A stretch of 54,159 nt of DNA from positions 187,015,220 through 187,069,378 of the forward strand of contig NC_068982.1 in NCBI RefSeq assembly GCF_001194135.2, read 5' to 3'. Below, one piece after another: positions 1 through 54,159 of the stretch. Each line of letters starts with the position of its first letter. Position 1 is the first letter of the stretch. The DNA comes from Octopus bimaculoides. Its lineage: Eukaryota. The notes under the pieces are model-generated. The model searched no databases and was not told where the DNA came from. It worked only from the letters and a program-made list of their open reading frames with translations. The position numbers and the translations under genes are program-made.

Positions 1-151
1 AAATGAAATCACACCTAAAAAAAAAAAATTTTTTTAATGAAATAAAATAGAAATTTTAAAAAATGAAAATAGAAAAGAAAGAAAGAAAAAAAAAAAGCAA
101 GGGCGCATTGGATTTCGTAATTCTCCAGACACAATATAGGAATAGAAAAAG

Positions 152-390
152 GGCGGTGTGCTGGCAGAATCGTTAGCACGCCGGGCGAAATGCTTAGCGG
201 TATTTCGTCTGCCGTTGCGTTCTAAGTTCAAATTCCGCCGAGGTCGACTTTGCCTTTCATCCTTTCGGGGTCGATTAAAAGAGTACCAGTTACGCACTGA
301 GGTCGATGTAATCGACTTAATCCCTTTGTCTGTCCTTGTTTGCCCCCTCTATGTTTAGCCTCCCCCTCCCCGTGGGCAATAAATAAATAT
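152..390 (+). mobile_element. tRNA-derived SINE, family A (near full length)
   Basis: Head ggcggtgtgctggcagaatcgttagc with B-box-like gttcaaattcc, body gtcgactttgcctttcatcctttcggggtcga, A-rich tail; the same sequence recurs more than 10 times in the window. Confidence 0.8.
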
Positions 391-479
391 ATGAATAAAA
401 AAATAGATTAGACCCGGTTGGAACATCTTTGGTCATTATAAGTGTGCTAGAAAAGGTATGACTCGCCTCTAAACAACAA

Positions 480-600
480 CATTCATTATTATATATTATT
501 ATTGTTATTATTATTATTATTATTATTATATATCATTATTATTATTATTATACATTTATTATTATATATTATTATTATTATTATTATTATTTATCATTAT
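480..600. repeat. (TAT)n microsatellite
   Basis: Imperfect ATT/TAT run seen directly. Confidence 0.9.
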
Positions 601-1055
601 ATATTTGTCGATATTTAAGCTAATACTTCTTTCAAATTAAATTGCCAGAAATTTAATTATAAAAATGTTGGCAATTCTTAAGTTTAGCAATCACTTTCAT
701 ATTTGTCATAAGTGCTGACTAATAAAAAGTGAGTATGAAGTGCTAAACTAAAGGATAACTAAAATATTTTTTATTGATTTTAGATCCATATTTAGTTGGT
801 TGCATTATTTCGGATTGAGGACTACAAGACATCAGTCAACGAGACGACTACTAAGAAACTAATTAACTTTATTACAGGTATCTAATGAGAACCTTATTTA
901 TATTTTATACAGAACGTATAGTTATAATAAACAGGTATTTCACTTTATATTGATGGATCGTAACAGTTGTATACTGATTTAGCTTGCTTTCTCGCTCGCT
1001 TTAACAACGACATTTTAACAAAGATGTTAATTTCAATTTCTGCCTCTTTCTTCCA

Positions 1056-1115
1056 GAAATGGCCGACATTTGCGAGAGCTGCGCATGCGCTCTCCACTCG
1101 GCCGCCAACATGGCC
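1056..1115 (+). promoter_or_regulatory. Probable TAF12 core promoter with NRF1-type palindrome and YY1-like motifs
   Basis: TGCGCATGCGC at 1080-1090 matches the NRF1/EWG consensus; aaatggcc (1057) and caacatggcc (1106) are YY1-like; local CpG enrichment in AT-rich surroundings. Confidence 0.55.
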
Positions 1116-1207
1116 ACCAGTGCTATATTGCTTAAAGTCTGTTGAGGAGATATATTCACCGTTTGTCTTTTACTGCACAAATACTTGCATTTATTTCTTT
1201 GCTCAAG
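1100..1207 (+). other. TAF12: Probable non-coding first exon (5' UTR) of TAF12; start position uncertain
   Basis: Follows the promoter motifs and ends at donor caag|gtaaat (1207/1208); the next exon begins 13 nt before the ATG at acceptor gatag|a (2809/2810). Confidence 0.5.
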
Positions 1208-1826
1208 GTAAATATTTACATTTCTATCTTCTTAACAACGATCTGATTGTTGAAAGTAGCCGCTACTGCTGAGTTATAAGCCTCTAAAGTCACCTGTCTT
1301 CATTCCATCCTCATAACTTTCTCATAACAACGTTTGTTATTTTCATCATAAAAATCTCCTTTGGATTATTTATTTATTAATTTCCTATTCTGAATGATTA
1401 TACTACATTTAGAAAATAGAAAAGTGCATAAACAAAACGAGAATATATTATATTACATGATAAAACTATTATGTTTATAATTTTGTTGTCCTCAGTAAAA
1501 CATGTATGAATTTTCCGACCCAAACACCGTAAATTAAAGACAAAAGTTTCCTACTTTGCCTTTTATATGACAATATCCTGCAATATGTTACAAATGTGAC
1601 TTGTTTGCCGTTTTCCCAAGGATTGATGGACACAACTCCACGCTTTTCTAGAAATATTCCTCGTTATTGACTTCTGTTTTGTCTCTTATTTTTCAATGTT
1701 CATCTAGTGTGAAAAATACTTTACAATAATCATAACTTCTCTCCTTACTATGTTGTGTGTGTTCATGCATATATTAACAAGTCCGCCTGTGTATATAAAT
1801 ATATATATATATATGTGTGTGTGTGT

Positions 1827-2160
1827 GGAGACATCCGTGGTTTCGAGTTCAATCCTACACGGTGCCTTGGGAGAAGTGTCTTTTACTATAGCCCAGGGTC
1901 GACCAATGCCTTATGAATGGATTTCGTAGACGGAAATTGTGTGGAAGCCCATTACACGCGCACACACAAATTCACGCATCATGTGTGTGTATGTGTCTCT
2001 GTCGCCGCTTAATGTTCCGATAACTTAGCGGTTCGGCAATGTAACCGATAGAATAAGTGCCAAAAAATAAATACAAGGGTCAATTTGTTCGACTTGACTC
2101 TTCAAGACGGTGTTCCAGCATGGCCACTGGCTAATGACCGAAACAAGTAAAAGATAAAAT
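1827..2160 (+). mobile_element. tRNA-derived SINE, family B (diverged)
   Basis: gccttgggagaagtgtcttttactatagcc...ccagcatggcc...gaaacaagtaaaaga matches family B copies such as 37183-37575. Confidence 0.7.
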
Positions 2161-2177
2161 ATAGGTATAGATGTATA

Positions 2178-2310
2178 TGTGTGTATTAAAAGTGGGGAAG
2201 GCCGGTTTATGGGATTGCCTTAGGTTTCCCGTCCATAAAGGGTTTATCTTTATGGACGGGAAACCTAAGGTAATCTCATAAACTGGCCTTCCCCATTTTT
2301 AATATATACA
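2178..2310. repeat. Near-perfect inverted repeat (57-63 bp stem, 7-nt loop), MITE-like
   Basis: Arms 2184-2240 and 2248-2304 pair completely, with 4 G-T pairs; loop ggtttat. Confidence 0.85.
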
Positions 2311-2399
2311 GCTCTACATCTTAGAGTTTGCTTCTTCTTTCGGATTTATGTTTTTTTGCAAACAATTTTTTCTCCGTGTTTTTCTCCTTGTCTCCGTAT

Positions 2400-2436
2400 T
2401 CTTTCTGTTGAAGAGCGTAGCTCGAAACGTCAAAGA
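2400..2436 (+). ncRNA. Candidate minimal type I hammerhead-like motif (A6U core variant), family HH2
   Basis: tcttt-CTGTTGA-A-GAGC-gta-GCTC-GAAAC-GTC-aaaga: 5-bp stem I, 4-bp stem II, palindromic ACGT stem III; activity untested. Confidence 0.45.
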
Positions 2437-2822
2437 CTTTCCGTATTCCCGAGCGTCATACTAATATATACTTTTGTTATTTACACCACCTGTCCTCGTC
2501 TGTTGTTATTTTTTGTATATTCTCCCATATATATATATATATATATANNNNNNNNNNNNNNNNNNNNNNNNNNNNNNNNNNNNNNNNNNNNNNNNNNNNN
2601 NNNNNNNNNNNNNNNNNNNNNNNNNNNNNNNNNNNNNNNNNNNNNNNNNNNNNNNNNNNNNNNNNNNNNATATATATGTGTGTGTGTGTATATGACAGTG
2701 ATTTGGTTTTGACTAATTTCTTATAATTTGTACACAATTTTGTGTGATTATAGTTTGAAATATTGATAAAGTATTTTTTTGTTTCTTGTATTCATTTCAT
2801 TTTTGATAGAGTTTTCCTCACA

Positions 2823-3053
2823 ATGAATAAATTACCTGGAATGGGCGAGAATAACTGCCCTGTTGTGAGTACAAGTCAGATGATGGCTTTGAACCAGCCA
2901 CCAGCGGGTCTTCGACCTGTCATTACAACGAGTCAAGTGAACCCTGCAATGTCTGTGTCCCCAGCAGAGAGCAAGGTCCTTGACAAACGGCGACTCCAGG
3001 AACTTGTGAAGGAAGTCGATCCTTTGGAACAGCTGGATGAAGATGTAGAAGAG
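2823..3053 (+). CDS. TAF12: TFIID subunit 12, coding exon 1
   Basis: MNKLPG...KVLDKRRLQELVKEVDPLEQLDEDVEE, the start of the TAF12 histone fold; donor GAG|gtaggt, phase 0. Confidence 0.95.
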
Positions 3054-3190
3054 GTAGGTGAAGTTTGCTTTGTAACCACACAGCTCCTGGTTCAATCCCA
3101 CCTGTTAGATGCTGTGGGGCATTTTGGCTCAGCTCTTTTGGCATTGCTGACTTCCTTGACTGTAGATGTCTTAATATATCTCTCTTTTGA

Positions 3191-3620
3191 GGCTGTGAAC
3201 TAGCAGAAAAGTTAGCTTGCCAGGCAAAATGCTTAGTGGCATTTCATTCATCTCTACGTCCTGAGTTCAAATTCTGCTATGGTTGACTTGGCTTTTTATC
3301 CTTTTGGGGTCGATACGGTATGTACCAGTTGAGCAATAACGTCGATATAATTGACTTATCTCCTCCTCCAAAATTGCTGTTTTTGTCCCAAAATCTGAAA
3401 CCAATATTTCTCACATTTAAGGCACCGAGATGGTGGAACTGTTAGCAAGCTGGGCAAAATGTTTTGTCACATTTCATTCATCTTTGCATCCTGAGTTCAA
3501 ATTCTGCTCAGGTTGACTTGGCTTTTCATCCTTTCAGAGTTGATAAAAGGGGTATCAATGAAACACAGGGGTCAGTGTAATCAACTTAGTCCCTGGCGTT
3601 GTACCAAAGTTTGAAATCAC
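3191..3620 (+). mobile_element. Two tandem diverged family A SINEs
   Basis: Two successive ctgagttcaaattctgct..ggttgacttggcttttcatcctt units. Confidence 0.7.
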
Positions 3621-4074
3621 CATTTCTCTTGTTCTCGCTCTCTCTTTATGAATATGGGAAAAGGGAAATCTCAATTTTGTTTAGTCAATTGTAATCTCTC
3701 TCTCAGTTTTCCTTTCTGTACATGCACCTTTCATCATCATCATCGTTTAACGTCCGTTTTCCATGCTGGCATTTGTTGGATGGTTTCACTGAGGTCTGGA
3801 GAGCCAGTGGCTGCACCATTTCCTCCAGCACCGAAATGCACCCTCTTCAAAACACTGAATGCCCAGTTGGCCATGCCAAATTGTCTGCATTCAAACTACT
3901 GCACCAAATCAATCGTCCCACACTGCAAAGCACCTTGGACAAGTATCTCAGATCCCTAATCTGGGATGCAACATGCTGTGACATGTTCTTCAGCTCCAAC
4001 CTTACTGCATTGGCCACAAACCTAGGCATTGCTGCTCGTAACACAGTGAAGAGAAAAACAGACAAATACTGCTG

Positions 4075-4277
4075 GACTGGCCCCTGTGCCGGTGGCATGT
4101 AAAAAGCACCCACTACACTCTCGGAGTGGTTGGCATTAGGAAGGGCATCCAACTGTAAAAACTCTGTCAGATCAGATTGGAGTCTGGTGCAGCCATCTGG
4201 TTTGCCAGTCCCCGGTCAAATTGTCCAACCCATGCTAGCATGGAAAGCGGACGTTAAATGATGATGATGATGATGAC
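4075..4277 (+). mobile_element. 3' end of RTE-clade LINE (family C) with (GAT)n tail
   Basis: aaaagcacccactacactctcggagtggttggcattaggaagggcatcc...ggacgttaaatgatgatgatg; about 20 copies in the window on both strands. Confidence 0.75.
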
Positions 4278-4329
4278 AGCAGCCTTCCCAGCTGCTATCA
4301 GTTTGCTTCAGTTACAGTTGAGACCTTAG

Positions 4330-4560
4330 CTGTTCTTGGACCCTGCACTACTGCAAAATTGGGATAAATGTGGCCCATCTGAGAAATGTGCCCCGTGATG
4401 TGGGGTAAGATTCTGCAGTGTTTGTTGCTGGCCAGTCTCCATGGCAACACTTTTGCAAACCTGTCCATAAGGCGTAGCTAAACACACATCTGTTACCCCA
4501 CCCCCCACCCCCGCCATCTTTAGCTGCTTAATCTCTTTTTCTTTGTTTCTTTGGTGAGGT
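4330..4560. repeat. Interspersed repeat, also at about 32745-33018 and related (opposite strand) to 7965-8225 and 14580-14770
   Basis: Shared gttcttggaccctg...gcaaaattgggataa...cccatctgagaaatgtgccccg...ggtgaggta. Confidence 0.6.
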
Positions 4561-4995
4561 AGTTAAGGGTTTCTTAATAATTTTACTCTTTATACTCTTC
4601 ATGTTTTTTTTTCTTTCATCCTGTAAACATAATGATGTTAATAAAAGCAAAATTTTGTCTCAGATCGATCAAAGCCTTGCAACTGAAGTAAATTAGGCAG
4701 AAAACTGAAATCCCATGGGCTGTACCTGCCCTAGGGTAGCAAACCTAATTCATCAATGGTTTGACATCACTCCCTGACTAAGAGAGGCCTATGCTATTGC
4801 AAGTATCTGCACTTGAGTTTCTAGACTGAGTCTTACTCATTACTCATCTGCCACACCAGTTATGGAAGCTACCCTTTAACTTCTCATTGAATCCTAAAGA
4901 AAAATTATTGATATCTCTCAGCTTAAATTTCACCATAAGCATGTTTTCTAATATTCTACTTTGTTAGTGATACAACAATTGATTTCACATTTCAG

Positions 4996-5110
4996 GTCTT
5001 ATTACAAATAGCTGATGACTTCATTGAGAATGTCGTTACTAATGCGTGCCAAATAGCTAAACACCGCAAATCTAATGTCTTAGAAGTGAAAGATGTCCAG
5101 TTACACCTGG
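4996..5110 (+). CDS. TAF12: TFIID subunit 12, coding exon 2
   Basis: ttcag|VLLQIADDFIENVVTNACQIAKHRKSNVLEVKDVQLHL G|gtaagt; 115 nt, phase 0 to 1. Confidence 0.97.
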
Positions 5111-6150
5111 GTAAGTTGTTTTATAATCTATTCAGGAATATAATTGGAGCATAGCATATTATAACTGAACTTTTCATTTGTTGTTATGTGGATTTTGTCA
5201 CATTTATTGTGTTTAGCTTTAAAGTGAATGTGTGTGTGTGTGTATATACATATATATAAAAATATTAGTTATAGAATAAAAACGCTGGGTTAACGACTCA
5301 ACATATCACACCCCCTCAATGAACATATATAAGAAATACAACATAATCCGTCAAACATAAGGAATAAGAAGAAATACCGCAAGAAGAAATAACGCAAGAA
5401 GAAATAATAAATAAAAAATATAGCATATATAGTATAAAATTTTATACACAAATATATTGTTTCAACCAATAACATACAAATGAAAAAAATTGAGTTAAAG
5501 GTATAATACAATACACGTAAATATCATTTCATAGAAGTTAAAATTAATACGAATAAAAGGAATAAAAATTTCAAATATATAATATAATATAGGTCGATAT
5601 AGAATAAAGTAAAATAAAATAAAGAAATGAGGTACCATAAAGTAATCCATCGGTTAAATATATACATATATATATATATTCATCTTTTATGTCCATTTCC
5701 AATGCTATCATCATCATCATTGTCATTTAATGTCCATTTTCCATGCTGGCATGGGTTGGATAGTTTGACAGTAGCTGGCAAACCAGAGGGATGTGACCAG
5801 CTCTCTTGTCTGTTTTGGCATGGTTTCTATGGGTGGGTGTCCTTCCTAATGCCATTCACTTAACAAAGTGTACTGGGTGCTTTTTTTGTGGCACCAGCAC
5901 TGGCTGGGTACCCAAGTAACTTGCAAGACAAAACAGGTTAATATAATGAAGTAGTCCCAGTCCCGAAATTGCTGGCCCTGTGCCAAAATTTGAAACCAAT
6001 AGGAGTGGCTGTGTGATAAGAAGCTTGCTTCCCAACCACATGGTTCTGGGTTCAGTGCCACTGTGTAGGACTTTGGGCAAGTGTCTTCTATAGTCTCAGG
6101 CCGACCAAAGCCTTGAGTGGATTTGGTAGTCGGAAGCTGAAGGAAGCCAG

Positions 6151-6600
6151 GTATGGAGGTTTATCTTTGGCTAGGTATTTCTCCCACAGCTGTCTTACCA
6201 GAAATATAGCACAAACCCAAGCTGCATCTCATCTAAACTGACTCTCTCCCTAATTAATTGGGCTACAACCCTCTCCGTGACTTTCATTACCTGATCCAAC
6301 AGTTTGATACCTCTGTAATTATTTCTGTCTAAAGCATCACCTTTACCTTTGTAGTAGTTGACTATGGTGCTGCTACACCAGTCATTAGGTATGACTCCTT
6401 CATGTATCACCCGGTTGACTATTCGGGTGACTATTCTATAGCCGACACTGCCTGATATTTTGAGCATCTCTGCGGTGATTCCTGATGGGCTGGGGACTTT
6501 CCCTGTCTTCATACTCTCAATTGCGTTATCTACCAAGGCACAGCCAATTCGGATAGCTGGTCCCTCTGTTGGTTCGGCATTCGGCAGGCTCATTTTTGCC
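6151..6600 (-). mobile_element. RTE-clade non-LTR retrotransposon reverse transcriptase fragment (degenerate)
   Basis: MKTGKVPSPSGITAEML...IPNDW..STIV..YKGKGDALDRNNYRGIKLL...DEMQLGF, then after a break LVRQLWEKYLAK; typical RTE RT N-terminal blocks. Confidence 0.88.
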
Positions 6601-6958
6601 ACAAATGAGACTGATGCTAGGTTTTTTTTAAAAATAAATACTGGGATCGATTTGTTCAACTAAAAATTTTTCAAGGCGGGTGCCCCAGCATGGCCGTTGT
6701 CTAAACCTGAAACGAGTAAAAGAAAGATATATACAAAATGTAGACAAACATACACAAGTTCCCTCTTAAGCGAGACACTTCAGGGGAGGTAACTAATGTT
6801 TCAACATTGTGGTCACAGCTCACAATTACTTAAACATCGTCGTATTTGGATAATTAAGCTTCATCAATCCGGAGTGACATATAACATATATATAACAAAA
6901 ATGACATATTTTAGAAAATTCTGGGGATGATGATGATGACTGAGAAATTGTGTTATTG

Positions 6959-6993
<35 letters not shown>

Positions 6994-7777
6994 TAGGCTG
7001 TGTGGTAAGTAGCTTGCTTACGGACCACATGGTTCCGGGTTCAGTCCTACTGCGTGGCACCTTCGGCAAGTGTCTTCTACTATAGCCTCGGGCCAACTAA
7101 AGCCTTGTGAGTGGATTTGGTAGACAGAAACTGAAAGAAGCCCNNNNNNNNNNNNNNNNNNNNNNNNNNNNNNNNNNNNNNNNNNNNNNNNNNNNNNNNN
7201 NNNNNNNNNNNNNNNNNNNNNNNNNNNNNNNNNNNNNNNNNNNNNNNNNNNNNNNNNNNNNNNNNNNNNNNNNNNNNNNNNNNNNNNNNNNNNNNNNNNN
7301 NNNNNNNNNNNNNNNNNNNNNNNNNNNNNNNNNNNNNNNNNNNNNNNNNNNNNNNNNNNNNNNNNNNNNNNNNNNNNNNNNNNNNNNNNNNNNNNNNNNN
7401 NNNNNNNNNNNNNNNNNNNNNNNNNNNNNNNNNNNNNNNNNNNNNNNNNNNNNNNNNNNNNNNNNNNNNNNNNNNNNNNNNNNNNNNNNNNNNNNNNNNN
7501 NNNNNNNNNNNNNNNNNNNNNNNNNNNNNNNNNNNNNNNNNNNNNNNNNNNNNNNNNNNNNNNNNNNNNNNNNNNNNNNNNNNNNNNNNNNNNNNNNNNN
7601 NNNNNNNNNNNNNNNNNNNNNNNNNNNNNNNNNNGGGTCGATCTAATTGACTAGCCCCTCTCCCCCAAAAGTTCGGGCCTTGTGCCTAGCATAGAAACGA
7701 TTATTTAGTATTTTATCTATTTGTGGAAGAAATCACTTCTTTTCCATACGTTTAACTGTCTGTTTTGATCTCTTTAG

Positions 7778-7866
7778 AACGTAACTGGAATATGTGGGTT
7801 CCTGGTTTTGGTTCTGAAGATCTTCGACCATATAAGAAAGCAGTGGTCACTGATGCTCACAAGCAG
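7778..7866 (+). CDS. TAF12: TFIID subunit 12, coding exon 3
   Basis: tttag|(E)RNWNMWVPGFGSEDLRPYKKAVVTDAHKQ|gtaagg; 89 nt, phase 1 to 0; too short for the ORF track. Confidence 0.97.
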
Positions 7867-8499
7867 GTAAGGGCGTTTTTTTTTATTTTTTATAACAAAT
7901 CCCTTAATCTCTAACCGCATCTTACTAACATAACCTACTGCAATTCTCCATGACCTGCAAGGGCTCACTTCTCAGGTGGGCTGCAGTTATCCCGATTTTG
8001 CAGAGGAAATTGGCAGTATGGGGTCTGAGGGCACCTAAGGTTTTGACGGCAGCTGGCGGCGATACCCGAGTTTATGGCTAATGCAACAAGGTTGGAGCCA
8101 GAGAATGTGTGACAACTTGTGTCCCAGATTAGGGATCTGCTTCTCTTGTATGGGAAGAGGGTTATTCTTTTGGGACACTTACCATCCCCGCTATCAAGAC
8201 CTACTGTCTCCAGTTGTAACCGGACATAATCCTTGAAATTACTGTCTCATTCACTCACTCAATTGCTAATAATACAAGAAGGGTCTGGAACAGTTTCTTA
8301 GGAGATTGTTGCCATGGCTTCCAAACGATAAAAAATGTTTTTGTTCTTAAAAATTGCAGGTGTGGTAAGAAGTTTGCTACTTCATCACATTGGCTTGGGT
8401 TTCAGTCCCACTATAGCCTTGGGCTGAACAAGTCTTTGTGAGTGGATTTGGTTGATAGAAACTGAAAGAAGCCCATCGTATATATACATCTGATGCCTG

Positions 8500-9305
8500 T
8501 GCCCCCTGGCTGGCTCCTGTGCCAGTGGCATGTAAAAAGCACTATCTGAACGCAATCGATGCCAGGCCCACCTGACTGGCTCCTGTGCCAGTAGCATGTA
8601 AAAAGCACCCACTACATTCTTGGAGTGGTTGTCATTAGGAAGGGCATCCAGCCGTAGAAACAATGCCAGATTGGAGCCTGGTGCAGCTGCTGGTTTTCCA
8701 GAACTCAGTCAAACCATCCAACCATGCCAGCATGGAAAGTGGACGTTAAACAATGATGATGATGATATATATATATATATATATATGTATGTATATATAT
8801 ATTCTGCTGAGAGGTTGGTGTTAGGAAGGGCATCCAGCTGTAAAAATCCTGCCAAAACAGTTACATAAGTCTGGTGCAGGCTTCGGCCTGGCTGGCTCTT
8901 GTCAAACCATCCCACCCATGCCAGCGTGGAAGGTGGACGTTAAGTGATGATATATATATATATGTTTGTGTCTGTCCTCCACTATTGCCACCAGAAGGCT
9001 GCACCAGGCTCCAATCTGATCTGGCAGAGTTTCTACAGCTGGATGCCCTTCCTAATGTCAACCACTCCAAGAGTGTAGTGGGTGCTTTTACATGCCACGA
9101 GCACGAGGGCCAGTCAGGCAGTTCTGGCAGCAACCCACTACACTCTCAGAGTGGTTGGCGTCAGGAAGGGCATCCAGCTGTAGAAACTTTGCCAGATCAG
9201 ATTGGAGCCTGGTGCAGCCTCTGGCTCACCAGTCCTCAGTCAAACTGTCCAACCCATGCCAGCATGGAAAACGGACGTTAAACGTCGATGATGATGATGA
9301 TGATA
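8500..9305. mobile_element. Cluster of family C (RTE 3' end) copies in both orientations
   Basis: + copies at about 8500-8765, 8810-8950 and 9130-9305; - copy at about 8995-9100. Confidence 0.7.
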
Positions 9306-9383
9306 AGCTAGTTGCCAGAAAGTGGGTAGTGTACCTGATATAATTCCATTCTATTTACATTGTTTATTTTTGTTTGTTTGCAG

Positions 9384-9422
9384 AGGATGGCTTTAATCAA
9401 GAAAACATTGAAGAAATACTAA
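9384..9422 (+). CDS. TAF12: TFIID subunit 12, last coding exon
   Basis: tgcag|RMALIKKTLKKY-TAA; total CDS 474 nt = 157 aa. Confidence 0.95.
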   Translation, partial: RMALIKKTLKKY

Positions 9423-10689
9423 TGTGATAGAGACTTTCATCCTAGCAAAAGTGGACTGCTGAAGTCAAGTGGCCCGCCTCACCAATATATCTCACGTCTA
9501 CCGTACTGAATGTGGCTGAATACAATCACTTCCTGTGGATGTTTTACGAGAAGCAAGTTATCTTAGCACCACACAACTGGTACTTAAGTGATGATGATGA
9601 TGATGATGATAATGATGGTCTTTGATCAGCTAACATCTGTAGCAGATTGCAGATGGTCTGCTGGTTGACCTTTGGTCAATTTTGTGGCCATTTATATAAA
9701 TATTGCCAACTATAATATTTAAATTAATGATGCCTGTTTTATTTAATTTATGGACAAAAACATCCTGAATTAGGTAAATAGCCTCTCCGTTGCTATGGAT
9801 ACTTTGCACTCATTGATGCATTCTACATTCTAATTAGCTTACACACACACACATAAGCCTATATACATTTACACAACTGCATACAAATTCATACACACAC
9901 ACACACACACTTTTCTGTGCATTGTATCATCTCAGATCTCTTCCTTTCAACCTGTTTCGACAGCAATATATGATGCTATATTTATATCCTTTTTATCGCT
10001 CATTTCAGAATGATATCCTCCACTTCTCTCTTTTGGCATCAAAAATATATAAAACAAACCATCAATTAAAACATTAAAAAACTTCCTCAAAGTACAACCC
10101 ACTGCCATTTTGAGAGTTTATTTTATCCAAACATTATTACAGGGAGAAATTCAAGAAGTTTGCTTCCCAATCACATGGTCCGGGGTTCTGTCCCACTGTG
10201 TGGCACCTTGGGCAAGTGTCTTCTACTATAGCCTGGAACTGAACCTGAGAACACATGATTGGGAAGCAAGCTTTTTGGGATTTTTTTTTTAACTATGAAA
10301 TTGTTTTTAATGTTTATATAAATTGTTTTATGAGCTGACGATGGCAAACCTGATGCGCTATTTGATGTCATGGCCCTGTGGACATTTCACAGTTGGTAAT
10401 CAAAATATTCATAAATGTTCTTGTTAAATAAATAATGATATATCAGAATAATTGTGGAACTCCGTCGGTTATGACGACAAGGGTTCCAGTTGATCTGATC
10501 AACGGAACAGCCTGCTTGTGAAATTAACGTGCAAGTGGCTGAGCACTCCACAGACNNNNNNNNNNTATGAGCTGACGATGGCAAACCTGATGCGCTATTT
10601 GATGTCATGGCCCTGTGGACATTTCACAGTTGGTAATCAAAATATTCATAAATGTTCTTGTTAAATAAATAATGATATATCAGAATAAT

Positions 10690-11069
10690 TGTGGAACTCC
10701 GTCGGTTATGACGACAAGGGTTCCAGTTGATCTGATCAACGGAACAGCCTGCTTGTGAAATTAACGTGCAAGTGGCTGAGCACTCCACAGACATGTGTAC
10801 CCTTAATGTAGTTCTCGGGGATATTCAGCGTGACACAGAGTGTGACAAGGCTGACCCTTTCAATTACAGGCACAACAGAAACAGGAAGAAAGAGTGAAAG
10901 AAAGTTGTGGTGGAAGAGTACAGCAGGGTTTGCCACCACCCCCTGCAGGAGCCTCATGGAGATTTAAGCGTTTTCGCTCAATAAACACTCACAATGCCCA
11001 GTCTGGGAATCGAAACTGTGATCCTATGACTGCTAGTCTGCTGCCCTTACCACTAGGCCATTGCACCTC
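10690..11069 (-). mobile_element. tRNA-derived SINE, family E
   Basis: Minus-strand head gcaatggcctagtggtaagggcagc...gtttcgattcccagac; reverse complement of the copy at 47988-48363. Confidence 0.8.
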
Positions 11070-11404
11070 AATGATCAGAATAATAATGCATTACTGTAAG
11101 TAGCACAAGCATAGTGTAATAGATGGGTGGTGAGTTCAAACCTGTGTGTCTACATTTGAAATGGACAAAGAGGTCAGATTTATGAGGTAATGAGCAAATG
11201 CCAAATTGAGAAAGGGCAAACATATGAGATAAGTTAGTGGGCAAATATTACTTGCATGAAATCATGGGCAAACACATCAGGTGATTAAGTTAGTGGGCAA
11301 ATGTCACATGGATAAGCTAGAGGGCAAATATTTTACATGGATGAGGTGGTGAGTGCAGATGCCAAATGAATAAAGAGTGAACCTGTCACATGGTTAAGGC
11401 AATG

Positions 11405-11760
11405 AGCATGGCTGTGTGGTAAGAAGCTTGTTTCCCAATCACATGGTTCCAGGTTCGGTCCCTCTGTGCAGCACCTTGGGCAAGTGTCTTCTCTAGCTCC
11501 AGACCAACCAAAGCCTTGTGAGTGGATTTGGTAGACGGGAACTGAAAGAAGCCCGTCATATGTGTGTGTGTCTGTTTGTTCCCCACCACCACTTGACAAC
11601 CTGTGTTGGCGTTTTTAAATCCCCGTAACTTAGTGATTCAATAAATACCAAGCTTCAAAATGAAAAATTAGTACTGGGGTTGATTCAGTTGACTGAAAAC
11701 TCTTCAAAGCATTGCCCCAGCATGGCCACAGTCTGATGGCTGAAACAAATAAAAGATGGT
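11405..11760 (+). mobile_element. Family B SINE
   Basis: ggctgtgtggtaagaagcttg...gcaccttgggcaagtgtcttct...ccagcatggccacagtc...gaaacaaataaaag. Confidence 0.75.
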
Positions 11761-12609
11761 CAATCATATTGAATGAAGGAATGGGCAGACATCTTTAAGC
11801 ATCTGCAACTGAGATGCATTTCACAGTGTCANNNNNNNNNNNNNNNNNNNNNNNNNNNNNNNNNNNNNNNNNNNNNNNNNNNNNNNNNNNNNNNNNNNNN
11901 NNNNNNNNNNNNNNNNNNNNNNNNNNNNNNNNNNNNNNNNNNNNNNNNNNNNNNNNNNNNNNNNNNNNNNNNNNNNNNNNNNNNNNNNNNNNNNNNNNNN
12001 NNNNNNNNNNNNNNNNNNNNNNNNNNNNNNNNNNNNNNNNNNNNNNNNNNNNNNNNNNNNNNNNNNNNNNNNNNNNNNNNNNNNNNNNNNNNNNNNNNNN
12101 NNNNNNNNNNNNNNNNNNNNNNNNNNNNNNNNNNNNNNNNNNNNNNNNNNNNNNNNNNNNNNNNNNNNNNNNNNNNNNNNNNNNNNNNNNNNNNNNNNNN
12201 NNNNNNNNNNNNNNNNNNNNNNNNNNNNNNNNNNNNNNNNNNNNNNNNNNNNNNNNNNNNNNNNNNNNNNNNNNNNNNNNNNNNNNNNNNNNNNNNNNNN
12301 NNNNNNNNNNNNNNNNNNNNNNNNNNNNNNNNNNNNNNNNNNNNNNNNNNNNNNNNNNNNNNNNNNNNNNNNNNNNNNNNNNGGAATAGTTATTTGATGC
12401 TGAAAGTGACGTTGAATTTGAAGGATTTGAATAAATGTTTTTGCTATTGCTTTTGTAACTCCTAGTGATAAATATGTAAAGGCAATTTACGTAATATTTA
12501 TTTTTCACTGAAGTTATTACTGTTATTTCTTTATTTTCTGCAAGCAAAGTGAACACAAAACAGCTACACGTTTGCATTATGTTATGTATACAATAATAAT
12601 AAAGGACGT

Positions 12610-12776
12610 TACCGTATATACGTTTACAAACCAAGGACGTTATATAGACCTCCTTGACTCAAGTTAGAGAAGGGGTGCGTATTATACACAAGGTTTAGGT
12701 TTTTCAGAGGTACAGCTCCCTAAAATTCCTCTGCGTATTATACTCAAGGGCAGACTATACTCGAGGATTTACGTTA
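12610..12776. mobile_element. Probable Tc1/pogo-type DNA transposon remnant
   Basis: Ends tatactcgaggatttacgtta and begins taccgtatatac, resembling CCGTA-type TIRs with TA flanks; repeated gcgtattatac. Confidence 0.4.
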
Positions 12777-13282
12777 TATCTTTCCCCACATTAGCTTTGG
12801 TCAGTTCTTCAATTTCATGTGTGTCTCTACAAATAACATCAAAGTTTTCATTCTTTTATAAAGGTGTGAAAGTTTCCAATTCACAACATCTGATATATGG
12901 TCTGTTGTTTAGCATGGTAACAGTGGCTAGCAAACCTTACCCTTGATTGAGCAACAACACTTGAGATGGATGCAATATGTCCATAAATCTCTTCCTTGGA
13001 GATTCATGCCATGAAATGCTTTGAGCACTTGTAAGAAGCCTGGTGTATAATCTTGTTTTTGGTTCCTTAGACAAAAATACCCTCTACATACCTCCTGAAT
13101 AAAGCCTACCCTGCTGATGAGCAAAGTACCCATGAGGAGTGAGTTCAAATCCACTGCTGGAATCTGTCTCTGAACAAAATGCTTTATTTTACATTTCCTT
13201 TGTTTAAGAAAAGGGTTGAGTATAGGTGCCTGTTCACCTGAGAATGATTGATGACTAACCACAAACCATTTCACTTAACCAT

Positions 13283-13580
13283 CAGTAACAGGTACTGGAT
13301 CAATATGAGAATATTGAGTCCTAGATCACTGTCAACCAATCAGTCACCCTAGCTGTCAGTAACAGGTACTAGATCAATTTGAAAATATTGAGTCTTGGAT
13401 TGTTGTCAATCAACTGGTGCCTGTCAGTAACAGGTACCAGATCAATCTTAGAAGAGTGAGTACCAGACCACAGTCAATCAGTTCAATCTGTCAGTAATAG
13501 ATACCAGATCAATGTGAGAATGTTCTCTCAGATCGCAGTCAACCAATCAGTTCACATAGCTGTCAATTAGAGGTACCTGA
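13283..13580. repeat. Degenerate minisatellite, about 70-bp unit x 4.3
   Basis: Units start at 13283, 13357, 13425, 13492 and 13564 with core cagtaacaggtacyagatcaat. Confidence 0.8.
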
Positions 13581-13584
13581 TTAA

Positions 13585-13807
13585 CCCCTTAAGTCCCACT
13601 GTCCTATAAACAGGACATGAAATGAGAACATTAAATAAGCTATATCACATTGTCTCAGTGTCCTATTTATAGGACACCGAGTATTTCCATTTCTACTTGA
13701 AGTAAAAGAGTTCTAATAATTATTTTTTTCATTTTAACCTATTTTCAATCCTCTGTAAAAATTTAAATGTAATATTCAGAAATTTAAGAACTCTGGGACT
13801 TAATGGG
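13585..13807. mobile_element. piggyBac-type MITE
   Basis: TTAA at 13581-84 and 13808-11; 14-bp TIR CCCCTTAAGTCCCA / TGGGACTTAATGGG (13/14). Confidence 0.8.
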
Positions 13808-15729
13808 TTAATATGAAGGTATTTGTGTTCAGAAAATGCACCGTATGGATAACGATAAAGTGTATTATATCAACATTTTTATTTTAGAAATAAAACAAAG
13901 AACGATAAAAGCATTAGACAGGCAAGTCTTTAAACAATGTCAAACATTAAGAAGAATGTCACGAGAAATGATTTTCCTTTGGCAAAAATGTTTTTGGTGA
14001 AATTTCCTATAACCGAAATTATTCAGAAGATTGAAACTATTGAATGGGATGTACTTTTAGAATAACCCCAACGGAGCCAAAGGAAGGAAATGACATTACT
14101 AATGGGTGGCAATAACCATTATGGTAATAAAAGAATGCTGTTATTGTTTCAAATTTTGGTACAAAGCCAGACATTTTAGGGTGAGGGGAACAATACTTGG
14201 CTGGTGCTTCATTTTATCAACCCTGAAAGCATCAAAGAAAAAGTTGGCCCCGGCAGAATTTGAACTGTGAATGTTCAGAGCTGGAAGAAATGCCGCTAAG
14301 CATTTTGTCTGATGCCCTGAAGATTCTACCTGCTTGACACCTTAAGGGAATGCTTTCACTTTCCCATGGGTCAGATGGGATTTGTTGAGGCTGTTCTTCT
14401 ATGACTGGATGCTCTTCTGGTCATCAACCCTCACCTGTTTCCAAGGTAACATTTTCCCATGACTAAATATGTTTACATGGAAGATTGGAAACAAAGGACG
14501 CCACTTATATGATGACACAAGTATCACATTGTGTCGAATCAAGGATTCAATAAAACATTCATATATACATTGTGGAGTAAATCGGCAGTGTGGGGTCTGA
14601 GGACACCTAAGGTTTTGACGGCGATACTCGAGTTTGTGGCTGCTGCAACAAGGTTGGAGCCAGAGAATGTGTGACAACTTGTGTCCCAGTTTAGGGATCT
14701 GCTTCCCTCGTATGGGAAGAGGGTTATTCTGTCGGGACGCTTACCATCCCTACTGGCTCCAGTTGTAACTGGAAACCAGTCATTTAGAGCAGTCTATCAA
14801 GGGAATATTCAGAGTAATGTAGTGCTAATACAACTGTTTATTGGTAGGGGTTGAGGGATAATAGGAAGATATTCTGCTCCAGAAGAGTGACGTGAGATTT
14901 TTAAAATTCTTTTCAACCTCAAAATTCTGTGAAGGGCAAAATGTGTTGTGACTGGATCATCTCAAAATATAAGACTCTGATGGTGTTGACGGATCCATTG
15001 AAGCATCTTTGATATTTGGAGACGGCTGTGATTAGGAAACCGTTGTGAAAGTTAATACTTAAATTAATGATGGCTGTCGTATTTAATTAAGCAGTCAAAG
15101 TTATCTCCCTTGCTTAACATTTTAAAGAATGCTTCATCGCCACCGTGGTCGTCGTCATCATCATCATCAGCTACAACAACAAGTCTAGCTTGCTCGGATT
15201 CGCATCTCTGACGTAGTTTCTTTGATTTATAATAAAATAGTCTACGTAGAAACTACAAAATGCTAGATGTGAATTTGAACTCGTGATTCATGTGTTGGCA
15301 GATCACTGTAGGTTCTCACATAAAATAGTGCGTTTGATTAACAAATACACGACAAAAATTTCCCTATAAAGATTTTTTTCAAATCTTTAGACACGTAAAA
15401 GAGGTAACTACAATAAAACAGCCGAACATTTTGGAAAGACCTGACAATGGCGTTTGCTGGGAGCAGACGATATTCTTCTAAAGGTACCCAAGGATCAGGT
15501 GGTCGTGTTTGCTAGTAACAGAGTGAATTCTGCTAAAGGTTATAATTCAGTTCACTTTAAAATAGAAACCTTGTATCTATGAGGATGAAATATAAAAAAA
15601 AGGTCCTTTTTTTTTTCAGTCAGAAAGAAAAGTCAAAACCCTGCATTGTAATTGATTAAACATAAACATAGAAATATTATCCTCACGTTGATCAAACCAA
15701 ATAATACCAGAGTCTTTCTTTATATATTA

Positions 15730-16260
15730 CTAGCAGAAATACCCATCGTTGATCAGGTAATTACATTTACTGTTTCTCGGGAGCCACATTCAAAGTATTA
15801 TCATATATATAATTTACTCCGCCTGTTCCTACGTTAAGTTGACCATGTAAAAAGCATGGTTGTTTAACTTGCAAACCAGCAACTTCTATTATTTGGCCCT
15901 GAGTTTTATTAATGCTCATGGCAAAAGAAAGTGGGATAGGAAACTGTGACCGCTTAAATTGGAATGGGACATTAAATGGTATAACTGGTATGTGAGGAAT
16001 GAAGATGGTGTCACCTTTACCACAACCAGTGAGAATATTTGCCTCAATACAGTTCCTCATAAGTTTGTGCACAATTAGTGTTGTACCATTGCATAATTTT
16101 TGTTGAGACAAATTAGGCAATAATATAATAGTTTCCCCTGAACCAGGTACTTTCATTTTGCTAGAGAAAGAAAGAGACAGAATTTCGATTTTATATATAT
16201 AGAAAAAACATAATAGCTTCCCCTGAACCATTTACTTTCATTTTGCTAGACAAATAGATA
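15730..16260 (-). mobile_element. Helitron 3' end with degenerate PIF1-like helicase fragment
   Basis: LCNGTTL...FQFKRSQFPIPLSFAMSINKTQGQ..AGL...PCFLHGQL (helicase motifs V-VI); minus-strand terminus cctgatcaacgatgggtatttctgCTAG|T, a decayed hairpin plus CTAG. Confidence 0.85.
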
Positions 16261-16584
16261 GAATCCTTTTTTTTTTATATATATATAGATGTATCGATCA
16301 TGAACAAGTTATCGAACAGTTAAAAGGTAGCTATAGACTTTTATTCTTTTCTGCATGAAACTAAAGGCAGGGGGCCCCTGCTGTCAAGGTTCCTTTTCAT
16401 TATACAACAAGTTTCTTTCAGTTTCCGTCTACCAAATCCACTCACAAGGCTTTAGTAGAAGACATTTACCCAAGGTAACATGTAGTGGGACTGAACCCGG
16501 AACCAAGTGGTTCATAAGCAAGCTACTGACCACACAGTCACTTGTTTATGGTACTTTAATAAATTGTGAATAACTATCCCTATA

Positions 16585-16691
16585 CAAAATTGTGTCTTTA
16601 TTACCAGCCACCATAAATTGTGACTTTTTTCCTGTGACTTTTTTCCTAACCAAAATTGTGACTTTTTTTCTGTGACTTTATTATCAACCAC
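16585..16691. repeat. Subterminal-type short direct repeats (tgtgactttttt x4), probable DNA transposon end
   Basis: tgtgactt motif four times plus one variant, ending in attatcaaccac. Confidence 0.45.
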
Positions 16692-17139
16692 GACTATGGC
16701 TGCCATTTGTATTTTGTGTCTTTCTGTTTTTTTCTCCGAATCCAGCAATTTTTAGAGTACTATTTCTCATGGGGTGAGCGGCATTACTATGAGGAGTGAA
16801 AAGGAGGGTGGACAAACTGCCATGTTTAATAAAATTGGATGGTTTTAAACATATTAAACTTAACCAACACTGTGACAAAGAAAGTAGAATTAAATGAAGG
16901 CAAAGTCTATTGTGTTTTCTCATTAATACAAAGATGGTGGTATGTAAGGGAAAAGCACAAAAACTTCATTAATATTTAATGAGGTGTGAAGGAGGGGTGA
17001 ACATTTCATTAATATTTAATGAGGGGGCGGGCTAACTGGAACTGATGTCTGTCACTTTGAGAACTGCAGGTCTACATTCATCTTTTATTCATCTGACATT
17101 AATAAAATATGTTCCAGAACTGATCCCATTGACTGTACA

Positions 17140-17350
17140 ACCCTCCCACCCCCGTTTTCTTTCTCCTCCGCCTTCCCCTATTCCCTCAACTTTCTCCTTC
17201 CACATACGCCTCCTCCTCCTCCTTGTACTACCCTCCTCATACTTCATCCTCTCATATCCTTCCTCATCATGCTCCTTCATTTCCTCCTCCTCATACATCT
17301 CACCCCCCCTTATCATCATCATCATCATCATCACCAACACCACCACCACA
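17140..17350. repeat. Low-complexity (CCT)n/(CAT)n/(CAC)n tract
   Basis: Seen directly; gives rise to spurious ORFs on both strands. Confidence 0.85.
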
Positions 17351-17416
17351 AAACACATCAGCATTAATTAGATTCACCACCAACACTTCACATACCAAAA
17401 TTAATTAGATTCAGGA

Positions 17417-17920
17417 AGGTCGGTGAGCTGGCAGTATTGTTAGCACACTGGACAAAATGCTGAGCAGTATTTTGCCTGTTGCTATGTTCTGGGTTCAAAT
17501 TCCACCAAGGTCAACTATGCCTTTCATCCTTTCAGGGCCAATAATTTAAATATTGGGGGATAAGCTTCATATATAGATTGTGAGAGATTGTTTAGTATTA
17601 AATGGTTGATTAAAGATGAATTAATGTTTTTTCTTTATAGATATTTTTGTAATCGACTTTCAGGTCTTGTGACTAGAGTAGAAAGGATTAATTAGATTCT
17701 GGAAGGTGGATTAGCTGGCAGAATTGTTAGCACGCAGGACGAAATGCTGCAGTATTTCGCCTGTTGCTATATTCTGGGTTCAAATTCCGCCAAGGTCAAC
17801 TTTGTGTGTCATCCTTTCAGGGTTGATAAATTAAATACCAGTTGAACACTGACGTCGATGTAATCGACTCATCCCAACCTCTCCCAAAATTTCAGGTCCT
17901 GTGCTTTGAGTAGAAAGGAT
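17417..17920 (+). mobile_element. Two family A SINE copies
   Basis: Heads at about 17417 and 17704, both with gggttcaaattcc.ccaaggtcaac. Confidence 0.7.
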
Positions 17921-18759
17921 TAATTAGATTCAGGTGATGACAGTCCAACTTGGTTCTTATTTGGAAAGTTACGGTCGGTCCTCGTAGATGAGCCAGAAGA
18001 CCACCTGTTGCTCACACGTTTTATGTTGCTATAGTTTCTATAAGTGCGGGAGTGGCTGTGTGCTAAGTAGCTCGCTTACCAACCACATGGCACTTTGGGC
18101 AAGTGTCTTCTACTATAACCTTGGGCTGACCAAAGCCTTGTGAGTGGATTTGGTAGACAGGAACTGAAAGAAGTCAGTCGTATATAGGTATTTTTTGGTT
18201 ATCTCACCCCCATTAAAAAATTGGGTTATCTACCCTTGTTTTACGAGAAATATCGGAACTTTTGGTTATCTCCCTCAACTCAATTGTTTAACCCTCATCA
18301 TCATCATTGTTTAACGTCAGTTTTCCATGCTGGCATGGATTGGATGCTTCGACTGGGGTCTGGGAAGCCAGGAGCTGCACCAGGCCTCAATCTGATCTGG
18401 CAGTGTTTCTAAGGATGGATGCCCTTTCTAATGCCAACAATAAAACAAAAAAAAAAGTGAAAAATTCATAAACATGAAAACTGAAAAAAATTAAACATCT
18501 TATTGAATCTGATAACGTTTTTATAACAAACCATTCCATTCCTATTGAAGAGGCAAAGAGTCAACAATGTGTTGAAGTATTGAATCAAAAGGATCTAACT
18601 CTTTTAATCCAATCTCTTGCTGCCACATAAACTCAACTTTTTAGTGGGGAGATAACCCAGTCTTTTAATGGCAATTTTTTAATGGGGGTGAGATAACCAA
18701 AATGTACCTGTATGTATATACATACATATATATATATATGTGTGTGTGTGTGTGTATAA

Positions 18760-18813
<54 letters not shown>

Positions 18814-18814
18814 T

Positions 18815-19460
18815 CTTTTATTTGTTTCAGTCATTTGACTGCGGCCATGCTGGAGCACCACCTTTAGTCGAACAAATTGACCCCAGAACTTGTTCTTTGT
18901 AAGCTTAGTACTTATTCTATCAGTCTCTTTTGCCGAACTGCTTGGTTACGGGGACATAAACGCACCAACATCAGTTGTCAAGCGATAATGGAGGGGACAA
19001 ACCCAAACACACACACACATACATATATATACATACGACGGGCTTCTTTCAGTTTCCGTCTACCAAATCCACTCGCAAGGCTTTGGTTGGCTTGAAGCTA
19101 TAGTAGAAGACACTTGTCCAAGGTGCCACGCAGTGGTACTGAACCTGGAATCATGTGGTTGGGAAGCAAGCTACTTACCACACACCTACACCTATATATA
19201 TCTATATATCTATATATATATATATGTGTGTGTTTGTGAATGTGTGTGTGTGTGTGTGTTTGTGTGTCTGTGTCTGTCCCCCCACCATTGCTTGACAACC
19301 AATGCTGGCGTGTTTATGTTCCCTGTGACTTAGTGGTTCGGCAAAAGAGACCAATAAAATAAGTACTAGGCTTACAAAGAATAAGTTCTGGGGTTGATTT
19401 GTTCAACTAACTACGGTGCTCCGGCATGGCCACAGTCAAATGACTGAAACAAATAAAAGA
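18815..19460. mobile_element. Family B SINE (-, about 18815-19195) abutting a family B 3' half (+, about 19195-19460)
   Basis: The two halves are reverse-complementary over the acaacc...tagaataagtact...cagcatggcc tail. Confidence 0.7.
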
Positions 19461-20993
19461 GTCTACCTAGACGCCCTTCCTAGTACCAACACTTAATAAA
19501 AGAGGAATCTTTGTAAGTGCTTATACACAATAATATTTTTACATTGGCCATGGTGGCAAGCTGATAGAAACGTTAGCATGTTGGGCGAAATGCTTAGAGT
19601 TCAAATTCCGCCGAGGTCGACTTTGCTTTTCATCCTTTCGGGGTTGATAAATTAAGTACCAGTTGAATACTGGGTTCGATCTAAAGTCTTCTGTCTGCGT
19701 CGTTGGCCTTTCTCTCTGTTGATCACGGCAATTATAAAATATACTTTGCTGAAGAGGGTTAATAATAATAGAACACATCCACAGTTGTCTCCCATACTTC
19801 TTAGAATAATTTAAACAATACTATTCGTTTCTAATGTTTTTTTTCCTCATCGTTGATAATTTTTAATAAGCATTTACCTGTAATTTTAGTAATTTACAAT
19901 GTTAAATTGGAATCACCTTGAAAAGAAAAAAGTTAAATAGTAATACATCCTTTTCTTCTTTATTTCTCTTTTATTGTTCAGTTCTTGTGTTTTATTCCAA
20001 GAGTGTACTTCTAGCCTTCATTGCTGTCTTTCTTCACTTGACTTAAAGATGACTTTCTGTTCCCTCTTAACCTTTCCTGACAAGCGGTAGTGCACATGAG
20101 CACTAATATACAACAAGCTCTGTTATTATTTCCATACAAAAGATTTCTACACATGAATTACAGGAAAAGCTGGAAGCCAGTGTGTCGAGGAAAATATATT
20201 GGCGGACAATAAAAATATTTATTTCTCCTCTAGGCACAAAGCCTGAAATTTTTTTTTTTGGTGGGGGAGCAGTCGATTAGATTGACTCAGTATGCAGCTG
20301 GTACTTAATTTATCGAGCCTGAAAGGATGAAAGGTAAAGTCGACCTTGNNNNNNNNNNNNNNNNNNNNNNNNNNNNNNNNNNNNNNNNNNNNNNNNNNNN
20401 NNNNNNNNNNNNNNNNNNNNNNNNNNNNNNNNNNNNNNNNNNNNNNNNNNNNNNNNNNNNNNNNNNNNNNNNNNNNNNNNNNNNNNNNNNNNNNNNNNNN
20501 NNNNNNNNNNNNNNNNNNNNNNNNNNNNNNNNNNNNNNNNNNNNNNNNNNNNNNNNNNNNNNNNNNNNNNNNNNNNNNNNNNNNNNNNNNNNNNNNNNNN
20601 NNNNNNNNNNNNNNNNNNNNNNNNNNNNNNNNNNNNNNNNNNNNNNNNNNNNNNNNNNNNNNNNNNNNNNNNNNNNNNNNNNNNNNNNNNNNNNNNNNNN
20701 NNNNNNNNNNNNNNNNNNNNNNNNNNNNNNNNNNNNNNNNNNNNNNNNNNNNNNNNNNNNNNNNNNNNNNNNNNNNNNNNNNNNNNNNNNNNNNNNNNNN
20801 NNNNNNNNNNNNNNNNNNNNNNNNNNNNNNNNNNNNNNNNNNNNNNNNNNNNNNNNNNNNNNNNNNNNNNNNNNNNNNNNNNNNNNNNNNNNNNNNNNNN
20901 NNNNNNNNNNNNNNNNNNNNNNNNNNNNNNNNNNNNNNNNNNNNNNNNNNNNNNNNNNNNNNNNNNNNNNNNNNNNNNNNNNNNNNNNNNNNA

Positions 20994-21380
20994 ACTTTTG
21001 GGGATGGAGCCAGTCGATTAGATCGACTCCAATACACAACTGGTACTTTATTTATCGACCCCGAAAGTATGAAAGGCAAAGTCGACTTCGGCGGAATTCG
21101 AACTCAGAACACGAAGACAGACGAAATACCGCTAAGCATTTCGTCCGGCGCGCTAAAGTTTCTTATTTCTTTACTACCCACAGAGGGGACAAACAAGGAC
21201 AGACAAACGGATTAAGTCGATTACATCAACCCCAGTGCGTAACTGGTACTTATTTAATGGACCCCGAAAGGATGAAAGGCAAAGTCGACCTCGGCGGAAT
21301 TTGAACTCAGAACGTAGCGGCAGACGAAATACCGCTAAGCATCTTGCCCGGCGTGCTAAAGTTTCTGCCAACTCGCCGCT
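20994..21380 (-). mobile_element. Two tandem, well-preserved family A SINEs
   Basis: Reverse complement of 152-390; CpGs largely intact, so probably young copies. Confidence 0.8.
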
Positions 21381-22305
21381 TTTAACAATAAAAATATTAA
21401 CTGAGAAAGGGATTTGTTGATTAGGTCGACCCGGAAGAATGAAAAAGCAAAGTTGACATCAGTAGAATTTGATCTCAAAACAGTAACAACACTAATGCAA
21501 TTAACTTCATGCATTTTGTCTGACGATTTTACCAACCTAACTCAATAAAATAACATCGTTATTAATTGCATTTTACCTTTTAATTTATTCTATGAAGGAA
21601 GGCGATGAAATCAGTCGTAATTCCTCTTCAGCCAATTCGGGAACCTCTCTATACGGTCACTCGACCGACTAGAAATAACGGCCAAATTGCTTTCAGATAA
21701 CATCAAAGTGTCTTAAAATAGAAATGAATGTTATATTTGATGATGTAGCCTAAGATACACTGTGTCTGAATAGGAAAACGTGATGGTCATGGTTGGAATA
21801 CAACTGGACATCGGTCTGCAGCGTAGACTCTACACGATCTTAACCGTAGCGCCTGATTTGGTTTCGATTCTGAGTTGATTCTAGTTTGCACCATGAAAGA
21901 TTTTGAGTATGGCATGAACGTCATGACAACAATCCCTCCTCCCGAAATATGTCTAGTCGAAAACTAAATAAATATATGGTTTAATGAAAGAAGCTGAACA
22001 TCTGGTACAAATTTCTAATAGGTTTTAAAATTTATATACAAAGAAAAATTTTCAAATACCACAACAAAAATCAAATATAAGCAGAAATTAAAAGCAATTT
22101 TTTAAAAAGCTATATTTAATCAACATGTCTGTATATTAAGGTGCCATCAAATTGTCATCTGTTAGTGTTGAATGTAAGGGGCCTTAATTAGAGAGATGTG
22201 TGACGTGTTAAAGGATTTAAGCGACTCGGGACAAATTACAAATGGTGTCATTCCACTGTAAACCCTGTTCGATCTTCACCACTAAATAACACTGATACAG
22301 CAATT

Positions 22306-22340
22306 ATGATTCATAGTTTATTTGTTATAAATAATTCTGG
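22306..22340 (+). CDS. AP3M1: AP-3 complex subunit mu, exon 1
   Basis: ATG MIHSLFVINNSG|gtgagt matches the mu3 N-terminus; 35 nt, phase 2. Confidence 0.92.
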
Positions 22341-22456
22341 GTGAGTATCTAACATTGTCTCCCGTTATTCACTCCATACATCTCAGTCCATATATAAGCA
22401 ATATAATATATTTTTAGAAGCTCCCAAAGCTGAGCAAACACGTCGTCATTTCATTC

Positions 22457-22760
22457 ATGTCGTCTGTCATAAACATTTACGATTGTCCTAACTCTACGAT
22501 TTCTATCATAAACATACGATTGTCGTAGCTTCGTGTGGTCTATTATAAACATGCTTGTCCTAACTTCACATATACCATCATAAACTTTCCACCATATCAT
22601 TCTCAGAACTTCATGTTGTCTGTCATAAACGTCACTCGTAATTTCGCGTATTCTATTCATAAACGTTTGGTAGTTATTATTCCATGTCGTCTGTCATAAA
22701 TAATTATGAATGTTGTTGCCTCACGAATTCTGTTATAAACATATGGCTGTCATAACTTTA
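22457..22760. repeat. Degenerate about 35-45 bp tandem repeat with an ataaac anchor
   Basis: About 8 occurrences of (c/t)ataaac followed by acgattgtc/atgcttgtc-like sequence. Confidence 0.6.
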
Positions 22761-23604
22761 TGTACGCTTGATTGTCGCAGCTTAACAAATTCCACCATAT
22801 AAACGCGTTCGCCAGACTCACTCACGAAACACACCCACTCTACCGTAAACTGCAGTCTTGTAAGCTGTCAGCTAAACCTACTAAAAGCGGCTGTCAAATC
22901 TCCCTCATATCTCGCACCGACATCTCAGAGAGGGAAAGATATATTGGTTAAGATAGTTCGAGATACGATACGTCTGAAAAGAAGACGGGATAACCACGAT
23001 CAGACGGCCTTTAACCGCGAGTCTGCTTCTCGATCAGGTCTAAACTGGTGCTAAATAAACATCGTCTCTCTAATCATTAACATAATCTGTTCAGTGTTGT
23101 TATTGTCCTGTTGTCGAGCAATATTTAGTCCCCATCCCTTACCTGCCGAGTGCATATTTCTACCTTTTACCCTTCTCACACTCGAGGGATAAAAACATAA
23201 ATGGCGAACCGACGAGAAAACCTATATGCGGTCACTCGACCTGCTTGAAATGACAACCAAAACTTCCCAAAACCACATTCTACCGTCCGAAGAAAAGAAA
23301 AAATACAACAAAAAGACTTTGATAATGTTGTCTTAGATATACCATGTCTGAAAAAAAAATTGTACGTTCTCGCCTGGAACGCTTTTGATCATAGTTCTGC
23401 TGGATTAGAGTTGACCTGGGTTAAATAACAACAACAACAACAGCAGTCAATGAGAGAGACTGAACGTAATAGTTTGATTTACTAGCAATAGCAGTCAAAT
23501 CTCCCTAGGTGCAGGCATGGGTGTGTGGTTGGGAAGTTTGCTTTTCAATCAGATGATTTTGGATTCCGCCCCACTGTGTGACACCTTGGACACGTATCTT
23601 CTAT

Positions 23605-24000
23605 AGGCGCAGGAGTGGTTGTGTGGTAAGTAGCTTGCTTACCAACCACATGGATCTGGGTTCAGTCTCACTGCATGGCACCTTGGGCAAGTGTCTTCTA
23701 CTATAGTCTCAGGCCGATCAAACCCTTGAGGTGATTGGATTCGGTAGACGGAAAGAAGCCCGTCGTATATATATGTGTCAGTATGTATTATTGTGTTTGT
23801 GTTTGCCTCCCCAAAATCGTTTGACAACCGATGCTGGTTTGTTTACATCCCTGTAACTTAGCGGTTCGGCAAAATAAACAGATAGAATAAGTACTAGGCT
23901 TACAAAGAATAAGTCCTGGGGTCAATTTGTTCGACTAAAAGGTGGTGCTCCAGCATGGCCACAGTCAGATGACTAAAACAAATGAAAGAATATAGCTCTG
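23605..24000 (+). mobile_element. Family B SINE (near full length)
   Basis: ggcgcaggagtggttgtgtggtaagtagcttgcttaccaaccacatgg...ggcaccttgggcaagtgtcttc... Confidence 0.8.
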
Positions 24001-25599
24001 GGATGACCAATGTCTTGTGAGTGAATTTCGTTGAATGAAACTGTGTGCAAACATGTATACATGCATGCATCAAATGGCTGATTTGTTCAACTAAGAACCT
24101 TAAGCACGTCAATGAGCTCACACCTTGGGTACCACCCACCCATTGTTTCAGCATACTTTCACCATCTCAGTATATTTTGCCTTCTTCCAACCCCTTCTAT
24201 AACTTCACCAACCTACCTACCTGCCTTCATCTAATGATATTGGGAGCCTTGTGCCCTTGTAGAAATTAAAAATCAATATTTTGTTTTTTGGTTCTGTGAG
24301 GTACAACCTGCTCTCTCCTAAATCCCCCCAGCTGTGACTTCGTTCAAACCATTTCTATTATGAAACTTCAATAACTTTTTCTCTCAAATACTTCATTAAT
24401 TATTCATACTGATCAACTGAAATAGATACTTAAATATGAATTTTTATTAGGAAATTGAATAAAGAATGCATTACTTTGAATATATAATTTTGAAGAAGCT
24501 AAAAAAAAAGAAAAGTTGATATTTGCTGAGCAGTGTTGTTAAGTCAGTCAGCCAGTGTTTTGTCCCTGTTAACTGGGGCTGGCTGGATCTACCTCAATGC
24601 CATAGCAACCGCCCTCACACCAGCCCATTCTCCATTGCTATCATGAGGCTGTTTTGGAGCTGGATTTTCTACGGGAAGCATGCCCTTGCTTACCCCCAAC
24701 CTCAGTTTCTAGACATGAGCTACCACGATTTTAAAGAAATCTGGTGGAAAACTAGCTCAGGAAGGCAAGGATGCTACTCCCTGAGACCCCTTTCAGAGCC
24801 CCCTCCCTATCTATTCTGCCATTTATCATCTCCGCCTTCCTGAGCTATTCTTATTTCTTTTACCCCCCCCCCCCCATTGACCCCATCTCAACCCTTATTC
24901 ATCATTTGCTACATTCACCTCTATCCCCATCTGTAACCATCTGTCACTCACACCCCTTCAACTTATCTACCCACCTTTCCTGATTCTTTGTTCATTTTCT
25001 CTCTTATACTCACCTTCTGGTATCTTGAGAGTTCACCCTAACACCTCATTAGCACCATCATGGTCCTCTTTTTGCTGGCTACTTATGAAGTAGCCATGTG
25101 TCTGTCTCTATATCAAGATACCTGTGCTTGTCCACTGGCACGAGTGCCAATCAGGCGGCACTGTCATCGGCCATGTCACCGATTTTGATTTTGATTTCAC
25201 TTGCCTCAACAGGTCTTCGCAAGTAAAGTTTATTGTCCAGTGAATGAGGGGTACTCATAAGTGGGCTGGTTACACCCACTGGCAGAGGTCACGGCTTACG
25301 GTCTCACTTGGCTTGTTGACTGTTTCTCATCACTGATGATGGTACCTTATATACCTCATTGATTACCTTTTACTTGTTTCAATCATTAGACTGTGGCCAT
25401 GCTGGGGCACCACCTTGAAGAACTTTAGTCAAAAGTCACATGAATTGAGACTAGTACTTATCTCTTTTTTAAGTTTGATATTTATTCTGTTGGCTTCTTT
25501 GCCAAACTGCTAAGTCATGAGGATGTAAACACACTAACACCAGTTGTCAAGCAGTGGGGTGGGGACAAACACATACAGACACAGACAAACACAGATATA

Positions 25600-25995
25600 C
25601 ATATATATCCATCAAGCCAAGTGAAATCCTAGTCTTGACCAATGCTGTTGTCATGTAACTGGTACCCATGCTGGTGGCATGTGAAAAGCACTTTTTGAGG
25701 GCTGGGCCTCATGGAGGCAATGACAAATGACCAAGACCTTTGGCATTATGTTGTGCTTGAGAAGAAGACCCATCAAATCAAGTGAAATCGTATTTGTGGC
25801 AGATACTGGTGTCATACAAATGGCACGTCAAAGCATCCATTACACTCTTGGAGTGGTTGGTGTTAGGAAGGGTATCCAGCCATAGAAAACCATGCCAAAT
25901 GAGACTGGAGTCTGGTACAGCCTTTCAGCTTGCCAGTCCTGATCAAAACCATGCCAGCATGGACAATGGACGTTAAATGATGATGATGATGATGA
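25600..25995 (+). mobile_element. 5'-truncated RTE LINE: C-terminal coding remnant plus family C 3' UTR and (GAT)n tail
   Basis: GLMEAMTNDQDLWHYVVLEK at about 25700-25770, then the family C tail; this links family C to an RTE element. Confidence 0.7.
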
Positions 25996-27826
25996 TGGGC
26001 TTCTTTCGGTTTCTGTCTGGCAAATGCGCTTGCAAGTCTTTGGTTGACCCGAGGTATTGTAGAAGACATTTGCCCAAGGTACCATACGGTGGAACGGAAC
26101 CCAGAACCATGTGGTTAGGAAGGAAACTTCTTACTACACAGCCACACCAGAGTTATAAGATGTGAAAGTATAGTTTACAGAGATTTCTACAAAAAAGCAG
26201 TTAAGACTAAAATTTAGAACTTTAAAAGAGGTTTTGCTGTTGAGATTAATTAAGTGTAATTGAGTGAATCAGCTAATTAGAAGTTTGGAGGCTATAGAAT
26301 ATCAACCATTCCAGATAAGGTGGTTCTTGTGTCTGTTTTGAGTTTGCTTTATGTCATCTACTGCCATATGCCATAATCTAGATCAAGATAAAGCATCTAA
26401 TTCACATAAGTTAGGAGTTGTGTGACTAAGGCCAGCCAGGCAGAAGCCTGCACCAGACTTCTGTGACTGTTTTGGCAGGATTTTTACAGCTGGATGCCTT
26501 TCCTAACCACTCAGCAGGGTGGACTTAGGGCTTTTTACGTGGCACAAGCACAGGCGAGGTCAGTTTTGGCAAAGTTTTTACAACTGGTTGCCTTTCCAAA
26601 CACCAACCACTTTACAGTGTGGACTATATATATATATATATATATATNNNNNNNNNNGATGTAGGTATGCTCCTAGCCACACCATGACTCTTCCCTCAGC
26701 CCCATCTCCCACTCCATTGCTACTGCCGCCAAATGCAACCTTATGCACCACACCTGCAAATCACTGCACCTGTGTGCCTGCCACAATCAAGGCAGTTGTT
26801 GTTGTTGGCACCGCTGCTAGCCATGTTGCTTGCATATGTGCCCTCTATACAGCTTCTTTTCCCTTTCAATGCCTCCAACTTTGTAACGTTTATGACAGGT
26901 ATGTGCATACATGGCCATTGTATGTATACTACGCTGCTTGTATCTGTTTTTTTTCTTCCTTTTCTCCCTTCAGTCGCCAGTCCCTAGTTGTCATGTTGTG
27001 TGGCATGATGGCGAGTGCCACTGTTTCACTCGTGCTCTCCACTGAGGCCCAGTCCATCCTTTGTCATGTGTACAGCCTCCGTGATCTGTCCAAGTGTTGT
27101 GTCACCTCCATGCACCAACAATACTCCGACTTCCATTCCACTGACTAAGCTTCCATGCTCTGCCTGGGCATGTTGGTAGAGCACTGAAGAGCTCCTCTCC
27201 TCTCCTCTCCTCCCTGAGCCCCTGCCAGTGCTCACCCATATGCTCTCCAATGCCGTATGCCACCTCTTCAATGCAAGTAGCCGTCATGTCCCTGCACCGT
27301 CCCTCAGCACATCGGAAGCCATACACCACATTCCCAACCTTACAGTTAACCTGTGGGCCCATCCCACATACAAGACAACTGCGCTCTGTGTATTGGGACC
27401 CATCGAAGGGACAAGTTCCATGGATCAGGGACCCTATAAGGGCACCACTCCCCTCTACAAGGCAAGGCCAATCTACAGATTGACCCTATCCAACGTTTTT
27501 CCCAAAAAAGGTATGCCAGCTTGCCACCAGGGGCAGCACTAATGCATATGGCACTCTGGCACTTCCTACGGTCACACCATGAGTTGGCCCCACCCATCCT
27601 TTTTCCAGCCCCTGCCTGTGCTGTTCCAGGATCCACTCCTGCATAGTGGGCAGATCCCCCTTTGCATCACTCTCTATGGCTGGATGCCCTTCCTGTCACC
27701 AACCCTCACCTGTTTCCAAGGAAGGTCATATTTCCTCATGGCCAGACATGTTTTATGTGGAAGATGGTGATGCTCATTCACAACAATCACATGATGTCGA
27801 GACAAGGATACACACACACACACACA

Positions 27827-27861
<35 letters not shown>

Positions 27862-28181
27862 ACACACACACACACATCTTTTCTTAACATTAATTATCCA
27901 GCAGTGGTGTGGAACAAACACATGGACAAAGATACACACACACACATATATATGGTGGGCTTCTTTCAGTTTCCGTCTACCAAATTAACTCACAAGGCTT
28001 TAGTTGACCTGAAGCTATAATAGAAGACACTTGCACAAGTCACCACACTGTGGCACTGAACCCAGAACCAAGTGGTTAGGAAGCAAACTTTTTACCTCAC
28101 AGCCACAACAGAGAAGCTTCTCCATGATGTTAACTTACATACTAACAGTAAACTCATATTTTTTTCATTTTTTGATTACAG

Positions 28182-28260
28182 AGATGTGTTTATGGAAAAA
28201 CACTGGAAGAGTGTAATCCACAAATCGATATGTGACTACTTCTTTGAGGTTCAAGGAAGG
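28182..28260 (+). CDS. AP3M1: AP-3 complex subunit mu, exon 2
   Basis: tacag|(G)DVFMEKHWKSVIHKSICDYFFEVQGR|gtaagg; 79 nt, phase 2 to 0. Confidence 0.96.
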
Positions 28261-28563
28261 GTAAGGATTAAGTTTTTATTTCACCAATGTTGTAGATTAA
28301 AAGATTATTTGTGAATTTGCTTTCTCTTTTGAGACAAGTCAACTTTGTCAGTCAGTTTCAGACAGCAATGATAATAAATCTGACTAAACACCATGTTTTT
28401 CTTTTACATCATAAATTCTAAAGCCATATAACTGCATGTTATATATGTGTGAGTGAAGACACATGGCTTAATAGTTAGCGTTTTTAACTCACAATCATAA
28501 GGTTGTGAGTTCGATTTCTGGTGGGGTGTTGTGTCCTTGTGCAAGACCTTTTATTTCATAATA

Positions 28564-28746
28564 CAGTTCTATATTCAAGAGATGAGGAATTATTTACACT
28601 ATTTACATTTGATGGATATTTGTCCTCATCTTGTTTGTTGTTAACACAACGTTTTGGCTGATATACCCTCCAGCCTTCATCAGGTGTCTTGGGGATATTT
28701 CGAACCTGGGTTCTCATTCCTAAGGTATTTTTAAGTGTTGTTGTTG

Positions 28747-28792
<46 letters not shown>

Positions 28793-28896
28793 CCATGGGC
28801 ATATGGTGTAGTGGTATATGCCCACGGGCATATGGCTTAGTGGTTAAGAGTGCAGGCTACTAACCCCAAGATTCCGAGTTCGATTCCAGGCAGTGA

Positions 28897-28931
<35 letters not shown>

Positions 28932-29070
28932 TCGAATAATACCTTAGGAATGAGAACTCAGCTTCAAAATTTCCCCAAGACACCTGGCAAAGGATGGAGA
29001 ATATATCAGCTGAAACGAGTTAACAAGAAACAAGATGAGGACAAATATCCATCAAATGTAAATAATGTAC
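28564..29070. mobile_element. Family D palindromic tRNA-head/hammerhead element, locus 1
   Basis: Minus arm 28564-28791 (hammerhead with G12A), centre atatgccc-ac-gggcatat at 28816-28833, plus arm to about 29070 (core decayed). Confidence 0.8.
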
Positions 29071-29706
29071 TTTTATATCATGTCGCTCCAATCCACTCAG
29101 CTGTCACAAATGAGTTAAACGATGATGATGATGAAGGGTAAGTGCCTCTTAATCTTGTACTTTCTCCTGGTATTCGTGGCAGGTTTGTACTCTGTTAAAG
29201 ACTCTTTCTTTTGGTACTCTGTTAGAGTCTCCCAGCTATGAAAATTCATAAATTCCAGATTTTCCCCACTATCAGTGGATTGACTTCAACTTTCATATAA
29301 TTAATTAAGGGTTATTTCAGTAACTTGCAAGGCAAGACAAAACCCCCTTGACTGGCGGCGGGGGTAGTATTGAGGGAGTTGGCTTTGTACCAGTTGACGA
29401 GAGGTTCAAAGAATAATAGAGGGATAGATGTAGGTGTCTTGCTGTAGAGGAGATACAAAGGTAGACCAGTTGGAATAAAAGAGAGAGAGAGAGAGAGAGA
29501 AGATGGTGGTGAAGAATACTCCGTGCTTCCTTTCCTCAATCACTTTTGATCATTGATTTTATTTAAATTTTAGTCACCTTTTTTATTGACTTCAGTTCAG
29601 AACAATTGACATTTCCTTTTCGTTTTCTGCTCAGCCCTTCATCAACATTATCGTTAACCCCATTGCTACATCAGTTCCCTTACAAAATTGCATTTCTGTC
29701 TTTCAG

Positions 29707-29812
29707 GCAGTTTCCTTGGATGATGTCCCACCTGTCATTGCTACACCCCATCATTATCTTATCAACATCTATCGCAATCAACTATATTTCGTTGCAGTTG
29801 TAACAACCGAAG
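29707..29812 (+). CDS. AP3M1: AP-3 complex subunit mu, exon 3
   Basis: ttcag|AVSLDDVPPVIATPHHYLINIYRNQLYFVAVVTTE G|gtaagc; 106 nt, phase 0 to 1. Confidence 0.96.
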
Positions 29813-29828
29813 GTAAGCAATCTTCCTC

Positions 29829-30226
29829 CTGCTCTATATTTAAGAGATGAGGAATTATGTACATTATTTACATTATTTACATTAGACGGATATTTGTCCT
29901 CATCTTGTTTGTTGTTAACACAACGTTTCGGCTGATATACCCTCCAGCCTTCATCAGGTGTCTTGGGGAAATTTCGAACTTGGGTTCTCATTCCTGAAGT
30001 ATTTTTCGATGTTATTATTATTGTTCAGGTCACTGCTTGGAATCAAACTTGGAATCTTTGGGTTAGTAGCCCACACTCTTAACCACTTTGCCATATGCTT
30101 GTGGGCATATACCTTAGGAATGAGAACCTAGGTTCAAAATTTCCCCAAAGCACCTGATGAAGGCTGGAGGGTATATCAGCCGAAACGTCAAATGTAAATA
30201 ATGTAAATAATGTAAATAATGTAAAT
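29829..30226. mobile_element. Family D palindromic element, locus 2
   Basis: Complete minus arm 29829-30100, centre atatgctt-gt-gggcatat at 30093-30110, internally deleted plus arm. Confidence 0.8.
29917..29962 (-). ncRNA. Candidate minimal type I hammerhead ribozyme (best-preserved family D copy)
   Basis: gacac CTGATGA A ggctg gagggtatat cagcc GAAAC GTT gtgtt; core nucleotides present, stems I and II pair; cleavage untested. Confidence 0.7.
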
Positions 30227-30302
30227 CTTACTCCTGTTTTATATTTTCTCTTCATTTCACTGCAGACTTTTTATTTATCTATTCAACTATTCTGATGCTT
30301 AA

Positions 30303-30522
30303 CCTGTCAGCATTTAAACCAGCCATACTTTGTCCAAATATTCTTCTTGTTCTATGTTCAAACTGGCAAGATTCAGCTTCTCACACCTACCCTACAATGT
30401 CATTCTAAAAATAAACAATCACATCATTGAAATCTTAAAGGTACAAACTAATGCATGATTAGTTCAAAACAATGTGAATATATAAGCCTAACATTTGACA
30501 GTGTAATCTGATTGCTTAATGG
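30303..30522. mobile_element. piggyBac-type MITE (diverged)
   Basis: TTAA at 30299-302 and 30523-26; ends cctgtcagcattt...attgcttaatgg. Confidence 0.6.
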
Positions 30523-30529
30523 TTAAATA

Positions 30530-30860
30530 TCTGAGAGGATTTCCCTAAATACAGTGGCTACAAAGGGTTCGAAATGATACAATTGAGACAACAACAAAAT
30601 CAATAGGATCGATGATGAAATAAGATGTAGACTCTGGAACTGGATTGGACATGTCCTGAGACAGGAACAAGAAAGTGATTGTATGGTGGTACTAAAGTGG
30701 CAGCCTGAGGGGAAAAGAGCAGCAAGGCACCCTAAAACCACATGGCGAAGGACCATTGACAAGGAAAGATGAGAAGTGTGAAGAAACTGGAATGAGACCA
30801 GAGCTGATGTGGAGAGATCGTATTATTGCCTTATGTGCCTCATGGCATGGAGGAAATAGT
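30530..30860 (+). mobile_element. 3' end of a second RTE-clade LINE
   Basis: Frame 30611-30772 reads DDEIRCRLWNWIGHVLRQ...LKWQPEGKR..RHPKTTWRRTI, then gccttatgtgcctcatggcatggagga; not in the ORF track. Confidence 0.8.
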
Positions 30861-31106
30861 TCTGTTGAAGGTTCTAGAAAATTAATCAAATGTTATAAAA
30901 AGCTGTGATTTTGAACTCTTAAACAGAACAACCTCAGGGGTTACACAGAACTCGCATTCGTATTATTGGTTATTTTCACCACCACCTGACATAATATTGT
31001 GTTTTCTACAATGATGAATTAATATTCCAAACCCACTAAAATTCCTTGACTATTTGCCATTTTAAAATCCTATGATTCTTTACCTTTCTTATTTGTTTCT
31101 TTGCAG

Positions 31107-31219
31107 TGTCTCCACTTTTTGTAATTGAATTTCTGCACAGAGTCTTTGATACATTTGAAGATTATTTTGCCGAGTGTACAGAATCAACAATCAAAGAACA
31201 TTATGTTATAGTATATGAG
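31107..31219 (+). CDS. AP3M1: AP-3 complex subunit mu, exon 4
   Basis: tgcag|(V)SPLFVIEFLHRVFDTFEDYFAECTESTIKEHYVIVYE|gtatgg; 113 nt, phase 1 to 0. Confidence 0.96.
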
Positions 31220-32096
31220 GTATGGTACACGTATATAGTCAATGTCATGCTATAGTATATGAGGTAACTATAAATCATAATATAGTGTATATCTGGCAGC
31301 TGACTTGGTAGACACCCACAAGATTATCCTTCATCTTTCAACAACAACCATGGGCATCTTTTTGAATTCCATAAATTTAACACTCTTGGACATGCTAACA
31401 AAATCAAAAAACAACATAGCTCCCATCAATTTTGGAAACATTTTTTCAGTCAGAATTACTGAAGCATGAAATAAACTCTCTGCATCGGTTGTTAGTGATC
31501 AGTACACCGTGTCTTTTAAAATTTCCATGTTTCTAGAAATTCATGTAGAAACTTTGCCAGATCAGATTGGAGCCTGGTGCAGCCTTCTGGCTCACCAGTC
31601 CTCAGTCAAACCGTCCAACCCATGCCAGCATGGAAAGCGGACATTAAACAATGATGATGAAGATTATTATTATTATTATTATTATTGAGTGAGAGAGCAG
31701 TGCATGCCATCAAAGTGAGTCTGAGGTGAAATATACATAGCGCAGTATACCCATCCTGACTACTCATCTGATAAGGGTACACTGGGCACATGCATCACAA
31801 CTATGTGCGCGACATGGGGATCTTATATCAAGATAAACAGCGCATGGCCTTGCAGGTGGGGCCTAGTTTTAATTTTCTTCAGGTTGAATAGCCCATCCCA
31901 CTCAAAAGATCCCTGAATAAGGTTTGTTTATGGATGTTGAACGAAACACCCATGTTTCCAAAGGTAGATTATCCAAACCCCAAAGAATTCCTCTCAACAC
32001 ATAACTATGATGTCCCCCCCCCCACTACTTCTGGTTGTGATCAGAGATGATCTTCTTCTTCTTCTTCTTTATTCGTTGTTGTTGTTATTATTATTA

Positions 32097-32131
<35 letters not shown>

Positions 32132-32215
32132 CATTATTATGGTTCAGTTTTATAATTTAATGCAGTTGAATAATAATAATAATAATAATTATTATTATTA
32201 TTATTATTGTTTTAG

Positions 32216-32340
32216 CTTCTTGATGAAATGCTGGACAATGGCTTTCCATTGGCAGTAGAATCCAATGTTCTCAAGGAGCTGATTAAACCCCCCAACTTCC
32301 TGAGGACGATCACCGACACTGTCACTGGTAAATCTACTGG
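32216..32340 (+). CDS. AP3M1: AP-3 complex subunit mu, exon 5
   Basis: tttag|LLDEMLDNGFPLAVESNVLKELIKPPNFLRTITDTVTGKST GG|gtatgt; 125 nt, phase 0 to 2. Confidence 0.96.
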
Positions 32341-33069
32341 GTATGTATTGGCATTCTTCTCAACAAAATCTAATGGCTCTTGCAGATACACACACATGCA
32401 CATACGTGGACACACACACACACACACACACACACATTATATATATGTATATGCATATGTCTGCCTTCCATGCTGGGTGGTTTGACAGGATCTGATCAGC
32501 GAGAGAACTACATTGTACTCCAGTGTCTGTTTTGGTAGAGTTTTCCATGTTGTTTGAGGTACCCCTTGATGCAGTCCTCTGATCTGTCACGTCTTGACGG
32601 ACTATCTGACCCATGCCAGCACAGAATATGGACATTAAATGATGATGATGATGGTTGATTATTTCTAATGACATAAGAGTCTGACCGGTCACTATCAATT
32701 TGCTCCTGTCACAATTGAGATTTCAGGTTCTCGACTGTGACAAGAGTTCTTGGACCCTGTGCTACTGATTTCCTCTGCAAAATTGGGATAACTGCGGCCC
32801 ATCTGAGAAATGTGCCCCGCAAATGGGGTGCCTGTTTCAACAAGTGTTACTGGCTATTCTCTGCAGTAATGCCTTTGCCATCATGTCCACAAAGCATGGC
32901 TAAACACGCCATTTGTTTTGGGATGTACAACCTGTTACTACTTCCCTCCCCCCATCTTTTGCTGCTTAATTCCCCACTCCTACCAATTTTTCTTTTTCTT
33001 CATTTCCTTGGTGAGGTACTTATGATTTTTTTTTTTTTTTCTTGACAATTTGATCTTTTATATTTTTAA

Positions 33070-33288
33070 CCCTTTTGATACCAACCTGGCTGAAACCAGC
33101 TCTGGCTCTGTAATATAAATGTCTTTTCATAAGTTTTAAATTAAAATCTTCCTCCAAACCTTAGTCACAATTTATGTTCCTAACACTAGCTGAATGATAA
33201 CTAAGTTATTTTACTAAATTCTTTATTATATTTAAAATGAATTGGAAGAAACACAAAGTATCTCAACAGAAATACAGTGAAGAAAGGG
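33070..33288. mobile_element. piggyBac-type MITE (same family as 38812-39031, opposite orientation)
   Basis: TTAA at 33066-69 and 33289-92; CCCTTT...AAAGGG ends. Confidence 0.78.
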
Positions 33289-33464
33289 TTAAATGTTTTT
33301 CTTTTCTTTTCTTTCTGTGAAATTATGTTGTTAATAAAAATAAAGTTTACATGGTTCCGGATTCAGTCCCACTGCGTGGTACCCTGGGCAAGTGTCTTCT
33401 ACAATAACTGGACCAACCAAAGCCTTGTGAGTGGATTTGGTAGAAGGAAACTGAAAGAAGCATG

Positions 33465-33504
<40 letters not shown>

Positions 33505-33506
<2 letters not shown>

Positions 33507-33709
33507 GCATTTCTACCAATGTATCTACTGCATTTCCTGCTCTCTCTGCCCTTCTCTATACATCGGGCAAACAGGACGCCGCTTGGCTGACCGGTTTGCA
33601 GAACACCTCTGAGACATCCAACTTGGCAATAACACCCTGGTCTCGTGCCATTTTCGCTTTACCAGTCACTCTTTGCAACTCCTGTCTGTGTTCAGATTGT
33701 CCTTGCACT
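33505..33709 (+). mobile_element. Penelope-like element GIY-YIG endonuclease fragment (pseudogenised)
   Basis: CISTNV/IYCISCSLCPSLYIGQTGRRLADRFAEHL*DIQLGNNTLVSCHF: CxxC-YIGQT-R...RF.EH signature with one frameshift and one stop. Confidence 0.8.
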
Positions 33710-34168
33710 GGGCTCCAGTCTTATCTGGCAGAGTTCCTACAGCTGGATGCCCTTCCTAACGCCAACACTCCAAAAGTGTAGTGGGTGCTTTTACGTGCCA
33801 CCGGCACGAAGTTCAGTCAGGTGGTACTGGCTACGGCCACGCTCGAAATGGTGTATTTTACGTGCCACCTGCACAGGAGCCAGTCCAGCAGCACTGGCAA
33901 TGATCTCGCTCATATATTAGTTTGTGTCTGTTTGTTCCCTCACCATTGCTTGATAACTGATGTTGATGTGTTTATGTCCCTGTAACCTAGTGGGTCAACA
34001 AAAGAGACCAATAGAATAAGTACCAGGTTTACAAAGAATAAGTCCAGGGGTCGATTTCCTTGAATAAAAGGCATTGCTCCAGCATGGCCACAGTCAAAAT
34101 GACTGAACCAAGTAAAAGAATATAAAAATAAAAGAAATTCTAATTTGCTTCTTGTTTACATTTACCAG

Positions 34169-34328
34169 AGTCAGTGGAATACTGCCAACAGGACAGCTTT
34201 CTAACATTCCCTGGAGAAGGACAGGTGTCAAATATACCAATAACGAGGCGTATTTTGATGTCATTGAGGAAATTGATGCCATCCTTGACAAATCGGGTGC
34301 AACAGTCTTTGCAGAAATCCAAGGATAT
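34169..34328 (+). CDS. AP3M1: AP-3 complex subunit mu, exon 6
   Basis: accag|(G)VSGILPTGQLSNIPWRRTGVKYTNNEAYFDVIEEIDAILDKSGATVFAEIQGY|gtgagt; 160 nt, phase 2 to 0. Confidence 0.97.
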
Positions 34329-34359
34329 GTGAGTAAAAAATAATTCGTCATCATCATCA

Positions 34360-35015
34360 TCATCATTATCGTCATTGTCGTTTAATGTCTGTTTTCCATA
34401 CTGGCATGGGTTGGACAGTTTGATTGGGGACTGGCAAGCCAGGAGGTCTCACCAGGCTCCAATCTGATCTGGCAATGTTTCTACAGCTCGATGTCCTTCC
34501 TAACGCCAACCATTCCAAAGTGCTTTTCACATGCCACTGGCACAGGAGCCAGTCAAGTGGCACTGGCATTGGCCATTTTTGGATGGTCGTTTTTATGTGC
34601 TACCGGCACAGGAGCCAGTTGGGGCAGTGGGGCTGGTATCGACCACATACAGATGGTGTTTTTTATGTGCCACTGGCACAACAAGCAAGTCAGGCAGCTT
34701 TGGCAGCAACCCACACACGAATGAATGGTGCTTATCGCGTGCTGCCAGCACTGGTAATGGCCACAACTACAATTTCCATTTGATTGTGATTTGATTTGAT
34801 TTTGATTTACTTGACTCAATAGGTCTCCTCAAGCACAGCGTGTCACCCAACGTTTCAAAGGTACATTTTAAATGGGCTGGTTATGCAACACTGGTGTAGG
34901 CTAAGGCTGTGATCTCACTTTCCTTGCCGGGTCTTCTCAATCACAGCATATCTCCAAAGGTCTCAATCTTTCGTCATTGTCTCTGTGAGGCCCAACATTT
35001 GAAGGTCATGCTTCA
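34360..35015 (-). mobile_element. 5'-truncated RTE LINE (family C) with C-terminal coding remnant
   Basis: Minus strand VKHDLQMLGLTETMTKD*DLWRYAVIEKT at about 34925-35015, then the 3' UTR and (GAT)n tail near 34350. Confidence 0.72.
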
Positions 35016-35492
35016 CATTTGATGGATATTTGTCCTCATCTTGTTTGTTGTTAACACAACGTTTCAGCTGATATACTTTCCAGCCTTCATCAGGTGTCTT
35101 GGGGAAATTTCAAACCTGGGTTCTCATTCCTGAGGTGTTTTTCATCATCATCATCATCATTATTCAGGCCACTGCGTGGAATCGAACTCGGAATCTTGGG
35201 GTTAGCAGCCTATGCTCTTAACCACTACGCCATATGCCCATGGGTTAAGGACGTGAGCTACTAACCCCAAGATTCCAAATTCAATTCCAGGTAGTGACCT
35301 GAATAATAATAATAATAACATTGAAAAATACCTCAGGAATGAGAACCCAGGTTCGATATTTCCCCAAGACACCTGATGAAGGCTGGAAAGTATATCAGCT
35401 GAAACGTTGTGTTAACAACAAACAAGATGAGGACAAATATCCGTCAAATATAAATAATGTACATAATTCCTCATCTCTTAAATATAGAACTG
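35016..35492. mobile_element. Family D palindromic element, locus 3
   Basis: Minus arm 35016-35239, centre atatgccc-at-ggg, plus arm to 35492; hammerhead folds with intact cores at 35053-35098 (-) and 35368-35413 (+). Confidence 0.82.
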
Positions 35493-35739
35493 CAAGGATA
35501 CAGTACTTTGTTGTGCAACCATGATATATCATCAAGTATATTAAAGTTTTACAAGGCAATATTGTGCCTTACTTTTGTGTTAGCAGTGCAATAGTCTCAT
35601 TTTTATGTTCATCTCTATAGAATTTAGATTCAGCCCTGAAAGTTACGATGGTCTGTATTTGAATATGAATACAATGGTTCAGAGCCAGTGTAATAATTAC
35701 ATATTAATTATCTTATCAATATTGTTGTTATATTTCCAG

Positions 35740-35853
35740 ATTGATTGTTTGATCAAGCTTAGCGGCATGCCTGACCTAACATTGTCTTTCATGAATCCAC
35801 GCTTGTTAGATGATGTTAGTTTCCATCCGTGTGTTCGTTTTAAGAGATGGGAA
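35740..35853 (+). CDS. AP3M1: AP-3 complex subunit mu, exon 7
   Basis: tccag|IDCLIKLSGMPDLTLSFMNPRLLDDVSFHPCVRFKRWE|gtaagt; 114 nt, phase 0. Confidence 0.97.
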
Positions 35854-36429
35854 GTAAGTATATCCTGTCCTATTAATATCTCTCTTCTTTATTTACCTCT
35901 GTCTTCTGTTGTAACTCTGGGAAATATTCCATTCTCTTCAGATATGCCAACAGCACTTTACTATCTTCATCACATAAACCAGAATAATTGCTCTTAAAGA
36001 CATTTGTCCATAGTAGCAATAACTCCAGCATAATGGAAATAATTCTTGACTGGTATAATTACCTGAATAGTTCTGTCAGAATGCAATTAGAAATTATTGG
36101 TTAATTCATCAAACTTTATTGAATATTATAGTGATATTTAATAATGCCAGTCCCAGGAGGTAGATTTTAGATGAAATAATTATAAAGATATGACACTCAT
36201 CTTTCATGTTTCTGAAGTCGTCCGGATTAACAACTTTACTCTCCATGAGTTTTGAGGGTGCCTTGTAAGGCCAATATTGGCATAAAATCCACAGTTACAG
36301 TGTAGTGGTGATGAAAACTACCTGCATCAACTTGCTATAAAAGCAGGTAGCAATTTCACCTTGTCCTTATTCTTAGTGCAAGTTTTGAAGAGTGCAGTTC
36401 GATTTTAACAGTTATTTTTCAAAGCTTTA

Positions 36430-37174
36430 ATGGAAGTGACAAAGGAGCATATTCGGCAGATTTTGCTTCATGAGTTCAAGAAAGGCAACACTGTAATGGA
36501 AAGTGCAATGAATATTGATGCAGTATATGGGGATCGGACAATAAGCATAAGCCAGTGTCAACAGTGGTTCCAGAAATTCCAAGCTGGAAACTACAGCCTA
36601 GAAGATGGGCCTTGTTCTGGAAGCTCTGTAGAGCTTGATGAGGATGTCCTGCAAACCCTGGTGAAAGAAAATCCCATAGTAACTGTTGAGGAACCGGTAG
36701 AAAAGCTTGGATTTAGTTATTCAGCTGTTCATCAGCACCTGCATGCTATCGGAAAAATGACCATCTTTGGTTTCAAGGCGAAAGGTGTTCTTCCATCAGG
36801 ATAATGCTTGGCCACATACAGCAAGGATGACATTCCAAAGGCCAGAGCAGTTTGAATGGGAAACGATGCCTCACCCACCATATTCACCGGACATTGCCCC
36901 ACCTGATTATCATTTATTCTGCAGTTTTCAAAATGATTTGGATGGAAAAAATATGAATTCTGTTGACAAGGTCAGAACAGTACTGGAGGAGTATTTTTTG
37001 TTATGGATGAGTGAATTTTGGAAGAGGGGCCTTGCAAGTCTACTAGAGAGATGGAAGAGCACTGGACAAAATGAAGGAGAGTATATTTTAGATTAAAAAA
37101 GAACTCTGTTTATCTTAATTTTGAAAAATATAAGAAGTATAAAAACCCCACATTATTTATGGGATGATCCAATA
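36430..37174 (+). mobile_element. Internally deleted mariner (D34D) transposase pseudogene
   Basis: N-terminal HTH (HIRQILLHEF...WFQKFQAGNYSLED) fused out of frame to HQDNA...PHPPYSPDIAPPDY with 34 residues between the two Ds; WVPHEL and first-D region missing; TIR-like right end ...ttatttatgggatgatccaaTA. Confidence 0.88.
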
Positions 37175-37182
37175 CATATATA

Positions 37183-37573
37183 AGGAATGGCTGTGTGGTA
37201 AGTAGCTTGCTTACCAACCACATGGTTCCGGGTTCAGTCCCACTGCGTGGCACCTTGGGCGAGTGTCTTCTACTATAGCCCCAGGTCGACCAAAGCCTTG
37301 TTAGTGGATTTGGCAGACAGAAACTGAAAGAAGCCTGTCGTATATATGCATATATATGTATATGTGTGTGTGTTTGTGTGTCTGTGTTTGTCCCACCCAA
37401 CATCGCTTGACAACCGATGTTGGTGTGTTATGTCCTCGTAACTTAGCAGTTCGGCAAAAGTGACTGATAGAATAAGTACTAGGCTTACAAAGAATAAGTC
37501 CTGGGGTCGATTTGCTTGACTAAAGGCGGTGCTCCAGCATGGCCACAGTCAAATGACTGAAACAAGTAAAAGA

Positions 37574-37575
<2 letters not shown>
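37183..37575 (+). mobile_element. Family B SINE, full length (CORE-like segment ggcaccttgggcRagt)
   Basis: tRNA-like head, central (TA/TG)n, 3' tail ...gactgaaacaagtaaaagagt; assignment to the octopus OR-type CORE-SINEs is from memory and unverified. Confidence 0.8.
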
Positions 37576-37624
<49 letters not shown>

Positions 37625-37625
<1 letters not shown>

Positions 37626-37790
37626 GGCTTCTTTCAGTTTCCATCTACCAAATCACTCACAAGGCTTTGGTCAGCCGAAGGATATAGTAGAAGGCACTTG
37701 CCCAAAGTGCCACTCAGTGGGACTGAACTTGGAACCATGTGGTTGGGAAGTAAGCTTCTTACCACCCAACCACACCTGCTCTTATACATA
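37625..37790 (-). mobile_element. Family B SINE 5' half, inverted relative to the preceding copy
   Basis: Reverse complement of 37185-37335. Confidence 0.75.
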
Positions 37791-37898
37791 TGTGCAGGTA
37801 TATATTTGTTGTGGTGTATGTTATGAATTAAATATGATGAAGATGAACACAAAGCTTTGTTCCTAATTACAATCATTCCATTATTTTTGTCCTTTCAG

Positions 37899-37972
37899 AG
37901 TGAGCGAGTTCTTTCTTTTGTTCCTCCTGATGGTAACTTTAGACTCATCTCCTATCATATAGGAGCTCAAAA
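37899..37972 (+). CDS. AP3M1: AP-3 complex subunit mu, exon 8
   Basis: ttcag|SERVLSFVPPDGNFRLISYHIGAQ AA|gtgagt; 74 nt, phase 0 to 2. Confidence 0.96.
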
Positions 37973-38214
37973 GTGAGTTTTTGCCATTTTCTTCTTCTTC
38001 TTCTTCTTTGCTTTAGAACATTATCTCATTGTTGTTCCATTGGCCACCCGGCTCCCATCAGAAGCAGCAACTATTCAGTCTTTATTTATACTGGTTTTGC
38101 AATCCCAGGATTTCAGAATTAATCACTAAACTATGTATTTGCAAAGCAAACTACTTTACCATACAGCTATGCCTACACATGTAGTTTGAGTAATTAGAAA
38201 AGATCTTCTCTTCC

Positions 38215-38460
38215 ACAGTAAAGGGTAAAAGGGTCAAGTCCCCCCTTCGGTCATGACTGACCATGGGATTGCCCCTAGAAAGTTATCCTCCAAGGCACAA
38301 GTCCGGGCACGGTTGTTTTATGGAAGACCAGCAGTCGCCCATGCATACCAGCCTCCCCTCTCCACACCACTGATGTTGTCCAAGGGAAAGGCAAAGGGGC
38401 CGATACAGCTTGGCACCTGTGACGTCGCAACTAATTTCTACAGCTGAGTGAGGGAACAAA
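38215..38460 (-). mobile_element. Probable SINE 3' part with a short-repeat tail (ttacccttttacccttta on the minus strand)
   Basis: GC-richer block ending in a tandem ACCCTTT-like tail; resemblance to BovB-tailed SINEs is from memory only. Confidence 0.45.
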
Positions 38461-38811
38461 GAACAGTACCCATGACCCCTTATTTGGGAAGGTGGGTGTC
38501 TCTGGGGCTTGTTGGTATGGAGTAAGTTGTGTTTGGATGAAGGCACCCAAGGGCTGGGTCGGAATAATGTTAAACTAGGTGATGGTTCAAACATGCTTTG
38601 AAATAATAACTTCTGCCAAGTAAAAAAAAAGCCTGTGGTGGCACCGCATAGAAAGCATGCAGCACTCTCTGTAAAGTGGTTGGCATCAGGAAAGGGCTTC
38701 CAGATTTAAAAACCATGTTGAAACAGACAAGTGGAACCTAATGCAGCTCTCCAACCTTGCCAGCTCCTGTCAAATCATTCAATCCATGCCAGCATGGAAA
38801 ACAGACATTAA

Positions 38812-39031
38812 CCCTTTCGTTATTGTATTTCTGTTGAGATGCTCTGTGTTTCTTTCAGTTATTTTAAATATAACAAAGAATTTAGTAAAATAACTTGGTT
38901 ATCATTCAGCCAGTGTTAGGAACATAAATTGTGACTAAGGTTTGGTGGAAGATTTTAATTCAAAACTTATGAAAACAAGACATTTGTACTCAGAGCCAGA
39001 AGTGGTTTCAGCTGGGTTGGTATCAAAAGGG
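38812..39031. mobile_element. piggyBac-type MITE nested in the TTAA of a family C tail
   Basis: ...ggaaaacagaca-TTAA-[CCCTTT...AAAAGGG]-TTAA-atgatgatgat. Confidence 0.82.
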
Positions 39032-39480
39032 TTAAATGATGATGATGATATATTATAAATATAATACATTATTAGATTGTTTGATAATCGCCATTGATAA
39101 AATCAGATGAGAAAATGCCTCTCATCAATGTAGGTTAATACTATCAATATATCAAAGTAATCAATACATTTCTCATTGTAGTAATTAAGGAAGAAGGTAA
39201 TTAGTTTACATCCTAGAAACAAAATGAATTGCTCTCGTCATTTCCTATTAAAAGCATATTTTTTCCTTTAATCTCAGTAGTGTTTGATTTCACCTTTTTA
39301 CTTATATTGTCACCTGAAAATATTTGCATTGTTGACTAATTGCTAATAATTATAAAACAGTAAGTAACAAACGTTTATTTTAATTTATGCATTCCTTTGT
39401 TCTTCACCATTCCACTATTCTATGGAATAGCAATATGGAGATTTTAACAGTATTTAGAATAAGTTCAGTAAAACTATTAT

Positions 39481-39616
39481 AGAGTAGAACCTCGGTTTAC
39501 GACCACCTCTGATCACAAATAAATTGTGCTTTATATATATCTATATCTATTTACATTATATATATAAAGCACGATTTATTGACGATCAGAGTTGTTCGAA
39601 TACCGAAGTACTACTG
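39481..39616. mobile_element. Small Tc1/Tigger-type MITE (palindromic)
   Basis: TA-gagtagaacctcggtttacga ... tcgaataccgaagtactactg-TA; inner arms also pair (gatcacaaataaattgtgcttta / taaagcacgatttattgacgatc). Confidence 0.6.
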
Positions 39617-40471
39617 TATTGATAAAACTGCCATACTGGTATATTTGAATAGAATAGTGGTCCCAATAAGGTAAAATGCCAAAATTAAGTTAGTATATTT
39701 AAATAGTTAACTAAAGACTTGTTGATAATTCTACACTGGTGCTGGTAGTCATTGAATTAGAAATAAAGGTTGTTGAAATGGGTCTATACACAACATTTTT
39801 TTTTGATAAAACTACAAAAATAAGAGGTCCATAGATTGTAAATGACAATTCATTGAACAGCTCTCTTGCTTATTTTAAAATTTTAAACATCCTTGGACAG
39901 AGTTTTCATCTACTAATTGCATGGATAATATCAGTTGATCAAAATATGGCAAGTAACCCTGATATATTTGTACTAAAAGAACATGGATAAAAGTGTTACA
40001 AATTTGTCATGTTGAGAAAATGTGGAGTAAATTTTACCTTGAAATATAGTAACAGAATCCTGTACAAAATATGAATATAATATGAGTATAATAGGCGTAG
40101 GAGTGGTTGTGTGGGAAGTAGCTTGCTTACCAATCACATGGTTCTGGGTTCAGTCCCACTGCGTGGCACCTTGGACAAGCGTCTTCTTCTATAGCCTCGG
40201 GCCAACCAAAGCCCTGTGAGTGGATTTGGTAGATGGAAACTGAAAGAAGCCTGTCATATATATATATATATATGACAGGAAGGGCATCCAGCTGTAGAAA
40301 CTCTGCCAAATTTAGATTGGAGCCTGGTGTTGCCATCCGGTTTCACCAGTCCTCAGTCAAATCGTCCAACCCATGCTAGCATGGAAAGTGGATGTTAAAC
40401 GATGATGATGATATATATATATGGATTTGGTGGATTTGGTTGATGGAAACTGAATGAAGCCTTTGTGTGTT

Positions 40472-40511
<40 letters not shown>

Positions 40512-40519
40512 AAAACTCC

Positions 40520-40990
40520 ACTCTGGCAGGATTTGAACTCAGAATGTAAACAAACTTAATTTAATTTTGGTTTTAAATTTTGGTGGGGGCGCTAGTTGAT
40601 TATATCAGCCTTAGTATACAACTGGTACTTATTTTACCAGCCCCAAAGAGATGAGAGGCAGAGTTGACCTCGGTAGAATTTGAACTCTGAATGTAAAGAT
40701 AGACAAAATGGGATTTAAGCATTTTGCCTGCTGTACTAATGGTTCTGCCAGCTTGCTGCCTTAGACTTAACCAAATATTGGTTTCAAATTTTGGCACAAG
40801 GCCAGCAAGTTTGTGGGGTGGAGTAGGTCAATTACATCGACCCTAGTGCTCAACTGGTACTTATTTTATCGACCTTGAAAGCACGAAAGGCAAAGTTGAT
40901 TTTGGCAGAATTTGAACTGAGAACATAAAAGACTTAACCAAATATTGCATGGCATTTTGTCCCATATTTTACCAATTCTGACAGCTTGTT
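40520..40990 (-). mobile_element. Tandem diverged family A SINEs
   Basis: caactggtacttattttat...gaaaggcaaagttga...ggcagaatttgaact, twice. Confidence 0.7.
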
Positions 40991-42827
40991 TCATATTTTT
41001 TTAAATGTCATTAATTAACATTTCATCGTTTATCTTACTAATTTCTATTATGGATAAACTAATTAAACCTGTGTAACTCAGAAAACTTTGTAGATTACAT
41101 GTGAAACTAATTAACTGATTGATTAATTAAATATGTTGCTCATCTATAAAACATTCTGGAGCCATTGAAGGAGGAACCGATATAAAGATGTGCTTGATCT
41201 GCTACTAATAGCAGCAAAATCTCTTTGGTATTGGTATAGCCATGCGATTGAGATACTCACTTCACAATCCTGTGGTTCCACATCCAATCCTATTTGCCTG
41301 GTGTCTGGGGCAGGTATCTTTTATCATAGTCTTGGATTGTTCTAAACATCATAATTGAAATTGGAGTAGATAAAAACAACATGGAAGCCTGTTGGTAGCT
41401 GTACTTATTTTCAATTATTTAATTAAACTGTTGTCTAGTTTAACATGATCACCACCTGGTCATCGGGTAGCTATCATTTTAAGGATATAAAGATCTTTCT
41501 CCTACCAGTTTCAGAGGCCCTGCCAAAATGCCCTGAGTTTTGCCCATCCTTAACTGACTGGTCTTTAACCTTTTTTCTATCCTGTGTACCACATGTGATA
41601 CACAGGCCACATGTGATACACTGGCATCCATGTATCGTATTTGATGCACATGCTGAGTTCTTTCCAACTACCTGAGTAACTTGGGACTTATGAAAGGAAA
41701 GCTTTATGTCACTGGTGGCACACAAAAAGTATTGGGGCTGGTGGCACCTAAAAAGCACCCAGTACACTCTGTAAAGTGGTTGGCATTTTGAAGGGCATTC
41801 AGCCATAGAAACCGTGCCAAAAAAGACAACGGAAGCTGGTGTGGCTCCTGACCTTTTCAGTTCTTGTCAAACTGTCCAACCCATGCCAGCATGGAAAATG
41901 GATGTTAAATGATGATGATGATGATATGTGAAACATTGGGCTAACTGAATGTCTGACAACAAACATGGTTGCTTAGGACAAACTTATGAGAATGCTTCGG
42001 ATAAGCAAAGGATTAAGAGAATCAGAAATGGTTTTAGCAGGATTTAAGTTGAAGAGTCATCCAACCACTTGAGTTTTTCATTATCAGTAAATTTACGATA
42101 TGTTTTGAATTTGTTATGTATGGAAATTTAAACAAATTATATTTATATTGCTTCACTAAATCTTTAGGAGGAAAGAAACTCCATTGAAACTCACCAACGA
42201 CTAATTACATAACTTAAACTGGAAACTAACATTAATTAGCAATTAATACTGTAATTATTATTATAAATATTATGACAAAGAAATCGGACATCTACTAACT
42301 TGGACAACACTACAATCTGACACCAACAGATATTAACCAATGAAGGATCCTGCATGTGGTCACTTGAAATCATAACCAAATCTCACTCAAGTCAAATTCT
42401 ATTACCTTTAATTTAGACACACTGGACAAATATACAAAAGGTGGGATGGTCATAACTGAAAAGCCTTTGATCATAAATTTACTTGATTACAGCTGACCCA
42501 GGGTTGTACAGCACTACCAAGAATACCAAATGAAACTAATTAAGTCTAATTAAAATTAATTAAAAAAAAAAAAACAATAAATATTTCCCATCTGTGTACC
42601 AGCGTTAATGAAACTTGCATGTATAATTAGATATGTGAGACTCTTGATGCACTTAAATATTATCTTGGTTCTTTGCAGATTAAATAGTAGATTGTGGTAA
42701 GTGCACCGTTCTGACTAACCCCGTGGACAAATTTTTACTAACAGAAACAGTCTTGCGCTGCTTGTTGCACACAAGCAAATTGCTTCCTTTTTATTACTTA
42801 TCTGCACCATGTCTCTTGCTAGCCTTT

Positions 42828-42862
<35 letters not shown>

Positions 42863-43103
42863 TACTAAAAACCAGTTACTAGAGACTCTTATGCTATAGT
42901 CTCATCATTTTTTTTCTTCCTTTCTTAAAGAAATTGCAGTGTCATTAGAAAAATTTAATTTTTTTTTTTTTTTTTATAAAAACGTCTCCGAGAAATTTTT
43001 GTAGATATCCAAGTGGTACATAAACTAGCAAGGGATGTGGTTGGAGATTGATGTGTTGAAATTTAAATAATGAAATCATAGAAGAGTCATGTTAATCATT
43101 AAT

Positions 43104-43147
<44 letters not shown>

Positions 43148-43549
43148 TTATCATTATTATAAGAATTTAGAAAAGTCAAGAGATGTGAAGTAAATAATTT
43201 TTTAATGATGGAGCTTGAAGTAGATAAAGCTATAAATGATAGCATGTAGAATATTGTGTTAAAAAAGAAAAACTTTTGGATGGAAAAAAGTTGAAGGCTT
43301 CCCTTCATGGGACATGAAGCCACATCTTCTGTGAATATGACATATTCTAACCATTACACCAAAGCAGCCCATCAAATTTTTCCATCCAATTTAGAAGCTT
43401 TGTTCCTACCAATAAGAATTGTAAGATGTTTACATTATAACAACGTAGAAACTTTGAGAGAGATATGAAGTAAATTATTTTTCTAATTGTGGAGCACAAA
43501 TTAGATAAAGTTATAACATTCAGCAGGTTGACGATTAAGTTACAAACAA

Positions 43550-44135
43550 ATGCTTCTTTTGCCTTCTCTCTTTTACTTGCTACAGTCATTTGACTGTGGC
43601 CATACTGGGGCACTGGCTTGAAAAATTTTAGTTGAAGGAATCAACCCCTGTACTTAATCTATCAGTCTCTTTTGCTGAACTGCTAAGTTACAGGGATGTA
43701 AACACACCAACTCTGATTGCCAAGTGGTGGGGGCTAAATACAGACACGCATGATGGGCTTCTGTCAGTTTCCTTCTACCAAAACCACGCACAAGACTTTG
43801 GCTTGAGGTTATAGTAGAAGACACTTGCCCAAAGTGTCATGCAGTGGAAGTGAACCTAGAACTATGTGGTTGGGAAGCAAGTTTCTTATCATACAGCCAT
43901 TTATTTACTTTAAGGCGGTGAGCTGGCAGAACCGTTAGCACACCGGGCAAAATGCTTAGTGGTATTTTATCTGTCACTATGCTCTGAGTTCAAATTCCGC
44001 CAAGATCAACTTTGCCTTTCATCCTTTCGAGGTCATTGAATTAAATACCAGTCAGGCACTGGGGTCAATATAAATTGATTGTCCTCCTCCCCACAAAAAT
44101 CCAGGCCTTGTGCCTATAATGGAAAGGATTATTTA
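43550..44135. mobile_element. Family B SINE (-, about 43550-43900) followed by family A SINE (+, 43914-44135)
   Basis: Matches to the respective family consensus blocks. Confidence 0.7.
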
Positions 44136-44499
44136 TCTACTTTGAATTCCACTGTTAAAACTAATCTAAACAATTTACTTCTATTCTTCATCATAAAGTT
44201 TTATTGTACTTGTATGATAGCGTCACTGGCACAGTTCCACTGTGTCTCCTTCCTGTAGATTGCTGTCTTTCGACAGAGGAAAACCTTAGTAGTTTACTTA
44301 TGCTGACACAATTCTATACAATCAATTTCTTTTACTCTTGTAGACTTCTCTCAAGTTCAACCTGTGACATTGTTTCTCTAATCTGCATTCCATCGTTAGA
44401 ACTTTGTATCTTCGTTACAAACCAGTTCCTTCTTTACAGAGAAACTTCAATTAATTAAAAACAAAAGAGAACAAATATACATAATACCTTTTTTTCCTA

Positions 44500-44875
44500 C
44501 TTGTTTCAGTCATTAGACTGTGGCCATGCAGGGGCACTGCTTCGAAGAATTTTTAATTGACTAAATTAACCCCAGTACTTATTTTTTTTTAAAGCTTGGT
44601 AGTTATTCTATCAGTCTACTTTGCCTAACTGCTATATTACGGGGACATAAATACCCCTACACTGGTTGTCAAGCAGTGGTGGGGGACAACCACAGACACA
44701 AAGACACACACACAATGTGCTTCTTTCAGTTTCTGCCTACGAAATCCACTCACAAGACGTTGGTTGGCCCAAGGTTATAGTAGAAGACACTTGACCGAGG
44801 TGCCACACAGTGAGACTGAATCCAGAACTATGTGGTTGTGAAACAAACTTCTTACCACACAGCCACACCTAACAT
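44500..44875 (-). mobile_element. Family B SINE
   Basis: Reverse complement of 37183-37575. Confidence 0.75.
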
Positions 44876-45676
44876 ACATACATATATCCCATTAATTCAT
44901 GAATGAAGGACATTAGTCCTTCATTGAAGGACTCAATAGAATAAAATGTAAAATTAGGGGATTCTTTTATTATTTTCTGGATTTTTATTGAATTTTGTTT
45001 CAAATTCCACTCCCAAGGTATCGGTCAACCAGAAGCTGTGATAGAAGATACTTACCCAAAGTGTCACACCATAGGATTGAACCGGGAATCACACGGCTGC
45101 AAAGCAAGCTTCTTAATTATACAGCTATGCCTCAGCTTACCTAACCACCACCACCACCACCACCACCACCATTAACAACAAAAACAACACCACCACGACC
45201 ATATTAAAGTTTTATATTGGTTGACATCTCCTCGTCTCTAAAACTGTTTTCTTAAAAGCTGTTTGCTCTTTTTCTCTCCTTCCAGTTCTCAATATTAATG
45301 GCTGTCTTTCTCTCTCGAGTCTTTCTTCTCAACTAATCTCTCAGTTTCGTTCATTATCTCTTCTACTAATATATTTGTCCACTAATCGTTTGGTTAATTC
45401 CATAACTAATGAGGATGTGAATGTTTTCTTTAATCACATTGGCTGGAACTAATATCAGAACAGCAGACTTCCAATCAGACTTTCTGATTCTTCTTCTCCT
45501 TCTTTTGCTTCCTCTTACCAATGCTGGAATATTCTGTAGGTAGTTCTCTTTGCTTAGATCTCTCTTTCGTTTCCAATAGAATTTAGTAGTGTTCTATAGT
45601 TTTCTGCAAGAATTTGGCTGTTCATTGGTAGCATCACTGCTGCTTGGCACCACTGCAAGGAACAATATGCAATACT

Positions 45677-46153
45677 GATTATTTGCCAACATAACCTGGC
45701 AGTCCTGGTTTAGGACAAATGTTGCTGTAATTTAGCCCCAGGACACATCGTCTCCAGCTGGCTATACGACACAATCTGTGTCCTTATATTTTCGAACAAG
45801 GGAATCTAGTACCCCCACTCAGCTCAAAACAATCTTGTAAGATTTACAAATAGTAATTTTCTAATTTATAAATCAGTGACTAGTTGTCACTTTGAAAACT
45901 ATATGTTTCGAACAGGAATTTGGCAGCGCCACTTCTAGCTGAACAATTATTCTATGTTGATGAAGGGAAATAACCCAGAAATTGCGATACACAGATATTG
46001 TTTTGAGCTGAGTGGGGGTACTAGATGCCCTTGTTTGAAAATATAAGGACACAGATCGTGTTGTATAGCCAGCTGGAGACGATGTCTCCTGGGGCTAAAT
46101 TGCAGCAACATTCATCCTAAACCAGGACTGCCATGTTATGTTGGCAAATAATC
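45677..46153. repeat. Fold-back element, 157-bp inverted arms with 163-bp spacer
   Basis: Arms 45677-45833 and 45997-46153 are reverse-complementary with scattered mismatches. Confidence 0.85.
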
Positions 46154-46541
46154 TCTACTCCAAAGTACTGTTGCTGAATATCTCTCATTGTGAGATTTTA
46201 AAAATAGTAATTTTCAAATATGCAATACTATTGAAAGGTGTCAGAATCCTTGTGATCTTCCAGTCGGCAGTTCATGGAAGGAATGTCTTGAAGTAATATA
46301 GAATTCTATAGTGTTCCAATAGAATTTAGCAATGTTTAGTATTCCAATAGAATCTAGTAATGCTTAGTATTCAAATACAACGTAGTATTCTAGAAATTTC
46401 TGTTCCATTTTAGGGTTTGTTCCGATATGTAATTTACAACTTTGAGTTTTTGTTTCTCTTTGTTGGTTTCTTCATAATTAGATTTCAAATAATTATCTTT
46501 TAATTATCATCATATTCAAATACATTATTTACCTATCTCAA

Positions 46542-47171
46542 GAGGGGTCATTATGCCAATAATACATACACACACACACTGGTTCTGTTTCACTTCTTTT
46601 ATTGTTTATTTGTCAACTGGTTAACCATTTAATCAATTAACTAATCTACTCCCCACCAAGTTTTTGTTTTGCAAGGTACTTGATGTTTCTGCTGGTGCTG
46701 GTGCCATGTAAAAAGTACTGGTGTTGGTGCCACATAAAAAGCACCCTGTACATTCTGTAATGTGGTTAGCATTAGGAAGGGCATCCAATTATAGAAACCA
46801 TGCCAAAATAGATAATGGAGCCTGGTACAGCTCTTGCCCTTACCAACTCTTGATAAACATTTTTAACTCATGCCAGTATCGAAAACAGATGATAATGTTG
46901 ATTGTTTGGATAATCAATCAATCAGTTAGGTTTGTCAAAGTCCTTTCATCACCATTTACCATTTGTCACTTCATCAGTGACATGCCCTCTCTACTCTCGT
47001 CTGATTCAGATGTGAAACAGACTCTGATGAACCTCATTGACTGATTGATTGACCAAACGATTAATCAAGCAATCAATTAGTTAATTGGTTAAATGCTTAA
47101 CCAATTGACAAAAAAATAATAAAGAAGTGAAGTAGAACCAGTGCTTGTGTGTTACTGACATGATGACCCTC
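46542..47171. mobile_element. Degenerate fold-back/MITE with a nested family C fragment
   Basis: Ends gaggggtcattatgccaataa...actggttct and agaaccagt...ttactgacatgatgaccctc; RTE tail at about 46700-46900. Confidence 0.6.
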
Positions 47172-47819
47172 CCAAAATACTACAAAATCTGTTTCAAAAC
47201 ATGAGTTCACATTAAGAATCTTGCAAACCAAATACAAAAATGAAAATATTTTATCAAGTTGTGTTTATAGATGAATTCTGAATTCCTGCCCTATTTTATT
47301 GTGATCCGTCTTTATTTAATTTTATTTTTACTTCCAGACATTCTTATTAAATCCCATGTTTATCTCTCTCTCACCCTTCCACTTTGATGTTTCGTTTTGT
47401 TTTGATTAGAAACTTAATGAATCTGGCTATCATCAACTGCTGCTGGTGATGCTGCTGTTAGATATAGTTATTCAGATTGATAAAGGATCCTCCAGCTAGA
47501 GTCTTCATTTCCGATCTTCTGTGAAAATATGTTTGGCCGTGGGGAAACAAGTGAGGGTTGGTGACAGGAAGAGCATCTGTCCACAGAAAATTTGCCTCAG
47601 CAAATCCTGTCTGACCCATGCTAGCATGACATAGTGAATGTTAAAATGACCATTATGAAGAGGACAATGGAGTCAAGTCCCAACATTCCTATGTGGCAGG
47701 CCTGTAATTGCTAAGAGATTTCTCTCGGCATGAAACAAATGGTAGCCTTGTTAACCCACAAATAAAAAATATTTATCCACCAATGCAGTATTGAGCACTC
47801 ATTCTCACTTTCAATATCA

Positions 47820-47852
<33 letters not shown>

Positions 47853-47987
47853 NNNNNNNNNNNNNNNNNNNNNNNNNNNNNNNNNNNNNNNNNNNNNNNN
47901 NNNNNNNNNNNNNNNNNNNNNNNNNNNNNNNNNNNNNNNNNNNNNNNNNNNNNNNNNNNNNNNNNNNNNNNNNNNNNTATATATAGT

Positions 47988-48363
47988 GGAAGCACAATGG
48001 ACTAGTGGTTAGGGTAGTGGACTTGCGGTCATAGGATCGCGGTTTCGATTCCCAGACCGGGCATTGTGAATGTTTATTGAGCGAAAACACCTAAAGTTCC
48101 ACGAGACCCCGGCAGGGGATGGTGGCGACCCCTGCTGTACTCTTTCATCACAACTTTCTCTCACTCTTTCTTCCTGTTTCTGTTGTACCTGTCTTTCAAA
48201 GGGGCCAGCCTTGTCACACTCTGTGTCATGCTGATTCTCCCCGAGAACTACGTTAAGGGTACCCGTGTCTGTGGAGTACTCAGCCACTTCCACATTAATT
48301 TCACGAGCAGGCTGTTCCGTTGATCAGATCAACTGGAACTCTCATCATAACTGATGGAGTGCC
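47988..48363 (+). mobile_element. tRNA-derived SINE, family E (near full length)
   Basis: Head gcacaatggactagtggttaggg...ggtttcgattcccagacc; matches 10690-11069. Confidence 0.8.
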
Positions 48364-50564
48364 CCTATATTATATATATATATAGCAATAATTATAACAA
48401 TATAGAATATGGAAACTTGTTCATCATACGGCATATTTTTATTGCTGTTGCAATCTGCATATGTTTCCACTGTGCAAAACACTCGCAGTTGCAACTTTCT
48501 GTGCAGCTTCTTCAGGATCTGTCCATTTGGCTTGTTTCAAAACGAACTGAATACAGTTTGTTGTTTGTTGGTTAGGGTTCAGTGAGAGGTAGGGGGAAGT
48601 TGTTTTGAAACTGAAATCTGATCTGTTTGTAAGCTTGTGTGGTTGACCCCTGCTTCACGCATACTGCTGTCCAGAGTCAGGGTTCGATCTAACTAGGTCA
48701 AGGTTAATATTACTGTTTTGGATGGCCTGTTTCTGTATTGTAGTAGTCAGATACCTACCAACCTTATATTCAAGTGTATTGCTTGTCATGTAATGTTTTT
48801 AGTTATTCATATATTTACGGGCTGTGTTGTCTATGTTTGGTAGTATCAAGTGGGTGGAACATATGCTAGGCTGATCATAGTAACAGGTGGAAACACGTGT
48901 AGGTCGTAACAGTCATAAAAATATGCCATATGTAATTATAAAATAAGAGGAAAAAATGTTGAGGATGAACAAGTCTCCATGTTCTCTATCGTTATAATTA
49001 TTTCTAATATACACTCCAGATTATATTACCATCCAGTGAATCAATCGAAGGGATTTACAGAGTCATGACAACTAATAGTTGTCATAAATGTTAAATGCTA
49101 ATCAATGCAGTTAGCCATAACCTGGAACATAACTGAGAGCCACCATAGTATCTGGCTGGATAATATATCTTTCCAAACTCACATATATATATATATATAT
49201 ATANNNNNNNNNNNNNNNNNNNNNNNNNNNNNNNNNNNNNNNNNNNNNNNNNNNNNNNNNNNNNNNNNNNNNNNNNNNNNNNNNNNNNNNNNNNNNNNNN
49301 NNNNNNNNNNNNNNNNNNNNNNNNNNNNNNNNNNNNNNNNNNNNNNNNNNNNATATATGTATCTCAGACCGGGCTATTTTGTCTTGCAAGTTACTTGTTG
49401 ACCTCACTGGTGCCAGTGTCACGAAAACAGCACCCAGTACATTTTGTAAAGTGGTTGGCATGAAGATGGTAACCGGACGTAAAAACCATGCCAAAGCAGA
49501 CTTTGTGATTCAATGCAGTCCTCCAACTTGTCAGATCTTGTTGAATTATCCATTCTATACCAGCATGGAGAGACAAATATTAAATGATGATGATGCTGAT
49601 ATCAGTCACTTTGCATTATCTTGAATGTACACGACTATCTTGGAATGCTGAATACTTCTGTCACACCTCTTATCCTGTATCCTTTTTATAAACTATCATT
49701 CACTGCCTCTATCACTTGAGCTTATCCCTCTGTAAAGAGGCTGGCCAGCAACCAGAGACATTCGGTTTTGAGTTCCTTCATTATGTTGAGGACATAACTA
49801 AGTGCTTGTGCCATGAAAAACAAACACCAAATACTTTTTGTAAAGTGGTTGGAGCTAGGAAGGGCATCCAGCTGTAGATACCATGATTAATATGAAACGC
49901 GAGGGAGATTAGGTCCCCTAACTCATTTAGGGGAACAGCAGTACTCCTGAATACATTCTGACTCTGTGATGAGCTATCCAACCCATGCCAGTATGGAAAG
50001 CAGATGTAAAATGATAACGATTCATCATTATCATCATCATTATCAATATCATCATCATTTAACATCTGCTTTCCATGCTGGCATGGGTTGAATGGTTTGA
50101 CAGGATCTGGTGAACCAGCTTTAGCATGGTTTCTACAACTAGATGTCCTACCTGACATCAACTACTTTTATATAGTGTACTGGGTGCTTTTTCTTTTTTG
50201 TGTCACTGGCACTGTTTTCAAATGGCTGCAAAGCAAGCTTCCTGATGACACAGCCATGCATGTCCCTCCTGTAAATACCATTGCTCACAGCAGCTACATT
50301 CTCTAAACAGCCACCCATCTAAATACTAACCAGGCTCAAATTTGTTAAACTTTGATGATTAGATGAATTCCAGTGTTTTTGCTGTGATATGTTTCTATGC
50401 TAAATATAAAATATTTACTCCATATTGGATGATCAAATAATCAGTGACATGTTTAATTTTGGAAGCAGAAATGATCAATTTTTAATTCAATTTAATTCAT
50501 GTGATTTTTTAGTTAGAAAATGTTTTTTTTTAAAGAGAGAATCTTTGACTTGCTTATTTTGCAG

Positions 50565-50670
50565 TATGGTAGCCATTCCTATCTATGTACGACACACAAT
50601 ATCATTTCGAGAAGGTGCTGCTGGACGCTTTGATGTTACTATTGGACCAAAACAAGCCATGGGAAAAACA
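50565..50670 (+). CDS. AP3M1: AP-3 complex subunit mu, exon 9
   Basis: tgcag|(N)MVAIPIYVRHTISFREGAAGRFDVTIGPKQAMGKT|gtaagt; 106 nt, phase 2 to 0; follows a 12.6-kb intron. Confidence 0.96.
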
Positions 50671-50700
50671 GTAAGTCTAACATTCTGTAGAGAATTATTA

Positions 50701-51026
50701 AAATGATAATTTAAACTTACAGAGATGTACTTGCATAGCAAGTGACCCGATCTGAGATTGTGTGCTGAAATGAAAACAATTGCAACGTGGAAGGTGTTTA
50801 TAAACCATTTAAAAACACACAAAAAACCGTTAGATTCACTTCAACATTTAAATTTAATTCGTGTCAAAATATTTTTGTTGCTTTGAAACCGTGACCTGTT
50901 CACTGACAAAATTCTGTGCTCAGGTCGTGGTTTCAAAGCGACGAAAATATTTTGACACAAATTAAATTCAAATGTTGAAGTGAATCTAACGGTTTTTTGT
51001 GTGTGTTTTTAAATGATAATTTAAAC
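50701..51026. mobile_element. Insertion flanked by 16-bp direct repeats and containing a 93-bp-arm hairpin
   Basis: aaatgataatttaaac at 50701-16 and 51011-26; inverted arms 50806-50898 and 50921-51015. Confidence 0.75.
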
Positions 51027-52629
51027 ATTATTGGTCATACATAAATAGTGTGTGTGTCTTGTTTATATTGCCATTTTGCTGTGGGATATCATCCTAGGAA
51101 AGCTCCCTACACAATGCCAAGTTATTAAACATTTAATGTTCCAGATAGATGAGACAATTCACCCAAAATGATTGAGAATGGTAGATATTGATATTTGAAA
51201 ACTATTTTTTTAGCTCCTCAGTATTATTTACTGAATTCACCTTGAAACGTATTGAATCCTCAGCCTGGGGCTTATATGCAAAGAGTGTGAAATTTATTTC
51301 CTCATATGCTGTGACATAGCGCATGTGAAACAAAATTAAATTTTGAATTGAGGTGAATTGATCACTTCGGGCGAGTTGTCTTGCTTGTCTGGAACCAACA
51401 CTTGGTGCCATATGGAGAGCTTTCCCGGAACGCTGTCCTGCTGCAAATTGGCATATAAATAAACCAGGCACGTACCATCAGTAATTACTCAGAGTAGGCA
51501 GTCGGTGACCTTTATGTAGTGAAGCAAAGGTGTGCGACTGAGTTGAAGGCAGATTTACTTCTGCCTTTATAGCACATAAAGAAAATGGTGTTGTAGGAAT
51601 GTACACAGCATGTGTACTACTGCAGTCCTATAGCATAGCTTAAATACTGAGATAGAAAGGCAGGGGAGAATTATGCCTACCTAATCTACAAAAAAAATAT
51701 ATATATTTTGTATTTTATGCATAGTAATCATACTTATCTTCATAATTTTATTGAATTTGGTGCATATTTTGCCATAAAAGGAAAATGTTGTTATCAGTTT
51801 ATTTTATTCAAGGTAGGCACTGCCTATCTTGCCTACCTATCTAGGCAGCACATCCCTGAAATAGACACATACACTATGTATGTGTGACTGGTAATTTATT
51901 AATTATTAGTGCTGCTTGCAATTCAAAATTTAAAATACTATTGTTTGTGGGAAGTTAAATTTGTTCAATCATCAATGATACAAAATACTTTGTTTAAATT
52001 TTATTTAACACTTTTGTTACATTTTTTTCTTAAAATATGCTGTCTTCGTTTCAGTTAATTTAAAAAAATAATGCCTGTTATTATTAAGCCAGTGTTTTGA
52101 ATATTAATCAGCATAGAATTTTGATTGAAGTTCTTTTGATTGTGATTACTTAAAAAATAAGAAAATGAGCTGTATCGTTGAACCCGGAGCAATCTCAGCC
52201 AGGTTGGTATCAAAAGGTTAAAGGCTGATCAAAGATTATTATTTTAGGGCAAATTTAAGGATAACAAGAGAACACTTACTGATAGAGAGACTTAATAGTG
52301 AGAGTAGAATAAAATTTATTGGCGGGGGTCATTCTTACTGGCCCTTTGGCAAGTGTGTGTGTGTGTGTATGTGTTTTGTAAAGGTGCATCAGTATCATTC
52401 AAGTGGTGTGGTTCAGTTCCAGTCTTATGTGAGAAACATGTCTAGTCACAGAAAAATATTACCTTGCTTGCAAACTGGTGAGGTAAAGGTTGGTGACAGG
52501 AAGAGCATCCAGCTGTAGAAAAATCTACCTTAACAAATTCCGTCTGGCCTGTGTGAGCAAGGAAAAGTGAATGTTAAATGATGATGATGTAGAAGATATC
52601 CAGAGAAACTGAGATATAACTAGAACACT

Positions 52630-52907
52630 ATAGCATAGTGGTTAAGAGTGTAGGCTACTAACTCCAAGTTTCTGAGTTCGATTCCAGGCAGTGACCTGAA
52701 TAATAATAATAATAATAATAATAACATTGAAAAATACCTTAGGAATGAGAACCCAGGTTCGAAATTTCCCCAAAACACCTGATGAAGGCTGGAGGGTTTA
52801 TCAACCGAAACATTGTGTTAACAACAAACAAGATGAGGACAAATATACGTCAAATGTAAATAATGTAAATAATGCACATAATTCCTCATCTCTTAAATAT
52901 AGAACTG
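52630..52907 (+). mobile_element. Family D element, single arm (locus 4)
   Basis: Truncated tRNA head, (AAT)n, hammerhead fold at 52774-52819 with stem II and III mismatches, tail ...aaatatagaactg|TA. Confidence 0.8.
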
Positions 52908-53229
52908 TATTAACTAGAACACTTGTCAACACATTTATAAAACTCAGATACCATGTTTGGCCAACATAACAAGTAAGCATTATATACCAATATGATATAT
53001 TGCATACCATCTATGCTGTGTGATATGACAAAATATATTGTATACTACACACTATACCATACCACCAGATACCATGCGATACTGTACAATTCACCCTTCC
53101 ATTGTGTGCCATTTGATACTGTATAATATTCCATGTGATACTATGCAATATATGATTCCATTATCTGCTATGTGATATTCCATGATATACCTGGCCATTT
53201 TCTTAACGGTCTTCAAATTCTCATTTCAG

Positions 53230-53388
53230 ATTGAAAATGTTGTGGTTGAAGTGTTATTTCCAAAATCAATCCTAAATGTGACCCTCACCCCAAACCAGGG
53301 AAAATATTCATTTGACCCTGTTACCAAGATGATGACCTGGGATGTTGGCAAAATTGACCCGACCAAACTTCCAAATATCAAAGGAACA
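53230..53388 (+). CDS. AP3M1: AP-3 complex subunit mu, exon 10 (gene continues beyond the window)
   Basis: ttcag|IENVVVEVLFPKSILNVTLTPNQGKYSFDPVTKMMTWDVGKIDPTKLPNIKGT|gtaagt; cumulative CDS 1071 nt = 357 codons, about 60 C-terminal residues still missing. Confidence 0.96.
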
Positions 53389-53914
53389 GTAAGTAATTGT
53401 TTTATGTGTAAAAAGGGCCAACGATTTCCATGTTGAGCAAGGCAGCAAGAAACTGTAGTGGCTGAACAGTGGAAGATCTTCAGAGAAGAAGCCCTCCCCC
53501 GACAAACTCATGCAAGTGTTTTGGTCCTTAACTCTGTCATGGGTGGTTGCTTGCTGCAGGTGAATGAAAATGTAATCCTAGAACTACATGTAGAAGTAAT
53601 TAACAAAACTAATGAACAATTAACAGAAAATTTATTTTCAGCACATAGTGGTTCCAATGTTGATCTTTGGATGAAAAATAAAAGCATCATTTGGACTCTA
53701 GGAGAGACAAAATACTAATAAAGCTGACCTGTCACAACTGGAAAATAAGTGACTCTATACTCTTTGTGACAAAATCTCTGTCTTCTATCTGCCATCAGCT
53801 GGTGGTCAATGAGAATGGAGACATCAAGTGGCTGTCTCAACATTCTGGGATTGCTACCAAAAACCATCTTTATATAGAGTGCCAGTTAGTAGTAATATAT
53901 ATATATATATATTC

Positions 53915-54121
53915 TTATATTCTTTTACTTGTTTCAGCCATGCTGGAGCACCATCTTTAGTCGAACAAATCGACCCCAGGACTTACTCTTTGTAAGCCTA
54001 GTACTTAATCTGTCGGTCTCTTTTGCTGAACCGCTAAGTTATGGGGACGTAAACACACCAACATCGGTTGTCAAGCAACGGTGGGGGTACAAACACAGAC
54101 ACATAAATACATACATATATG

Positions 54122-54159
<38 letters not shown>
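53915..54159 (-). mobile_element. Family B SINE 3' half running into the terminal (TA)n
   Basis: cttttacttgtttcagcc.tgctggagcacc...cttagcggttc (minus strand). Confidence 0.75.

Follow-up and report, generated by a model that had tools for sequence, protein, structure and literature searches.

The locus shown above raises the question of whether a hammerhead ribozyme of the kind known from Penelope-like elements (PLEs) can be part of a short, tRNA-headed retroposon, and which machinery would copy such a repeat. In the following, the window refers to the whole stretch of Octopus bimaculoides DNA that was analysed (54,159 nt). A preliminary description had placed a minimal type I hammerhead on the minus strand of this locus, and inspection of the sequence found the motif present as described:

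29917-29962, minus strand: minimal type I hammerhead motif of copy c3, predicted from sequence and descriptor

The 46-nt motif reads gacac CTGATGA a GGCTG(G) agggtata (T)CAGCC GAAAC GTT gtgtt. Helix I (GACAC/GUGUU, 5 bp) is followed by CUGAUGA, a bulged A, helix II, GAAA, C15.2-G16.2, U16.1 and U17, with a predicted cleavage site after GUU. Helix II (GGCUGG/UCAGCC, with an 8-nt loop) had been given as 5-6 bp; the stem is indeed present, but comprises 6 bp, one of them a G-U pair. The palindromic positions 15.2-16.2 (C15.2-G16.2) stand directly after GAAA without a loop 3, and the monomer motif has no helix III. Across the motif, c3 shows no differences from the consensus of the seven copies listed below. 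The core (CUGAUGA, GAAA, A15.1, U16.1, U17) is present in this consensus as well as in c3, c5 and c6, and the bulged A between positions 9 and 10.1 is found in 7/7 copies. Helix II is closed by G10.1-C11.1 in the consensus and by G-U instead in c2, c5 and c6.

Published hallmarks of minimal hammerheads (min-HHRs) are the lack of helix III and loop 3, a helix I that spans 4-5 bp, one nucleotide left unpaired between 9 and 10.1, G10.1-C11.1 and a palindromic 15.2-16.2 (PMC4209133). Like the PLE min-HHRs, the octopus motif is of type I, lacks helix III and its loop in the monomer, and has a 5-bp helix I, an extra nucleotide between A9 and G10.1, G10.1-C11.1 and a palindromic CG at 15.2-16.2; its helix II has 6 bp as opposed to 7-8 bp in Schistosoma families. 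By these hallmarks, with covariation as the exception, the sequence supports its classification as a candidate PLE-type minimal type I hammerhead.

A simple core pattern gave five matches in the 54,159-nt window compared with 0.14 expected. The full min-HHR descriptor, which combines the core, both stems, the palindromic 15.2/16.2 and UH, matched only c3, c5 and c6, with no match in 200 dinucleotide shuffles of the window; a relaxed descriptor returned the same three matches and none in 100 shuffles. Since the copies share one ancestor, these matches amount to one non-chance event and not to several. With the Rfam hammerhead models, no match was obtained in the whole window at the gathering score, and searches of 9 kb and of 101 nt stayed negative even at E<=10. 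Such a miss is expected for a motif that lacks the helix III hairpin, but the test still failed. Low-scoring Rfam matches to miRNA, snoRNA and CRISPR models were attributed to chance or microsatellites.

According to blastn, nhmmer and MAFFT, the motif belongs to a repeat family (family D) with exactly seven copies in the window, which confirms the number given earlier. The states then listed for the single copies all match as well, the hammerheads of c3, c5 and c6 being intact and those of c1, c2, c4 and c7 damaged:

28560-28792, minus strand: c1, 5'-truncated, starting inside (AAT)n; has the tail
28643-28688, minus strand: hammerhead of c1, with G12A, a CpG transition
28793-29069, plus strand: c2, 5' end complete with an extra 23-nt direct head fragment; ends in the AATGTAAAT repeat, without tail
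~28979-29021, plus strand: hammerhead of c2, decayed; the CUGAUGA box now reads CTGGCAA, with a deletion at the cleavage site
29832-30112, minus strand: c3, the reference full-length element, 281 nt
30113-30226, plus strand: c4, inverted 5'-truncated partner of c3, starting in the linker; ends in (AATGTAAAT)4, without tail
35014-35237, minus strand: c5, 5' end complete minus the leader; stops 3' at CAAATGT, without tail
35053-35098, minus strand: hammerhead of c5, intact, with a G10.1-U11.1 pair
35238-35492, plus strand: c6, inverted partner of c5, 5'-truncated inside the A box; has the tail
35368-35413, plus strand: hammerhead of c6, intact, with a G10.1-U11.1 pair
52629-52910, plus strand: c7, a solo insertion, slightly 5'-truncated; has the tail
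52774-52819, plus strand: hammerhead of c7, with a stem II mismatch and the helix III mismatch G16.2A

In c4, the 3' strand of stem I is missing and an internal deletion follows GAAACGT. Four copies are 5'-truncated (c1, c4, c6 and c7). The copies occupy introns of an AP-3 mu gene or lie close to them.

From 5' to 3', c3 is composed of a 12-nt leader (GTATATGCCCAC), a tRNA-like head of Pol III type, (AAT)n, a linker, the hammerhead, a 3' hairpin with (AATGTAAAT)n and a tail of ~35 nt, the body that holds the hammerhead measuring ~175 nt. Its terminal parts are as follows:

30026-30100, minus strand: tRNA-derived head of c3 with A and B boxes
~30083-30093, minus strand: A box of c3, TGGCAAAGTGG
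~30051-30062, minus strand: B box of c3, AAGTTTGATTCC
29832-29860, minus strand: 3' tail extension of c3 (~35-nt tail), ACATAATTCCTCATCTCTTAAATATAGAG

The A box (TGGCNNAGTGG) and B box (AGTTCGATTCC) of the family lie 43-44 nt apart, so that both boxes noted earlier are present at tRNA-like spacing, and no copy contains a TTTT run, again as had been stated. Where found within 400 nt, the first TTTT lies 11-292 nt downstream of the copies; there is none after c5. ARAGORN recognised no tRNA gene in the head, and the Rfam tRNA model gave no match to it at E<=10 on 121 nt. Taken together, the sequence features support a tRNA-derived SINE-like retroposon; the SINE-like reading proposed at the outset is backed by the A and B boxes, target-site duplications (TSDs), 5' truncation and the lack of an internal Pol III terminator.

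At the other end, a 9-bp 3' hairpin is predicted (AGATGAGGA/TCCTCATCT), in agreement with the hairpin proposed before, and its 3' arm is held by the tail. The 9-mer repeat (AATGTAAAT)n varies from 1.5 to 4 units, and c2, c4 and c5 end in or at it. The tail, present in c1, c3, c6 and c7 and missing from c2, c4 and c5, lies beyond this repeat and abuts the TSD in c1, c3 and c7. No other sequence within the window shares the 3' module or the tail.

Six of the seven copies form three head-to-head units (c1+c2, c3+c4 and c5+c6), accounting for 3/4 insertion events. Each unit joins one 5'-complete arm (c2, c3, c5) to one 5'-truncated inverted arm (c1, c4, c6), the inner junctions differ among all three, and exactly one arm per unit (c1, c3, c6) bears the ~35-nt tail, as does the solo copy c7. 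Under random placement, the probability of at least three head-to-head pairs is 2.5e-6. As an internal control, the other SINE family in the window (15 B-box matches) is never found head-to-head. Two units (c1+c2 and c3+c4) are flanked as wholes by a TSD of 10-13 bp, and c7 has a TSD of its own; none was found for c5+c6:

28548-28559, unstranded: left TSD of c1+c2, CTTTTATTTCAT, 11/12 match to the right TSD
29070-29081, unstranded: right TSD of c1+c2, CTTTTATATCAT
29822-29831, unstranded: left TSD of c3+c4, CTTCCTCCTG, 9/10 match, or 12/13 with the preceding AAT
30227-30236, unstranded: right TSD of c3+c4, CTTACTCCTG
52617-52628 and 52911-52922: TSD of c7, TAACTAGAACAC, perfect over 12 bp

The inverted repeats formed by the arms span 80 nt at 91% complementarity in c3/c4 and 217 nt at 88% in c5/c6, the latter with a 19-nt spacer. 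Identity between the arms of one unit (0.79-0.87) is like that between any two copies, and the arms are not each other's closest relatives; this similarity fits old insertions and is uninformative. Head-to-tail tandem copies (pseudo-LTRs) are absent from the window, the only direct duplication being that of 23 nt of the head at the start of c2. The c1+c2 unit is inserted within another tRNA-derived SINE, of which the window holds no second copy for an empty-site comparison.

In published PLE insertions, an inverted 5'-truncated copy adjoins the 5' end of a fuller copy (cf. Craig et al.), and the insertion units carry a tail extension of 30-40 bp at one end only. The head-to-head, TSD-flanked units with one-sided tails described here match this architecture.

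The copies in the window are dead and neutrally decaying, at ~7% from the consensus. Divergence among the seven copies amounts to 4.6% in the core, 6.8% in the whole motif, 5.8% in the upstream flank and 3.1% in the downstream flank, and conservation of the core above the flanks was not seen among them. In this small sample of decaying copies, helix changes comprised no two-sided pairs, two one-sided pairs and two broken cells; compensatory changes were thus missing in all seven. The earlier statement that variants keep pairing does not hold as a sign of selection, since the variants are one-sided transitions, that in stem II falling at a CpG site, and none is compensatory.

Any catalysis, including the self-cleavage proposed at the outset, could take place only in a dimer, because helix III would arise from ACGU pairing with ACGU. 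Predicted energies were -22.3 kcal/mol for the double-hammerhead dimer, -29.2 for alternative dimers and -25.2 for two monomers, which makes the double hammerhead energetically feasible, albeit not the MFE structure. In the predicted fold of the full-length element, a local hairpin (GUUGU/ACAAC) takes the place of stem I.

Based on these results, we consider it rather probable that family D is an old, abundant tRNA-derived octopus SINE which carries a PLE hammerhead module and is mobilised by PLEs; such a SINE would probably be copied by Penelope machinery rather than by that of a LINE. The preliminary description had guessed at Penelope-type machinery, a suggestion that gains independent support from the head-to-head, TSD-flanked units with one-sided tails. 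Directly visible in the window are the motif, the build of the copies with their TSDs, and the head-to-head architecture, while Pol III transcription, PLE dependence, two-ended priming and any cleavage are what we infer. Pol III would transcribe the element into its downstream flank, and a PLE reverse transcriptase/GIY-YIG endonuclease would recognise the putatively PLE-derived 3' module. The PLE machinery would make a staggered break of ~10-13 bp, and both DNA ends may then prime cDNA synthesis on the SINE RNA. Two-ended priming of this kind would yield a head-to-head unit in which a complete arm faces an inverted, 5'-truncated one and the tail stands at a single end, and the hammerhead would have been inherited from the pseudo-LTR module of a PLE.

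SINEs are textbook parasites of LINEs. Hairpins with microsatellite tails are typical of CR1/L2-type partners, and terminal short repeats are typical of the tails of LINE-dependent SINEs. Family D could therefore be an ordinary LINE-dependent tRNA-SINE of the stringent type with a CR1/L2/RTE-like partner; its true 3' end would be the hairpin with (AATGTAAAT)n, the hammerhead-like segment a captured relic without a role, and the inverted pairs the product of twin-priming-like events or of an insertion preference beside existing copies. The hairpin with (AATGTAAAT)n does resemble CR1/L2-type SINE tails, and the ending of c2, c4 and c5 in or at a repeat of variable number also speaks for a LINE partner. 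LINE RT fragments occur in the window (ORF 6195-6659), and among the TE orders annotated in O. vulgaris LINEs rank first, with 12.9% of the genome; SINEs make up 11.6% (PMC13282606). Nevertheless, we regard this explanation as unlikely. In classical twin priming, the inverted segment comes from another part of the RNA, closer to its 5' end, whereas here the same 3' module is found in both arms, for which reason twin priming was rejected. Nor does a LINE partner account well for a tail placed between the repeat and the TSD, for 3/4 events being head-to-head as opposed to none in the window's other SINE family, for a 3' module shared with nothing else in the window, or for a motif with hallmarks specific to PLE min-HHRs.

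The copies might also be no SINE at all, but solo pseudo-LTRs, or heavily 5'-truncated insertions, of an autonomous PLE whose pseudo-LTR includes a tRNA-like stretch by chance. Most PLE insertions are truncated at the 5' end, single min-HHRs scattered through genomes have been interpreted as "probably related to truncated PLEs" (PMC4209133), and the architecture fits; still, this origin is improbable, the 5' end at the tRNA-like head being essentially the same in three independent units. The 12-nt leader is kept in c2 and c3, and c5 begins ~10 nt into it, shortly before the head, which counts against random truncation points. Moreover, no coding sequence adjoins any copy, and A and B boxes of correct consensus and spacing without an internal TTTT fit a Pol III unit. 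Very improbable is an animal non-LTR retrozyme, i.e. an element of tandem repeats from which hammerheads excise a monomer for circularisation and subsequent reverse transcription, although a type I hammerhead needing dimers, a non-coding length of a few hundred nt and a 2026 preprint deriving animal retrozymes from PLEs would agree with it. The genomic ends lie at the tRNA head and tail and not at the cleavage site, and described retrozymes lack a Pol III head, their hammerheads being canonical, with contacts between the loops. The absence of head-to-tail tandems from the window, the defining trait of animal retrozymes, likewise counts against the "retrozyme hybrid" of the preliminary description. 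We give hardly any weight to a DNA transposon of foldback or MITE type bounded by long terminal inverted repeats, or to a chance resemblance to a hammerhead. Although the units resemble inverted repeats of 80-217 nt between short direct repeats, the transposon was rejected because the arms of a unit end differently, with a tail on one only, the inner junctions differ in 3/3 units and the solo c7 has its own perfect TSD. Chance is excluded at the window level by the 200 shuffles, and a rough per-site estimate of ~3e-10 suggests that only a few such motifs would be expected in a whole 2.7-Gb genome.

A PLE-mobilised SINE has several published neighbours. Min-HHRs are dispersed by the thousands per genome, some of them as dual motifs on opposite strands with ~100-700 bp between them (Cervera & de la Pena 2014, PMC4209133), and the octopus motif is similarly dispersed and multi-copy, with opposite-strand pairs a few hundred bp apart. 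Unlike them, it shares a discrete unit of ~280 nt with a Pol III head of tRNA origin and is seen outside the pseudo-LTR of an RT-encoding element; its link to PLEs is a presumed one. Published min-HHRs cleave poorly in vitro (PMC4209133). Compared by description only, the family also resembles Sm-alpha/Sj-alpha of Schistosoma, which are short non-autonomous retroposons in which a hammerhead lies downstream of a Pol III promoter and in the same orientation. These elements were reportedly described by Ferbeyre (1998) and Laha (2000), and Lunse, Weinberg and Breaker are said to have treated PLE minimal hammerheads as well in 2017. Sm-alpha is frequently arranged in repetitive tandem arrays, and monomers are released in vitro when its hammerhead cuts in cis or in trans (PMC6765202); the octopus family differs in being dispersed, in its loopless min-HHR and in its PLE-style inverted units. 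Schistosome hammerheads were counted as canonical by de la Pena's group (PMC4209133), whereas another paper considers related schistosome candidates to be minimal, with a very short stem III. With animal non-LTR retrozymes, the family has in common that it is non-coding, hammerhead-bearing, and probably non-autonomous and PLE-dependent; they, however, lack a tRNA head and are defined by being tandemly repeated and by their circular RNAs (Cervera & de la Pena 2020). Animal retrozymes have been argued to be non-autonomous PLE derivatives (Li, Clavereau & Pollet 2026 preprint).

As a tRNA-derived octopus SINE, family D can be likened, by description only, to OK, OR1 and OR2 and to "tRNA-Core/tRNA-Deu" annotations. 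Ohshima and Okada reportedly described OK, OR1 and OR2 as octopus tRNA-derived SINEs in 1994. The octopus TE literature examined makes no mention of a hammerhead in a SINE or of a PLE partner. Identity with the Ceph-domain was rejected, since the latter consists of CORE plus RTE 5' UTR and its sequence differs. Since earlier publications already cover SINE-like Pol III elements with hammerheads, PLE min-HHRs dispersed through genomes and PLE derivatives that are non-autonomous, the findings are an extension rather than a new principle. The novelty claimed at the outset is smaller than thought in view of Sm-alpha/Sj-alpha and the dispersed min-HHRs of 2014. The head-to-head units had gone unnoticed in the preliminary description. 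What is new here is that six of seven copies stand in such units with a PLE-style insertion architecture.

If PLE mobilisation is correct, the partnership of SINEs would extend to a third retrotransposon class, the PLEs, and the family would offer a short, abundant and easily assayed substrate for studies of PLE hammerheads. As PLE-style integration lays down two inverted arms, each insertion would give an RNA hairpin of ~100-220 bp inside introns. A family inserting as inverted pairs would thus be a direct source of intronic dsRNA in an animal with extreme RNA editing, and an exceptional dsRNA load and A-to-I hyper-editing have been reported for Octopus bimaculoides (PMC5625713). It is conceivable, if doubtful, that a major octopus SINE is the first documented tRNA-headed PLE-dependent SINE, that its inverted-arm insertions seeded much of the dsRNA load and hence the hyper-editing, and that the hammerhead is a conserved handle to the PLE partner. 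SINEs make up ~40% of octopus TE content in a published survey. Octopus also has PLEs, with signs of recent activity (PMC13282606); in O. vulgaris, ~30 Penelope families are active.

Within the window, no PLE ORF with an RT or GIY-YIG motif was found. Motif patterns gave no matches in metagenome and viral scans, and queries with an AP-3 mu exon and with concatenated exons matched only other taxa, three Logan loci being without the SINE. When the translated SINE frame was compared with 5.8 billion proteins, only two matches were obtained, both of them Octopus bimaculoides proteins, one of which lies in a 132-kb gene.

The consensus of family D, the tRNA-headed SINE-like repeat, is about 290 nt long and begins with a 12-13-nt leader (GTATATGCCCAC), the inverted complement of the head's first bases. 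Next come a tRNA-like head of about 75 nt, in which 43-44 nt separate the A box (TGGCNNAGTGG) from the B box (AGTTCGATTCC), then (AAT)n, a linker of about 45 nt, the hammerhead, a 9-bp hairpin (AGATGAGGA/TCCTCATCT) enclosing (AATGTAAAT)n, and a terminal stretch ending in ...CTTAAATATAGAACTGTAT. Since neither ARAGORN nor the Rfam tRNA model recognised a tRNA in the head, its tRNA origin is deduced solely from the promoter boxes and their spacing. As proposed in the preliminary description, all seven copies are free of TTTT; the first such run lies 11-292 nt downstream where one is present within 400 nt, and none follows c5. The solo copy c7 carries a perfect 12-bp target-site duplication (TAACTAGAACAC). 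The linker (29963-30010, minus strand) includes another stretch similar to a B box, CCCAGGTTCGAAATTTCC, with GGAA/UUCC closing it; by its sequence, it could have been left over from a further tRNA-like unit. We take the head TATAGCATAGTGGTTAAGAG (52629-52650) and the tail motif TTCCTCATCT-T-AAA to resemble the mammalian MIR/CORE-SINE consensus; family D appears to lack a CORE domain proper.

Searches with blastn, nhmmer and MAFFT recovered seven copies and no additional fragments in the window. The motif gacac CTGATGA a GGCTGG agggtata TCAGCC GAAAC GTT gtgtt was confirmed at 29917-29962 (minus strand), in the copy c3, whose sequence there matches the seven-copy consensus exactly. A per-copy check of the hammerhead segments agreed with the three intact and four damaged ones described before.

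Copies of family D and state of their hammerhead
28560-28792 (-), c1: G12A
28793-29069 (+), c2: CUGAUGA box decayed, 3-nt deletion at the cleavage site
29832-30112 (-), c3: intact
30113-30226 (+), c4: stem I 3' strand deleted
35014-35237 (-), c5: intact
35238-35492 (+), c6: intact
52629-52910 (+), c7, solo: C-A mismatch in stem II and G16.2A

A simple core pattern matched five times in the window against 0.14 expected. We also built a descriptor of the minimal type I hammerhead of Penelope-like elements (PLEs), here min-HHR, comprising the core, helices I and II of at least 4 bp each, an optional bulge, the palindromic 15.2/16.2 pair and UH. It matched c3, c5 and c6 only, with no match in 200 dinucleotide-preserving shuffles of the window (both strands), and a relaxed version again returned only these three copies, with none in 100 shuffles. 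Because the seven copies share one ancestor, this evidence amounts to a single event in the family's master sequence, albeit a highly non-random one; we regard a chance resemblance as a less likely reading.

The min-HHR is a type I hammerhead whose monomer lacks helix III and loop 3, so that two copies pair via palindromic core-proximal nucleotides (Cervera & de la Pena 2014, PMC4209133). Beyond the elements of its own descriptor, the same study lists covariation among family members, an unpaired nucleotide between 9 and 10.1, a conserved G10.1-C11.1 pair, palindromic 15.2-16.2 and a helix I of 4-5 bp. In its bulged A, consensus G10.1-C11.1, C15.2-G16.2 and 5-bp helix I, the octopus motif fits this description. 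The core, both helices, the bulge and the palindrome are all present, while the Rfam hammerhead models gave no match, even when a 101-nt slice was searched at E<=10, a miss that is expected for a motif without a helix III hairpin but that we nonetheless count as a failed test.

A pseudoknot-free double-hammerhead dimer can be drawn, with helices I and III between the molecules and helix II within each, at a predicted -22.3 kcal/mol versus -29.2 for the best dimer and -25.2 for two separate monomers. The full-length RNA is predicted to fold with an overall z-score of only -1.1; helix II and the 3' hairpin form in this fold, and a local hairpin (GUUGU/ACAAC) displaces helix I. The less favourable predicted dimer and the lost helix I fit reports that min-HHRs are weakly active in vitro (PMC4209133) and are not decisive for activity in cells. 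Directly 3' of the predicted cleavage site, GUUGUGUUAACAAC (29905-29923, minus strand) is predicted to fold into a 5-bp local hairpin competing with helix I; it includes an 8-nt palindrome, UGUUAACA, which could have a role in dimerisation.

Divergence from the seven-copy consensus was 4.6% for the 13 core nucleotides, 6.8% for the 46-nt motif and 8.0% for the rest of the element, with 5.8% and 3.1% in the 46 nt upstream and downstream of the motif, respectively. A formal count found no pair altered on both sides among the seven copies, and the two variants previously read as keeping the pairing (C11.1U, and a G-to-A change at the helix I end) turned out to be one-sided transitions. C11.1U and the damaging G12A and G16.2A are CpG-site changes. 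No selection on the hammerhead is thus evident from divergence relative to the flanks or from the pair count, a comparison without power in either direction because the seven window copies are dead and decaying neutrally.

Apart from the solo c7, the copies pair up head-to-head in three units (c1/c2, c3/c4 and c5/c6), detected as inverted repeats of 117, 80 and 217 nt, respectively; three such pairs are improbable by chance (P = 2.5e-6, simulation with seven copies randomly placed and oriented). One arm per unit extends to the family 5' end (c2, c3, c5), and its partner is 5'-truncated at a different point: c1 inside (AAT)n, c4 in the linker and c6 inside the A box. Units 1 and 2 are flanked as a whole by CTTTTATTTCAT/CTTTTATATCAT and CTTCCTCCTG/CTTACTCCTG, respectively; a search for a target-site duplication around unit 3 detected none. 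The last ~35 nt (ACATAATTCCTCATCTCTTAAATATAGAACTGTAT) occur on exactly one arm in all three units, the other arm stopping in or at the AATGTAAAT repeat. Each unit thus represents a single integration event that deposited two inverted arms. Arms of one unit are no more alike than unrelated copies (identity 0.79-0.87), as expected where all copies descend from a similar master and each has accumulated ~7% divergence since. As an internal control, a second, more numerous tRNA-derived SINE family (…GCTGGCAGTATTGTTAGCAC…TGGGTTCAAATTCC…), accounting for most of the 15 B-box matches in the window, is found as solo copies or in direct orientation only (225, 3264, 3494, 13142, 14256, 15271, 17492, 17777, 19598, 21297, 40529-40908, 43987), with no head-to-head pair in the window. 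Unit 1 itself sits inside another tRNA-derived SINE (28460-28559 and 29082-29130; B box GAGTTCGATTTC, then ...GTGTCCTTGTGCAAGACCTTTTATTTCAT and GTCGCTCCAATCCACTCAGCTG), which resembles a CORE-SINE.

The observed anatomy and insertion architecture are best explained by a tRNA-derived SINE whose body would be a PLE-derived module including the min-HHR. Its RNA would be transcribed by Pol III, possibly self-cleaved, and copied by a PLE reverse transcriptase/GIY-YIG endonuclease, both ends of a staggered break priming cDNA synthesis and so yielding inverted units. We consider this explanation as a whole probable, with moderate confidence. PLE insertions show high 5' truncation, an inverted 5'-truncated copy directly next to the 5' end of a fuller one, and a 30-40-bp tail extension at one end only (Craig et al. 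2021), and dual min-HHRs on opposite strands, 100-700 bp apart, have been described (Cervera & de la Pena 2014, PMC4209133). The main rival, a LINE-dependent SINE whose true tail would be the hairpin plus 9-mer repeat, seems unlikely to us. Solo pseudo-LTRs of a PLE are also a less likely source, given that c2 and c3 begin at one common position and that c5, lacking the first ~10 nt, begins shortly before the head. The same grade applies to a foldback DNA transposon, against which stand the unequal arm ends, junctions that vary among units and a solo copy with its own duplication.

Animal retrozymes have recently been argued to be non-autonomous PLE derivatives (Li, Clavereau & Pollet 2026 preprint); they are tandem and lack a tRNA head, whereas family D is tRNA-headed and without tandem copies in the window, making a retrozyme less likely as well. 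The closest element-level precedent is the SINE-like Sm-alpha/Sj-alpha family of Schistosoma, in which a hammerhead lies downstream of a Pol III promoter; it often forms tandem arrays (summarised in PMC6765202), and de la Pena's group counts schistosome hammerheads as canonical (PMC4209133). Butterflies have also been noted to carry short, non-autonomous Penelope elements. Within a partial coverage of the literature, with Repbase, Dfam and SINEBase outside the search, we came across neither a published tRNA-headed SINE that combines a PLE min-HHR with PLE-style insertion nor a report of hammerheads in octopus SINEs. SINEs make up 11.6% of the O. vulgaris genome (PMC13282606) and ~40% of octopus TE content, and octopus PLEs are present and recently active (PMC13282606); the octopus TE papers reporting SINE and PLE content mention neither a hammerhead nor a SINE-PLE link. 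The giant squid genome paper contains 235 uncommented Rfam Hammerhead_1 matches.

The copies c5, c6 and c7 are intronic in an AP-3 mu gene, the c5/c6 unit occupying the 1.4-kb intron directly before the 35733 exon, and c1-c4 lie just upstream of its first mappable exon.

Other features in the window
2763-3203 (+), TAF12-like exon (Pfam TFIID_20kDa, below cut-off)
6195-6659 (-), LINE-type RT fragment (…NYRGIKLL…)
15767-16231 (-), Pif1/Helitron-like helicase fragment
31104-31222, 32214-32334, 34166-34334, 35733-35856, 53296-53391 (+), AP-3 complex mu subunit gene, five exons
36430-36804 (+), mariner/Mos1-type HTH ORF, remnant (Pfam HTH_48, E=3.6e-18)

Weak sub-threshold Rfam miRNA and pestivirus-UTR matches (32377-32460, 33448-33580) were dismissed as low-complexity artefacts of (TG)n and (TA)n microsatellites. 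Runs of N (assembly gaps; ~7140-7640, ~11830-12400, ~20340-21040, ~26650, ~49250-49400), seen as X-runs in ORF translations, indicate a gapped scaffold that may lack some repeats.

An unusually high potential for dsRNA, together with hyper-editing, has been reported for O. bimaculoides (PMC5625713). Both may stem in large part from an abundant SINE that inserts in pairs in PLE fashion, a reading that we consider rather unlikely. An ORF that happens to cross the SINE body matched two proteins among 5.8 billion, both from O. bimaculoides, one being a 'dystrobrevin beta isoform X1' with a SINE-derived N-terminus. This protein (P0002, GCA_001194135.2, outside the window) has 94 aa and starts with MPMGIWHSGEGWRVYQPKCCVNNKQDEDKYPSK, a translation of the SINE head and hammerhead region; a family D copy has therefore been exonised, or mis-annotated, as a first exon.
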